Shown here one piece after another: positions 1-52,199 of a stretch of DNA of 52,199 bases. The DNA comes from a virus. Taxonomy: Duplodnaviria > Caudoviricetes. The DNA lies in the IMG/VR virus record IMGVR_UViG_3300030059_002282, positions 1 through 52,199 of that record, one strand, 5' to 3'. The position numbers were made by a program, and so were the translations under genes. The notes beneath the pieces were generated by a model. It was not told the DNA's origin, made no database searches, and was given only the letters and a program-made list of their open reading frames with translations. Numbering within the stretch: position 1 is the first letter of the stretch; each line of letters starts with the position of its first letter.

Positions 1-99
1 ATGCCAACCTTCAGCCGATGCAGCCGATGGTATTTAGCCCAATGCTTTACCCTGGGTGCATCGTCAATGTACTGGTTGACTGCTGGGACTATGACAACA
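1..99. repeat. Terminal direct repeat copy 1 (identical to 52101-52199); circular assembly overlap
   Basis: atgccaacct...atgacaaca is identical at both ends. It falls inside a continuous ORF, and 99 is a common assembler k-mer size. Confidence 0.95.
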
Positions 100-395
100 T
101 CAACAAGGGTATCAGTCTCGGCCTACAAGGTATTCAGATTGTGGATTCTACTGCACCCGCACTACCGGTTGGTGCTGGAATGTCGTCAGGTGATGTGGCT
201 GCTGCGTTCGGTAAGCCTGCTCTCGCGGTTGTCCCTGCGCCTGCTGCTCCAGCACCTGGGTCCGGTCCGGCTGCTCCTGCTGCTCCTACCGGACCAGTTA
301 TGTTACCGGCTGCTGGTGGTCACAGTTACGAGTCATACCTCGGCGCTGGCTGGGACGATGCCAAGCTGATCGCTGCTGGATTCATGGCTGCTTAA
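1..395 (+). CDS. C-terminal part of ssDNA-binding protein (DUF2815-like); gene starts at 51764 and wraps across the ends (~243 aa)
   Basis: Frame of ORF 18..395 is continuous with ATG 51764 through the terminal repeat. Contains YPGCIVNVLVDCWDYDNINKGISLGLQGIQIV and a Pro/Ala tail; lies between exonuclease and polymerase. Confidence 0.8.
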   Translation, partial: ANLQPMQPMVFSPMLYPGCIVNVLVDCWDYDNINKGISLGLQGIQIVDSTAPALPVGAGMSSGDVAAAFGKPALAVVPAPAAPAPGSGPAAPAAPTGPVMLPAAGGHSYESYLGAGWDDAKLIAAGFMAA

Positions 396-414
396 CTCTT
401 GTGTTGACCTTCGG

Positions 415-437
415 ACCCCCTTAATTGGGGGTTTGTT
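415..437 (+). terminator. Hairpin after SSB (possible weak intrinsic terminator or processing site)
   Basis: accccc-ttaatt-gggggt followed by ttgtt. Confidence 0.45.
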
Positions 438-460
438 GGTACTAATGATCGGAGAAATTA

Positions 461-2476
461 ATGGTTGACTACATCTACGATACGGAAACCTATCCTAACA
501 TTTTCCTCATGGCGGTTAAGGAAGTCAATTCTGACAACCGCTGGATGTTTGAGATCAGCGACTGGCACGACGATCTGGAGGGTATCGTGGAGTGGGTGCA
601 GATGGCCCGACAGACTCAAGCCCGCATGGTTGGTTTCAACAATCTGAACTTTGACTACCCAGTGCTGCACAATCTGCTCACCTACCAGCTGAGTGATTCC
701 CATCAGATTTGTGATAAAGCCACTTCGATTATCCAGTCGAATGATCGGTTCGGTCATCTGATTTGGGACAATGAGCGGATCGTGGATCAGGTTGATTTGT
801 TCACCATCCACCACTTCGATAACATCGCCCGATCCACCAGTCTCAAGCTGCTGGAATTCAACATGCGTCGAGCACATATTGAAGACCTCCCATTCCCACC
901 CAACACCAAGCTGACCGAGGAAGAAGCTGTCGTGCTGCGTGAGTACAACTGGGAAGACATCTACGCCACTGAGGACTTCTATCATGAGTCGCTTGAGATG
1001 ATCGAGTTCCGTGAAGAACTGACCCGCCAGTACGGTCGCAACTTCATCAACGACAACGACACTAAGATCGGCAAACAGTTTTTCATCATGGAATTGGAGA
1101 AGCAGCGACCTGGGTCTTGTTACGACAAGTCGTCGGGCAAGCGTGAGATGCGACAGACGATCCGTGATGAGATACCACTGGCCGATGTGGTATTCCCATA
1201 CGTTCAATTTGAGCACCCTGAATTCCAGCGAGTGCACAACTACTTCCTCAATGAGACAGTCTATGACGCGAACGATCTGAAGGGTGTCAGCGCCACCATC
1301 GATGACTTCCAGTTTGACTTCGGCAAGGGTGGCATCCACGGATCGATCAAGGACAGCATCATCGTCGCTGAACCTGACGCACCAATCATCGACCTCGATG
1401 TTGCCAGCTACTACCCCAACATCGCCATCGTCAACCGGCTGGCCCCTGAACATTTGGGTGACACTTTCTGTGACATCTACCAGCAGTTGTACCTCGACCG
1501 CAAGCAGCAACCCAAAGGCTCATCGATCAACAAGATGCTCAAGCTGGCACTCAATGGTGTGTACGGTGACACGGGCAATAAGTACAGCCCGTTCTATGAC
1601 ATGAAGTATTTGCTGTCGATCACAATCAACGGTCAACTACTACTCTGTATGCTGGCCGAGTACGTCATGAAGCTACCTGGGTGTCAGATGATCCAGATCA
1701 ATACTGACGGCCTGACACTTAAACTGCCGAGGGACCAACTACCACAGCTGAAAGCCATCACCGATTGGTGGCAAGCATACACTCAGCTGGAGTTGGAAGA
1801 AGTCGAGTACAGCCGGATGTTCATCAGGGATGTGAACAACTATATCGGTGAGTACACGGACGGCAAGCTGAAGCGCAAGGGTGCATATGAGAACCTGCTA
1901 CCCAAACAGCGTAACCCTGTGGGTTGGCACCAGAACCTGTCAGCAATGGTCGTGCCGCTCGCTGCTGAAGCCTTCCTGACCCGTGGGGTGCCTTTACGCA
2001 GTTTTATCACCTACCATGAGGACATCATGGACTTCATGCTGAGAACGAAGGTGAAGCGGTCTGACAGGGTGGAGATCGATGAGGTGGAGCACCAGCGGAT
2101 CACTCGATACTTGGTCACTAAGTCCGGTGGATCGATGGTCAAAGTTTCACCACCTACTGCCGGTTGTGCGATGGGCCAGTGGAAGCGGGCCAACAGCCTG
2201 ACCGATCACTTTTATGAGTCGGTGCGTCTGGAGATCAGAGATGCCGGTCGAGGGTTGTCCGGTGCTGACATCGATGCGACTGGACACCCGTGGGATGAGC
2301 GAATCAACACCAAGAGCAGATCGAAGTACGAGACACGACGGACCGGCATCGATGTCGGCTGGGTGGTCACACCACACAATCGGATCGACGGTCCAATCGA
2401 CCGTGACACGATTAACTATGAATACTACATCCAAGAAGCCGCCAAACTGGTGGACCAACTAAAGGTGAAAATATGA
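461..2476 (+). CDS. Family B DNA polymerase with 3'-5' exonuclease
   Basis: Exonuclease motifs YDTETYP, GFNNLNFD, YNWED; polymerase motifs DLDVASYYP, KLALNGVYG, INTDG; RBS ggaga. Confidence 0.92.
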   Translation: MVDYIYDTETYPNIFLMAVKEVNSDNRWMFEISDWHDDLEGIVEWVQMARQTQARMVGFNNLNFDYPVLHNLLTYQLSDSHQICDKATSIIQSNDRFGHLIWDNERIVDQVDLFTIHHFDNIARSTSLKLLEFNMRRAHIEDLPFPPNTKLTEEEAVVLREYNWEDIYATEDFYHESLEMIEFREELTRQYGRNFINDNDTKIGKQFFIMELEKQRPGSCYDKSSGKREMRQTIRDEIPLADVVFPYVQFEHPEFQRVHNYFLNETVYDANDLKGVSATIDDFQFDFGKGGIHGSIKDSIIVAEPDAPIIDLDVASYYPNIAIVNRLAPEHLGDTFCDIYQQLYLDRKQQPKGSSINKMLKLALNGVYGDTGNKYSPFYDMKYLLSITINGQLLLCMLAEYVMKLPGCQMIQINTDGLTLKLPRDQLPQLKAITDWWQAYTQLELEEVEYSRMFIRDVNNYIGEYTDGKLKRKGAYENLLPKQRNPVGWHQNLSAMVVPLAAEAFLTRGVPLRSFITYHEDIMDFMLRTKVKRSDRVEIDEVEHQRITRYLVTKSGGSMVKVSPPTAGCAMGQWKRANSLTDHFYESVRLEIRDAGRGLSGADIDATGHPWDERINTKSRSKYETRRTGIDVGWVVTPHNRIDGPIDRDTINYEYYIQEAAKLVDQLKVKI

Positions 2477-2700
2477 TCAAGATACTGTGTGACATCTGTG
2501 AGAGTGAGGACGGTGCAGCATCCTGTCTGTCAGCCCGTGGCAGCATACTGTGCACCAAGTGCCATGTTGAGTATCACGACTTGGTGCGGGATGACTTTAA
2601 TGCACTATCGGTGGAGGCCACTGAAGTTGCACAGCGTGCGATGGTCACAATGAAGGAACGGATCACCACAAAACCCAGCAACGTTAGGTCGATCCACTGA
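2473..2700 (+). CDS. Small Zn-finger-like hypothetical protein
   Basis: CDIC and CTKC pairs; ATGA overlap with the polymerase stop. Confidence 0.65.
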   Translation: MIKILCDICESEDGAASCLSARGSILCTKCHVEYHDLVRDDFNALSVEATEVAQRAMVTMKERITTKPSNVRSIH

Positions 2701-3299
2701 TGAGCATGTATGAGACATTAGGTGTTGCGCCGGATGCTACCGCCAAAGAGATCAAGGCGGCTTACAGGCGACTGGCGCAGGAATACCACCCTGACAGACC
2801 TGATGGTGACGCTACCAAGTTCCTGCCCGTACAGGAAGCCTATGACACGTTAGGGAACGACAAGCGCCGTGAGCGATATGATCGGACTGGTGACGCGAGC
2901 GACATGAGATTTGAAGACCTTGTGCGCGACAAATTGATGCAGTTGTTTCAGAACATGTTGGTCAACGAGCAGGACATTGCCGGTGATGCGGTCGAGCAGA
3001 TGATGAAGATGATTCAGAATGGGATCAATGGCACACAGGACAACCAGCACAAAGTCGAGCGGTCTAAAGCTAGGGTCATTAAGCGAAGGGATCGGATCAA
3101 GTCCAGCGAGGGTAACACCAACCTGTACCGGCAGTTAGCCGATCAGCAGATCACCCAGTGTGACTGTGAGATTGAACGACTCGGTGAGGAAATCGATGTG
3201 CTCAATGAGGTGCTGGCGCAGATGGGTACTTATGAAGACGTAGCACCGATGGAGAAATACACATCAGCATACTACTCCACCGGCACCGCGACTGCCTGA
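2700..3299 (+). CDS. J-domain (DnaJ-like) protein with coiled-coil C-terminus
   Basis: YETLGV...IKAAYRRLAQEYHPDR...QEAYDTL...RYDRTG, with intact HPD motif. Confidence 0.9.
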   Translation: MSMYETLGVAPDATAKEIKAAYRRLAQEYHPDRPDGDATKFLPVQEAYDTLGNDKRRERYDRTGDASDMRFEDLVRDKLMQLFQNMLVNEQDIAGDAVEQMMKMIQNGINGTQDNQHKVERSKARVIKRRDRIKSSEGNTNLYRQLADQQITQCDCEIERLGEEIDVLNEVLAQMGTYEDVAPMEKYTSAYYSTGTATA

Positions 3300-3314
3300 A
3301 TTGGTCTCTTCTGG

Positions 3315-5900
3315 TTAGAAAGACCGCCATAATTCAAACCATATATCCCCCGTTAGCTTGAACTTCATATAATAGTTGGAGTTAAGGGCCGCATTAGCAC
3401 TTCCTTTTGTTCGGATTATCCCGCTATTGTATATAATAGTTGTATTGCTGCTGCCTCTGAAATAAATCTCTTGCCCCTCAAACCCTCCGTCAAAATCAGT
3501 CACAGATGTAGAACTTGAGTTGTTAAACTGAAAATATCTAGTTGAGTCGATGCCTGAGTTAGTTGTGACGTCCGGGGTTGTGTCACCGTCTGTAAAAACT
3601 ACGGGTTCACCAGCCAGCTTTTCGTCGAGCGAATCGTTGCCCTCCCAGTAATCTATCTTCGGGTTCCATAACGGCGCACCCGAGTTGCTTGTGACGGTTT
3701 CTAAATCATCCTCATCGAATATATTGTTGGTGATTTTCAAGCCGCTCATGTAACCACCATTAAGGGTGTACACGTCGCTTGAGTCCCAATCATCATCGGT
3801 TCCGCCTGATAATGTGGCCGTGATCGTCGTCGCTGTGTTCGCAGTAACTGTACCGCTAGACCCGTCAGTCACGTTGGTAATAGTCTGACCAATGAGCGCA
3901 CTCGCTAGGAATGCGGCTGTGCTGTCAGTTAATACCGCCGCATTTGCAGAGCCGTCGTGAGTACCCGACCAATCATCGTTGGTGATGTACACGTGCAGGT
4001 TGTGACCCTGGGTTCCACCGGCTCGAACGATATTACCCCTGACGATGGTGTTTAGCTGCTTACGGATCGTCGCAGTTACTGTGTACGGTTGCATCTGCGA
4101 TAGTGCCACCGCGCCTGTGACCCTGCCTGCATACCCGCCTCTAATGGTGTTGTTCGACACTTCATTGTCAGCGCAGTCTAAGTAGGCCCAAACGCCATCC
4201 GTTCCGCCCGATACCGAATCAGGATCGACTATTCCTGTCAGGTCGAAAACTGCCGATGAGGGTCTGCTAGCAGGCCAGTCGGACTGAACAGACACACCTG
4301 CGGAATAATAGTCCGCTATGTCATTACCGCTAATCTTGTTAGCAGACGACCCAAGCGCGATTAAGGCGCCATAGAGCGTTGATGCAGTCATCGTGTTATT
4401 GGTGACTACGTTGCGGTTGCTGCCAGCTTGGATGAGTACACAACCCTGCCCCCCGCCCGCTGGCCGAGTGGCTGTCGTAGACCGGATCATCTTATTACCG
4501 GACACAAAATTGTCATCACTACAGTAGCCAATCACGACGCCCGACGACAAAAAATCCTTACACATGTTAGACACAATCTCGTTATGGTTACATGCACCGG
4601 CCAAATAAATTGAGCGGTGATTCTGCCCTTCGCACTGATTGTGGGAAACAATATTATATGATGAATTCAACAGGTTGACCGCATAGCTGCCATCAGTCAC
4701 CACGTTGTCAGTGATAATGTTGCGCAGGCATGGCGAGGTAGCGGCCACCTGTACACCGCTGTTAGAGAAGTACCCGCCAAAGGCTGTCCCAAGACCTATG
4801 AGATCAATGCCTAGACCGCGCATAGTCGGTTCAGCGTACATTGCTATGTTGTTCTTTTTGACGATATTTCGACTGCAAGCACCCCAAAATAGAATGCCAT
4901 AATGGTTCAACGTGGCATGATTTGTGAATCCAAATATGCGGCTGTATTCAAAGAGGCAATCTGAAGATGAGTCTCCAAATATCGCAACTCTATCACCTGC
5001 TGACATATCAATTCGTGCGGAAATTCGCGCCAATCTAACATCGGTTCCAGAAAACTTTTCAGAGCCATCAAGCTCAATAATCCCCTCAGTGGTGCCGTCC
5101 ACGCCCGCAACACCAGTGCCTTTGATCGTGCCCCGAGTAAAATTAACACTTCTAATACCATTTTTAACGCGAACGCTGTTGATGGTGAATGTCCCAGGTG
5201 TGTCCTGTAGACTTTTATTTGCTGTTGCACAATATTCAAGTGCTGCTTGGATAGCCGCCGTATTTACTGCGGCTGATCCAGATGGCAGTGCGCCAAACTG
5301 CACAATAAGAGCATCCGTATCTACGACCTCAAACTGCCTGCCATCCAAGTCATAAAAATAACCATCTGTGTGCGGCACATTGGTTGCGTTACCCAACGTG
5401 GTCGTACCTGTGAATGAGAACTCAGTGCCTGAGTCTGCCGTCCGTGCACCGTCATAGTAATTACTTTTAATTCGGTGACCGGTGACAATGCCAGCATGTG
5501 AACTGGCTGCTATGCTGCTCGTGAATTCATAGACGGTCGTATTGTTAGGTATCGGGTTGATAGCAGTGAATACAACGTCGGTTGTACCAATCGCCAGTGT
5601 CCCCGTGAACGTCGCTTTGTAAAGCGAATTGGGTGCAAATACCAACTGACCATTGACTGCATCTTCCGAGTCATTCCAGTCAGTAGCTCTTGACCAGCTT
5701 GACGCTGCAGCATCATAGATACCATTCTCCGAACTGTCAGTCTGTCCGGCCACAAGCACCCTATCACCGGCCACAACCGCTGTGGTGCCAATTGTCTGTG
5801 CGCCTGACAGCGTAATGTTGCTTGTAGAAGCCACAACACATGGTGCCTTCACTGCTTCTTCTGGTGCAGTTCCCAGTCGTCCTGAATATGAAGTTGCCAT
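3315..5900 (-). CDS. Tailspike / receptor-binding protein with right-handed beta-helix (putative depolymerase)
   Basis: N-terminal virion-attachment motif NITLSGAQTI...GDRVLVAGQTDSSENGIY; Asn/Gly-rich beta-helix repeats (NIVKKNNI, NIITDNVV, NKISGNDI); last gene of the structural operon. Confidence 0.85.
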   Translation of the reverse strand: MATSYSGRLGTAPEEAVKAPCVVASTSNITLSGAQTIGTTAVVAGDRVLVAGQTDSSENGIYDAAASSWSRATDWNDSEDAVNGQLVFAPNSLYKATFTGTLAIGTTDVVFTAINPIPNNTTVYEFTSSIAASSHAGIVTGHRIKSNYYDGARTADSGTEFSFTGTTTLGNATNVPHTDGYFYDLDGRQFEVVDTDALIVQFGALPSGSAAVNTAAIQAALEYCATANKSLQDTPGTFTINSVRVKNGIRSVNFTRGTIKGTGVAGVDGTTEGIIELDGSEKFSGTDVRLARISARIDMSAGDRVAIFGDSSSDCLFEYSRIFGFTNHATLNHYGILFWGACSRNIVKKNNIAMYAEPTMRGLGIDLIGLGTAFGGYFSNSGVQVAATSPCLRNIITDNVVTDGSYAVNLLNSSYNIVSHNQCEGQNHRSIYLAGACNHNEIVSNMCKDFLSSGVVIGYCSDDNFVSGNKMIRSTTATRPAGGGQGCVLIQAGSNRNVVTNNTMTASTLYGALIALGSSANKISGNDIADYYSAGVSVQSDWPASRPSSAVFDLTGIVDPDSVSGGTDGVWAYLDCADNEVSNNTIRGGYAGRVTGAVALSQMQPYTVTATIRKQLNTIVRGNIVRAGGTQGHNLHVYITNDDWSGTHDGSANAAVLTDSTAAFLASALIGQTITNVTDGSSGTVTANTATTITATLSGGTDDDWDSSDVYTLNGGYMSGLKITNNIFDEDDLETVTSNSGAPLWNPKIDYWEGNDSLDEKLAGEPVVFTDGDTTPDVTTNSGIDSTRYFQFNNSSSTSVTDFDGGFEGQEIYFRGSSNTTIIYNSGIIRTKGSANAALNSNYYMKFKLTGDIWFELWRSF

Positions 5901-8900
5901 TAGTTATTCCTCTTTTTGCCGACTGTGACGGCTTTGTAAGGGTTCCATGTGTCACCCTCGTTTCCTTGTAAATACGAATCTGTGTAATCAATTGTGCGAA
6001 TGACCGTACCACTTAATGGGATTGGTACAATTGATGCTGTAGCTTCAGCTGCAACCTTGACCACTCGTAATGGTGTTGGTGCATTCTCGCTGTCTGATGC
6101 TATAAGTTTAATCAAATCAGCATTGTCCTCAATAGCACTTTGCAATACATTTTTTGGTGTAAACCCTGACATCACCTGTGCCACCAAATCTTTAAATATA
6201 GGTAATAATGCACCCATCTGCGCGGCATAGTTTTTAGCGGCCCACTTGATCCATTCTTCAGGGTCATCAATCTCATCCGGTATGTCCAAGATAATCACAG
6301 CAGCGAGCATTGACATCATGACAGGTACTGCAAATGTAGCGGCCAGTGAATTACCACTGATCATCTCCCGACCACCTCTTGTTTGAGCATACATACTGTT
6401 CAGCTGTGCGTTCCAGAACGATCCGAACATTGTGAACGTCTTGGTGAATTCACCCTGATTTGAGTTGTAAAGCATTCCCAAGTGCAGGTCCGATCCAGAA
6501 CCCACCGACTCACCGACCGATATATCAGCTTCTGAGACAGCCCTGCGGTGGTCACTATGCGCCTCGAAACTTTCGCGGTATTTTGCCAACCATACTGGGA
6601 ATGCAATTTGAGCGTCAACAAATGTCTGCGGCATAAAACCAATTTGGGTGAATGCAGCCCACAGTGCTGTTCGCCTATTGTGCACGGACATTTTAGTCAA
6701 AGTCTCATGAGTCTCACGGTTGACCAAGTTGGTCCTGTTTCTCATGAAGGCGGAATTCTCCAACACAAAATCTTTACTCTGTTCGGCGTTGCTCCACACA
6801 TCAATCAGGGCCGTCGTGAATTTACCAGTGCCTACCTCGTGCATTGCTCGCGGTAGGGCGCTGAACTGCTGCAAGATGTTGCGAGGACTACCAACCAAAT
6901 ACCGATAGGTCGCTGCCTTGCGTAAGTGTCTCATCATCGGTGCAATCATCGGTATTGAAGTTTTGTCAGGCGTGTTGTTGATGATCGATGTCAGTGTGTC
7001 CCTCAACGCTTTCTGGAAAGGCTTGCCGTGATACTTGACGATGGCAGCTTTAACATTCTTTCCATTCATAATCGATGCGATCTGTTTGCCATTCTCAGCA
7101 AATGCCATGAAGTGTATACTCTCGGCCATCGCTCGATGAATGTTGTTTTTATCCAACAACACAGCCTTACCACCTGATCCTTGTCGGGAGATAAGTGATC
7201 CAGTCTTACCCACCATCATAGTGGAGTAATGATGACTCTCTTGGTTGCTGATGTCCTCATCCAATGTATTGTAGAACAGACGCATGTGACCACCCGTCAT
7301 CTCAACGCCATTGATTAGGAATGGTGTGGGGTCTAACTTTTCAGGTGATGTGCCATATACATTCACAGATACTCTCGACAATTCATCCCATAGCGTTTCG
7401 TTCAACTTCCAAATTGAGTTGACCATCACTAGCTGTTGGGGTGTCAGATTTGACAGTGCTTTCATGACATCTTCTTCAGTCATGTTTCTGCCTTTCATGA
7501 GTGCTTCACGACTGCTTTCAGTACCCCAGTACACAGCCATCATGAACAGTTCTTCAGGGTTTAAATTTTCACGGGTGCCGTCAGCGTTCACATGGGCAAA
7601 ATCGTTACCGACAGGAATACCGTTCGCTCGCCGGTATGCTGTAGTGAACCCCATGCCTGACAGTCCTAATTTCTCAATGCCATCTAACTCGGTTTCAAAC
7701 ATCTCGTTCATTTTCATTGTCAGGTCTAGCTGTTTACTTTGTGCGTCTTCAAGTAAGTAGTTAATCATCTTATGAGCGATCCGTGGACCTTTGTCGTTGT
7801 GTCCATCCAGTTCACGCAGTAAGTTTGTGATCGACAATGTTAGGCTACCCAGGTGTCGGAACCGACCCCATCGCGATGGCTTGCTACCAGCGTCAGGATT
7901 GTCATCGATCACAACCTCTTCACCGCCGTTACTCTCAATGCTGGCTGCGAGTTCTTCTCTCTTGGCTAATATCTCATTCGATTTAACGGCTGCTTGCTGA
8001 CCACCCACATACCGCAAATGCTTCAGCTGATCGTACAACCCTTGCAACTCTGATGCTGTCAGTTCGTCGAACGTAGGTAATTTGAATTCAACATCTGGAT
8101 CATTGTATGCCTCCATCGCTTTAGCGAGGTTAGGGTCAAACGTAACCAGCTGGATCATGTCCATCTCGTTATCACCTGTCCGTGAACTTGTCTGACGGTT
8201 GAACCAACTCAGTAGTTTGTCCAGTGCGGCCTGTTGTGCTTCGGGGTTCTTGCCCATGTCATACACATTTGCCAAAACTTTATAGTTGGTGGCGTAATCT
8301 TTATCGACAATCTTAGGGTCATACGTTCGCTTTTGTGACGCCTTGACAGACTTGCGCTGTAGCTCCATTTGCTTACGCACCCTGACCGCTTCACGGTACA
8401 GGTAATGGTTTGCCAGTTGCGCCAACTTAGCTTCGTAGACTTCATCACCTTTAGCATTGACGGACCGCTTGGCCGCTCGGATTTCTGCACGGTAGTATTT
8501 GTTGGGTTTGATCTGACCATAGGTCATGGTGTCAATAATACGAGCAGCCTCAGCCTTCAGCAGCACTCTGTTGAACAACTGTTTGCGCTTGGGTTTTAAC
8601 GCCTTTAGTTCAGCCAGCAGCACTTTGGCCTTGGCATCGTTGTGCAAGGCTTCCTGAACCTCAGCATCGAGTGTTCCATCATTTCTAATGTCACCGTACT
8701 TCTCGATCATACGAGCCTCAGCAGCCGCGTCAGCAGCACTCTCGATGCTTGGCAAGTTTAGTAGGGTGTTGAGCATTTCAGGCACAGACGCAAACTTGTG
8801 CGCTTTCAGGTACGACGATGGCTCTTGTCCGGTGTCAGACCCTTTAGGTGCTGTTACCCGACCCCATCCTATGCTTCTAGGCATCTTACCGGTCCACTCA

Positions 8901-11900
8901 GGCATCGCTTGCAGAACCATCTCATAGTTCATGCGTGAGTCAGTCTCAACACCGTCTATGTCCGTGGTCTTCTTACCGGCCAAAAGGAGCATTAATTTAT
9001 AAGCGGGAGTATTTGACAGCCGTTCAATTTCTTCCTCAATGATAGGTGCTTTTTCTGCCTCCCACTCCTGGGTTTGTCGAGCGGCCAGTTCTTTCATCAG
9101 CTTAGTCTGCACCGTTTCGGTTGCTCGATTTATGACTCGCTCTTGCTCTAGCTGGTAGTCCTCCCAAGCTGCATCACTCATACCTGACTGATCAATGCTG
9201 GCGAACAAACCACCATACGCATCGGTGGTTGACGCCTCCAATATCGCTGCATCTGTGGCTAACATACTGTCGAACACTTGTTTAATTTCGTCGGTCAATT
9301 CGACATCAATTTCACTGTTGATATAATTGTATATTTTCTTCAGCCACGAACTGAAAAATGAAAAAGCGTCACGCAGTTCAACCGAGGGTGCTTTACCCTC
9401 ACGCATATAGTTCTCAAACGCACGGGACAGTTTCTCGTGCATCTCCACACCTTCAGGCGTAACAGCGGTGATCTGGCCGAGTTCCGTAGCACCGACAAAT
9501 CTCATCATCGCTTCATGGTGTGGCATGACACCAAATTCTTCAGCAAGCTGCTTTTCAAGTTCAACGAACAGGTGCATCGCTTCATGGACGAAGGTTGACA
9601 TGTTGGACGATTCAGTCAGCTTAATGACTCTCGATCCGTCCGGCATGATAATCATCTGACCTTGATCTTCCTGCGTCAGTGTCTGACGTTCGGCAAACTT
9701 GGCTTTCACATCATCAGTAATATCGATGACCCATTTGCCTGCTTCTGGTTTCTGGCTTTCAAACTGTCGCTTGTAATTGCCAATGTAGAACCTGACTTCA
9801 AGACCTTCAGCTGCTGCTTCTTTCAATCTATCATCAAGTGTCCTCTCGCGCATCTCGGCAACCATCTCGTCCTGTGTTATTTCACCGGCCTCAAGTCGTT
9901 CACCCATTTCTTCGGTCATGTCATCCATCGTTGTTGACCCAGGTGACAACATGACTGGTACACCATCCGGTATAACCAGTGATCCATCGTTGTTGACCCG
10001 TTCAGTGAATACGCCAGTGCCCCTACCGATGATTGATCGGGCATTTCCTTCGTCCATGCTCCACTCTTTACGAATGGCATCGAGTGTCTTAGTTTCATTT
10101 ATCGGACTGCCGTCAAGCTGAACATGACGGGCTTTCTGACCGGTCAGCTTCTTGACCATTGAAGGCATCTTCTGATCGTACTGTGCCCTGTAGTCATTGG
10201 CGGGTGACCAAATACCTTGAAGCGTTGTGTTGTCATTCCAAGCGAACGTGTCCGATCCGTTTTTAATGGCTTCACGGATCGCATACTTCAGAAGAAGGTT
10301 GATCCAGTTACTACCCTTATACGGTTGGTTAGGCACACCGAACTGTTCTGCGGCCAGCTGATTACTCAGTGCATCGTATTCAATTACCAGTTCTCTCAGA
10401 TCATCGAGCAACTTCTGATCGGCTTCCAATCTACCTCGCACACCAGTCGTTATGTCACCAGTCGGGTCGGCATCTCTAATGTGGTTCCAAGCAATCTCAA
10501 GGAACGCTTTCTTGTGATTATTATTATATGTTTGAGGATGCACGTCGTAAAACGGACCACCTTCATCAATCAATTCTTGTCTATGTTCAGCGGTGTCTGT
10601 TCTACTCATTGACGAATACAACCCCTCACCAACAGATGTCCATAATAGGATGTCAGGACTAAACGCAGTGGTGTTTGACTCGATTAGATCAAGAGCTTCT
10701 TCAGCGGTGTATTCTCTCAACGGGTCTGGTTGCACATAGACACTATCTAATAGTTGTTCAACCTGACCATAGATCAGTGCACGTTCCTCTTTGATGTCGT
10801 TGACGTTGGCACCACTTTGGTAACCCTCACCTTTTCGAGCTTTGGTGTCGATGTCAGATTGTCCTTCTTCCATCCGTGTTTCATTGTTAGGTCGGTCGGT
10901 CATGCGGGCGAAAGCGATGATGTCTTGTTCATCGCCAAAGTGGAGAGTGTTTGTGAAACTGCCCTGCATTGCTGGGAACTTCAGCTTGAGTTCGCGGTAA
11001 TTTTCAGAATCACCATCTGCGATGTACTCCGGCCATCGTGCTTGATTTTCAGTCGGCGCAGCTGGACCACCTTCACCAATGATAGTGCCGTAATCTCTTG
11101 CACCTTCTTCAGCTTCAATTTGTGCTTCACTGAGACTGTACGCACTATCTGATCCGACATCACGACCGGCGACAGTGACTGAATAACCGATGTCGTCATT
11201 ACCGTGGATGGTCACATCATCATCAGTGTTCTGTGCGCGGTAAGTTCGATATGGTTCTTCCATGTACTCTCGTTCAGCTTCTTCCTTAGCTTCCCGCTCA
11301 GCCTCATCACGAGCGGCTGGGGCGATCACATCCAAACCGACATGCTCAACGACTCCAGCCCAGTCCTCATTGGCGATCAAGTCTCTCAGCGTAACGTCGA
11401 AGTCCTCGTTCTGTCGGGTGGTTGTGGTGGTGTCTTGTCGTCGGAGAAAGACAACACCGTCGTCATTACTCAGCGAAGTCATTGCTCTCTCAACTACACC
11501 TTCAGCTTCTTCACGAGTTGGAAAGGTTCGTTCTTGGGCTGTCTGAATTCGCTCACCGTCTGATGCCCAAAATTGTGTGACCTTGAACTCACCATCTACT
11601 TCAGTGATGTCAACTCTGATTTCTTGGTCACCCTTGTCTTCTTTAGTGCTGTCTTCAATCGTTTCTTCCAGCCGATCAGTGAGTATATCGTTGTCTAGGT
11701 TGTCTGCTACCCATTTGTCAAAGTCAAACCACGGCGCTCCCTCAGTGGGGTCACGGTCATATTCATACATCCAATCGTCCACACGGTGGGTCCAGTTTTC
11801 AGAGTCGCCATCGATATGACCACTATCCCATTGGATACTCTCCCATTGAGGGTCTTCATCACTATCGACATCACGACCTGCCCTCGTCATTGTGACCACA

Positions 11901-14326
11901 ATGGGATTACCCCTGACAAACTCAGCAACCTCATCGCGTGTGAAGTGGCTAGTGCTCGACAGTAGGAATTCTTCCAAACCCATGAATTTAGTTTCTTCAG
12001 CTTTGACACCGGCCATCTTCGACAGCTTCTGCCATACTGCCTTACCACTGGCGAGGCCATCTTCCTTCTTCCATTCAGGCAACTTCATATCCAGCACGGC
12101 CTGTTCGACCGCTGAATAGAATCCATCCTCGTTACGCTGGGCTTCCTGACTGAGTATTAATGGTTTAGGTGTGGGTACTATGTCGCCAGTGAGGTCGTCG
12201 ATTGGTCCTTCAGGTTGGCTATCAACTGCTCCGTCGTTTCCACCTTCGGTATTTCCGCCAGTATCAGGTCCAGTTGTTTGCCGTACCCCTTCGGCATCAA
12301 GTTGTCCTGCTCCAGATTCACCTTCTGTGCCGCTATCGTCCCGTGGACTGCCGATAGGTTGCCGCGCAGATTCTTCGAGTTTAGTGCCGCTATTCTCCAC
12401 GCTGCCATTTTCGTAACCGATTCTAAGCCTCTCATAAATATCTCCGTGTTTTTCAATATTGGTGCTGAGTCGTTCTTTGAGTTTGGTGATGTTAATCACA
12501 TTGTCACCAATGGTTTCAAAACTCAGCAGCAATGACATGAGCCGTTGGTTTTCATTGATAAATGTAGCTGGGTCATGGGTCATGTATCTGTAGTGAGCGA
12601 TCTCATGGACCATTGTGGTGAGCAGTGCGTTAGCTTTGAACACCGGACCATGCTCATCCAGTATAGTGACACCTGGGTTGATTGCCATACCACGGAACGG
12701 CACTTTGAAGTGTACTCCGTAGTATTGGTTGTCGAAGCTCACACCGACTGGTACGTCCTCCATTCCTTGATACGATCCACCACCAACGCTGATAACCATA
12801 TCGCGGAGTTCTTTGAACACATCTCCGAACACTAGGAGGTATTCATTCACCTCATCGACACCAAACTCTTTTCGCAAGTTGTCCACCAGTGGACCGCCAT
12901 CGAGTGTCACATTGGAGTGGATGAATGGTTGGTCGGGATCAACTAAACTTTGGTCAATTTTGAACTCACTCATGTCAGGAACAAATTCTTCCATGTCACG
13001 AGTTGTAAACTCAGGCACTTCAACACCATCGACAACAAGCCGACCTTCTTCGACTTCGATAGTACCGCCTTGCTTCACAACAAACGCTTGAGTGTCTGTT
13101 CGTACCTTAGGTGTCAGATCAACGAACGTAGACTCACCGTTCACTGGGTTAATCATCTCAATGGACCCGAACGAGTTAGACGACTCACCAATATCTGTCA
13201 TCGCGTATCGTGCGGAGATGTGAGCCTTCAGTCGATTCACATCAGATTGTACGGCATGACTGTAACTCTTTCGATTGATTGCAATCGGGTAACCAATTTC
13301 ATCTGCCGCAACACTCGGTTCGATGTTGAAGAAGAACTTATAAGGCACCTTCTTCTGTGAGTACATTGGGCCAAACTGTATGCTGTCACCGAACTGGTAG
13401 ATGCCTTCTGACAGCACAGATACGTTTGATTGCCAGCTTGGTCCGTCGTTTTTATCTTTTTTAACAACCACACGGATGTTACCCCATGCAAATTTCACAT
13501 TGGCGTAATTGGTGTAATCATCTTTAGGGAAGTTTCTGCCGATGGGCAAAATGTTGTGATTGAACACAACCTCGATGTCTTCAAACAAAGGACTATTCAA
13601 TATCATGTCTTCAAGATTGTAATTATTAGGCATGTATATTTGTTTCGTTTCACCGGTACTGGGGTCCACGTATTCGGTTGGGATTTTGACAACAACGGTG
13701 GTGCCGTTAGGCATATCAACATTATCGACTTCCAAGTTTAGCTGTTCACCCTCACCTGACGCTGCTTCCATGATTTCAGCACCCGTACTGCGAAAGAAAG
13801 TACGCACACCATCATGCACAGTCTCAAGTGCTATTTCCTCGTTACCAAATAGGAACAACATCTTGGCAATACCGAAGCCCCCTGACGCTCGGTCACTGGA
13901 TTTCTGCGTACCGGCCACCGTGAGGAATGCGTTCTCAACCGTGTCAGTGGTCATGCCGATACCGTTGTCAGTGACAGTGATGGTATTAGCGTTGTCGTCG
14001 GTGGTGATCTCAATCGAACCGGTACCACCCAAGTCTTTCACACCATCAAAAGCATTCTGGAATAATTCTTTAACGGTCACCTGTCCGATGTCTTCCAACT
14101 TACCGTACAGCTGTGGGCCTAGTAATGATGACAGCCGACCGATGTCAGCTTTGATACCCACCTTGCGATCCGACTGACTGAGTGTCTGTGGAAAATATTT
14201 CTCGCGCTCGGCCATGAGTTGGTCGAGGTATGCTTGTGGATCACCACCCATTTCTCTGATGGTATCCAGATCGTTGGCAGACAACGCCTTACCAAACTTC
14301 TTTGCACATTGCTCAAGTGTTGGCAT
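5900..14326 (-). CDS. 2808-aa polyvalent internal virion (ejection) protein: GHKL ATPase, HExxH zincin, unknown domain, second HExxH, helical C-terminus
   Basis: GHKL motifs KELFQNAFD, DNGIGM, GGFGIA; HEIAH at ~12593-12607; STFVHEAMH at ~9572-9598; position equivalent to T7 gp16. Confidence 0.8.
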   Translation of the reverse strand: MPTLEQCAKKFGKALSANDLDTIREMGGDPQAYLDQLMAEREKYFPQTLSQSDRKVGIKADIGRLSSLLGPQLYGKLEDIGQVTVKELFQNAFDGVKDLGGTGSIEITTDDNANTITVTDNGIGMTTDTVENAFLTVAGTQKSSDRASGGFGIAKMLFLFGNEEIALETVHDGVRTFFRSTGAEIMEAASGEGEQLNLEVDNVDMPNGTTVVVKIPTEYVDPSTGETKQIYMPNNYNLEDMILNSPLFEDIEVVFNHNILPIGRNFPKDDYTNYANVKFAWGNIRVVVKKDKNDGPSWQSNVSVLSEGIYQFGDSIQFGPMYSQKKVPYKFFFNIEPSVAADEIGYPIAINRKSYSHAVQSDVNRLKAHISARYAMTDIGESSNSFGSIEMINPVNGESTFVDLTPKVRTDTQAFVVKQGGTIEVEEGRLVVDGVEVPEFTTRDMEEFVPDMSEFKIDQSLVDPDQPFIHSNVTLDGGPLVDNLRKEFGVDEVNEYLLVFGDVFKELRDMVISVGGGSYQGMEDVPVGVSFDNQYYGVHFKVPFRGMAINPGVTILDEHGPVFKANALLTTMVHEIAHYRYMTHDPATFINENQRLMSLLLSFETIGDNVINITKLKERLSTNIEKHGDIYERLRIGYENGSVENSGTKLEESARQPIGSPRDDSGTEGESGAGQLDAEGVRQTTGPDTGGNTEGGNDGAVDSQPEGPIDDLTGDIVPTPKPLILSQEAQRNEDGFYSAVEQAVLDMKLPEWKKEDGLASGKAVWQKLSKMAGVKAEETKFMGLEEFLLSSTSHFTRDEVAEFVRGNPIVVTMTRAGRDVDSDEDPQWESIQWDSGHIDGDSENWTHRVDDWMYEYDRDPTEGAPWFDFDKWVADNLDNDILTDRLEETIEDSTKEDKGDQEIRVDITEVDGEFKVTQFWASDGERIQTAQERTFPTREEAEGVVERAMTSLSNDDGVVFLRRQDTTTTTRQNEDFDVTLRDLIANEDWAGVVEHVGLDVIAPAARDEAEREAKEEAEREYMEEPYRTYRAQNTDDDVTIHGNDDIGYSVTVAGRDVGSDSAYSLSEAQIEAEEGARDYGTIIGEGGPAAPTENQARWPEYIADGDSENYRELKLKFPAMQGSFTNTLHFGDEQDIIAFARMTDRPNNETRMEEGQSDIDTKARKGEGYQSGANVNDIKEERALIYGQVEQLLDSVYVQPDPLREYTAEEALDLIESNTTAFSPDILLWTSVGEGLYSSMSRTDTAEHRQELIDEGGPFYDVHPQTYNNNHKKAFLEIAWNHIRDADPTGDITTGVRGRLEADQKLLDDLRELVIEYDALSNQLAAEQFGVPNQPYKGSNWINLLLKYAIREAIKNGSDTFAWNDNTTLQGIWSPANDYRAQYDQKMPSMVKKLTGQKARHVQLDGSPINETKTLDAIRKEWSMDEGNARSIIGRGTGVFTERVNNDGSLVIPDGVPVMLSPGSTTMDDMTEEMGERLEAGEITQDEMVAEMRERTLDDRLKEAAAEGLEVRFYIGNYKRQFESQKPEAGKWVIDITDDVKAKFAERQTLTQEDQGQMIIMPDGSRVIKLTESSNMSTFVHEAMHLFVELEKQLAEEFGVMPHHEAMMRFVGATELGQITAVTPEGVEMHEKLSRAFENYMREGKAPSVELRDAFSFFSSWLKKIYNYINSEIDVELTDEIKQVFDSMLATDAAILEASTTDAYGGLFASIDQSGMSDAAWEDYQLEQERVINRATETVQTKLMKELAARQTQEWEAEKAPIIEEEIERLSNTPAYKLMLLLAGKKTTDIDGVETDSRMNYEMVLQAMPEWTGKMPRSIGWGRVTAPKGSDTGQEPSSYLKAHKFASVPEMLNTLLNLPSIESAADAAAEARMIEKYGDIRNDGTLDAEVQEALHNDAKAKVLLAELKALKPKRKQLFNRVLLKAEAARIIDTMTYGQIKPNKYYRAEIRAAKRSVNAKGDEVYEAKLAQLANHYLYREAVRVRKQMELQRKSVKASQKRTYDPKIVDKDYATNYKVLANVYDMGKNPEAQQAALDKLLSWFNRQTSSRTGDNEMDMIQLVTFDPNLAKAMEAYNDPDVEFKLPTFDELTASELQGLYDQLKHLRYVGGQQAAVKSNEILAKREELAASIESNGGEEVVIDDNPDAGSKPSRWGRFRHLGSLTLSITNLLRELDGHNDKGPRIAHKMINYLLEDAQSKQLDLTMKMNEMFETELDGIEKLGLSGMGFTTAYRRANGIPVGNDFAHVNADGTRENLNPEELFMMAVYWGTESSREALMKGRNMTEEDVMKALSNLTPQQLVMVNSIWKLNETLWDELSRVSVNVYGTSPEKLDPTPFLINGVEMTGGHMRLFYNTLDEDISNQESHHYSTMMVGKTGSLISRQGSGGKAVLLDKNNIHRAMAESIHFMAFAENGKQIASIMNGKNVKAAIVKYHGKPFQKALRDTLTSIINNTPDKTSIPMIAPMMRHLRKAATYRYLVGSPRNILQQFSALPRAMHEVGTGKFTTALIDVWSNAEQSKDFVLENSAFMRNRTNLVNRETHETLTKMSVHNRRTALWAAFTQIGFMPQTFVDAQIAFPVWLAKYRESFEAHSDHRRAVSEADISVGESVGSGSDLHLGMLYNSNQGEFTKTFTMFGSFWNAQLNSMYAQTRGGREMISGNSLAATFAVPVMMSMLAAVIILDIPDEIDDPEEWIKWAAKNYAAQMGALLPIFKDLVAQVMSGFTPKNVLQSAIEDNADLIKLIASDSENAPTPLRVVKVAAEATASIVPIPLSGTVIRTIDYTDSYLQGNEGDTWNPYKAVTVGKKRNN

Positions 14327-14492
14327 TAATGACCTCTACGACCGTGCGAATTGTTGCTACTAAGTTTTGTTCGTACATAAGCCTCAACTTGTTGCTTGAC
14401 GTTTTGAAACTGTTGCCCGGCCCACTCTCTGTCGGCACTTGAAAGAACATGAAAAAACCTGGGCCCATCATCTCATTGTATTGAATACTCAT
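14313..14492 (-). CDS. 59-aa hypothetical protein (not in ORF track)
   Basis: MSIQYNEMMGPGFFMFFQVPTESGPG...VINANT; ATGA overlap with the upstream stop and overlap with the start of the 2808-aa gene. Confidence 0.6.
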   Translation of the reverse strand: MSIQYNEMMGPGFFMFFQVPTESGPGNSFKTSSNKLRLMYEQNLVATIRTVVEVINANT

Positions 14493-15640
14493 TCGACTGT
14501 CTCGTAACCAAGTGTGATTGAGACACCGACTGCCGATATGGTGCCCGCTACAATCATTACCAAGTCGCCGTCACCAGATGGGTAAGTCAGAGTACCAGGT
14601 GCATCGGGTCCACCTAGATTCACATCCGTCTGAAATAGGGTGTTATTGACATCCGTAGGCCCAAAGTGACTAGTGTCACTACAATGGATGGCCTGTGAGC
14701 CGAACTCGATTTCTTCGTGGAAAATGTCCGACTGACTTCGCAGGTCCACATCAAGGATCGTTACGAAATCACCGTTAGTCGCATCGACGTTCTTTAGGTA
14801 TCCAATCTTGCAATCACCTGAGAAGTTTATCTCAGGGTCGATCTCGATAATGACGTATCGCAGAATCACCCCACCTGTAAGCGTGTGCGGCCATACTGCT
14901 GCATTGGATACATCGACCAGCATATAAGCAACGTCAGTGCCGTTCGGTGTCAGTGTGTGGTCAAGGTGAACAGAGAATGTATTGGTATATCCGTCCACAA
15001 AATACTGCGATGATATTGCGTGCTTAGTGACCGCGCCCACGTTGACGTAGTTGTCCATATTGTCTTTTGATACCGATACTGCCCTAGTGATAATTGCCTG
15101 ATTCTCATCCAGCAAAATCTTATCAAGCTGGTGTGCAAGTAATATTCCGCCGTTAGATGAAAAATGTGTTTGGATAGATATGTTAGTCGCTTCTGTTGTG
15201 CCATTTGTGTACAGAATTCGCCAGTATTTTTCAACGATCTCCCACATGTGCGGTTCAGCGGATCGGGTGTCCGACCAGTTCCGTGTTGGTCCACCCCAAA
15301 TGACACCATCGTGAGAAACTTCGATTGTCAGTACGCCGTCCGTAGCGTTGTCAGTCTTGATGGCTACGCCGATCCGTCCAGACCTTGTGACCATTTCGAC
15401 GGTGCCTTGAAACGTAGCGCCCGCCGCTAACGTGGCTGCTGCATAGCTATTGGCCGTAGAGATGAAGTTATCAGGACTGCTGCGAGTGACCGGCATTGGA
15501 TTATCAGCCGATACGGGTACAGGCTCGACACCTTCCGCTGATACTGCTGGTTTATAGACGGGATAATGGATACCACCCACTACATCGGTTTTGACTGCTA
15601 CTTTGTCACCGGCTTCTGAAGGTTTGACATCGATGGTCAT
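14489..15640 (-). CDS. Putative virion structural / fibre-like protein
   Basis: 383 aa, beta-strand- and Thr/Gly-rich; N-terminus ...GIHYPVYK...VSADNPMPV resembles phage tail proteins. Confidence 0.55.
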   Translation of the reverse strand: MTIDVKPSEAGDKVAVKTDVVGGIHYPVYKPAVSAEGVEPVPVSADNPMPVTRSSPDNFISTANSYAAATLAAGATFQGTVEMVTRSGRIGVAIKTDNATDGVLTIEVSHDGVIWGGPTRNWSDTRSAEPHMWEIVEKYWRILYTNGTTEATNISIQTHFSSNGGILLAHQLDKILLDENQAIITRAVSVSKDNMDNYVNVGAVTKHAISSQYFVDGYTNTFSVHLDHTLTPNGTDVAYMLVDVSNAAVWPHTLTGGVILRYVIIEIDPEINFSGDCKIGYLKNVDATNGDFVTILDVDLRSQSDIFHEEIEFGSQAIHCSDTSHFGPTDVNNTLFQTDVNLGGPDAPGTLTYPSGDGDLVMIVAGTISAVGVSITLGYETVE

Positions 15641-15999
15641 TAAGTGATCTCACGATAGTTGAAGGAGATCGATGTTATCACAGGCATCCTCGAACGTTCA
15701 TCGTACTCGTGCGTGAGGTCTGCTGACTCGACAACCTGTCGGGCCGGTATCTTGTTGGCCGCATGGATCACAGCCCTGTGACTCTGCTCCAGTGCGTCCA
15801 TGAAGGCTTGTGCGACTTCTTGGTTCTGAGTGATCTCGACAACCTGGGGCTTGAGTGCCGCCAGTGCTTCGGCCAGTCCGGTATTCTCAACCGTGATTGT
15901 CACAGGTTCTGGTGCAGTGGGAGCAACAGGCTTGACAGCCCGTGGGGTTCTCACCTTACGCACTGTGTGACCTAACCGCTTGGCTTCTGCTGCGTTCAT
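15640..15999 (-). CDS. Hypothetical protein (basic/Pro-rich N-terminus)
   Basis: Likely start ATG 15999 overlapping the upstream TGA; stop overlaps the next start (TAATG). Confidence 0.65.
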   Translation of the reverse strand: MNAAEAKRLGHTVRKVRTPRAVKPVAPTAPEPVTITVENTGLAEALAALKPQVVEITQNQEVAQAFMDALEQSHRAVIHAANKIPARQVVESADLTHEYDERSRMPVITSISFNYREIT

Positions 16000-18617
16000 G
16001 ATCCCATACACCTCACCAAATTCTCTATTACACCGATCCGCTTATCGAGTTGTCGGCGTTCGATTGTTATCTCGCTCTCACCGTCCTGCGACAGTATGTT
16101 AGCAGATTCCTCATACATTGGGTGGAACGCCGCATTGGTGGACCTGACTTGGCTCGGATCGAATACGATGTAACTCTCACCACTGCCCTCTACTTGATTG
16201 CCATAGACCACACCGTCATATCCTGCATCAAGCATGAAACCCAGCAATTCATCATTCAGTTCATCGTTTTCCTGACTGTCCATAAACCCATCTTCGGTAT
16301 CAAAACTGCTCTCAAGCGCACGGGCTTCAGCCTCGATTTCAATCATTTGAGCCATGACCTGTTCGCTGAACTGACCACTGTCGATCAAAGTTTGTGCAAC
16401 ACCAACACTATTACGCCACTCACCAGCGTCTGTCAGCCGGATTGGGTTCTTCAGCTTCAGCCGGATTGGTAGTATATTTCCCAGTCCATTGTCGTCAGGG
16501 TTTTCATCTTTCTCCACAATCCTGTCTTGGTCTTCTGCCAATTTTGCCTTGATCCGGTTGTTGGCCTGTTCGGTGGTAGCACCAAAGTGGTAACCAATGT
16601 CGCCGGTCTTTTTATCGAATTCCAAAATGCCGTTACGCGAGTCGTCTACAAGGTCTTGACCGGAGAACAACGTGCCGTGGAAAGCGTCGGTCACAAAACC
16701 CATTTCATTCGCACGGTCGTTCCGGCCATCAGGGGTCATATCAAGGTTGTCATTTACAGCCCTGACCCACTCAATGGCGTCGTTCATGTCAGTACCTGGG
16801 TATCCAGACTGCTGGGCTTTCTGCAATAGTGTGGCTGTATCAGCATTCGGGTCAAAGTCCGGTCCTTTGATCTTGAAATTGAGTCGTTCAAAGATTTCAT
16901 CAGGTGACAGGCCGTACAACTGAGATCGGGTTTCTACCAGTGATTTGAATATCATGGCCTGATACTTGGCTGTCTCCTCACTGTAGCGACCAGTAGCGAC
17001 CAACTGGTCTTTCACACTCTCATAAATATTTTCAATCTGAAGGGTTGTTTCGGTCGCAGCTGCATGGCCGGTCATCAATTTTTGAAGCGTTGAGTTACGC
17101 ACAGCCTCAAATTCAGCACCGGTCATGGTGTCACTGGTGAATTTGATATGTGGGCGCAATGTTCCCATCAGTGTTTCGTCGAATGCAATCTCGGAAATGA
17201 ACCGATCTACAGGTATTTCAACATCAGAGTCCACGTCGTTGGCCTGATCGACGATGTACTGGGGTAATTCCACCCCCTGCTCTATCAGCTTGTTGATCTC
17301 AGCGGCTGGGACGGATATGGACCTATCTTTACCCGTGACACTCAAGAACTCCTTAAAACGGTCCTGTGCGCGTTCTCGGGTGGAGCTTTGCTGCGACAGT
17401 GCTAGAAATTCAGCAAGCTGAACCTGACCGATCAATGTCTCGGCTTCTGTTCGTAGTTTGTTTTCCTGTGCGGAAACTATCGCCTGACCGGTTGCTGTGA
17501 CACCTCGGATCGTACCACCCGTACCCAGTCCACCTAATGCACCACCGACTGACGATTTGACAACCCCCTCGACGGTAGGCGGCTTCAATGTGCCGACACT
17601 GGTTGAAAGATATTCTACCGGCTCTTGCACTGCTTCAGTAAGTGTCTCACCAAGTGCACCCAACCCTGTCGCTTTCAGCACTCCTTTAACACCCAAAACT
17701 TTCGTCATGTTAAAAACAGCCAGTACACCGATCTTCTCCAGTGCAGCAACAGCTAGTGTTGGTATCGCCATGTGGAGTAAATCTTCCGGTGTCACATCAT
17801 CCTTGGATCGGTTGTTATTGACCGCTCGATCTTCAGCAAATTCTTGGTTTCGTGACATGTAATACAAGTACGGAACCGAACTTATGAACGCCATGTCAAC
17901 CACACTTGATGGACCATTCTCCATCATGAACCCTACGGTGTTCTCAAGAGTTGGATTGTCAAATAATCTATCAACCGTGTAGGTAGGCACATAGCCAAAA
18001 CTTTGTGACGTACCCTCAGACATGTAACGTCCAACAATTTTTAACGGGTTAGGCGTGTCTTCGGGCAGGTCGCTCCAATCAAAATCAACACCATTTATTT
18101 TCAGTCCGGTCAGCCCCCAGTTTTCCATGATGTGAGAGTCCTGCCATTCTTGTTCGGCTTGTGTACCCATCCATTCAAAACTGTTACCGACCACCGTATT
18201 GATCCGTTGACCCATCTTCCGCATGGCGTTCCAGTCGGGTGCTGGTTTCAGATTTTTTTCAATGGCACGAAGTCTTGCTAGGTCGTCGATGGATTCGGCG
18301 GCTCGTGCAGGGTCTTTCACAAAATTGGCAACGATCGGGCTTTTATTCCAAATCTCATCGGGGTCTAAATACCCATATTTATCACGGGCTTCAACCTCGG
18401 GCATGTTACGCCCAACAGTATCAGGAGGGAGCTGCTGACTGTCGGCCAGCTGATTGATTTTGGCTTGTTCGTCGGGGTTTGTTCGTGCTGCTTGGTAAAG
18501 CGATGCACCCAATTGAGTTCGATCACGAACTGTACCCACTGGGCTTAGAGATTCTACCCTGGATTTTATACTGTCAAGTTCATCATCGGAGAGGCTAACG
18601 CCTTCAATCTCTGCCAT
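15996..18617 (-). CDS. Polyvalent internal virion protein with C-terminal ADP-ribosyltransferase (ART-PolyVal-like) domain
   Basis: Start MAEIEG after gaaaggaag; Gly/Ala-rich hydrophobic middle; ART-like motifs AFHGT, GYHFG, LKLKNP, GYDGVVY, SYIVFDPSQVRS. Confidence 0.75.
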   Translation of the reverse strand: MAEIEGVSLSDDELDSIKSRVESLSPVGTVRDRTQLGASLYQAARTNPDEQAKINQLADSQQLPPDTVGRNMPEVEARDKYGYLDPDEIWNKSPIVANFVKDPARAAESIDDLARLRAIEKNLKPAPDWNAMRKMGQRINTVVGNSFEWMGTQAEQEWQDSHIMENWGLTGLKINGVDFDWSDLPEDTPNPLKIVGRYMSEGTSQSFGYVPTYTVDRLFDNPTLENTVGFMMENGPSSVVDMAFISSVPYLYYMSRNQEFAEDRAVNNNRSKDDVTPEDLLHMAIPTLAVAALEKIGVLAVFNMTKVLGVKGVLKATGLGALGETLTEAVQEPVEYLSTSVGTLKPPTVEGVVKSSVGGALGGLGTGGTIRGVTATGQAIVSAQENKLRTEAETLIGQVQLAEFLALSQQSSTRERAQDRFKEFLSVTGKDRSISVPAAEINKLIEQGVELPQYIVDQANDVDSDVEIPVDRFISEIAFDETLMGTLRPHIKFTSDTMTGAEFEAVRNSTLQKLMTGHAAATETTLQIENIYESVKDQLVATGRYSEETAKYQAMIFKSLVETRSQLYGLSPDEIFERLNFKIKGPDFDPNADTATLLQKAQQSGYPGTDMNDAIEWVRAVNDNLDMTPDGRNDRANEMGFVTDAFHGTLFSGQDLVDDSRNGILEFDKKTGDIGYHFGATTEQANNRIKAKLAEDQDRIVEKDENPDDNGLGNILPIRLKLKNPIRLTDAGEWRNSVGVAQTLIDSGQFSEQVMAQMIEIEAEARALESSFDTEDGFMDSQENDELNDELLGFMLDAGYDGVVYGNQVEGSGESYIVFDPSQVRSTNAAFHPMYEESANILSQDGESEITIERRQLDKRIGVIENLVRCMGS

Positions 18618-20364
18618 AGAACTTCCTTTCCGCGTCATCAAAATCTTGAACGGTAATGCTTCTGTCTGGATACTTCCTTCTCAAATCTTCCATGATCAGT
18701 TTGCTAGTTCTGGCCGCTTGTTGTGGGTCGATTGCTTTACGGTACTGAACTCGTTGGTCAGGGGTCATATCGTTCTTATGAAATTCCTCAATTTCTTTGT
18801 CATTCAATTCAAACAACCGCGTGTTACCGTACCAACGAGTTTTAACCATCAACTGGGAGTCTACAAAATCTCTCAGTTCTTTATCTGAAGGGTCTTCACC
18901 ATTCTTTGCATATATTTTGTCAATCCACTCTTGTGTGTTATTGCTCACGTTCTCGCGATCACTCTTATCATCACCTGTCATGGCATTATTAATGGTTTGC
19001 ACAGTTGTAAAGAATGCACGGCGTTTTGCAGGGTTGTATGTTTCGTCATACGCTTTTTCAAGATACTGATTAACATGACTGGCTGTCATGTACTGATCCA
19101 TACCCTTAACCTCGTCAGCAGCTTCAACCGCAGGTAGACCATCATGTGCAGCAACAGCTTCAATGGCGGGAGTGCCTATAATGTATTCACGCATTTTGGA
19201 CCAGTTCTCAGCAGCACCCAGCTGTTGCAATGTGTCAATAATATTACTAGGTGTTCGAGTGATTGTTCGAGAACCCGCAGCGCCTTCTGCTGAGAACATA
19301 CTGTTACGCATTGCAACCGTCATTGACTCAAAGTCTTTCTTAGGTATGTCCTTTGCTTTGAATGGTCGGTTAGTGTCAGGATTTATATCACCATTTTTTA
19401 TTCTTGGGTAATACAACAGATGAAGGTCAGTCTGATTGTCCAAATCAGCTGCTCGCCTGTCACTCTCTTGATTTCGGGAAATACGCTTTACTTCAGTGCG
19501 TATCTGCATCGCTTGTTCGTCATCAAACCTACCACCTAATTCATCGGAGTCAGTGACAATTGCTTCAGCCTGATCAATCTTTTCACCAAATGATCTATTT
19601 TCATCATCCAATCGTTGGGCGATTGCATCACTGACCGCTGCTATGTCGCCTTGTATTGCAGCCTCGTTCATGGACTGCCACACTCCAGTATCGAGGCTGT
19701 TTTTAGCCTGATCACTATCCAACGCTTCTCGCTGTTTGGCAGGTGGTTGATTACTGATCCATGCAATGGCCGACTTCTGACGCCAAACATTGTATCTATT
19801 CTCTCCATCGTCTGGAGTTATGCGGCCCATCGCAACTGCGGCATCTATCAGCTCTTTAGCATCTTCTCGGGCGATGTCACCCTGCTCATCTACCACCATA
19901 TTTGACAGTGCGGCTAAGTTTTCATCGAGTTCAATATTCTTGGTCGTTGACTCAATCCCAAATGCTTTATCTTTTAAAACTTCACGACCTTCCTCAATTC
20001 TCAATTCTGCACGTTCCAAGAAATGGGTGCGCTCTCGATCATTACCGATACCCGCAGCCCTAGCACCTACCTTCTCACGGATTTCAGTGTTGTATCGTTC
20101 AACCCATGTTCCGTAATCCTTATCACCATCAAAACTGTTACGGACTTTATATTCATCGAGTGAGAACCCAGTGTTACCTGTAGCAACTTCATCGGCGGTG
20201 TTTTTAGCCTGAAAATCCTGTGCGGCTCTCGATACTGATGCTAGACCTTCACTGATACTACTGGCCGCATCGCCAATAGCACCTGCATTGCGGATTGTAG
20301 CAATCGGTTGTGAGCCGGTAGGTACTCGGCGTTGTATGTCGGCTACGTTCGGTATAGTTGCCAC
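18604..20364 (-). CDS. Internal virion (ejection) protein, T7 gp15 position
   Basis: 586 aa, helical and charged; synteny. Confidence 0.65.
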   Translation of the reverse strand: MATIPNVADIQRRVPTGSQPIATIRNAGAIGDAASSISEGLASVSRAAQDFQAKNTADEVATGNTGFSLDEYKVRNSFDGDKDYGTWVERYNTEIREKVGARAAGIGNDRERTHFLERAELRIEEGREVLKDKAFGIESTTKNIELDENLAALSNMVVDEQGDIAREDAKELIDAAVAMGRITPDDGENRYNVWRQKSAIAWISNQPPAKQREALDSDQAKNSLDTGVWQSMNEAAIQGDIAAVSDAIAQRLDDENRSFGEKIDQAEAIVTDSDELGGRFDDEQAMQIRTEVKRISRNQESDRRAADLDNQTDLHLLYYPRIKNGDINPDTNRPFKAKDIPKKDFESMTVAMRNSMFSAEGAAGSRTITRTPSNIIDTLQQLGAAENWSKMREYIIGTPAIEAVAAHDGLPAVEAADEVKGMDQYMTASHVNQYLEKAYDETYNPAKRRAFFTTVQTINNAMTGDDKSDRENVSNNTQEWIDKIYAKNGEDPSDKELRDFVDSQLMVKTRWYGNTRLFELNDKEIEEFHKNDMTPDQRVQYRKAIDPQQAARTSKLIMEDLRRKYPDRSITVQDFDDAERKFYGRD

Positions 20365-20844
20365 TTAAAAGACCCCCGCTGACTGTCCCATTGATGCTGA
20401 CTGAGCACCACCTTGAAGGACCGTGCCCATTGCTTTCCATCGACTGGCTGTTTTGGCATTTGCACCCTCAAGTCGTCGGGCGGCTCCTTGAAATCTTCGA
20501 CCCTGTGCACGACTGGACGCATCGTACATAGCAGCCAGTCCATTGTAAGTTATGTCACGGTTCAGTCTGCCGATTGTCTTGGTTGATCCTGGGTCGTCAG
20601 TCACACCTCCACTACCTGCCATTTGTGCACGGACATCAGATTCAAACTTTTCACCCTGTCGTTTGATCTCATCTTGCTCACGGGTGCCCGCTGCGAACTC
20701 TCGCTTGGCCTGACGTTCAAGTTGAGCGGCCTCAAATTTAGCAGCCCTCTCCTGTGCTTTACCCGACGCAATGGCACCACCGGCACTCACTACAGTGCCA
20801 GCAGCCATTAGGATCATTGGGATTGCTGCTGGACCCATTTCCAC
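20365..20844 (-). CDS. Internal virion protein, T7 gp14-like
   Basis: Hydrophobic Ala/Gly N-terminus, central RAQMAGSGG motif, synteny. Confidence 0.7.
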   Translation of the reverse strand: MEMGPAAIPMILMAAGTVVSAGGAIASGKAQERAAKFEAAQLERQAKREFAAGTREQDEIKRQGEKFESDVRAQMAGSGGVTDDPGSTKTIGRLNRDITYNGLAAMYDASSRAQGRRFQGAARRLEGANAKTASRWKAMGTVLQGGAQSASMGQSAGVF

Positions 20845-21173
20845 ACTCCTTCCGTGTTGGTTTCTTCAAACCCTACATGTTTCAAAAATTTATTGGCGGT
20901 TGGTTCGTCTTCATCCGGTGTGGCGTAAACCGGCACCGACTGACTGTCCAACATCTTTCTCAATACCCTCATAGCAGTCACAATAGATCGTGGGTGCTCT
21001 TTAACTTCATCGTCTAACTTACTAAAACATTGTGGTGGCTTGGAAAACATAATGCCCGCCACACCAATTGCTCGACCGTCATGTTCAACAGTAATGCCTC
21101 GAACAGTGAACGGAAACCCATGTCCATACTGCTCGACCAAATCACGCTGAACCATCGGTCTGATTTCCATCAT
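20814..21173 (-). CDS. GNAT-fold protein, T7 gp13 position
   Basis: AIGVAGI...NKFLKHVGFE GNAT-like C-terminal motif; follows tail tubular B. Confidence 0.6.
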   Translation of the reverse strand: MMEIRPMVQRDLVEQYGHGFPFTVRGITVEHDGRAIGVAGIMFSKPPQCFSKLDDEVKEHPRSIVTAMRVLRKMLDSQSVPVYATPDEDEPTANKFLKHVGFEETNTEGVWKWVQQQSQ

Positions 21174-23851
21174 TCGTCCTTCTTCGGTTTCGGATCGTTG
21201 CTCTCATCCAGTCCATAACTCATCGCCTTGATGGTCACAGGATTAACTGCCTGAAGATGGATGCGCGGATCGGTGGTCATTGTGCCGTCAAATGGAAATG
21301 GTCGCTGATCATACGTTGAGAGTGTCGCTGTTAGCACTACTGATTTACCGTCCTCAATGTCAGGGAATGCGGCTAGGGTTGATGAGTCCGGTCCAACGGT
21401 CAAACCGTCAGGCCAATAGTCTTCCAGAATGAAACCTGTGTTGACGACTCGCTTGTCATAGGTCAGCGTTGAAAATTGACCGTTGCCCAATTTGCTCGAT
21501 GTCCAGTCGCCCGTGTAACGCAGTCCAACGACAACGTTGGTGTAAATACCACCGACAGTGATCTGATTGCTGGACACGGTGTAAGTACCCTCGTAGGCAC
21601 CATCTGCCCACACATGGACAACCTCACCTTCTAAATGATTCAAACCAGTTAAGGTGGAGCTACCTGGGGAAACATACGTCTTGGATGAGTCAGTGTGCTT
21701 TGAGATCGTACCACCCGCCACCTCACTGAATAGTGCCAGTTTTTCAAGGTAATGACCATTCTCGCGTAGAACTGTGAAATACACACGGTCCTCGGTGGTA
21801 CTGGGTAGTACGGTGACATCAGTGATCGTGTCACCCGTGCCGCCAGTCTCGATCCGACTCCATGCCGCCACTTCTTCTGATTTGTCGAGCAATAGCACTC
21901 GCGCTGTACCGTCATCGAGCACAACATACACCCGCACTTCAGGTTGCATGGTAACGGCCAGTCGTTTGATACCGGCTGATAAAATGTCAGGATTGAGCAC
22001 AGTCAGGTCTGCTGAGTCGTGGAAATCCTGATTGAAGTCATAATTCAATTCGTACAACTTTTTCAATGATCGCTGGGCGAAGTACCCACGGTTGTTAATC
22101 GTGACAGAATCTACAGTCCCTGCACCCTGACTGGAACCTCGCTTGATGTTTGCGTTACTTGGCGTAAGCACATCGCCAAAGCTGTTGGATCGGATCGACA
22201 GTTCGTCTGACGCGATACCCATCAGCAGACGATTCAATGGCATCAACCATTCAATATTATCCACCGGCCCAAAGCCTATCGTCTTAGGTATTGCGGCTGA
22301 GTCACCAAGCAGGTCGTCGTCATACGAGCTGAAAGCGTCAGAGACTGATCCCCAAGCCTTTGATCGACCACCCCACCATAATCTACCCTCATACAGCGCA
22401 ACGGCTGTGGGGTATCCTGACGTGCCGTCTGAGGTGGTATTCCATTCACCTCGATACCAATTACGGGTGGCAGCTGTCCGACCAAATGCCACAAATGTAT
22501 TAATGGATACTACGGTAGTTGATGTGTAACCGGTGACCAAGCCAACACCCTCAATTGAACCACCTTCGTACTCAAGTGAAGCAACAATAGTGCCGGATGT
22601 AAAGTTACCAGTCTTACAATGTAGTCGGTAATACAGTAGCGAATTGTCAAACCCATCATCATAGTTTTTACTTTGATTGGTGGCATAGTTTTCAACGTCC
22701 GTCCACGTTGCATCGTCAGTGGACCGTTGCAACGTTAGTGTGGCAGTGTATGTGCCTGTGGCCGTAAGGATAAATACTCTGGAGGCACCAACACCTGTAA
22801 CACGGATTGAGTCGGTGCCTGTGTCCTCAGCAGTCAGTGATGCCGTAACCTCTTGACCCTGTGACACCAGCTGGAAGATCGATCCAATATCGTTGGAATT
22901 GAAATACCCTTTGTTGGCCGTCAATGTCGTAGAGCCAGATAGTGCTCCGGCTGTCAGCGTCAGGTCACTTGTGTTCACAAATCCCCACGGACCATCCGTT
23001 GGTTTGAAATCAACAATCGACCATGACTTTATGCCACGACGCTCGATCTTAAACTGCTGACCCGAACTGAATGCGATAAAGACCACATCGGCTGACTGGG
23101 AGTATCTGATCGATGATAAGTTCGCTTCTGCAATGGTCGTGGGTAGTGAGAATGTTGCAGCAGTTTCAAATACTACACTGTCAACCAGTGCACGCTGTTT
23201 GGTGGAGTTGCTAAAGGTGATGTCTATATCGTCGGTCGGTGTGAAAACCAACGAGTGAGTACCAGGTGACAGTATTCCTGAGAAAATGTCCTTGGTATGA
23301 GCAGCAGCAGCAGTGTTACCAATTTCGACAAGCACAGGGGCATCTTTAATTATGATCCTCACACGGTGTTCTGCCGGAGAACCATCCCATGATCCTGTAG
23401 TCTGCCATCGAACGGCTGACGTTGCACCAGTGCCTGTCAACGCCATGTATCCACCGGTTAAAAACGCACTGGTGGACCCTGACTCATCAGCGTCTGTCCA
23501 GCTGGTTAAGTTGCTGGTGAACGTTCCATTAGCAATCGTGGTGTCAACCGTTGAGGTGGTCAGGAGTGCATCAGACACCCACACTCTCATCAGGTTATCA
23601 GTGAATTCAAGCAGTGCAGTGTCGGTAGTCGAGGAAATGAATGGAATGGTGTATGAAGCGGAGGCATCTGCAACAGCACCTAAGTATTCAGTCCCAGGTC
23701 GAAGCATCATCGGGCCCAATCGTATGGGCATAAAGTTGCACATAAGACTACCGGAATTGGTAATCTTGGTTATGTCATCACGGGCTTCAGATAGTGTATC
23801 TATCTCACCTCGATTGAACTTGTTGAAATATTGTCGAACTGGTACTGACAT
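21170..23851 (-). CDS. Tail tubular protein B / nozzle (T7 gp12-like)
   Basis: N-terminal FNRGEI...NFMPIRLGPMMLRPGT; YSQSADV; YPTAVALYEGRLWW; VAAWSR. Confidence 0.85.
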   Translation of the reverse strand: MSVPVRQYFNKFNRGEIDTLSEARDDITKITNSGSLMCNFMPIRLGPMMLRPGTEYLGAVADASASYTIPFISSTTDTALLEFTDNLMRVWVSDALLTTSTVDTTIANGTFTSNLTSWTDADESGSTSAFLTGGYMALTGTGATSAVRWQTTGSWDGSPAEHRVRIIIKDAPVLVEIGNTAAAAHTKDIFSGILSPGTHSLVFTPTDDIDITFSNSTKQRALVDSVVFETAATFSLPTTIAEANLSSIRYSQSADVVFIAFSSGQQFKIERRGIKSWSIVDFKPTDGPWGFVNTSDLTLTAGALSGSTTLTANKGYFNSNDIGSIFQLVSQGQEVTASLTAEDTGTDSIRVTGVGASRVFILTATGTYTATLTLQRSTDDATWTDVENYATNQSKNYDDGFDNSLLYYRLHCKTGNFTSGTIVASLEYEGGSIEGVGLVTGYTSTTVVSINTFVAFGRTAATRNWYRGEWNTTSDGTSGYPTAVALYEGRLWWGGRSKAWGSVSDAFSSYDDDLLGDSAAIPKTIGFGPVDNIEWLMPLNRLLMGIASDELSIRSNSFGDVLTPSNANIKRGSSQGAGTVDSVTINNRGYFAQRSLKKLYELNYDFNQDFHDSADLTVLNPDILSAGIKRLAVTMQPEVRVYVVLDDGTARVLLLDKSEEVAAWSRIETGGTGDTITDVTVLPSTTEDRVYFTVLRENGHYLEKLALFSEVAGGTISKHTDSSKTYVSPGSSTLTGLNHLEGEVVHVWADGAYEGTYTVSSNQITVGGIYTNVVVGLRYTGDWTSSKLGNGQFSTLTYDKRVVNTGFILEDYWPDGLTVGPDSSTLAAFPDIEDGKSVVLTATLSTYDQRPFPFDGTMTTDPRIHLQAVNPVTIKAMSYGLDESNDPKPKKDE

Positions 23852-23853
23852 AA

Positions 23854-25605
23854 CTATGGTCTTCCATTATATGAACCACGTCGGTCAGACGCTCGTGCCC
23901 TAACCCACCCGCCATCGCTAATCATTTGAGGTGGTCCACTCATTGCATCGGTGGACTGGGCTTCGCGTTCGTATCGCTCCAGTCTTTCCCATGCATTAGC
24001 CATAGCTTCAGGTGCTAACTTGGGGCCAATATCTACAGCCATTTGAGCAGCCACTAGATTGGTAAAATATTGTGGCCAGCTGCTAGGGGTCGTGAGGAAT
24101 GTCGTGCTGATATATTTCACATAGATCGTATCGAGACTGCAATACCAGTAGTCACCCTCATCTTCGTAGTATTTGAGCGGTGTGGAAAATTGTGCATCTT
24201 GAAACATTCCATCCAACCGGTGCATCGCGGCAGGTTTACGATACACTCGCTTGTAACCCCACCCAGGTTCGAGAGATGGATCGTAGGTGATTTCATCGCT
24301 GACTACACCAAACTTCCAACCCACATCCTCAAGCACTGTATTGACCAGCCCCATGCCGACACATACGTCGGCCTTGGATCGGCGTAACGAGTCGTCGTCG
24401 TTAGACACAATCTCATCAAGGCCCAGTATGAAGAATGCCTTGTTGTACACCTTACGCCATGTGTCGTCGAGCGTAGCTGTAGATCGTGATGGTCGAGCTT
24501 GGACTTCCTTGTATCCCTCGTGCTGGATCAGGAACTGGAGTCTTGTTTCAAATTCTTTACGGATGTCACTTCGAATCTCAGCTGACTCAACAAATCGATT
24601 TTTAACCTGATCGGCCAGATACGCTGACAACAACTGCTTGTAAGCAGGAGTCCAGTCACTGGTCTCTGGACTGCTCGATACGAACCTCAAATAGATTATG
24701 GAGTATTCAGTGGCAATCGTTCGGGCTTCAAGCAAGTATCTACTGATCGGCTCATCCATCAACTCATCAGCATGTACCTCACAGAACGACAAGTAATCAG
24801 CAGGTAGCGTGAATACATTGTCCAGCCCATGTTCGGTACTGACGGATGGTGCTGTTAATTTATTCGTTTCGAGTGCGAACCTCGGTTTGGCAACTTCGTA
24901 CAAATAATTAACAGCACCACCGTCAATAACAGCGTCTAAATCAACTCGTTCTTCAGACTCATCAGCATTGCTGAAGATGTGCTGCTTACCCAGCAGTGTC
25001 ATTGCACCGTTGTAGACGTTCAGATAGTCAGCTGTGAGTGTGAAGGTTGCGGCTAAAGGGCGGTTGGGCAACTCCTTAACGCCTTCCAGCTGAATTGCAG
25101 CATTGACTCTGGCGAGGAATAGTTCTTCCAACATTGCCAGCTTCTGTGGCGCCCACCTGGGTGCGATCTGCTTGGCAATGTACGCCGTGACAACATTCGC
25201 AAAAGTGGGTGTCCACACTGTCAGGGCTTGGGCATCACTGATATACCTCAACCAGACGTTTGTGGCGACTGCACAGGCTACCGTCTGCTTTTCGATCAGG
25301 TAGCGGTCAATTGGTTCTTGTAGGGTTGCTTCACTGAACAATGAGTACAGCGATATGTAGTCAGCAGGGAATGAATACTCATAGGCCAATCCATGATTGG
25401 TCGGTGTGGCGGGTGACGCGAGCTTGGCTGTCAGTAGTGCAAACTTTGGTTTAACAAGTTCCAGACAGTATGACGCAGCATCTGGATCGAGATATGCTGC
25501 GTCTAGTGTGTATCGACTAGGTACGTCCTCGGTGTCACTGGATAGCAGTCTTTCCCCGACAAGGGTTAGTGCATCGTTATAAAGACTGAGTTTCGTGACG
25601 GCCAT
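23854..25605 (-). CDS. Tail tubular protein A / adaptor (T7 gp11-like), three tandem domains
   Basis: Three ~190-aa units beginning YNDALTLVG, YNGAMTLLG and YNKAFFILG, each with a P-AD/AA motif and a later W-x-P/Q motif. Confidence 0.8.
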   Translation of the reverse strand: MAVTKLSLYNDALTLVGERLLSSDTEDVPSRYTLDAAYLDPDAASYCLELVKPKFALLTAKLASPATPTNHGLAYEYSFPADYISLYSLFSEATLQEPIDRYLIEKQTVACAVATNVWLRYISDAQALTVWTPTFANVVTAYIAKQIAPRWAPQKLAMLEELFLARVNAAIQLEGVKELPNRPLAATFTLTADYLNVYNGAMTLLGKQHIFSNADESEERVDLDAVIDGGAVNYLYEVAKPRFALETNKLTAPSVSTEHGLDNVFTLPADYLSFCEVHADELMDEPISRYLLEARTIATEYSIIYLRFVSSSPETSDWTPAYKQLLSAYLADQVKNRFVESAEIRSDIRKEFETRLQFLIQHEGYKEVQARPSRSTATLDDTWRKVYNKAFFILGLDEIVSNDDDSLRRSKADVCVGMGLVNTVLEDVGWKFGVVSDEITYDPSLEPGWGYKRVYRKPAAMHRLDGMFQDAQFSTPLKYYEDEGDYWYCSLDTIYVKYISTTFLTTPSSWPQYFTNLVAAQMAVDIGPKLAPEAMANAWERLERYEREAQSTDAMSGPPQMISDGGWVRARASDRRGSYNGRP

Positions 25606-25612
25606 ACATTAC

Positions 25613-26071
25613 CTACCCCTTGAGTTCTGCAAGATACTTGTCCAACCAGTTAGCAGCTTCCTGCTTAGTTGGAATCAATTCCTTAATAAACTCACCGTCG
25701 CTTAGGCGTTGAACACACCACTTTTGCTGACCGCGCATAGTGAGTTGGTAATCTTTTGCAGCCACTCCAGCTTGGACGACGTGCACATTCTCAAGTTCGA
25801 CATAGTTAATCATCTTGAGTCGGATATTGGCGCTGTCAGTGTACGTTACTAGCAACTGGGCGCGGTATGCAAAGTCGTCAGGTATGACGCGAATCTCTGC
25901 GCCAATCTGCATCTTTGTAACAACAAAGACCCAAAAAGCTGGGTCCAATAATTCTTCAGGTGTTGTACCACTTGGAACCCTGCAACTGAATTGCTGGTAT
26001 GCATGGATGCCAAATTCCAATGCTGAGGGCTTGAGTGGATCGATGGTACTTTCCTTAACTGCTTCCGACAT
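25613..26071 (-). CDS. Hypothetical protein in head-tail module
   Basis: 152-aa ORF with ggag RBS. Confidence 0.7.
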   Translation of the reverse strand: MSEAVKESTIDPLKPSALEFGIHAYQQFSCRVPSGTTPEELLDPAFWVFVVTKMQIGAEIRVIPDDFAYRAQLLVTYTDSANIRLKMINYVELENVHVVQAGVAAKDYQLTMRGQQKWCVQRLSDGEFIKELIPTKQEAANWLDKYLAELKG

Positions 26072-26090
26072 TTTTAATGCTCTCCGTATT

Positions 26091-26120
26091 AAAGAAAAAT
26101 GCGCCCCCGAAGGGACGCAC
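26091..26120 (-). terminator. Rho-independent terminator after capsid/decoration genes
   Basis: Minus strand gtgcgtccc-ttcg-ggggcgca-tttttcttt: UUCG-loop stem plus U tract. Confidence 0.85.
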
Positions 26121-26136
26121 CGTTCTTAGTCTTAGT

Positions 26137-26424
26137 TTAGTCAGTGTCGGTTTTTGATAGTGCAGTACCGTCTGACAAATCAACTGAACCGTCTGAGGCG
26201 TGTAAAGATACCACCATATAACGATGTGCGACTGTTCCGCCAGCTGAGTCAATTTGGTCAATAATATCCCCGATTTTTATACCGAGGTCTTGACCGTTCG
26301 TGATGTATCCCGATGCTCGCACAGCAGTAGCTGCGTCTGCATCGTCATACAACCAAAAACTACCACCGTTCTTACCAACCGCTTGAGTGACAAGAACAGG
26401 AGGATTGCTTGTTGCGTATGCCAT
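26137..26424 (-). CDS. Putative head decoration/cement protein
   Basis: 95 aa directly after the capsid gene, strong RBS agggag, before the terminator. Confidence 0.6.
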   Translation of the reverse strand: MAYATSNPPVLVTQAVGKNGGSFWLYDDADAATAVRASGYITNGQDLGIKIGDIIDQIDSAGGTVAHRYMVVSLHASDGSVDLSDGTALSKTDTD

Positions 26425-26437
26425 TTTTCAGTCTCCC

Positions 26438-27268
26438 TTATGACAATGCAGAATCGTCGTGAGTCATTTCGACCACACCAGCATTCTGTAAAAGTTTTGA
26501 ACCCATGTACGTTGAGCATCGTGCCCATGACTTGTCGTTCTTTTCGTCATAGCCAACAAACGTAGCAAGGCGTTCTTTGTCCATCGCGTGACCGATGGCG
26601 TTTTGTGAATACATGAAGCACTTGGCGCTCGATGTACCTACACCAGACGCTTCAGGATCGATGATCCAGTTCACGCCATACCATTTGAATGCGTCGTCCG
26701 TAGACACACCTTCAAAGGGTGGGAGATTGATGTAGTCTTTCGACGCAAACTCTTTCAGACCCATCAGGTAGCCGTGGAAGGCTGGTGTGATGAGTGCGAA
26801 TACTGGGGCATCGCGGGTTGCAAATGCATTGCTCAGTTTGGTCTTCGCTTTGGTAACGAGAGTCAAAGTAGCGGCTGCTGCTGATCCCCAGGTTACTGTC
26901 GCTGCATCGAGTGCAGTACGAATGTCGTTATCGATCTTACGATTGATAACAGCCATTGATGTCATCTGCATAATTTGACGACCGTTGCCTTGTGAAGCAA
27001 ACAGGTTGAAATTAGTGCGTTCGGGGACATCATGCCATTCCGCTAAGGTAGCGGCTGGTTGAGTGAGGTTGTCGGGACGGGTTGGAATGTCACCATTCAC
27101 ACCGCGAGTAACCGCTGTAGCACCACCAGAATCAGCAACAAGGAAAGTTGCAGTATTGCCGTTAATCTCAGTTTCAGTGACCGTTGTATTGCGTAACAAC
27201 GACTGACGCTTTTCAAAACCAGCAACAAACTCCTGACGGTACATGGTTTGATACGCTGTATCTGCCAT
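26438..27268 (-). CDS. Major capsid protein (BPP-1/T7-like)
   Basis: YRQEFVAGFEKRQSLLRNT N-terminus, AVINRKIDNDI spine helix, C-terminal GSKLLQNAGVVEM; follows scaffold. Confidence 0.85.
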   Translation of the reverse strand: MADTAYQTMYRQEFVAGFEKRQSLLRNTTVTETEINGNTATFLVADSGGATAVTRGVNGDIPTRPDNLTQPAATLAEWHDVPERTNFNLFASQGNGRQIMQMTSMAVINRKIDNDIRTALDAATVTWGSAAAATLTLVTKAKTKLSNAFATRDAPVFALITPAFHGYLMGLKEFASKDYINLPPFEGVSTDDAFKWYGVNWIIDPEASGVGTSSAKCFMYSQNAIGHAMDKERLATFVGYDEKNDKSWARCSTYMGSKLLQNAGVVEMTHDDSALS

Positions 27269-27416
27269 TTCAAAATACCTTCTAAAAGTGAATTGAGTTA
27301 ATTAAAACCATCTGCTTCGAGTTAGCTGTCAGTCGCTTTATGTGAGTTGGCCCGATAGGATCGGGGGTCACTTTTGCAAACCTCAAGGGTCTAAACAATC
27401 GGTACTGTTTCACATC

Positions 27417-28334
27417 CTACTGCAAATTATTGCGAGCATCAATCAATTGAATGTAGCGATCTTGGGATGCCTTATCTTTAAACCACTCTGGCGTGCCCAT
27501 GCGAGCCTCCAGTGCAGCCACTTCATCTTGAATGGCCTGCATGGGATTTGCGCTGTTAGGGACCACTGTGGCCGCTGGACTGAGCTTTCGTGCCCAATCT
27601 GCCAGTGCGATGAGCATTTCAGGTGAATTCATCACCTTCCGGCCATCAGCCATTGTTGCATGGGCGAAGTTCTCTCGGACAGACTCAGGCAGTCCATTGA
27701 GCAACGTCCCTACAATCAGGTTTTTGTTGACCTCATAATCGCCTTTCCACGCTGTACGCACCTGAGAGTCGGCCTCTTTGCGCCAACCCTCTTGTTGAAT
27801 CTCAAGAGCGTGATACTGTTGAGCCTGACCTTCGAGCATGGCATTGGTCAGTTTTGATACCGCATCCCCTGACAGATTCAGTGCATGGGCCACGGGGTAC
27901 ACATTACCCAGCACCTCGTTGTCTTCTTCACCCAGCACCAAACCTTCGTCCAATGCCACGCTGTATTCTTCAGCCTTGGCAGGAATACCCTGATCGGCCC
28001 TGAAAGTCGCCCACTGCTCGTCTGTGGAATGCTCGTCAGGAGTTGCGGCCGCCTCAATCTGACCGGTGCGAATCTTATCCTGTGCAGCAAAATAGTTGTC
28101 AACCAGTCCGTTGATGTTGCTCACACGGCCCAATTGGGTCAAACGACCATCATCTACCACACCTTCTGAGTTGGTGGCTAATACGTTGCGCCAGTCGTCC
28201 GGTGTACTGTCGATCCATGAAACCGGATCACCGGTTGGTGCTGGGGGTAATGCTGCTGGAGTGCCACCGTCTAATGCGGTTGGTGCGGGTGCTGCATCGC
28301 CATCTACCACTGGTACTGCTACTTGTTCGCTCAT
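27417..28334 (-). CDS. Capsid assembly scaffolding protein
   Basis: Acidic Pro/Ala N-terminus, PAKAEEY, WKGDYEVN; between portal region and capsid. Confidence 0.75.
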   Translation of the reverse strand: MSEQVAVPVVDGDAAPAPTALDGGTPAALPPAPTGDPVSWIDSTPDDWRNVLATNSEGVVDDGRLTQLGRVSNINGLVDNYFAAQDKIRTGQIEAAATPDEHSTDEQWATFRADQGIPAKAEEYSVALDEGLVLGEEDNEVLGNVYPVAHALNLSGDAVSKLTNAMLEGQAQQYHALEIQQEGWRKEADSQVRTAWKGDYEVNKNLIVGTLLNGLPESVRENFAHATMADGRKVMNSPEMLIALADWARKLSPAATVVPNSANPMQAIQDEVAALEARMGTPEWFKDKASQDRYIQLIDARNNLQ

Positions 28335-28337
28335 ATT

Positions 28338-28607
28338 CTATTCTCCGTCGTTTTGAAGTTGCCCTACTTTGACATTTAGAGTTTTTAAGATTTGCATCCC
28401 TACGAATGCTCGGCCGTTCATGAATACTGTCTGGTCGCTCTCCCCAGGTACGAACAATAAGTCGTGTGGTCTGGAAAACTTGTTACAAATGACGGCCAGT
28501 GCCATCTGCTGTTGACTGGCGTCAGCTGTGCCGGTGTTCAGTGCCTTGATTGCGAGCACTTCACGCTGGGTTAGTTCTTTGACATAAAAGCATACATTTT
28601 CGATCAA
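28338..28607 (-). CDS. Bbp19-like small head-module protein
   Basis: QTVFMNGRAFVGMQI motif; position before scaffold. Confidence 0.6.
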   Translation of the reverse strand: MIENVCFYVKELTQREVLAIKALNTGTADASQQQMALAVICNKFSRPHDLLFVPGESDQTVFMNGRAFVGMQILKTLNVKVGQLQNDGE

Positions 28608-29128
28608 ACACCACCTCCCATGAAACCATTGAGGTCTGACAGCTGGTAACTAAATATTCCCATTGTGAATATGATAATGGCGATACCGATCCACTTAAAC
28701 CCAGGACTGCTGAGGATTTGTACAAATGTGTCGCTCTGTTTGCCGGTGATGCCGGTAAACTTTGCCAGCTTCATTTCTTCAATTTTACCGAATGTGTCTT
28801 TGGTATGCTTGAACAGGGTGCTGGTCTTCGAGTCCAACTCACCCAAGTGCTGGTCAACATCTCGCTGATTCTGACTTAGTGTTTGCACACTGTCTTTGAC
28901 AGACTTCAATTCCGTGCGAATCATTGTGGTGTTTTCCAGCTGTACATTTTTCATATCCTGCTGACTGATTTGAATTTTCTCTAGTATTGCTGACTGCCGT
29001 TCAGCCGTTGCAGCGGCATTGTCAGCATGATCGATTAGAGCTTGGTTATGATCGTTAACCCTTTCTTGCAAAGGGTTTGTCAAATTAGCTAGTGCTGCTA
29101 GAAACTCGCTCCTGTCCTGATCGTTCAT
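28604..29128 (-). CDS. Coiled-coil protein with C-terminal transmembrane helix
   Basis: Heptad-rich body; WIGIAIIIFTMGIF at the C-terminus. Confidence 0.6.
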   Translation of the reverse strand: MNDQDRSEFLAALANLTNPLQERVNDHNQALIDHADNAAATAERQSAILEKIQISQQDMKNVQLENTTMIRTELKSVKDSVQTLSQNQRDVDQHLGELDSKTSTLFKHTKDTFGKIEEMKLAKFTGITGKQSDTFVQILSSPGFKWIGIAIIIFTMGIFSYQLSDLNGFMGGGV

Positions 29129-30690
29129 CCCTGTGACTCCATTGCTTGCATAGCGATCTGTTGTGCCTCAGCAGCCTGTTTTGCTTCCGCAGCATCTTCA
29201 AGACTTGTCAACCATCTCTGTGGGGCGCCAATTCCGGTCACAGCATCACGAATCGCTGATGATAGGTCAATATCATAGCCAATGCTAGGATCAAGCTCTA
29301 TGGCCCCTGCGAGCATGTCACGAGTCTGAGCGTATCTGTTAGCAATCTGCTCATTTTCACTGGACGTTAATGGTGACTCGAACTTAAATTCGACGTTAGC
29401 ACCCCTCAGTGAAGGTGGTATATCATAAGGTGATCCCAACATATTGTTTTGCATGGCGATCTCAAATGCCAATTCACAGGTCTGACCATTGTCTTCAGCC
29501 TCGATAGGCGCGAACAATGGTAGATTCTCCCGTCTGAATTGCTTCATGCGCTCACTGACCTCATACGCAGTCATCTCATGCCCGACATCGGGCAGATTCA
29601 ACTTGTTGAGGAAGAATGCGCTTTTCAATGTCTCGGTGATCCGCTCACGTTCCGCGTTACCGATAGGCCAACCGCCTCGATCCTGTCCGATGGTACGGAG
29701 TGCACCACCCAGTCGTTCATCGTAGGCTTCATCCACCCAGGTGATACCATCTGGTCCCAAGTCCACATCACTCTTGACGACATTGGCCGTAGCGATGATA
29801 GGTGGTCGGGCATACCGTTCGGCAGCTTCCATGAGTGTGTGAGTCATTGCCTGAAGTGTTCGCGCATCTGACAAGCCAACAGTGGTTGCCGGTGAGTATG
29901 CGTATGCGCTGCCTGCAATAGTTTGAAATCTTGGCACCACATACATTTTGTGGTTCATGCCTTGTTGCTCGATGATTACCTTGTTGCCCTTGTCGATCCA
30001 GATGGATACATAGGGAAATTTTGAAGCCAGTTCATCGTCACCCATCATTGTCGTTGGAATGACCATATGCACGATTTCGAGTTCGGTGAAAGGGTCTTTG
30101 TATAAGTTCTGTTTGATGTTGGCGTGAATTTTATCGTCACCAAAATAGCTGACCAAATCACGACGACTCATCTTGGCATTACGGATCACACCACACACCT
30201 GCCCAGTCTCATCTTCGAACCATGCACAGTCGCGCATGTGCCAGCAGCGGAACAACAGACCATTATGCAGCCTGTTGAGTTCAACCGATTTAACACACTG
30301 GCCGAAGGTCACAAAGTCATGGTCACCCTCTTTGGATGCACGAACAAACCCAGCAGTGCGATGGTACATCAGCTTTCGCAATGTACGGTTGCTGTTCTGC
30401 AACCATTCGGTGCCTGCGTAGTCGGGTGTGCGTTCGGCAGCGCCCATCTTGAACCAGTCACCTTCACGCAGCATGGCCGACAACGAATTACCTAAGTCGC
30501 GGCGAATCAGTAATGGGTATGAATCCATCAGGTTGTCTGCGAACTCCTGACCAACATTGCGCGTAATAGTAAAATCTGCCCGCTCGGGGTAGAAGTTATC
30601 ACCCAGTATCTGCCACAGGCTTTTCATCGGTGCCTGTAGCGCGAACTGTTTCTCGGCCAGCTGTAGCAGTTGTCCAACTTCTAATTTCAT
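29125..30690 (-). CDS. Portal (head-tail connector)
   Basis: 521 aa; WFKM, DFVTFGQ, VPRFQTIAGSAYAYSP, MTAYEVSERM motifs typical of T7/BPP-1 portals. Confidence 0.92.
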   Translation of the reverse strand: MKLEVGQLLQLAEKQFALQAPMKSLWQILGDNFYPERADFTITRNVGQEFADNLMDSYPLLIRRDLGNSLSAMLREGDWFKMGAAERTPDYAGTEWLQNSNRTLRKLMYHRTAGFVRASKEGDHDFVTFGQCVKSVELNRLHNGLLFRCWHMRDCAWFEDETGQVCGVIRNAKMSRRDLVSYFGDDKIHANIKQNLYKDPFTELEIVHMVIPTTMMGDDELASKFPYVSIWIDKGNKVIIEQQGMNHKMYVVPRFQTIAGSAYAYSPATTVGLSDARTLQAMTHTLMEAAERYARPPIIATANVVKSDVDLGPDGITWVDEAYDERLGGALRTIGQDRGGWPIGNAERERITETLKSAFFLNKLNLPDVGHEMTAYEVSERMKQFRRENLPLFAPIEAEDNGQTCELAFEIAMQNNMLGSPYDIPPSLRGANVEFKFESPLTSSENEQIANRYAQTRDMLAGAIELDPSIGYDIDLSSAIRDAVTGIGAPQRWLTSLEDAAEAKQAAEAQQIAMQAMESQG

Positions 30691-30693
30691 TGA

Positions 30694-30870
30694 CTACCCC
30701 AACTGATTGTTAGACGCGCCTGTTAGCACAGTGCCTGTTCGACCTTTACCACCATACCGTCGCTGGTAATCTTTCTCCTGCTCCAGTCGTGCCACATCCT
30801 CATCAGGGATCGGCGCAACGGGTTCAGGCTCGGGAGTCGGTGTCTTTTTGGCGCCAAATAATTTACTCAT
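30694..30870 (-). CDS. 58-aa small virion protein upstream of portal (T7 gp7.3 position); not in ORF track
   Basis: MSKLFGAKKTPTPEPEPVAPIPDED...GRTGTVLTGASNNQLG. Confidence 0.7.
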   Translation of the reverse strand: MSKLFGAKKTPTPEPEPVAPIPDEDVARLEQEKDYQRRYGGKGRTGTVLTGASNNQLG

Positions 30871-31055
30871 AATCCAATTCCTCTCTCGCTTAACACGGTC
30901 GCTGTTTGTGCCGGTCGCTGTTCACGCTTATAAGCTGACGTGGTTGTATAATCGACAGCGTTTGGGTCGGTCTTATTGTCTTTCTTTTTGTGCAGCACGT
31001 TTTTCAAAATACCTTTCTTACCAAAAGCTGAATAGTCCATTAACATTTTACTCAT
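30867..31055 (-). CDS. Small basic protein, paralog of neighbours
   Basis: MSK...DYTTTSAY...TVL..RG; coupled overlaps. Confidence 0.7.
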   Translation of the reverse strand: MSKMLMDYSAFGKKGILKNVLHKKKDNKTDPNAVDYTTTSAYKREQRPAQTATVLSERGIGL

Positions 31056-31267
31056 CCTAATGTGCCTCGCTGTTCCAGCACTGTTGGCATGGAAGTTGTG
31101 CGTGCACCACGTTTCTTCTCGCGCTCGTAGGCTGAAGTGGTTGTGTAATCCATTGCTCGTGAGTCAGCACTACCCTCACTGAGATCAGGATTGCTGTCTT
31201 TTTTCTTGTCTTTTTTGAATACGTTGGCCGTACTCTTGTGGAAAATCTTCTTGATTGTCTTACTCAT
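31052..31267 (-). CDS. Small basic protein, paralog of neighbours
   Basis: MSK...DYTTTSAY...TVLEQRGTLG. Confidence 0.7.
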   Translation of the reverse strand: MSKTIKKIFHKSTANVFKKDKKKDSNPDLSEGSADSRAMDYTTTSAYEREKKRGARTTSMPTVLEQRGTLG

Positions 31268-31656
31268 GTGCCTCTCCTTTTAGCGAAGTGTGGGCCGTCG
31301 AAATTCTTCCAGAAGCCGCCCCATTTGATTTGGATGCCTAACTGACCTGCCGCCTTGAACATTGCCTTGGCCAGCAGCTTGTAGTGTTCTGGATCGTGAG
31401 ATGTTTCACCGTCAACCCAAGGATATAGGTCCACGGCCAATACACCAGAACCATCAGGGTCTTCTTCCAGATGATCACTGTCCATTGTCCAGCTGACACC
31501 ATTGGTGATGTTAGCGCGTTGCATTTCTTCAGTGCGCTTTGTCTCAATGACCGAGAAGTCGATCTCAGTTAACTCAAAGGCCCGCATGACCAATCTGATG
31601 ATGTCGTCACACCCGCCGTTGAGGTTTGCGCGGGATGCTTTTCCTGGTAAATACAT
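31264..31656 (-). CDS. Endolysin, peptidase M15 (L-Ala-D-Glu endopeptidase-like)
   Basis: RTEEMQ, SDH, AVDL, IKWGGFW...DGPHF zinc-peptidase motifs. Confidence 0.88.
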   Translation of the reverse strand: MYLPGKASRANLNGGCDDIIRLVMRAFELTEIDFSVIETKRTEEMQRANITNGVSWTMDSDHLEEDPDGSGVLAVDLYPWVDGETSHDPEHYKLLAKAMFKAAGQLGIQIKWGGFWKNFDGPHFAKRRGT

Positions 31657-33065
31657 TACGCATACCTCTTTGATTTACCGTAGCTGGATGCACTACGCGG
31701 TCGCTTGAGGATCGTTGGTGGAGTCCAAGGCTTTTCTCGATCCTTCTTGGTAATTCCTGGGAACAACTCAGTTAAAGCCCACACCACGGCATCAGCACGG
31801 TCGGGGGAATTCAAGCCCTGATACCCTGATGTGGTGAACGATTGCATCTGATCCTCAATCTCGGGGAATTGCCCGATATGATGGACCAGACCACGCTCGT
31901 ACAACTGGCTGATCGGCTCGGCCCGAACGATTTTGCCGCGCGAGGCATGAACCAGTCCGACCGGTAAATTTGGATTCTCGGCTTCGAGCGTTGATTGGAC
32001 CATCGCCCCACCGTAGTTTTGTTCAGCAACAATCTTATCGGCTTGGTGCCGGTGGAATGCACTGTTGGTAATGCGAGCCCAGTCCCGTGGACCGAACCGG
32101 CCCGACAGGTCTTCAATCAAATAACCATGACCGTCAGTGCCTAGTCCCACAACCGCAATACCCACTTCATCCGATCTAAAGTCCTCGGGACCGCTGCAAC
32201 CACTCGGGTCAACGGCAATTACCACACGGACAAAATTAGGCAGCACATGGCCCTGATTGATGCGTTGTTGATCCAGCAGTTCTTCGGTCCATAGCGACCC
32301 ATCTGAGTCGTCAGCGAACAGGCCGTAAAGAAATCGTTTCTTCGCCTTGGGTGGTAGTTCCTCAAGGATTTTAATGTACTCAGGCGAGAGGTTTGCTTTG
32401 TTACCACCTGGGTTCATCATCATGTAGGCCAGATTGAACTCATCATCAACAGGCTGGTGTGTTTGGGGGTCTTGCTTCTCAACGAATTGTTGAAATGTCC
32501 AATGGCGTTTGGATGGTGGGTTGAAGTCGTAATAGCATTTCAAACCCAAGTCTCTGGCCGGTGCATCCGGTCCGCCTAATGTTTTGATCTTTTGCGCCAG
32601 TCGGGTTTTAGCCAGTGTGACTGATCCCCACGGTATCTGACTGCACTCATTGAAATAGATCGTGCAAAATTCCTGACCGAGAATTTTCTCCACCCGTTCC
32701 TTGTCGTCCAATCCACTAAACCAAATCTGTGATCCGTTGGCGAACTCATAATACAAGTTGGGTGTTTTGTGCCAGCCTCGTGGATCGTAGAAGCCTTTGG
32801 GGAAGCACAGGTCCATGACCTTGGGGAAGGTATCCTCAACCACGGCAGCTACCAGACTGTTCTGCCGGAACCTGAATACCACATGCCTCGATCCTGGGGC
32901 CAGTTGTGCTCGCATGATGACCGCTCGCATTAACCAGAAAGTCTTACCGGATCGAGCACCACCGCCTAGAGCGCAGTGAGTAGCGCGAGAAGTGAGTATG
33001 TCCTGCGCTTTCACCTGATCAGGTGTAGCCTCAAATGCTGGTGTGTTTGGGTCACTCCATGCCAT
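31656..33065 (-). CDS. terL: Terminase large subunit
   Basis: Walker A GGARSGKT, Walker B-like IYFNE, FNPP, RNase H-like IAVDPS, PDRADA. Confidence 0.92.
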   Translation of the reverse strand: MAWSDPNTPAFEATPDQVKAQDILTSRATHCALGGGARSGKTFWLMRAVIMRAQLAPGSRHVVFRFRQNSLVAAVVEDTFPKVMDLCFPKGFYDPRGWHKTPNLYYEFANGSQIWFSGLDDKERVEKILGQEFCTIYFNECSQIPWGSVTLAKTRLAQKIKTLGGPDAPARDLGLKCYYDFNPPSKRHWTFQQFVEKQDPQTHQPVDDEFNLAYMMMNPGGNKANLSPEYIKILEELPPKAKKRFLYGLFADDSDGSLWTEELLDQQRINQGHVLPNFVRVVIAVDPSGCSGPEDFRSDEVGIAVVGLGTDGHGYLIEDLSGRFGPRDWARITNSAFHRHQADKIVAEQNYGGAMVQSTLEAENPNLPVGLVHASRGKIVRAEPISQLYERGLVHHIGQFPEIEDQMQSFTTSGYQGLNSPDRADAVVWALTELFPGITKKDREKPWTPPTILKRPRSASSYGKSKRYA

Positions 33066-33613
33066 TAGCCAGCCCAACCTAAGGGGTACATTCTACCTTT
33101 GTACTGGATGAACGTTCTAGTGGCCAGAACCTTGCGTCTTGGCTCTAGCTCAACATTAGTCAGCACATCATGGACAACCTGCTGCTCGGTGACCGCATCG
33201 GCCCACACTGTCTCACCAGCTACTGGAATCACAACACGAGGTAGGTTTGCGATATACGACGCCTTTACATCAGCATCAAATACAATGCCGCAGAATGTTT
33301 TTACTCTGTCGGATTCGGTTGAGTAGTCCTGTAATGGGTCGATTGAATACGTACAGTGGTTTGACCGTTCGACCAGCTTGATGTCATCGCCTGTCACTGT
33401 GCAATCGTTACAACTGACCGTCACCGTTAGTTCATCAAATGATAGTTCTTCAATGCGCTCATCAACCCGGGTGTAACTGATGTCATGTCGATATGTAAAC
33501 GCTTTAGCAATCAGCGAACCGTTAACGCATGAGGTTTTATCTGGATGCCCTGAGTTAATGTTAGCGCCATCGCTGCAAATTACCGTGTTATCTTCTAACA
33601 GGTTGATTATCAT
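33065..33613 (-). CDS. Hypothetical protein
   Basis: Likely start MIINLL; stop overlaps the TerL start. Confidence 0.65.
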   Translation of the reverse strand: MIINLLEDNTVICSDGANINSGHPDKTSCVNGSLIAKAFTYRHDISYTRVDERIEELSFDELTVTVSCNDCTVTGDDIKLVERSNHCTYSIDPLQDYSTESDRVKTFCGIVFDADVKASYIANLPRVVIPVAGETVWADAVTEQQVVHDVLTNVELEPRRKVLATRTFIQYKGRMYPLGWAG

Positions 33614-33615
33614 AA

Positions 33616-34110
33616 TTATGCTCCATTGCTCGTACCGGGCGTGATTCCAGCCCATACACCAGCGTTAGCGTTATACCGTAACGTGATCATGTCCAGCACG
33701 TTGTCAAGGGTAAAATTAGCGCCTAGTCTTATATTCCCCGACCCGCTACTGACTACGATTGATCGTGCGCTACTGACTGCGCTAAGCGTAACAATCGCAC
33801 CATCTACACCTCCGTTGATTGTTATAAGAGGATCGGACGATGCTGCCGCTTCTGTGTCTACCCTGTGGTAGCTGCCGGTGACAGTGATTGCCCCCGATGA
33901 AATTGTCAGGTCGCCTTGCGTTGGGAGCTTTAGAAAGCCAACTGTGCCGCTTGTTGTGATGCCGCCTAATGCTGTGATTTGACCACCAACAGCAAGGGTG
34001 CTAGACGTTGTGATAGATTTGGCCGTACCAGCACCCACCATTGCCTTAATGTCGGTGACGGCAGTATCTACCACCGCACCGGTATGCGTACTTTCATATG
34101 GATCAGCCAT
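33616..34110 (-). CDS. Virion-type fibre/decoration protein
   Basis: Ser/Thr/Gly-rich; LTISSGAITVTGSYHRVDTEAAASSD...INGG resembles tailspike C-terminal domains. Confidence 0.6.
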   Translation of the reverse strand: MADPYESTHTGAVVDTAVTDIKAMVGAGTAKSITTSSTLAVGGQITALGGITTSGTVGFLKLPTQGDLTISSGAITVTGSYHRVDTEAAASSDPLITINGGVDGAIVTLSAVSSARSIVVSSGSGNIRLGANFTLDNVLDMITLRYNANAGVWAGITPGTSNGA

Positions 34111-34113
34111 CGT

Positions 34114-34455
34114 CTATCCCCATTCCAATAAATTCACAGAGGTGTTGCTAATGCCACCCACACAGCTAATGGCAGTCACACCGCGCAAGTGACTAATCAA
34201 TCGTTCCTGACCAGCTGGTAAAAAAATTGAGGAACCGGTCGTTTGCTCGGTGGTAGGGGCGGCTGCTGTCGCATCAAACTCATACCAAATATCTTGGTCG
34301 GCCTGTATGCGAGCCACATTGGTGTCAGCTGTCAGGGTGATGGACTCAGCTGTCGTTGCTGTGCCTAAAAACAGAGTTTGGATCACAGCTTCAGATTCGT
34401 TGGGTGCGTGGACCTGACCATCTGGTGTGACGTAGGGTTTTAATAATTCAGTCAT
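34114..34455 (-). CDS. Putative small virion beta-sandwich protein
   Basis: VARIQADQDIWYEF...SIFLPAG pattern. Confidence 0.55.
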   Translation of the reverse strand: MTELLKPYVTPDGQVHAPNESEAVIQTLFLGTATTAESITLTADTNVARIQADQDIWYEFDATAAAPTTEQTTGSSIFLPAGQERLISHLRGVTAISCVGGISNTSVNLLEWG

Positions 34456-34571
34456 GATATTTTTTCCTGGGGTCGTTTTGACATGCGAGAAAGCTGTTGG
34501 GCGTGCGGATTGTATATAGCCGGCCGACGAAGGGTCGCGGGTCTGTCAGCGGGGGGTGGGGGGGTCATCAT
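34452..34571 (-). CDS. 39-aa Pro-rich mini-ORF (not in ORF track)
   Basis: MMTPPPPADRPATLRRPAIYNPHAQQLSRMSKRPQEKIS; ATGA overlaps at both ends. Confidence 0.4.
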   Translation of the reverse strand: MMTPPPPADRPATLRRPAIYNPHAQQLSRMSKRPQEKIS

Positions 34572-34726
34572 GCTGTCACCAGAAAACGCTGACCGCCTGA
34601 CGTGTAGAAATCCTGACCGCCTGACGCTATGAACTGTGATAGCACTCTGACGGTACGGACTGATGCCCTGTAATTCCGTCGGAGCCGTGTCTGTCGCTGT
34701 CTGTCCATGCGTCGTTGAGCCTTCAT
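34568..34726 (-). CDS. 52-aa Arg-rich protein (not in ORF track)
   Basis: MKAQRRMDRQRQTRLRRNY...FIASGGQDFYTSGGQRFLVTA; ATGA overlap with the TerS stop. Confidence 0.55.
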   Translation of the reverse strand: MKAQRRMDRQRQTRLRRNYRASVRTVRVLSQFIASGGQDFYTSGGQRFLVTA

Positions 34727-35106
34727 AGCAACGTATCCTTACCGATGATGTTGATGGTCACAGCCTCAAGCTCAACCACCTGTTTGTCCGTGTAACCCAT
34801 GTTCTTCAGCATGAATATAGGGCCTGCACCGTTGGATTTCATGGCTCTTTCGACGGTAGCTAGCTCAACTCTCAGCTTGGCTTTTTTTATCGTGCCAGCT
34901 AGAGATTTGTACACCTGCTCGTTGACCGACCCATCAGCTTTACGCTGATAGTCGTTGAGAGCGTCACGGCTCTGAAACCCAAGCCCATAAGCGAGTCCAG
35001 CCATTGTAGGCGGTGCTTCACGAGCAACACAGTCATCGAAGTAGAGGTCAATCATGACCTGCATCGTCTCTGGATCTTCATATAGTGGCTTTTTCATAGT
35101 CAACAA
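34723..35106 (-). CDS. terS: Terminase small subunit (P22 gp3-like DNA-packaging protein)
   Basis: IDLYF...PPTMAGLAYGLGFQSRDALNDY...IFMLKNMGYTDK. Confidence 0.8.
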   Translation of the reverse strand: MLTMKKPLYEDPETMQVMIDLYFDDCVAREAPPTMAGLAYGLGFQSRDALNDYQRKADGSVNEQVYKSLAGTIKKAKLRVELATVERAMKSNGAGPIFMLKNMGYTDKQVVELEAVTINIIGKDTLL

Positions 35107-35540
35107 TCCTATCAGAATGCCTAAATACCCCCAACACCCTCCACTTACCCTGCATATTCACAAATCGGTGGGTACTCCACACCATGCATTCTAACTACCT
35201 CTCAACCCTTCTTAACCCAATACCCTCAATAATATATATATCAGTATAATATACAGTAAGTGAGTGGGTGATAGCAGGCAGCGGCACACAGTGCTATCAC
35301 CCCCTGTTTTGTGCTGAGTATAGGAAATCGAAGGGTAGCCGGTTAAAAACGCTACAACCCGCATATTCAGGGGCCTCCAGACTACCCTGTAGTGGTGGGT
35401 ATATACAGGGTAAATCAGGGGTATTTGCTCCATATTCGCTTGCTATCATGCTTTTGCTTGCAATCAGCTATCAAGCAAGTGCTTGCAATCACCCCCCCTT
35501 GCATGCAATCATGCTCAACCCTGCTATCAAGGACCACCGC
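35107..35540. promoter_or_regulatory. Divergent late/early control region with inverted repeats and GCTATCA motifs; candidate origin or genome-end region
   Basis: Strand switch; AT tract 35228-35253; inverted repeats 35266-35276/35292-35302 and 35383-35391/35404-35412. Confidence 0.55.
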
Positions 35541-35542
35541 AC

Positions 35543-35674
35543 ATGGACCATTGCATCATTACAATAAATAACATGATCCACAAACATCGCACTAAACTCA
35601 TCATAGCCGCAGCACTGGGCGACATGTTCGTCATCACGGTAACCATTTGGGCAATCTGGAGCATTTGTATATGA
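35543..35674 (+). CDS. Small membrane peptide
   Basis: agga RBS before ATG 35543; hydrophobic C-terminus; ATGA overlap with the next gene. Confidence 0.45.
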   Translation: MDHCIITINNMIHKHRTKLIIAAALGDMFVITVTIWAIWSICI

Positions 35675-36384
35675 GCGGCAACCGTATCGAACCAAGAGTG
35701 TTAATAGGCTGTGAATTCAGACAGACCACCATGTCAGCATTCATGGATGCAGGCTTTGACACCTACAGCTGTGACATCCTCCCATGTGAAGGGCCATATC
35801 CCGACCGACACTTTCAATGTGATGTGCAGGGCGTGCTCACCGGGCAATGGGATTTGATCATACTGGCACACCCACCATGCACCAGACTCTGCAACAGTGG
35901 CGTCAGATGGCTCGACGGACCGCCTAAAAACCCACCGGCTGACAGCACACCTGAGCAAGCGGCAGCATGGCCGACACTGGACCACGAGTCCAAGAAAGCC
36001 ATCATGTGGCAGCACCTCGACCAAGGTGCTGAACTGTTCGGCTTATTTCTCAACGCTGACTGCCCATTCATCTGCATTGAGAACCCTGTCATGCACAAAC
36101 ACGCTAAGGCTCGCATTACCAACTATGTCGAGTTCTCCCAGTCCGTTCAGCCGTGGCAGTACGGGCACGATGAAACCAAGCGCACATGCTTCTGGCTCAA
36201 AGGCCTACCCAATCTCGTACCGGATGTGTCCATCAAGCCGGAGACAGTCAATAACCGCGTTCACTCACTCGGACCAAGCGCGGATCGGTGGAAGGAACGC
36301 AGCAAATTTTTCTCGGGCATTGCCAACGCAATGGTCAATCAATGGGGTCCGATTCTGGACCAATATCAGGAGCAACAAGCATGA
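35671..36384 (+). CDS. Putative C5-cytosine DNA methyltransferase (short phage type)
   Basis: VLIGCE, YSCDI, WDLIILAHPPCTRL, IENPV, QPWQYGH, KRTCFWLKGLP. Confidence 0.75.
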   Translation: MSGNRIEPRVLIGCEFRQTTMSAFMDAGFDTYSCDILPCEGPYPDRHFQCDVQGVLTGQWDLIILAHPPCTRLCNSGVRWLDGPPKNPPADSTPEQAAAWPTLDHESKKAIMWQHLDQGAELFGLFLNADCPFICIENPVMHKHAKARITNYVEFSQSVQPWQYGHDETKRTCFWLKGLPNLVPDVSIKPETVNNRVHSLGPSADRWKERSKFFSGIANAMVNQWGPILDQYQEQQA

Positions 36385-36671
36385 GCACATCAACTTCAGT
36401 ACGGCCAACCAGCCGTGGTGTGAGAATCTGGATCGAGGGCAAACAGCTCACCGAAGCAGGCTTCACCAAGGGCCAGCCATACACCCGCACCATCACCCAG
36501 TCCTACATCATCTTTGCCCTAAGCAATAGCGGCAAGCTCAAGGTGGCAGGCTCACCAGCCCGACCGATTATCGACTTCAGCGCAAAGCAAATTGAAGGCT
36601 TCCCACTGGGCACCCAGCTGCTGGTCACATACCAGCCCAACCTCATCACCATCGAGCGAGTAACCGTATGA
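36381..36671 (+). CDS. AbrB/SymE-like swapped-hairpin protein
   Basis: RIWIEGKQLTEAGF...G and a second PIIDF...V..QPNLITI half; start ATG 36381 after ggag. Confidence 0.55.
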   Translation: MSTSTSVRPTSRGVRIWIEGKQLTEAGFTKGQPYTRTITQSYIIFALSNSGKLKVAGSPARPIIDFSAKQIEGFPLGTQLLVTYQPNLITIERVTV

Positions 36672-36868
36672 AAATTATCCTGAATACATACGAAAACAAA
36701 GAGCGTGGTTTCGCTGTAAAAGTTATTACATGTAATAAGAAAATAGTAACAGCCGAAGACATAAGCACAGGGGAGACTGTAAAGTTTAACCGGAGTAAAT
36801 TCGAGTGGATGATTCGTAAAGGCATTTTTTTTGAAGTTGCCGAATCAGCATCGAGCGAAAACAGCTAA
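36668..36868 (+). CDS. Hypothetical protein (AT-rich)
   Basis: 66 aa, ATGA overlap. Confidence 0.65.
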   Translation: MKIILNTYENKERGFAVKVITCNKKIVTAEDISTGETVKFNRSKFEWMIRKGIFFEVAESASSENS

Positions 36869-36881
36869 TTCAAACTAAAAA

Positions 36882-37130
36882 ATGGTGAATCTTATGTCAG
36901 TAACAGTAACAGAAAACGGAACAGACAACGGTACTCGCTGGATCGAGCTTAGCGGCACTGATAGCGGCACCGGCATAGAGTTTGGTGGCGATGTTTTCGG
37001 GATTGATGGCCGGAGGGTACTGGATTGCGACGGATCGCCCCTAAACGATGGCGACCATGAAACAATCGCGGTAAAAAACTCGGTGCGAACGCCGCCCAAC
37101 CTCATCACTATCGAGAGAGCAACCGTATGA
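36882..37130 (+). CDS. Hypothetical protein
   Basis: 82 aa; ends in the duplicated PNLITIERATV. Confidence 0.6.
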   Translation: MVNLMSVTVTENGTDNGTRWIELSGTDSGTGIEFGGDVFGIDGRRVLDCDGSPLNDGDHETIAVKNSVRTPPNLITIERATV

Positions 37131-37179
37131 ACAAACAAGCCATAGCACTACAGCAAGTCCCACAGGAGTTACACCCACT

Positions 37180-37545
37180 ATGAAAATCAAAGGCATCACC
37201 AAGCAACAACTCACCGAGGTCATCAACCTGGGTGCAGACAATATAATTTTCAACCGCCACCCTGGGTGTGAAGGTAAATTTTTGCACTTCACGCTGCGCG
37301 TAACTGACTCGAAAGGACCGTTCGCCAAACAGTCAGCCACGGGCCGACGATCCACCAGCCTATGCTGGCACGGTCACAGGGACGTGATGGAGGCGATCTT
37401 TGACCTCAACCCTGATGCACTGCTCGTCACTGCAATGGCTCGCTACGAGGGCCGGAGCAGCTTCAACGAGCTGTTTGCCGACACCGGTATGACTAACGTC
37501 GGAATGGGTGTCAGCTATCAAGACTGCTGTGAGTGCGAGGATTAG
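37180..37545 (+). CDS. Hypothetical protein
   Basis: aggag RBS; CWHGH motif and C-terminal Cys cluster. Confidence 0.7.
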   Translation: MKIKGITKQQLTEVINLGADNIIFNRHPGCEGKFLHFTLRVTDSKGPFAKQSATGRRSTSLCWHGHRDVMEAIFDLNPDALLVTAMARYEGRSSFNELFADTGMTNVGMGVSYQDCCECED

Positions 37546-37579
37546 TAGACCACTGGACAGGATCACAATCGGAGAACGA

Positions 37580-37793
37580 CATGAACATCGACACGCCTAA
37601 CGGAATGCTCGCTGCCTGTGCATGGACGCAGGCATTAATTGACAATATGAAGGACGGTGGACGGTGGGCTATACCTCGCTCACGTTGCATTGTCACCTTC
37701 AACAAAAAGGACCACACTTTCACCATGACCGGCGAAGGTGTGGACACAGCAACCTGTAGAGTAATGGAGGCATTAGGATGGCAGGAATCATAA
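37580..37793 (+). CDS. Hypothetical protein
   Basis: Likely start MNIDTP near 37581 after ggaga. Confidence 0.6.
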
Positions 37794-38044
37794 GTGTGCG
37801 CGCAGAGATTTACGACTTCGGCCATGACATATATGGCAACCCCACGAGCCACTTCACGCTGTGGAGGGACGTCACAGTGATTCACCGCACCAAGCGAAGG
37901 GTGCAATGTGGATACGGCTCAGATCGGGCTGACGGGGCACTGTGGAAAGCCATCGCAGTCACCGCCCACGATCTAAAACTTATCAGCTTTGAGGGTGACC
38001 GATCCGCTGGTTTAATTACTGCAACTTTTGGAGTAAACAAATGA
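37778..38044 (+). CDS. Hypothetical protein
   Basis: ggagg RBS, operon continuity. Confidence 0.6.
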   Translation: MAGIISVRAEIYDFGHDIYGNPTSHFTLWRDVTVIHRTKRRVQCGYGSDRADGALWKAIAVTAHDLKLISFEGDRSAGLITATFGVNK

Positions 38045-38292
38045 TAGACGAACATCTAAACGCGAGCTTGTTGCTTGAAAGAATGGCCCGTGCACAACTG
38101 GAAGTAACCCAACTGACAAAAAAATTAACCCGATCTCTCGCTTTAGAGCGGCTGATTCCTAACGTTTTCCATGATGGCGCAATTAGTACTCACTGGACTG
38201 GTCAATTTGACCGAAGGGAATTAATCATCAAAAGGGGTAACGGAACGGTTCATGTAGTCAAATTTGATGATGTTCCATGGGAGTTACGATAA
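38041..38292 (+). CDS. Hypothetical protein
   Basis: ggag RBS, ATGA overlap. Confidence 0.6.
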   Translation: MIDEHLNASLLLERMARAQLEVTQLTKKLTRSLALERLIPNVFHDGAISTHWTGQFDRRELIIKRGNGTVHVVKFDDVPWELR

Positions 38293-38570
38293 TGAGTATA
38301 AAAGTGACAGATGCAAACGGTAACGTACTGGGCGATGGTGATTTTACCAAGGCCATGCTGCAATCATACGCCGATCTAAAGTGCACGGTGCTCACACTGA
38401 CCGACTCAACGACGGGTGATGTGACTGGGACCATTGAACCCAAGCGCAGGGCCGTTAACGCCTATGGGTTCGAACGAGTGCCTGCAATGGTGAGAGTGCA
38501 TCCCGACGACAAGCAATCGATCTACGATGCCGCCTTGATGCTTAACCAAATCAGAAAGGCGCAAAGCTAA
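38292..38570 (+). CDS. Hypothetical protein
   Basis: Likely start MSIKV at the TAATG overlap; last plus-strand early gene. Confidence 0.6.
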   Translation: MSIKVTDANGNVLGDGDFTKAMLQSYADLKCTVLTLTDSTTGDVTGTIEPKRRAVNAYGFERVPAMVRVHPDDKQSIYDAALMLNQIRKAQS

Positions 38571-38938
38571 ACCCAAAAGAAGAAGGGCCGGTCTGCTATA
38601 TCGCGGTCGGCCCAGTACTTCGCGTCGATCTCCATTACGTGAAGCTCATAAGATCGGCCCGCCTTGAGCCACTCATATAAATACTCAGCGTGAAAAAATA
38701 AGTAACTTAGCGCCAACCATTCTAGTGGAAGCCGGAGCACCCACACGGCGAACACCATTACCGGTATGGCTAGCGTCAGAATTTCCAACCACTGGATCAT
38801 GTGCACAGTCTCATGCTTGATCGTCAGATCGACGTGTGGCCCATCGCGGTACACGATGATGAACGGGAAGAACCATGCAATGCCAACATTACCAAAAATT
38901 TTAAACGGTACTTTTATTACTGGGAATTTAAATTTCAT
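38567..38938 (-). CDS. Membrane-associated HExxH zincin-like protein
   Basis: IKHETVHMIQ...MEIDA plus a hydrophobic segment. Confidence 0.6.
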   Translation of the reverse strand: MKFKFPVIKVPFKIFGNVGIAWFFPFIIVYRDGPHVDLTIKHETVHMIQWLEILTLAIPVMVFAVWVLRLPLEWLALSYLFFHAEYLYEWLKAGRSYELHVMEIDAKYWADRDIADRPFFFWV

Positions 38939-39261
38939 TATCCACTCCTTGGTGTTTCCATCATGCCTTGATACTGACGCTCTTGGTCAATGGTCCAGCT
39001 GTTTGGATCGGTCAGGTGATGGTCACAACCAAGCACTGAGCCTTTCCGGTGAGGGAACGGTATCGCGTAACAATTACACCGTTCCTGGGTTTCTAATTCA
39101 CGACGACGTTGACCCTCACAGCTGTGCACATTGGCGCAGCAGATCGGACACTCAATCATATCAAGCCGGAGGGGTTTACGCTTCGAAGTAAAGCGGTGAC
39201 GGCACTTGCTAGAATTGCATCGCACCCTGTGCCGGTATCTCGTGTTGCCACTGCCAGCCAT
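38938..39261 (-). CDS. Cys/His-rich Zn-binding protein
   Basis: CNSSKC, CPIC, CNC...PH.KGS..C. Confidence 0.6.
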   Translation of the reverse strand: MAGSGNTRYRHRVRCNSSKCRHRFTSKRKPLRLDMIECPICCANVHSCEGQRRRELETQERCNCYAIPFPHRKGSVLGCDHHLTDPNSWTIDQERQYQGMMETPRSG

Positions 39262-39710
39262 TATCCATCACTCCCTTTATCTGCTTTGTATATGTCTAGA
39301 TCAGCACCAGCACTACGGTAGCCTTCATCAAATGATTCGTAGTGATCGTAATCACCTTCAAGATGTTCGATTCGTTTCTCTAGAATCTTTATTTGTGCAG
39401 GGTTTTTGTTCAACTGCTCCCGCATAGCATCACGCTCATCGGTTAAACGCCTAACTTCTGCATCGTGAACTGGCGGTAAATGCATACACCACGAGGTGAA
39501 ACGCTCGTAAACGTCAGCGGGCACATTGTCAGCTCCAATCCGCAGATACTCGTCACCGTTGCTGTCGTAAAACACTGTGTCTCTGGAGGACCCTTCTATA
39601 ACCATGATCGGGGATTGGTTCAGTTCCTTTAGGTGTATTCCGTTAACCTCGTCACAATCCGAAACGCAGAAATCAGTCTTTGATCCGTGTTCTTTGCAGT
39701 AGTTACTCAT
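39261..39710 (-). CDS. Hypothetical accessory protein with coiled-coil C-terminus
   Basis: AEVRRLTDE...AMREQL; ends DKGSDG. Confidence 0.65.
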   Translation of the reverse strand: MSNYCKEHGSKTDFCVSDCDEVNGIHLKELNQSPIMVIEGSSRDTVFYDSNGDEYLRIGADNVPADVYERFTSWCMHLPPVHDAEVRRLTDERDAMREQLNKNPAQIKILEKRIEHLEGDYDHYESFDEGYRSAGADLDIYKADKGSDG

Positions 39711-39849
39711 AAACCCTTCCCTCAGATTTTAACCAATCATACATATATGATAATTCGTTTGCTTTTTCTTTATTTCCACAATTCCGTGCTTCACTGTATA
39801 AAGCATCTAGTAGTGCAAGTATTTTCTTTTTAGCTATTTTCTCTGTCAT
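39703..39849 (-). CDS. 48-aa hypothetical protein (not in ORF track)
   Basis: MTEKIAKKKILALLDALYSEA...EGRVYE; fills the gap in the operon. Confidence 0.5.
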   Translation of the reverse strand: MTEKIAKKKILALLDALYSEARNCGNKEKANELSYMYDWLKSEGRVYE

Positions 39850-40135
39850 TATCTTTACCCTTTAACTGCTCCTGCATCGCATTACATTTATTGGTTAAAC
39901 GCTGAACCTCTTTCTCAAGCTCGATCCGCGTATTCATTAGGCTGTCAGCGGATTCTATTAGCAGTGCATTCTCATCGGTTAAACGCTTAACCTCTGCCTC
40001 TAACGTTCTAGCGTCATCTGCTGCTTGCGCAATATGACAAGCCCTTTCGCCGTCCTGCTCTGTGTATCTAAATATGTCCAGCTTCTGAGAAACAGACGCC
40101 CCAAACAGATTTGTTTCTTTAGGTTCATTACTCAT
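39830..40135 (-). CDS. Coiled-coil accessory protein, partly paralogous to 39261-39710
   Basis: AEVKRLTDE, KEVQRLTNK, AMQEQL. Confidence 0.65.
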   Translation of the reverse strand: MSNEPKETNLFGASVSQKLDIFRYTEQDGERACHIAQAADDARTLEAEVKRLTDENALLIESADSLMNTRIELEKEVQRLTNKCNAMQEQLKGKDNDRENS

Positions 40136-40398
40136 ACATCACTCCCTTTATCCTGTGTGCGGGTGTTCCAATCCGAAACAGCTTCCGCTATTGCTCTATC
40201 GACATATTTCTGGCTGTACCGGAATGTTGTATTGCTCCACGAATCATCTTCTTGGCGCTCTTCAAGAGTCATAAGGTCGCAGATTTGTATAGACACATAG
40301 GCAAAACAGCACCCCAAATCATCGTAGCAAGTGCCAGCCTCATACTCGGGTACTTCTGGCGTATCACCACAAAACGGGCAAGGCTTTAATTCACTCAT
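40132..40398 (-). CDS. Lar-like restriction alleviation / Zn-finger protein
   Basis: MSELKPCPFCG...WNTR. Confidence 0.7.
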   Translation of the reverse strand: MSELKPCPFCGDTPEVPEYEAGTCYDDLGCCFAYVSIQICDLMTLEERQEDDSWSNTTFRYSQKYVDRAIAEAVSDWNTRTQDKGSDV

Positions 40399-40565
40399 AC
40401 ATCACTCCCTTTATCATTTGGTATGGGTATCCAACCATTTTGGCACTCTGTGTCTACCCTGTGGTAGCTGCCGGTGACAGTGATTGCCCCCGATGAAATT
40501 GTCAGGTCAATCTCACAGTCAGAGGCATGATCGAGTGGTGCTGCTGGCTTATCTCCGTTATTCAT
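40395..40565 (-). CDS. 56-aa chimeric mini-protein containing 21 aa of the 33616-34110 virion protein (not in ORF track)
   Basis: MNNGDKPAAPLDHASDCEI-DLTISSGAITVTGSYHRVDTE-CQNGWIPIPNDKGSDV; gggag RBS; ATGA overlap with the Lar-like gene. Confidence 0.6.
   Translation of the reverse strand: MNNGDKPAAPLDHASDCEIDLTISSGAITVTGSYHRVDTECQNGWIPIPNDKGSDV
40447..40508. repeat. 62-bp exact dispersed copy of 33851-33912
   Basis: tctgtgtctaccctgtggtagctgccggtgacagtgattgcccccgatgaaattgtcaggtc at both sites. Confidence 0.95.
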
Positions 40566-40653
40566 ACATTACTCCCTTTATCATTTGGTATGGGTATCCA
40601 ACCATTTTGGCACCCTGTGTTAATTCTACTTTCATAGTTCGCTCACCTTCGTG

Positions 40654-41799
40654 TTATGGCGCAACAGTAACCCTTGAGACTTCGCCCTTTAGCTTGTCAT
40701 AAGTTATAGCCCGCATTCCCCGCCTTGATACCCAACCGCCACGTGTCGCGTATGCGTCCCTTGGTGCGCCCGTGGGGTGCCGCTCAACAATAGCCCCGCC
40801 ACATTCCGCCATGTCTTGCTCGGTTTGGTGCAGGTGTCCTGTGTGAATGTAGCAATAGACCGCCTCGCCCCACATTGATCGGTATCTAGGTTCAGAAGCA
40901 AACAATTCTGGAAGCTGTTTATTCTTCTTTTTGTGGCCGTGGTGAAACGCAAGCATAATTTTACCGTGTAGGTAGGCGTAATAAGGAAAGGGCGTATCAT
41001 CAACCTCGACCCGAGGGTTGTTGCTAAATACTGTTTTCATGCACTTTCTAAGCCACACACTAGACGCTAGATCGTGATTCCCCTCACAGATCAGCAGCCG
41101 AACCTTTTTATGCTTTTCTAGCAGTCGTTGAGTTGAATTTATGCAAAGTGAAATCGCAATTTCAACAAGTTTATCGAATCGACTATCAGCGTCTAATACG
41201 TTTTGGTGCATGGGTGTTACCGCGTCGAGGCCATCCCAATGCAGGAAGTCTCCCTGTATATTCAGAATAGCAAGCTCGCTATCTGGTGATCCTACCGCCA
41301 TTTGACCCAAGGATTCGTTGAGCGTGTTCTGAGCTATCTTTAGATCCCAATCCTCGCCAGACTCTTTACCCCAGGAGAACATCCCAAGGTGATAGTCTGT
41401 GAAGGTGTAAAGTGTGCAGAGGTCTGCTATCACTTTCTTTGGGGCTTTTATCTTAGGCGCAACAGGTAAGCCCTTGGCTAGAACCGTTACCACCCGCTCC
41501 AGTGATTCGATTTGCTTTTGCTTGTCAACGTCCGTCTTGATCCAGCGCGAACCGCTTGCAGTCTTTTCGAGTGTTGATACGCCCTTGAGGTGGTAGCCCT
41601 CTGGGGCGCCCTCTGTGTGCATGTCAGGGTTTTTTCTAGCAGCCCTATGTTTGACCTTAGTTATCTGCTCACCAACCGTAGACTTCCCCTTGCCACACGC
41701 TCTAGCCGCCTCTGCCATATTGCAGCCATTAGCTAGGTATGCTTTTATGTAGGTGGTTTCCAGATCGGTCTCACAGTATTCAAGTAGCAAATTACTCAT
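40654..41799 (-). CDS. HTH plus calcineurin-like metallophosphoesterase
   Basis: N-terminal NMAEAARACGKGKSTV; DYHLG, GDFLH, GNHD, HHGH, GHLH. Confidence 0.85.
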   Translation of the reverse strand: MSNLLLEYCETDLETTYIKAYLANGCNMAEAARACGKGKSTVGEQITKVKHRAARKNPDMHTEGAPEGYHLKGVSTLEKTASGSRWIKTDVDKQKQIESLERVVTVLAKGLPVAPKIKAPKKVIADLCTLYTFTDYHLGMFSWGKESGEDWDLKIAQNTLNESLGQMAVGSPDSELAILNIQGDFLHWDGLDAVTPMHQNVLDADSRFDKLVEIAISLCINSTQRLLEKHKKVRLLICEGNHDLASSVWLRKCMKTVFSNNPRVEVDDTPFPYYAYLHGKIMLAFHHGHKKKNKQLPELFASEPRYRSMWGEAVYCYIHTGHLHQTEQDMAECGGAIVERHPTGAPRDAYATRGGWVSRRGMRAITYDKLKGEVSRVTVAP

Positions 41800-42149
41800 A
41801 TTCGTATTCCTATCGTCGCAAACTTCTCGCCTGTCTCGGTGTAGTGGTTCCAGTTACGCCGCAAGTCGTCAGGGTCGTATTCGCTCATTTTCTTGCCGTC
41901 CGTGCGCTTGTGAACGCTCATAATTGACTCGGCATTGATCGAAAAATGATCGTATTTGGAAATCCAACAACCGCAAGCGGTCGAACGGCCGTTATCGTAA
42001 ACCCACTGTTTAGGCTCTAGGTTGCATTTCGGGCAAACTTCCCAATCACCTTTGACCGCCTCGAATGCGTCAATACAATTCAAAAATGAGTGCGTTGGGT
42101 ATTCGTTGTACTTGGAGACATCACAATTCTTACCTTTACAGTCTCTCAT
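41796..42149 (-). CDS. Cys-rich hypothetical protein
   Basis: CPKC, CGC; strong RBS. Confidence 0.65.
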   Translation of the reverse strand: MRDCKGKNCDVSKYNEYPTHSFLNCIDAFEAVKGDWEVCPKCNLEPKQWVYDNGRSTACGCWISKYDHFSINAESIMSVHKRTDGKKMSEYDPDDLRRNWNHYTETGEKFATIGIRI

Positions 42150-42166
42150 ACAGTCTCTCCTAGTAA

Positions 42167-42421
42167 CTAAAGATCGGGGTGTGTTATTTCTGTCACTTCC
42201 AGAATGGATGTTTTCACAACCTGGAAGTTAATTTTCATTTCTCGCGCCTCTTCGCGGTTGGCTGCATCCAACTTGATTGCATCCAAAGCACCTTCCCGAG
42301 TCAAGAAAAGGTTTTGACGACGATTAAGAGGATTCCAACCCCACAACCAACCTTTTATTAATGTGAAATACGAAGGGGGAGCATTATGACGTTCAACCAC
42401 TTTCAGTGCGTAACGTTTCAT
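42167..42421 (-). CDS. Hypothetical protein
   Basis: 84 aa, ATGA overlap. Confidence 0.6.
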   Translation of the reverse strand: MKRYALKVVERHNAPPSYFTLIKGWLWGWNPLNRRQNLFLTREGALDAIKLDAANREEAREMKINFQVVKTSILEVTEITHPDL

Positions 42422-42621
42422 TTACCCTCTCCCAATGCTGCATCCTTCGGTACTGCAATCAGCTTGCATTCCTGATCGCGTGAGAGTTCCGCTTCACACG
42501 CTTCGAGTAGTGGCCGGTACAGGTCTATTTGGTATTGGCGCGTCATCAGGCCGGTAAAAAAGCAGGAAAATAGAATCAGGTAGAGAGCTCCTTTCATGCT
42601 GAAATCGTTTCGGTTACTCAT
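42418..42621 (-). CDS. Small membrane-anchored protein
   Basis: N-terminal hydrophobic helix; ACEAELSRDQECKLIAVP. Confidence 0.65.
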   Translation of the reverse strand: MSNRNDFSMKGALYLILFSCFFTGLMTRQYQIDLYRPLLEACEAELSRDQECKLIAVPKDAALGEGK

Positions 42622-42633
42622 TTACCCTCTCCC
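42418..42633 (-). repeat. 16-bp gene-junction repeat tcatttaccctctccc (42418-42433 and 42618-42633)
   Basis: Identical copies 200 bp apart; encode GEGK-stop plus RBS and ATG. Confidence 0.85.
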
Positions 42634-42857
42634 TGTATCTCAGCGATGGCTTTTGCCAACATATCTTCTAGGGCGGTGATGCGGTCTAACGCTAACTGCA
42701 TATCGGTCTTAGGATCTTCACTGTCGTGCAGGTTAAGAATCCTGTTGCGCTTAACCTCTGCCCATTGTTCGTTTGATAAGTTCTTCATTACTCTATCACC
42801 TGCTGACATATCAATGCGTGCGGAGATGTGCTGTCCAATTCTCGTCCAAATGATCAT
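42618..42857 (-). CDS. 79-aa protein containing 13 aa identical to the tailspike
   Basis: ISARIDMSAGDRV shared with 3315-5900; aaggag RBS and ATGA overlap. Confidence 0.65.
   Translation of the reverse strand: MIIWTRIGQHISARIDMSAGDRVMKNLSNEQWAEVKRNRILNLHDSEDPKTDMQLALDRITALEDMLAKAIAEIQGEGK
42790..42827. repeat. 36/38-bp dispersed copy of tailspike 4987-5024
   Basis: actctatcacctgctgacatatcaatKcgtgcggaRat. Confidence 0.9.
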
Positions 42858-43093
42858 TTGCCATACTCCTTATCCTTGCGAGGGTCATCACCAACAGAGA
42901 AGCGCAAGTACCAAACGGCTTTGGCTAAGTCTTGATCTCCATTTTTCTTCTTGTATCGAGTGATGTATTTGAATGAATTAATCACGCAGTAGTCTTTGAC
43001 TGCCTGCTCACCATACATAGCCACCATTGCATCGATGACTTCCACATCTCCATCCAAATAATGGGATGGACTACATACTGCTGAATCGCTCAT
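42854..43093 (-). CDS. DUF3310 / T7 gp1.7-like nucleotide kinase domain protein
   Basis: SPSHY...EVID...NSFKYITRYKKKNGDQDLAKAVWYL. Confidence 0.85.
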   Translation of the reverse strand: MSDSAVCSPSHYLDGDVEVIDAMVAMYGEQAVKDYCVINSFKYITRYKKKNGDQDLAKAVWYLRFSVGDDPRKDKEYGK

Positions 43094-43095
43094 TG

Positions 43096-43560
43096 CTATA
43101 AATCCTTCTTCGTACCGGCGTATATCTTCATGACCTTCTCACCAAAACGAGCCACAAAGTAAAAGCCAAACGCCACTTCGAGCAGACCACTGTACAAACT
43201 GACCCACCGATCCTCAATTGAGAAACCAGCGAACCAGCTGTCAGTGGCAAAGGTTGAAGAATCTAGGTAGGCAAAGAACGTGACCGCCACCAGCAGGAAG
43301 ATCAACGTCGCTGGCCGTATGTTTTTCGACAGCCAGCTGTCCGACTTCATGTCGTTAGCATGTCGGGTGGTGCGCTCGGCTTCCATCTGCCCGACTGATG
43401 ACAGCACGGTAGTGGTCAGGCCAGCGAACACCTTTTCGATCTCAATCTTAGATTTGTTACGCTCATCGTCTGACGTGAATAGTCCGTCCAGTCCAGTCAT
43501 CACAGCACCAGCCGCACCAGCAATCGAACTTACAATTGTATCTTTAACACCCATCATCAT
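43096..43560 (-). CDS. Putative holin (GTA 3TM-holin-like)
   Basis: LFTSDDER...DMKSDSWLSKNIRP followed by transmembrane helices and GFYF..R..EK. Confidence 0.7.
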   Translation of the reverse strand: MMMGVKDTIVSSIAGAAGAVMTGLDGLFTSDDERNKSKIEIEKVFAGLTTTVLSSVGQMEAERTTRHANDMKSDSWLSKNIRPATLIFLLVAVTFFAYLDSSTFATDSWFAGFSIEDRWVSLYSGLLEVAFGFYFVARFGEKVMKIYAGTKKDL

Positions 43561-43632
43561 TCTCCTTTAAATTAGTTGCCCAACCGTGTGCAGGGTCACT
43601 ACTCCACGGTCAGGACTTCGCGCTCAGTAACC

Positions 43633-46011
43633 TTAACCATTTTTGACATTCCCGTCAATCTGTGGTGCGTAGCCCTGTGCCTTGATATATGATCTAGTCA
43701 CATCGGCACAGCTGTTCAGGTTGTTATTAATGTGATCAATCTGTGCGAACAGCTTGGGTTTACCACCTTCCTGCACCACCGCATTGTTGACCCGACCATC
43801 GACCAGTGCAGGGTGCCAGTCGTAGCCGATCCCCCTCATCATGCCTCGACGTTTATTCTGTGGCACCTTACCGGCTGCGCGTATCTTCGTCAGTAACACA
43901 TTCAATGCAATACTGCTCACCCAGCCACCAGCAAACCCAGGTCGCCCCTCATCTATCGCGTCACATATTTCCTGCTCAATACCACCCATGCTTAGTGACA
44001 CAGCTTCTTTGGTGCTGCTGGTCACAGGTGCTCTAACGCATAGGGTTGCTGGATTCAATTCTTCAGGAATCGCAAAGTTGCGGAGAAAATAGTTCATCGC
44101 TTCAAAGCCTCCCTTCTCCCGCAGCCAGTTGTTCATCATTGGGAAGTAGTCACCGGTCATACCGTCACGTCGAAGGTCCATCATAGACTGCTGTGCCATG
44201 AACAGCATTGCATGCCGTCGATTGTCAAAGGTGACACGGATCGCATCTTTGTGGTTGCTCATCATCAGTGTGTTGAACGGTGTGTCGGCCATGTACTGGT
44301 TGCCACCTTTGGACTGCACTTCCATCCTTCCATCCGTGATCATAGGCTTCAGCGCCTCAGTAACCTCGTTACGTTCAGCGACAAATATTTCCTCGATAAT
44401 GATCAGTAGTTTATTAATCATCCAGCCATTGAATTTCAAACCATTACCGGCCAGATCACTTGCTTTGGGTAAGTGGGTATACCGCCAACCAACACAGTGA
44501 GCTAACACCTGTGTGATCATCAACGACTTGCCGTTACCCTCCATGCCCTGAATCACCGGTGCAAATTGGAATTTAACACCTGGGTACTGCACCAACGCCG
44601 CCATGTATGACAGCAGTACCAACCGATCCTGCTCATTTGGGAAGCACAGTGTCAGCCAATCCATCCACGGTTTGATACTGCCCTCTTTGCTTTTAGTCTT
44701 GATCGGCTCATAGGTGTTGACCATTTGACGACCTTCTTCAACAATAATTTGACCGGACCGTAGTTTAGGCCGGAAGCATGAGCCATACACTTTGGGATAT
44801 TTTATAGCCTGACTTTCGGTGAAACACTTCCAAGCATTATCGGTGGTTTTTCCAGCACCACCATTGTCCATCGCAAAATCATAGCCACCAAATTTTGTAC
44901 GAAACTGGTCAGGCTTGAGCATGTCGTAACCCTTCACCCACACTGCATGAATATTACCAATGTAGACACAATCCTTGAAGTAGTCGGCCTGTTGTTCGAT
45001 GGTCATGTATTGGTAGCCGGACACCCCGTCAGGGGGTGGCGGTGGAGGAGGGGAGCCGCTGTCCTGCGCCGGAGAACTCGGTGGTGCCTTCTTCGCCGGA
45101 GCAACGGAGCTGTAGACATCACCACACAGGGCAGCGGCTTTCAAAATGGTCGTCTTGAGATACCCAGGTGGACGTTCCCTTCGATCCCACTTGTCACGCT
45201 TGAGTGCTGACCGGCGCATAATACGCTCGATACGCCCACAGTCTTTGCCCGTCCAGAATGCTAGTCGTGCAGCCAGTGACGCATCGGCTGCACTTTCATC
45301 ATACCCCTCAGCCAGCCCACCGTGAAATAAATCTTTGAAGGTAGCCTTACCACCGAACGCAGCAGCTGCACTGACGGTCGCACAAGCCTTATCAATCAAT
45401 ACGTTGTCGTCGTCTGGCCCCTTCCACTCAGCGACTGGCACGGTGGTCCAGTTGGCCGGTGACAGTGCACCACCTGCAAATGGTTTGAAGTGATTATCCA
45501 CCAGCCACGGCAATAAGATCGTGCAGTCAGTGCTACAGGGTTCCTCATTGAGCATGTTACCGGTCAATGCAACGAACCGTAGTTGAGTATAGAACTCCAT
45601 GCCGTTGGGTGTGTCGCGTGTGCCGTGATCAGGACAGTCACCCGTGCCAAAGATATGCAACCCCTGACCCGACTGGCTGACTTCAATGGCACAACCGGCG
45701 AACATCTGCATCATCTGACTGGCGATGGGTGACATGCTGGTTGGCTCGATGCAATTATCAATGTCGAGGAACCAGAATGGATCGGCCTTGGTAAACACAA
45801 AGCCAACCGCATAGTCATCGCCTAACACATTGGCAGTGTCGATGGCTGTCTGTGCGTCCATCCAGATCGATTTGTCATGTGGATCGTGGGCGTTCATCGT
45901 GCTGACATTGATCGGCACCTTACGCGCCTTTGGGGTGTCAGGCACCAGCTGCCAGATGATGAATTGTTTGTAATCTCCGAGTGGTATCAATCCCTTGGGT
46001 AGTTGCTCCAT
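43633..46011 (-). CDS. NrS-1-like primase-polymerase / helix-bundle / SF3 helicase
   Basis: FLDIDNC, EVSQSGQGLHIF, RFVALTG; SAADASLAARLAFWTGKD...RDKWDR; Walker A GMEGNGKS; IIEEI; SNH. Confidence 0.88.
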   Translation of the reverse strand: MEQLPKGLIPLGDYKQFIIWQLVPDTPKARKVPINVSTMNAHDPHDKSIWMDAQTAIDTANVLGDDYAVGFVFTKADPFWFLDIDNCIEPTSMSPIASQMMQMFAGCAIEVSQSGQGLHIFGTGDCPDHGTRDTPNGMEFYTQLRFVALTGNMLNEEPCSTDCTILLPWLVDNHFKPFAGGALSPANWTTVPVAEWKGPDDDNVLIDKACATVSAAAAFGGKATFKDLFHGGLAEGYDESAADASLAARLAFWTGKDCGRIERIMRRSALKRDKWDRRERPPGYLKTTILKAAALCGDVYSSVAPAKKAPPSSPAQDSGSPPPPPPPDGVSGYQYMTIEQQADYFKDCVYIGNIHAVWVKGYDMLKPDQFRTKFGGYDFAMDNGGAGKTTDNAWKCFTESQAIKYPKVYGSCFRPKLRSGQIIVEEGRQMVNTYEPIKTKSKEGSIKPWMDWLTLCFPNEQDRLVLLSYMAALVQYPGVKFQFAPVIQGMEGNGKSLMITQVLAHCVGWRYTHLPKASDLAGNGLKFNGWMINKLLIIIEEIFVAERNEVTEALKPMITDGRMEVQSKGGNQYMADTPFNTLMMSNHKDAIRVTFDNRRHAMLFMAQQSMMDLRRDGMTGDYFPMMNNWLREKGGFEAMNYFLRNFAIPEELNPATLCVRAPVTSSTKEAVSLSMGGIEQEICDAIDEGRPGFAGGWVSSIALNVLLTKIRAAGKVPQNKRRGMMRGIGYDWHPALVDGRVNNAVVQEGGKPKLFAQIDHINNNLNSCADVTRSYIKAQGYAPQIDGNVKNG

Positions 46012-46013
46012 GC

Positions 46014-46307
46014 CTACACCCCAATCTGTGCGATGGCTTTATCCTTGAGATGCTGTGGTGCTTTCATCGCATGGCGATCTTTCAGCGCCAGCCCTTGACC
46101 GACAATGGCCGCATCTTCAATACGGATTGCCTCCTTCATGATCGACCGCTTGAGCTGTATCATGGTCGTCCAGTGGTTGGATACCAGTCCGTTGGCAACC
46201 CCTGCATTGCCAGCCAGTTCATCACGACGCACATTCATATAACCTACACGTCGAGCCAATTTAATGGCGTGCGTCATGATTTGTTGTCTTCGATCTGCTT
46301 TCTTCAT
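46014..46307 (-). CDS. TetR-like HTH DNA-binding protein
   Basis: RRQQIMTHAIKLARRVGYMNVRRDELAGNAGVANGLVSNHWTT. Confidence 0.65.
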   Translation of the reverse strand: MKKADRRQQIMTHAIKLARRVGYMNVRRDELAGNAGVANGLVSNHWTTMIQLKRSIMKEAIRIEDAAIVGQGLALKDRHAMKAPQHLKDKAIAQIGV

Positions 46308-46705
46308 TTCACTAATTCCTTTTTTGCATTTGCTGTTGTAATCATTCGACCGTACAACGGTGCAGCTAACCGTTGGGCGACATGTTTGAGCGCCATTCTC
46401 CGACCGAACCGATTGGGGGCATTGGACACCATGTGTTGGTACTCAGCACGGTGTGCTAGTGTTTCTTCATACAGCCTGAATGCCTTGTTAGACAGGTACA
46501 AGTCCCACCATGACTCAGCACTCTCATGCTGCATTTGCTGAATGCCGTGCATTTCCTCATGGGCGATCAGCTGTGGTGCTATGACGACATCCATCGGGTT
46601 GTAGATCGTGTCACCGTAGGCGTACAGGATCGACTTGTGACGCAATGGTCCGAACACCCTGTCGATCTGTTCAAAGTTTGGTGGATAATCAACTATTATC
46701 TTCAT
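46304..46705 (-). CDS. HExxH zincin-like protein
   Basis: YGDTIYNP...IAHEEMHGIQQ...EETLAH. Confidence 0.65.
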   Translation of the reverse strand: MKIIVDYPPNFEQIDRVFGPLRHKSILYAYGDTIYNPMDVVIAPQLIAHEEMHGIQQMQHESAESWWDLYLSNKAFRLYEETLAHRAEYQHMVSNAPNRFGRRMALKHVAQRLAAPLYGRMITTANAKKELVK

Positions 46706-46868
46706 TTAACGCCTCCAAACTCTTAGATAACGCTTCCACCAACCCGACACCTTCTGGTCCAAACTTTTCAATCAACTGCACACAACGGCGTTGTTGCATT
46801 GGTGTCAACTGCTCACCGCTTACCGTTAGTTTGTGCTTAATGTCGGCGTCATCTGTTGTCTCAGTCAT
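46689..46868 (-). CDS. 59-aa hypothetical protein (not in ORF track)
   Basis: MTETTDDADIKHKL...EDNS; ATGA overlap with the nuclease stop. Confidence 0.5.
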   Translation of the reverse strand: MTETTDDADIKHKLTVSGEQLTPMQQRRCVQLIEKFGPEGVGLVEALSKSLEALNEDNS

Positions 46869-47311
46869 AACGTTCCTTCTCCGGTTGCAAATCCAGCATC
46901 ACCACCTTTCGATAATACCAATTCAATAAATTTTAATTGTGCGGCTTCTCGTGCTGTGCCGGTGTACCGCCACCCAGGTTGCTTGACCTCACGGCAGATA
47001 AACTGACCACCGTCACGGATGCCGATCAGGTCGCTGGACTTGATCCGCTTGTTCATCGCTGCACTGTCGTTTGCCAGCCCATAGCGAATGAAATTTCCGT
47101 TGTCATCTTGGTAGCCACCATTGTTGTTGCGCCATAGAACTGTGCCTATCGCAGCTGCCTCAACTCTTATGGCTGACTGTGCACCCGCTTCAGTGTGCAA
47201 CACCCGACCGTCTTCAAGTTGTACCGTGCCGGACAGTCCCATCTCAGCCTTCATATCGACAATGGCAGCGAGTGGTATCTGCCATTTGATGGCCCACTTG
47301 TTGAGGTTCAT
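46865..47311 (-). CDS. VRR-NUC-like PD-(D/E)xK endonuclease
   Basis: LWRNNNG...RYGL...SSDLIG...EVK...QLKFI...GGDAGF; likely start MNLNKW. Confidence 0.8.
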   Translation of the reverse strand: MNLNKWAIKWQIPLAAIVDMKAEMGLSGTVQLEDGRVLHTEAGAQSAIRVEAAAIGTVLWRNNNGGYQDDNGNFIRYGLANDSAAMNKRIKSSDLIGIRDGGQFICREVKQPGWRYTGTAREAAQLKFIELVLSKGGDAGFATGEGTL

Positions 47312-47490
47312 TTGAGTAGTACAGCTAACACTATCAACGATGCGAAAGCGCACACCCATAGCAATATGGTTTCACCTCTCTCATCGTAGTTGTTACATTG
47401 AGGCTCCACCAATGTGGTGTCCCATTCTTTATGACAGGTCACACAGGTTACGATGTCGCCACACTTATTGAATCTGCAAGTTTTTATCAT
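47308..47490 (-). CDS. Small Cys-rich membrane-anchored protein
   Basis: MIKTCRF...CVTC with C-terminal hydrophobic helix. Confidence 0.55.
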   Translation of the reverse strand: MIKTCRFNKCGDIVTCVTCHKEWDTTLVEPQCNNYDERGETILLWVCAFASLIVLAVLLK

Positions 47491-47494
47491 GCTG

Positions 47495-47725
47495 TTACTC
47501 CCTTTCAAATTCGTTAGGCACATCGGCCCAAATCAACGCGACTGCTCGATATTTGTCTATCAAGGCTTGGTGTTGTCGGCCATACCATGAGTCTGGGTTT
47601 GGCAATAATTCAAGGCTGTGCTGAAACTCGTAGATTCTTTGCTGATTTTCTTTTCTGTTGGCTCTTACGGTTACTCCGTACATGCTGATGGCAGTAGGGC
47701 CTGTAGCTTTATCTCCGTTATTCAT
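47495..47725 (-). CDS. Hypothetical protein
   Basis: MNNGDK start, ATGA overlap. Confidence 0.6.
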   Translation of the reverse strand: MNNGDKATGPTAISMYGVTVRANRKENQQRIYEFQHSLELLPNPDSWYGRQHQALIDKYRAVALIWADVPNEFERE

Positions 47726-48048
47726 GCTGTTGCTCCAAACACTGGAACATCATCGTAGGCACCATCTGCTTCGGGATCGAACAGGTCGATACTGTGACCG
47801 TCCCACTTAGCCTTCTTGCACCACCCAAAATCAGAAACCACCTCGATATTCCATGCTTCGAGGATTATCTTTAACCTATCCCAGTCAACTGCATCAACCT
47901 GTCGAATTCTGTAAACTAAAATATCAATATCTTTGCGCTCACCGTCGCTGTACAAACAGCCACCGGTCAGTGCAACATGACCACCGCACAATGCTGCTAA
48001 CGGTTCCATTCTTCTGCATAACTCAAGTGCATTCTGTAAATTGCTCAT
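47722..48048 (-). CDS. Minimal pol-beta-type nucleotidyltransferase-like protein
   Basis: ALTGGCLY...KDIDILV...IDLF (GG, DxD and a third Asp). Confidence 0.6.
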   Translation of the reverse strand: MSNLQNALELCRRMEPLAALCGGHVALTGGCLYSDGERKDIDILVYRIRQVDAVDWDRLKIILEAWNIEVVSDFGWCKKAKWDGHSIDLFDPEADGAYDDVPVFGATA

Positions 48049-49682
48049 GCTGTTGCTCCTATGTAGTGATTAACCTTGTCGGCCAACGCAATGGCTTCTG
48101 GTTTACCCAGTGCCTGTGCTGACAGTACATCGATGCCAAATGTCAGATAGAACAGCTTGTATGACTCACTGTCTGACCGGCCTTGTTCTCGTTGTAATTT
48201 TGTCCACCAACCCATCGACTCTCGCAGGGCTGTCTGCATTTCCAACCGTTTGACAGCTGACTTTTTGAAGCCATTGACTGCTGCTTCTGGCATGTGAGCG
48301 CGTTGCATACCTTGTGCCTTCCTCTGCCAATTGTCCACATTGTCAACCGCACCTCTCATCTCAGCCAGTGCCTCAGCGTCCAGCTCGTGCAAGTCACCGT
48401 CCACGAATTCAGGCTTGGATCGGCTGGCGGGCACTGGCTTATGGTCACAATACGGACACCTCACCAGATGCTTCTCATAGGGCTGTGTGCACTCAGGGCA
48501 ATATCGAAGTGGTATGTCATCGTCAGGGTTTAAAGCTGCTGGGCGCTTACCACGGCTGTCCAGTGACCAGATGCGTGGCTTGTCCGGCAGTCCGTGTCGG
48601 ACGACGTTACCCACATGGTCAATGATGATGGCTTTCTCTTTGCCTTCCATGATCCGCAACACCCGACCGAACTGCTGGCAGTAAAGCCCATAGCTTTGGG
48701 TCGGTCGGGCCATGCTGCACACCTCAATTGCCGGTAAATCAAACCCCTCACCAAACAGATCGACATTGACCAGCTGCATAATCTCTCGCCGTCTGAACCG
48801 TCTGACCACCTCACTTCTAACCAGATCAGGGGTGTTGGCCGACACGACTTCAGCCGGTACACCGTTCTTACGGAACTGGCTGGCAATGTCGCCAGCAGTC
48901 TCAACGTCAGATGCAAAGGTGATGCCCAATTTACCTGGGGCTATGCGCATATAGTGCTCAACCACATCGCCCACCACATGACTGGATCGCACCGCCTTCT
49001 TAAGCTTGGCTGGGTTGTAATCACCACTGGCCGTCACTGTGACTGTTTCCAGATCAATGTCAGACGGTGGTGCAAATATTCGATAGTCAGTTAAAAAACC
49101 CATGTCGATCAGGTCGCGCATGTTTGGACCATGCACCATGTGATCCATCACACCATCAGCATGACGACCAAGACCCTTGCCATCAGCGCGACAGGGTGTG
49201 GCTGTCACACCTAGTCCTTTGGCGTGCGGAAATAGATCGGTAGCGGTGCCCCATTTGTTGCCCTGCACAACATGATGACCCTCATCAATTACCCACAGCT
49301 TGACCTGCTGCATCCATCCACTCAATTCTTTGGTACGACGCACAAGTGTATCGACACCAGCCACTGCACAGGCTGCGTTTGGATTGTAAAAGCTCGTACC
49401 CAGTTCGTTGATCTGAGTATTGACCACGAACCTGACCAGTGACTTGGGCCCGATGATGCGGTGTGGTACACCGTTGACCGCTAATGACAATGCTATTTGA
49501 CTGACCAACTCTTTACGGTGGGCGATGGCACAGGTGGGTACGTTCATGGAATTGATGATGTGACTAAAAACGACGGTTTTACCACCACCTGTTGGTAATG
49601 TTGCCATAACATTCTGATGACCAGCATCCCATCCAGCATGTATGTCTGACACTAGATCAAACTGGTATGGCCTAAGTATCAT
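48045..49682 (-). CDS. SF2 DExH helicase with C-terminal Zn finger
   Basis: LRPYQ, PTGGGKT, DEGHH, TATP, QQFGRVLR, CPEC...CPYC. Confidence 0.92.
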   Translation of the reverse strand: MILRPYQFDLVSDIHAGWDAGHQNVMATLPTGGGKTVVFSHIINSMNVPTCAIAHRKELVSQIALSLAVNGVPHRIIGPKSLVRFVVNTQINELGTSFYNPNAACAVAGVDTLVRRTKELSGWMQQVKLWVIDEGHHVVQGNKWGTATDLFPHAKGLGVTATPCRADGKGLGRHADGVMDHMVHGPNMRDLIDMGFLTDYRIFAPPSDIDLETVTVTASGDYNPAKLKKAVRSSHVVGDVVEHYMRIAPGKLGITFASDVETAGDIASQFRKNGVPAEVVSANTPDLVRSEVVRRFRRREIMQLVNVDLFGEGFDLPAIEVCSMARPTQSYGLYCQQFGRVLRIMEGKEKAIIIDHVGNVVRHGLPDKPRIWSLDSRGKRPAALNPDDDIPLRYCPECTQPYEKHLVRCPYCDHKPVPASRSKPEFVDGDLHELDAEALAEMRGAVDNVDNWQRKAQGMQRAHMPEAAVNGFKKSAVKRLEMQTALRESMGWWTKLQREQGRSDSESYKLFYLTFGIDVLSAQALGKPEAIALADKVNHYIGATA

Positions 49683-49803
49683 CGTCAACAGAATCACCCC
49701 TTACTTCTTCTGGTGTCAGTCGAGTGCAGTGGCTGCATCGACTGTCATCGAATAAATATTCGCATTGTTTTTCGCATTGGTAGCAGATATAGGTGTTAGT
49801 CAA
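49672..49803 (-). CDS. 43-aa Zn-finger peptide (TTG start; not in ORF track)
   Basis: aggaga RBS, then MTNTYICYQCEKQCEYLFDDSRCSHCTRL... Confidence 0.55.
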   Translation of the reverse strand: MTNTYICYQCEKQCEYLFDDSRCSHCTRLTPEEVRGDSVDDDT

Positions 49804-49809
49804 TTGAAA

Positions 49810-49866
49810 TCTCCTGTTGACGGGATTGTCAATATACGGGTAGGATGCTCATCCGTCAACAGGAGA
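49810..49866. promoter_or_regulatory. Symmetric divergent promoter/operator with 14-bp perfect inverted repeat
   Basis: tctcctgttgacgg...ccgtcaacaggaga; TTGACG-N18-TAGGAT on +; internal TTGAC-N6-GTCAA. Confidence 0.7.
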
Positions 49867-49872
49867 ATAGAA

Positions 49873-50568
49873 ATGCCAACAATCAACATCACTATCACCC
49901 TCAACGACAATGAGTCGCTGGGTGACGCACTGGAGCAGATGCAATTAGTGCCCAACGATGTACAACAAGATATAACGGGTGCTGCGATTGAAACTCAAAC
50001 ATTACCAGCCGTGCCTGAACCAGCACCAGCACCAGCACCAGCACCAGCACCAGCACCAGCACCAGCACCAGCACCAGCCGTGCCTGAACCACTTGGTGAT
50101 AATGGTCCACCCGAACCGCCTGCTGATCTGGCTGCGTTCATTGCCGAGCCTACACTGGAAGTAACTGAAGGCGGTGAGGTTGTTGATCCCAATCTGGACG
50201 GTGATGGTCTGCCTTGGGATGAACGCATCCACAGTAGCAACGGCCTGAGAACTGGTAAGGGTGTATGGCAGAAGCGCCGGAATGTTGATCCAAGTATTCT
50301 TAAAGAAGTGGTTAATGAACTACTTGGTGTTGTTGCTGTACCTGCACCACCACCTGCACCAACCGGACCACCTGCACCAGCTGGGTCATGGGACTGGAAC
50401 ACACTGGTCAAAGCCTTGACGCAAGCCATCAAAGAGGGGCGCGTCACTAAAGTCACTCAGGATGAAGCGTTGAAAGAACTGGGTATTGATATTTTCCCAC
50501 TGCTGTCACCACGGACCGATCTGTACGATGCGTTCTGTGCAAAGCTGGGGCTTAATCATGACGCATAG
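49873..50568 (+). CDS. Pro/Ala-rich protein with PWDERIH motif
   Basis: Start ATG 49873 after aggaga; DGDGLPWDERIHSS...GVWQKRRNVD. Confidence 0.75.
   Translation: MPTINITITLNDNESLGDALEQMQLVPNDVQQDITGAAIETQTLPAVPEPAPAPAPAPAPAPAPAPAPAVPEPLGDNGPPEPPADLAAFIAEPTLEVTEGGEVVDPNLDGDGLPWDERIHSSNGLRTGKGVWQKRRNVDPSILKEVVNELLGVVAVPAPPPAPTGPPAPAGSWDWNTLVKALTQAIKEGRVTKVTQDEALKELGIDIFPLLSPRTDLYDAFCAKLGLNHDA
50020..50073 (+). repeat. Perfect (CCAGCA)9 coding microsatellite
   Basis: Encodes Pro-Ala repeats; flanked by duplicated accagccgtgcctgaacca (50004-50022, 50073-50091). Confidence 0.95.
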
Positions 50569-51760
50569 TTTCCTAGCACCATCGTCTGCTGATGTGTGGG
50601 TGCACTGTGCTGGCAACCCACTGATGTCCAGTATCTATCCTGATGCGGATACGATTGAAGCACAGGAAGGTGAAGCATCACACTGGGTTGTCAGTGAGGT
50701 GTTGAAAAGCTACGTTAGGTATGGTTGCCATTATGTCATCCCCAGTTACCTGCTCGATGCCACCTGTCCTGAGAATGACATCATCATCAACGCCGATATG
50801 ATCGAGTGTGCTGAGGTCATGATTGATGATGTGCTGTCAGTCTGTCAGGAGTACGGACTGTTGCAGCATCTACACATTGAAGAACGGATGGAGATACCTT
50901 CAATTAGTTCGCTCAACGGTGGTACACCTGACGCTTGGGCCTTCGATATTAAGAACATGCATTTACATCTTTGGGACTACAAGTACGGCCACAAAGATGT
51001 ACAGGCTGACAGCTGGCAGAACAAAAACTACATCGCTGGGATACTCGACATTTTGAAGATCGATGGTTACACCGACCAGCAGATTGATGTGACGATGAAG
51101 ATCGTACAGCCTCGGTCGTATAACGATCAGGGACCGGTGAAAGAGTACAGGTGTTCAGCTTCTGATCTCCGTGGTGAATTCAACTTACTACGATCACAAG
51201 CTACTCTCGCAGAAACCTCAGAACCTGGGGTTATATCTGGCAATCACTGCCGATACTGTCGAGCCCGTCACGCATGTCCGTCGGCCCGATCAGCGGCCAG
51301 CAGTGCAGTTGACTACGCGATGTCTGCAATACCAATGGAGTTGTCAGACGACGGTGTGTCGTTTGAACTGGCACTGCTTGAGCGCGGTATGAAAGCAATC
51401 GAGCATCGCCATGCTGCCATCAAAGAAGATGCCATCAACCGCATCGAGAAAAAAGGTGCATCGATCCAAGGCTATGGCATCACCAGTGGTGTTGGCAATC
51501 GTAAGTACAACAGCACACCACAGGATGAGATTGCCGTGATCGGTGAGTCGGTGGGTATTGAGATGTACAAGCCGCGTGAGTTGATCACACCTGCTGCGTT
51601 TGATAAGCAATTAGCGGCAGTGAACAAGAAGCGAAAAGCGGAGGGTGATGAAGCAATTGACAAAGCCGTCATAAATGATTATCTTGTTCGTCCGTCAACT
51701 GGTATGAAACTCGTACCATCAAATGAAACTCAGGCCATCAAAGCCTTCAAGAGACTTTAA
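50558..51760 (+). CDS. Cas4-like / DUF2800 PD-(D/E)xK exonuclease
   Basis: HSFLAPSS..W..C, GGTPD, WDYKYG, IVQPR, HCRYCRARHACP. Confidence 0.85.
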   Translation: MTHSFLAPSSADVWVHCAGNPLMSSIYPDADTIEAQEGEASHWVVSEVLKSYVRYGCHYVIPSYLLDATCPENDIIINADMIECAEVMIDDVLSVCQEYGLLQHLHIEERMEIPSISSLNGGTPDAWAFDIKNMHLHLWDYKYGHKDVQADSWQNKNYIAGILDILKIDGYTDQQIDVTMKIVQPRSYNDQGPVKEYRCSASDLRGEFNLLRSQATLAETSEPGVISGNHCRYCRARHACPSARSAASSAVDYAMSAIPMELSDDGVSFELALLERGMKAIEHRHAAIKEDAINRIEKKGASIQGYGITSGVGNRKYNSTPQDEIAVIGESVGIEMYKPRELITPAAFDKQLAAVNKKRKAEGDEAIDKAVINDYLVRPSTGMKLVPSNETQAIKAFKRL

Positions 51761-51763
51761 AAT

Positions 51764-52199
51764 ATGACATTTATTAGCGAAAAGTTAGTGCAAATCAACA
51801 ACGTCGTCCTATCGTGGGACGGCTTGCGTAATCCTGAAACTCGCCAGTCGGGTTCAATCAACTACAACCTCGGTTTCCTCATGTCGCTTGCGGCACCTGA
51901 GTACGCTGAGTTGAAATCCATTGTGGATAACAAGCTGCAAACTGGAATTTTCCGTGGTGCATTTCCCGCCAATGGCAATCACCCGCTTGATGGTACAACT
52001 GCGAAACCTAAAGTTCCTCAGCCTGAAAAGTTTGGCCCCGAATATGCCAACCACATCAGCCTGAGTGCTGGTACGACTCGCGGTATCCCACCGATCATTG
52101 ATGCCAACCTTCAGCCGATGCAGCCGATGGTATTTAGCCCAATGCTTTACCCTGGGTGCATCGTCAATGTACTGGTTGACTGCTGGGACTATGACAACA
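51764..52199 (+). CDS. N-terminal part of ssDNA-binding protein (continues at 1-395)
   Basis: Open frame MTFISEKLVQINNVVLSWDGLRNPE... running to the contig end. Confidence 0.8.
   Translation, partial: MTFISEKLVQINNVVLSWDGLRNPETRQSGSINYNLGFLMSLAAPEYAELKSIVDNKLQTGIFRGAFPANGNHPLDGTTAKPKVPQPEKFGPEYANHISLSAGTTRGIPPIIDANLQPMQPMVFSPMLYPGCIVNVLVDCWDYDN
52101..52199. repeat. Terminal direct repeat copy 2
   Basis: Identical to 1-99. Confidence 0.95.

Follow-up and report, generated by a model that had tools for sequence, protein, structure and literature searches.

A small reading frame of phage DNA that carries an exact piece of the phage's own late gene can be understood as a gene in the making or as a by-product of recombination. 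The 56-aa mini-ORF at 40395-40565 raises this question. A sequence-only reading had proposed a recent gene birth from self-fragments, with a decoy or a recombination handle as the possible function.

The window analysed here is the whole stretch of 52,199 nucleotides. Its ends overlap by 99 nt (1-99 = 52101-52199) and the record type is a complete virus with direct terminal repeats: the window is the whole 52.1-kb genome of an uncultured marine podophage. The gene set includes DNA polymerase, primase, helicase, DNA-repair exonuclease, terminase, portal and major head protein, together with tail tubular proteins A and B, a virion-RNA-polymerase-like internal protein, an ORF of 2,808 aa and a fibre-like protein of 861 aa. 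The 2,808-aa ORF (5900-14326, minus strand) lies between the fibre-like gene and the internal virion protein genes. The runs containing the phage are marine metagenomes. A megablast search at near-identity with 39800-41000 against the GenBank phage collection gave no match, and the exonuclease reaches at best about 41% protein identity with cultured phages.

Two repeat regions elsewhere in the genome were also observed. Between 35442 and 35529, at the divergence of the minus-strand late genes from a methyltransferase block on the plus strand, a unit of about 25 nt stands three times in tandem (72-100% identity); these units may be operators or origin iterons. A run of GCACCA repeats occupies 50014-50079, in the region of the plus-strand ORF 49765-50568 (a PHROG without assigned function).

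Anatomy of the mini-ORF

The mini-ORF is located between the exonuclease gene and a Lar-like gene, in an interval of 243 nt that consists of fragments only, with no intact gene. Read 5' to 3' on the minus strand, its pieces A to F measure 17, 59, 17, 40, 62 and 59 nt. The features of the locus, and those elsewhere in the genome to which its pieces relate, are the following:

40654-41799, minus strand: DNA-repair exonuclease gene, 381 aa (PHROG 704, E=7.5e-109)
40558-40635, minus strand: debris ORF of 25 aa, fragment A joined out of frame to tail copy B (ORF reading)
40619-40635, minus strand: fragment A, 17-nt start of a small gene whose intact form is present in the relative L001 (comparison with L001 and L002)
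40562-40620, minus strand: tail copy B, the last 59 nt of a lost gene, with linker (direct repeat)
40395-40565, minus strand: chimeric mini-ORF, 56 aa (exact protein on four contigs, a cluster of one)
40549-40565, minus strand: fragment C, 17 nt equal to the start of ORF 47495-47725 (self-comparison)
40509-40548, minus strand: fragment D, 40 nt, origin not traced (window matches are chance-length words only)
40447-40508, minus strand: fragment E, exact 62-nt copy of 33851-33912 in the donor gene (repeat search, self-BLAST)
40395-40453, minus strand: tail copy F with linker, ending in an ATGA overlap with the Lar-like gene (direct repeat)
40132-40398, minus strand: Lar-like gene, 88 aa, translationally coupled downstream of the mini-ORF (profile matches)
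47495-47725, minus strand: early ORF with the same 17-nt start, 76 aa (sequence comparison)
33616-34110, minus strand: donor gene, 164 aa, second in the late operon and directly followed by the ORF that precedes terL
31656-33077: terminase large subunit (profile matches)

Fragment E and its source form an exact direct repeat (62/62 nt, self-BLAST E=1.9e-28) with copies 6.6 kb apart. The frame is the same in the donor gene and in the mini-ORF, and both encode the same 21 residues, donor residues 67-87; the sequence-only reading had described this match correctly. As DNA, the 62-nt piece forms an unremarkable hairpin (z=-1.69; 13 of 200 shuffles are as stable).

The two tail copies make up a second direct repeat, 40395-40453 against 40562-40620, with 2 mismatches in 59 nt. 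This repeat had been put at 52 bp at the 3' end of the mini-ORF: it is there, its full length is 59 nt, and the 52 nt are the part outside the microhomology, identical at 51 of 52 positions. Fragments F and E overlap by that microhomology, CTGTGT at 40448-40453, which was also noted before; it marks the tail/insert joint and occurs in the donor copy as well as in each tail copy. The view of the mini-ORF as a chimera built from fragments is upheld: one of them, E, reproduces a piece of a late gene of this phage exactly and meets the tail at a microhomology.

At its other end, the first 17 nt of the mini-ORF are identical to the start of gene 47495-47725, as had been reported, though with a self-BLAST E of 0.14. 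The match is weak on length, since three other 17-mers of the genome score equally, and notable in that ATG starts both copies. Immediately upstream, tail copy B lacks a start codon in its native frame. The 25-aa ORF that runs from fragment A into it ends in a TAA overlapping the start ATG of the mini-ORF; the exact 25-aa protein is absent from a collection of 15 billion proteins.

AAGGGAG precedes the mini-ORF ATG at 40565 by 6 nt, and the TGA of the mini-ORF overlaps the ATG of ORF 40132-40398 (ATGA). The ribosome-binding site and the translational coupling that had been pointed out are thus present, while the Lar identity of the coupled gene is weak: it matches PHROG 599 at E=4e-7, and Pfam PF14354 at 25.7 bits, below the cut-off of 28.6. 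The ORF is Lar-like only, and not a PF14354 member by gathering score.

The joints are real and inherited

Logan contigs (k=31) from four runs, X1, X3, X7 and X9, were compared with 39000-42000. In X1, a 60-nt unitig (40417-40476, depth 54.2) spans the tail/insert joint and a 122-nt unitig (40479-40600, depth 53.9) spans the insert/head joint and enters the upstream tail copy, next to flanking contigs of single-copy depth (60.9 and 50.3). Two shared unitigs have about twice the flank depth, 113.4 for the 62-nt repeat and 106.1 for a 43-nt core of the two tails, as expected of two-copy sequence. The length of a 6,551-nt X1 contig is exactly that of the window path 33883-40433, which fits the order of the window. 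X1 is possibly the source sample.

Run X3 belongs to a different study. There, a 321-nt contig (40157-40477) spans the tail/insert joint with a T>C difference at 40447, by which the joint matches the upstream tail copy and Glu becomes Gly. Bins over the unique head fragment have a depth of 11.8 in X3 and 49.8 in X7; contig cover in X9 ends at about 40420, and this run is uninformative on the mini-ORF upstream of there. A separate scaffold of 15.5 kb, L105, shows 100% identity throughout the 6,995 nt compared, the whole patchwork included. The four contigs that hold the exact mini-protein may be one record filed in several databases.

As contigs span the joints in runs of two studies and a second assembly record agrees, the mini-ORF is real DNA, and its joints are real and inherited. 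The confirmation by spanning sequence that the sequence-only reading had asked for has thereby largely been given in silico.

The exonuclease module ends at a breakpoint

L001 is the closest IMG/VR relative. Its blastn match pairs window 41811-40619 with L001 1778-2970 (93.9% over 1,193 nt), and the similarity is confined to this 1.19-kb module: the exonuclease gene with 12 nt upstream and about 35 nt downstream. Past the equivalent of 40619, L001 has an intact gene of 60 aa, and a second relative, L002, has its 70-aa counterpart. The window keeps 17 nt of the 60-aa gene, similarity stopping at 40619. The insert site is in this way a rearrangement or deletion breakpoint, at which the L001 homology ends and the next L001 gene is cut to 17 nt.

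Loose ends with L001-type flanks were recovered from both X3 and X7, precisely at 40619 and 41811; both arrangements therefore coexist in nature. This DNA-level comparison rests on L001 and L002, out of 80 exonuclease loci. Relatives of the Lar-like gene (19 loci, the best 47% identical) are too distant for a comparison of the site. It had been suggested that relatives might carry different self-fragments at this position: L001 and L002 carry instead an intact, unrelated gene, and no self-fragment.

The rest of L001 is an unrelated contig. An integrase-like ORF and a sequence like a tRNA 3' end stand beside its module, and by its sequence L001 looks temperate.

Searches for homologues

Among 5.8 billion proteins, no homologue of the mini-ORF was found beyond matches to the donor-derived piece. 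Within the size class of 30-98 aa the mini-protein retrieves only itself, and longer proteins give donor-piece matches only (14 with E<=10 among 29 candidates). Exact DNA patterns returned 0 matches in viral contigs for the tail and 0 for the head fragment (fragment D region). When metagenome records were scanned with a degenerate pattern covering codons 1-14 (C and the first 24 nt of D), L105 was the only one returned. An ancestral intact gene behind head or tail was not found by the protein, viral-contig and metagenome pattern searches.

These results do not favour the idea of a gene birth with a decoy or recombination-handle function: the homologues of the mini-ORF are donor-piece matches only, and it is unconserved outside its lineage. 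The sequence-only reading had named two refutations: an amplification chimera, or a one-off, untranslated and unconserved event, which would leave neutral debris only. The lack of conservation was indeed observed, but the mini-ORF is not a one-off amplification chimera.

The donor gene belongs to a large domain family

The donor had been called a virion gene and a fibre allele, a label that its profile matches do not bear out: the product of 33616-34110 has no direct match in Pfam or PHROG. Its domain of about 90 aa is found in 5,051 cluster representatives at E<=0.001 (full-library phmmer); among the 150 matches listed, it is present in 1-7 tandem copies in proteins of 118-1,573 aa. Five of the nine larger family members scanned match Pfam PF25692 (Phage_depo_C, beta-sandwich). 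One protein, P0076, is 53% identical to donor residues 62-163 and scores 26.7 bits with PF25692, against a cut-off of 25. One family member has tail-fibre PHROG matches in its other part. The AlphaFold model of the donor has a mean pLDDT of 61, is confident only for residues 90-160 and falls below 50 at residues 71-83. Foldseek found no match to it in the PDB at E<=0.001, and its leading rows, which are weak, come from chains of phage baseplates and tailspikes. From such sequence and model comparisons, a role at the virion surface is a reasonable inference.

We also observe that PF25692 covers the donor family partly: in P0076, the block corresponding to donor residues 68-87 is outside the matched part. 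The family is very large and, in the material seen here, largely unannotated.

Homology to the donor domain sets in abruptly, with coverage rising from 117 to 142 of the 147 phmmer matches between residues 66 and 68. This rise at residues 67-68 places the start of the copied piece at a domain boundary with exchangeable N-terminal parts, which is likely a break-prone boundary. Over the same 147 matches, the copied block is somewhat better conserved than the rest of the domain (mean top-residue fraction of 0.72 vs 0.61). This count replaces an alignment of 13 sequences that left out the family member P0018 and in which the 21-aa piece appeared as the most invariant motif (13 of 18 invariant columns); the latter was rejected, as its sequences had been retrieved with a bias, via words common to the piece.

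A stop-SD-start linker ends the small early genes

Both tail copies end in a short linker, GATAAAGGGAGTGATG. With up to one mismatch it occurs four times in the window, where 0.02 copies are expected (pattern search):

39266-39281, minus strand: linker
40137-40152, minus strand: linker
40400-40415, minus strand: linker
40567-40582, minus strand: linker, 1 mismatch

Each copy is the 3' end of a small early gene, whose product ends in ...DKGSD(V/G). At the junction, one frame reads TGA-TAA and a second the ATGA overlap, and the third meets its stop in the opening codons of the gene that follows. Relative to each following ATG, itself preceded by a strong SD, the stops of the three frames fall between about -17 and +8. 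Promoter-like sequences (9 vs 7.9 expected) and terminator-like ones (3 vs 4.3 expected) are not enriched.

The linker extends beyond this genome. In L084 (2661-4315) and L085 (2375-4029) it is placed at about 6 successive gene boundaries, lengthened to 36 nt at 94% identity, and the genes flanking it there have no DNA-level similarity to the window. Among 105 loci, these two are the only foreign matches; the three other matching loci are the window itself.

Of the 15 contig joints listed in X3, X7 and X9, 9 end within about 10 nt of the linkers at 40124-40157 or 40390-40422, although most of their sides are shorter than 35 nt, at a likeness threshold of 85%, and they may stem from other organisms. 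Read with these limits, they would indicate only that the linker borders different neighbours in related populations. The linker copies probably serve as short homologies for cassette exchange, concentrating breaks and joints.

With every frame closed at the linker ahead of the following start, debris between two linkers would do no harm. For the same reason, some ORF is expected between any two of them. A coupled ORF equipped with a ribosome-binding site is here no evidence of a new gene, because the linkers render any filling translatable.

A repeat of another kind is present nearby: 30 nt at 39435-39464, 39887-39916 and 39971-40000 (70-90% identity), inside ORFs 39261-39710 and 39830-40135. 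The two ORFs, which encode a common coiled-coil motif, are small early genes and paralogues of each other; in X3 and X7, contig joints lead from one copy of the repeat to another.

A second self-fragment in the early region

The mini-ORF is not the only early reading frame with a piece of a late gene. In the early ORF 42618-42857, positions 42790-42827 match 4987-5024 of the 861-aa fibre-like gene (3315-5900) at 36 of 38 nt (E=6e-10). Again the orientation is the same and the match is in frame in both genes, giving 13 identical residues. It lies within the first 23 codons of the ORF, directly before an internal ATG, and supplies an SD-like AGGTGA 8 nt upstream of this codon. The fragment is retained in a 62-aa database variant of the ORF product. 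No relatives were found of the fibre segment around this second fragment.

The two mismatches suggest an older event. With a second late-gene fragment in an early ORF, the copying process therefore recurs in this genome.

A probable scar at a mosaic boundary

We propose that the mini-ORF is probably a neutral recombination scar, left by a microhomology-mediated templated insertion at a mosaic boundary, in a plastic early region organised by the linker. The interval between the exonuclease and Lar-like genes is the edge of a horizontally exchanged module, reduced to fragments: a 17-nt remnant of the gene found behind the exonuclease in relatives, two 3' tails of a lost gene, a gene head of 57 nt and a filler of 62 nt. 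The filler would have been templated from the phage's own late gene and joined to the tail at CTGTGT, by template switching or by microhomology-mediated end joining, during replication or break repair. The whole could go back to a single complex event of serial switching or to a series of steps. Microhomology is seen at the tail/insert joint, the sole joint that can be assessed without the ancestral gene. Such a scar could survive because each small early gene ends in a linker with stops, an SD and an ATGA overlap: whatever lies between two linkers would be read as a short ORF, and the ribosomes passed to the next gene.

Some observations count against this explanation. Two in-frame self-fragments, both from putative virion-surface genes, have a chance of about 1 in 9, so that selection for the peptide keeps some probability. 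The mini-ORF persists with intact signals in populations of different studies. Finally, the starts of the two tail copies fall into one stretch of 6 nt (ACACAG), which would not be predicted from breaks made independently and at random. CACAGG forms the 5' part of the extended linker, both in L084 and at the end of the window's Lar-like gene; the shared start may be due to a hotspot, to mispairing with linkers or to one event of serial switching.

Alternative explanations

A functional early peptide is, in our estimate, improbable. Its 21 donor residues, the leading conserved block of a domain present in thousands of fibre- or spike-like phage proteins, would act as a decoy for host sensors, or would enter the donor-family proteins of co-infecting phages as a poison subunit. 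The intact SD and coupling speak for it, as do the in-frame position of the piece in a well-conserved block, the size of the donor family, the persistence of the ORF in two studies and the second in-frame fragment, taken from a fibre-like gene. Yet no homologous ORF was found, and L001 and L002 have none at the site; the 21 residues are a quarter of a beta-sandwich domain and poorly ordered in the donor monomer model; the sole variant seen alters a joint residue (Glu to Gly), and the adjoining 25-aa ORF is plainly debris. We likewise see little prospect for a recombination handle, in which the 62-nt repeat (and the 38-nt one) would be kept as homology for deletions, mini-circles or swaps of receptor-binding modules. 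The repeat has the exact identity, direct orientation and spacing for it, and begins at the domain-shuffling boundary of the donor family; a precedent is given by mini-circles that form between short repeated cassettes in T4-type phages (PMC2839356). Recombination between the direct repeats would however delete 6.6 kb, including the methyltransferase and many early genes, and the repeat is present in this lineage only. Recombinant forms at the 62-nt repeat are invisible to the k=31 contigs, the repeat being longer than k. There is, finally, a slim chance that the phage repeatedly copies in-frame pieces of late surface genes into early ORFs, for fibre poisoning or exclusion, blunting of sensors or programmed exchange.

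It is very unlikely that the patchwork is an assembly or amplification chimera without biological existence. The window is a metagenome assembly with a terminal overlap, the four contigs may amount to one record and X1 may be its source; but both joints have full single-copy depth in X1, one of them recurs with a point difference in X3, from another study, the head fragment has depth in X3 and X7, and L105 is identical over the 6,995 nt compared. Besides, a misjoin at a repeat would swap flanks rather than place 62 nt between unique sequences. Extremely unlikely is a self-copy made by a retroelement, as the template repeat of a diversity-generating retroelement (DGR), or a CRISPR-like mini-array with a self-spacer. 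Both are brought to mind by a short copy of part of a putative receptor-binding-type gene elsewhere in the genome, and by the layout of a 59-nt repeat, 108 nt and again a 59-nt repeat. A DGR has a reverse transcriptase nearby, template and variable repeats (TR and VR) that differ at adenines, and its VR in a variable C-terminal region. The complete 52-kb genome has 0 matches to PF00078 (reverse transcriptase), the 62/62 identity leaves no adenine-specific (A-to-N) differences, and the copied block is a conserved one, from the N-terminal part of a domain, set in an early ORF. Virus-borne mini-CRISPR arrays have short non-coding repeats around a spacer of typical size. Here, in contrast, the "repeats" of 59 nt are coding tails with the linker that ends other genes, and the 108-nt insert includes a start codon.

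Likeness to known systems

In the model of Hendrix and Hatfull, phage mosaicism arises by illegitimate recombination, and fragments remain at module joints. The locus agrees with it in the 1.19-kb module, 94% identical between otherwise unlike phages, in the joint 17 nt into the next gene and in the non-functional remnants at the module boundary. It departs from it in that the boundary is a patchwork of six pieces (17-62 nt), one of them a templated copy of sequence 6.6 kb distant, and is still arranged as translatable ORFs. Templated "filler" insertions at microhomology-mediated joints are known from MMBIR/FoSTeS and from alternative end joining. The exact self-copy at a breakpoint, the 6-nt microhomology and the chain of several short segments are like these, whereas microhomology is verified here at one joint. 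Homeologous recombination by phage recombinases (PMC2327257) is a related route.

Another comparison is offered by PeSL, the mobile regulatory cassettes of T4-type phages (Arbiol et al. 2010, PMC2839356; see also PMC4122927). PeSL consist of a promoter and terminator stem-loops, are repeated between small non-essential genes and are proposed mediators of modular shuffling (PMC2839356). Like them, the linker is a short conserved motif that recurs where small, non-homologous genes of a plastic region meet, and it is shared between phages. Unlike them, it is translational (stops, SD, overlapping start), lies inside a coding 3' end and is not a promoter with a terminator stem-loop, neither being enriched.

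Implications

The linker is maybe a more useful lead than the mini-ORF, as it is common to non-homologous genes and to at least one other phage lineage. It may be the translational counterpart of the transcriptional PeSL cassettes that are thought to drive cassette shuffling. If repeated copying of late genes were true, its cases would be the 62 nt from a Phage_depo_C-like gene and the 38 nt from the 861-aa fibre-like gene, and the active agent would be the early peptides, or else the sense RNA or the DNA homology. The two late-to-early self-copies and the linker are leads for a systematic survey.

For annotation, the locus is a warning that small ORFs with good signals in phage early regions can be debris. 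Read as a probable scar, the mini-ORF would offer a clean, base-resolved natural case of how phage mosaic boundaries arise and are tolerated.
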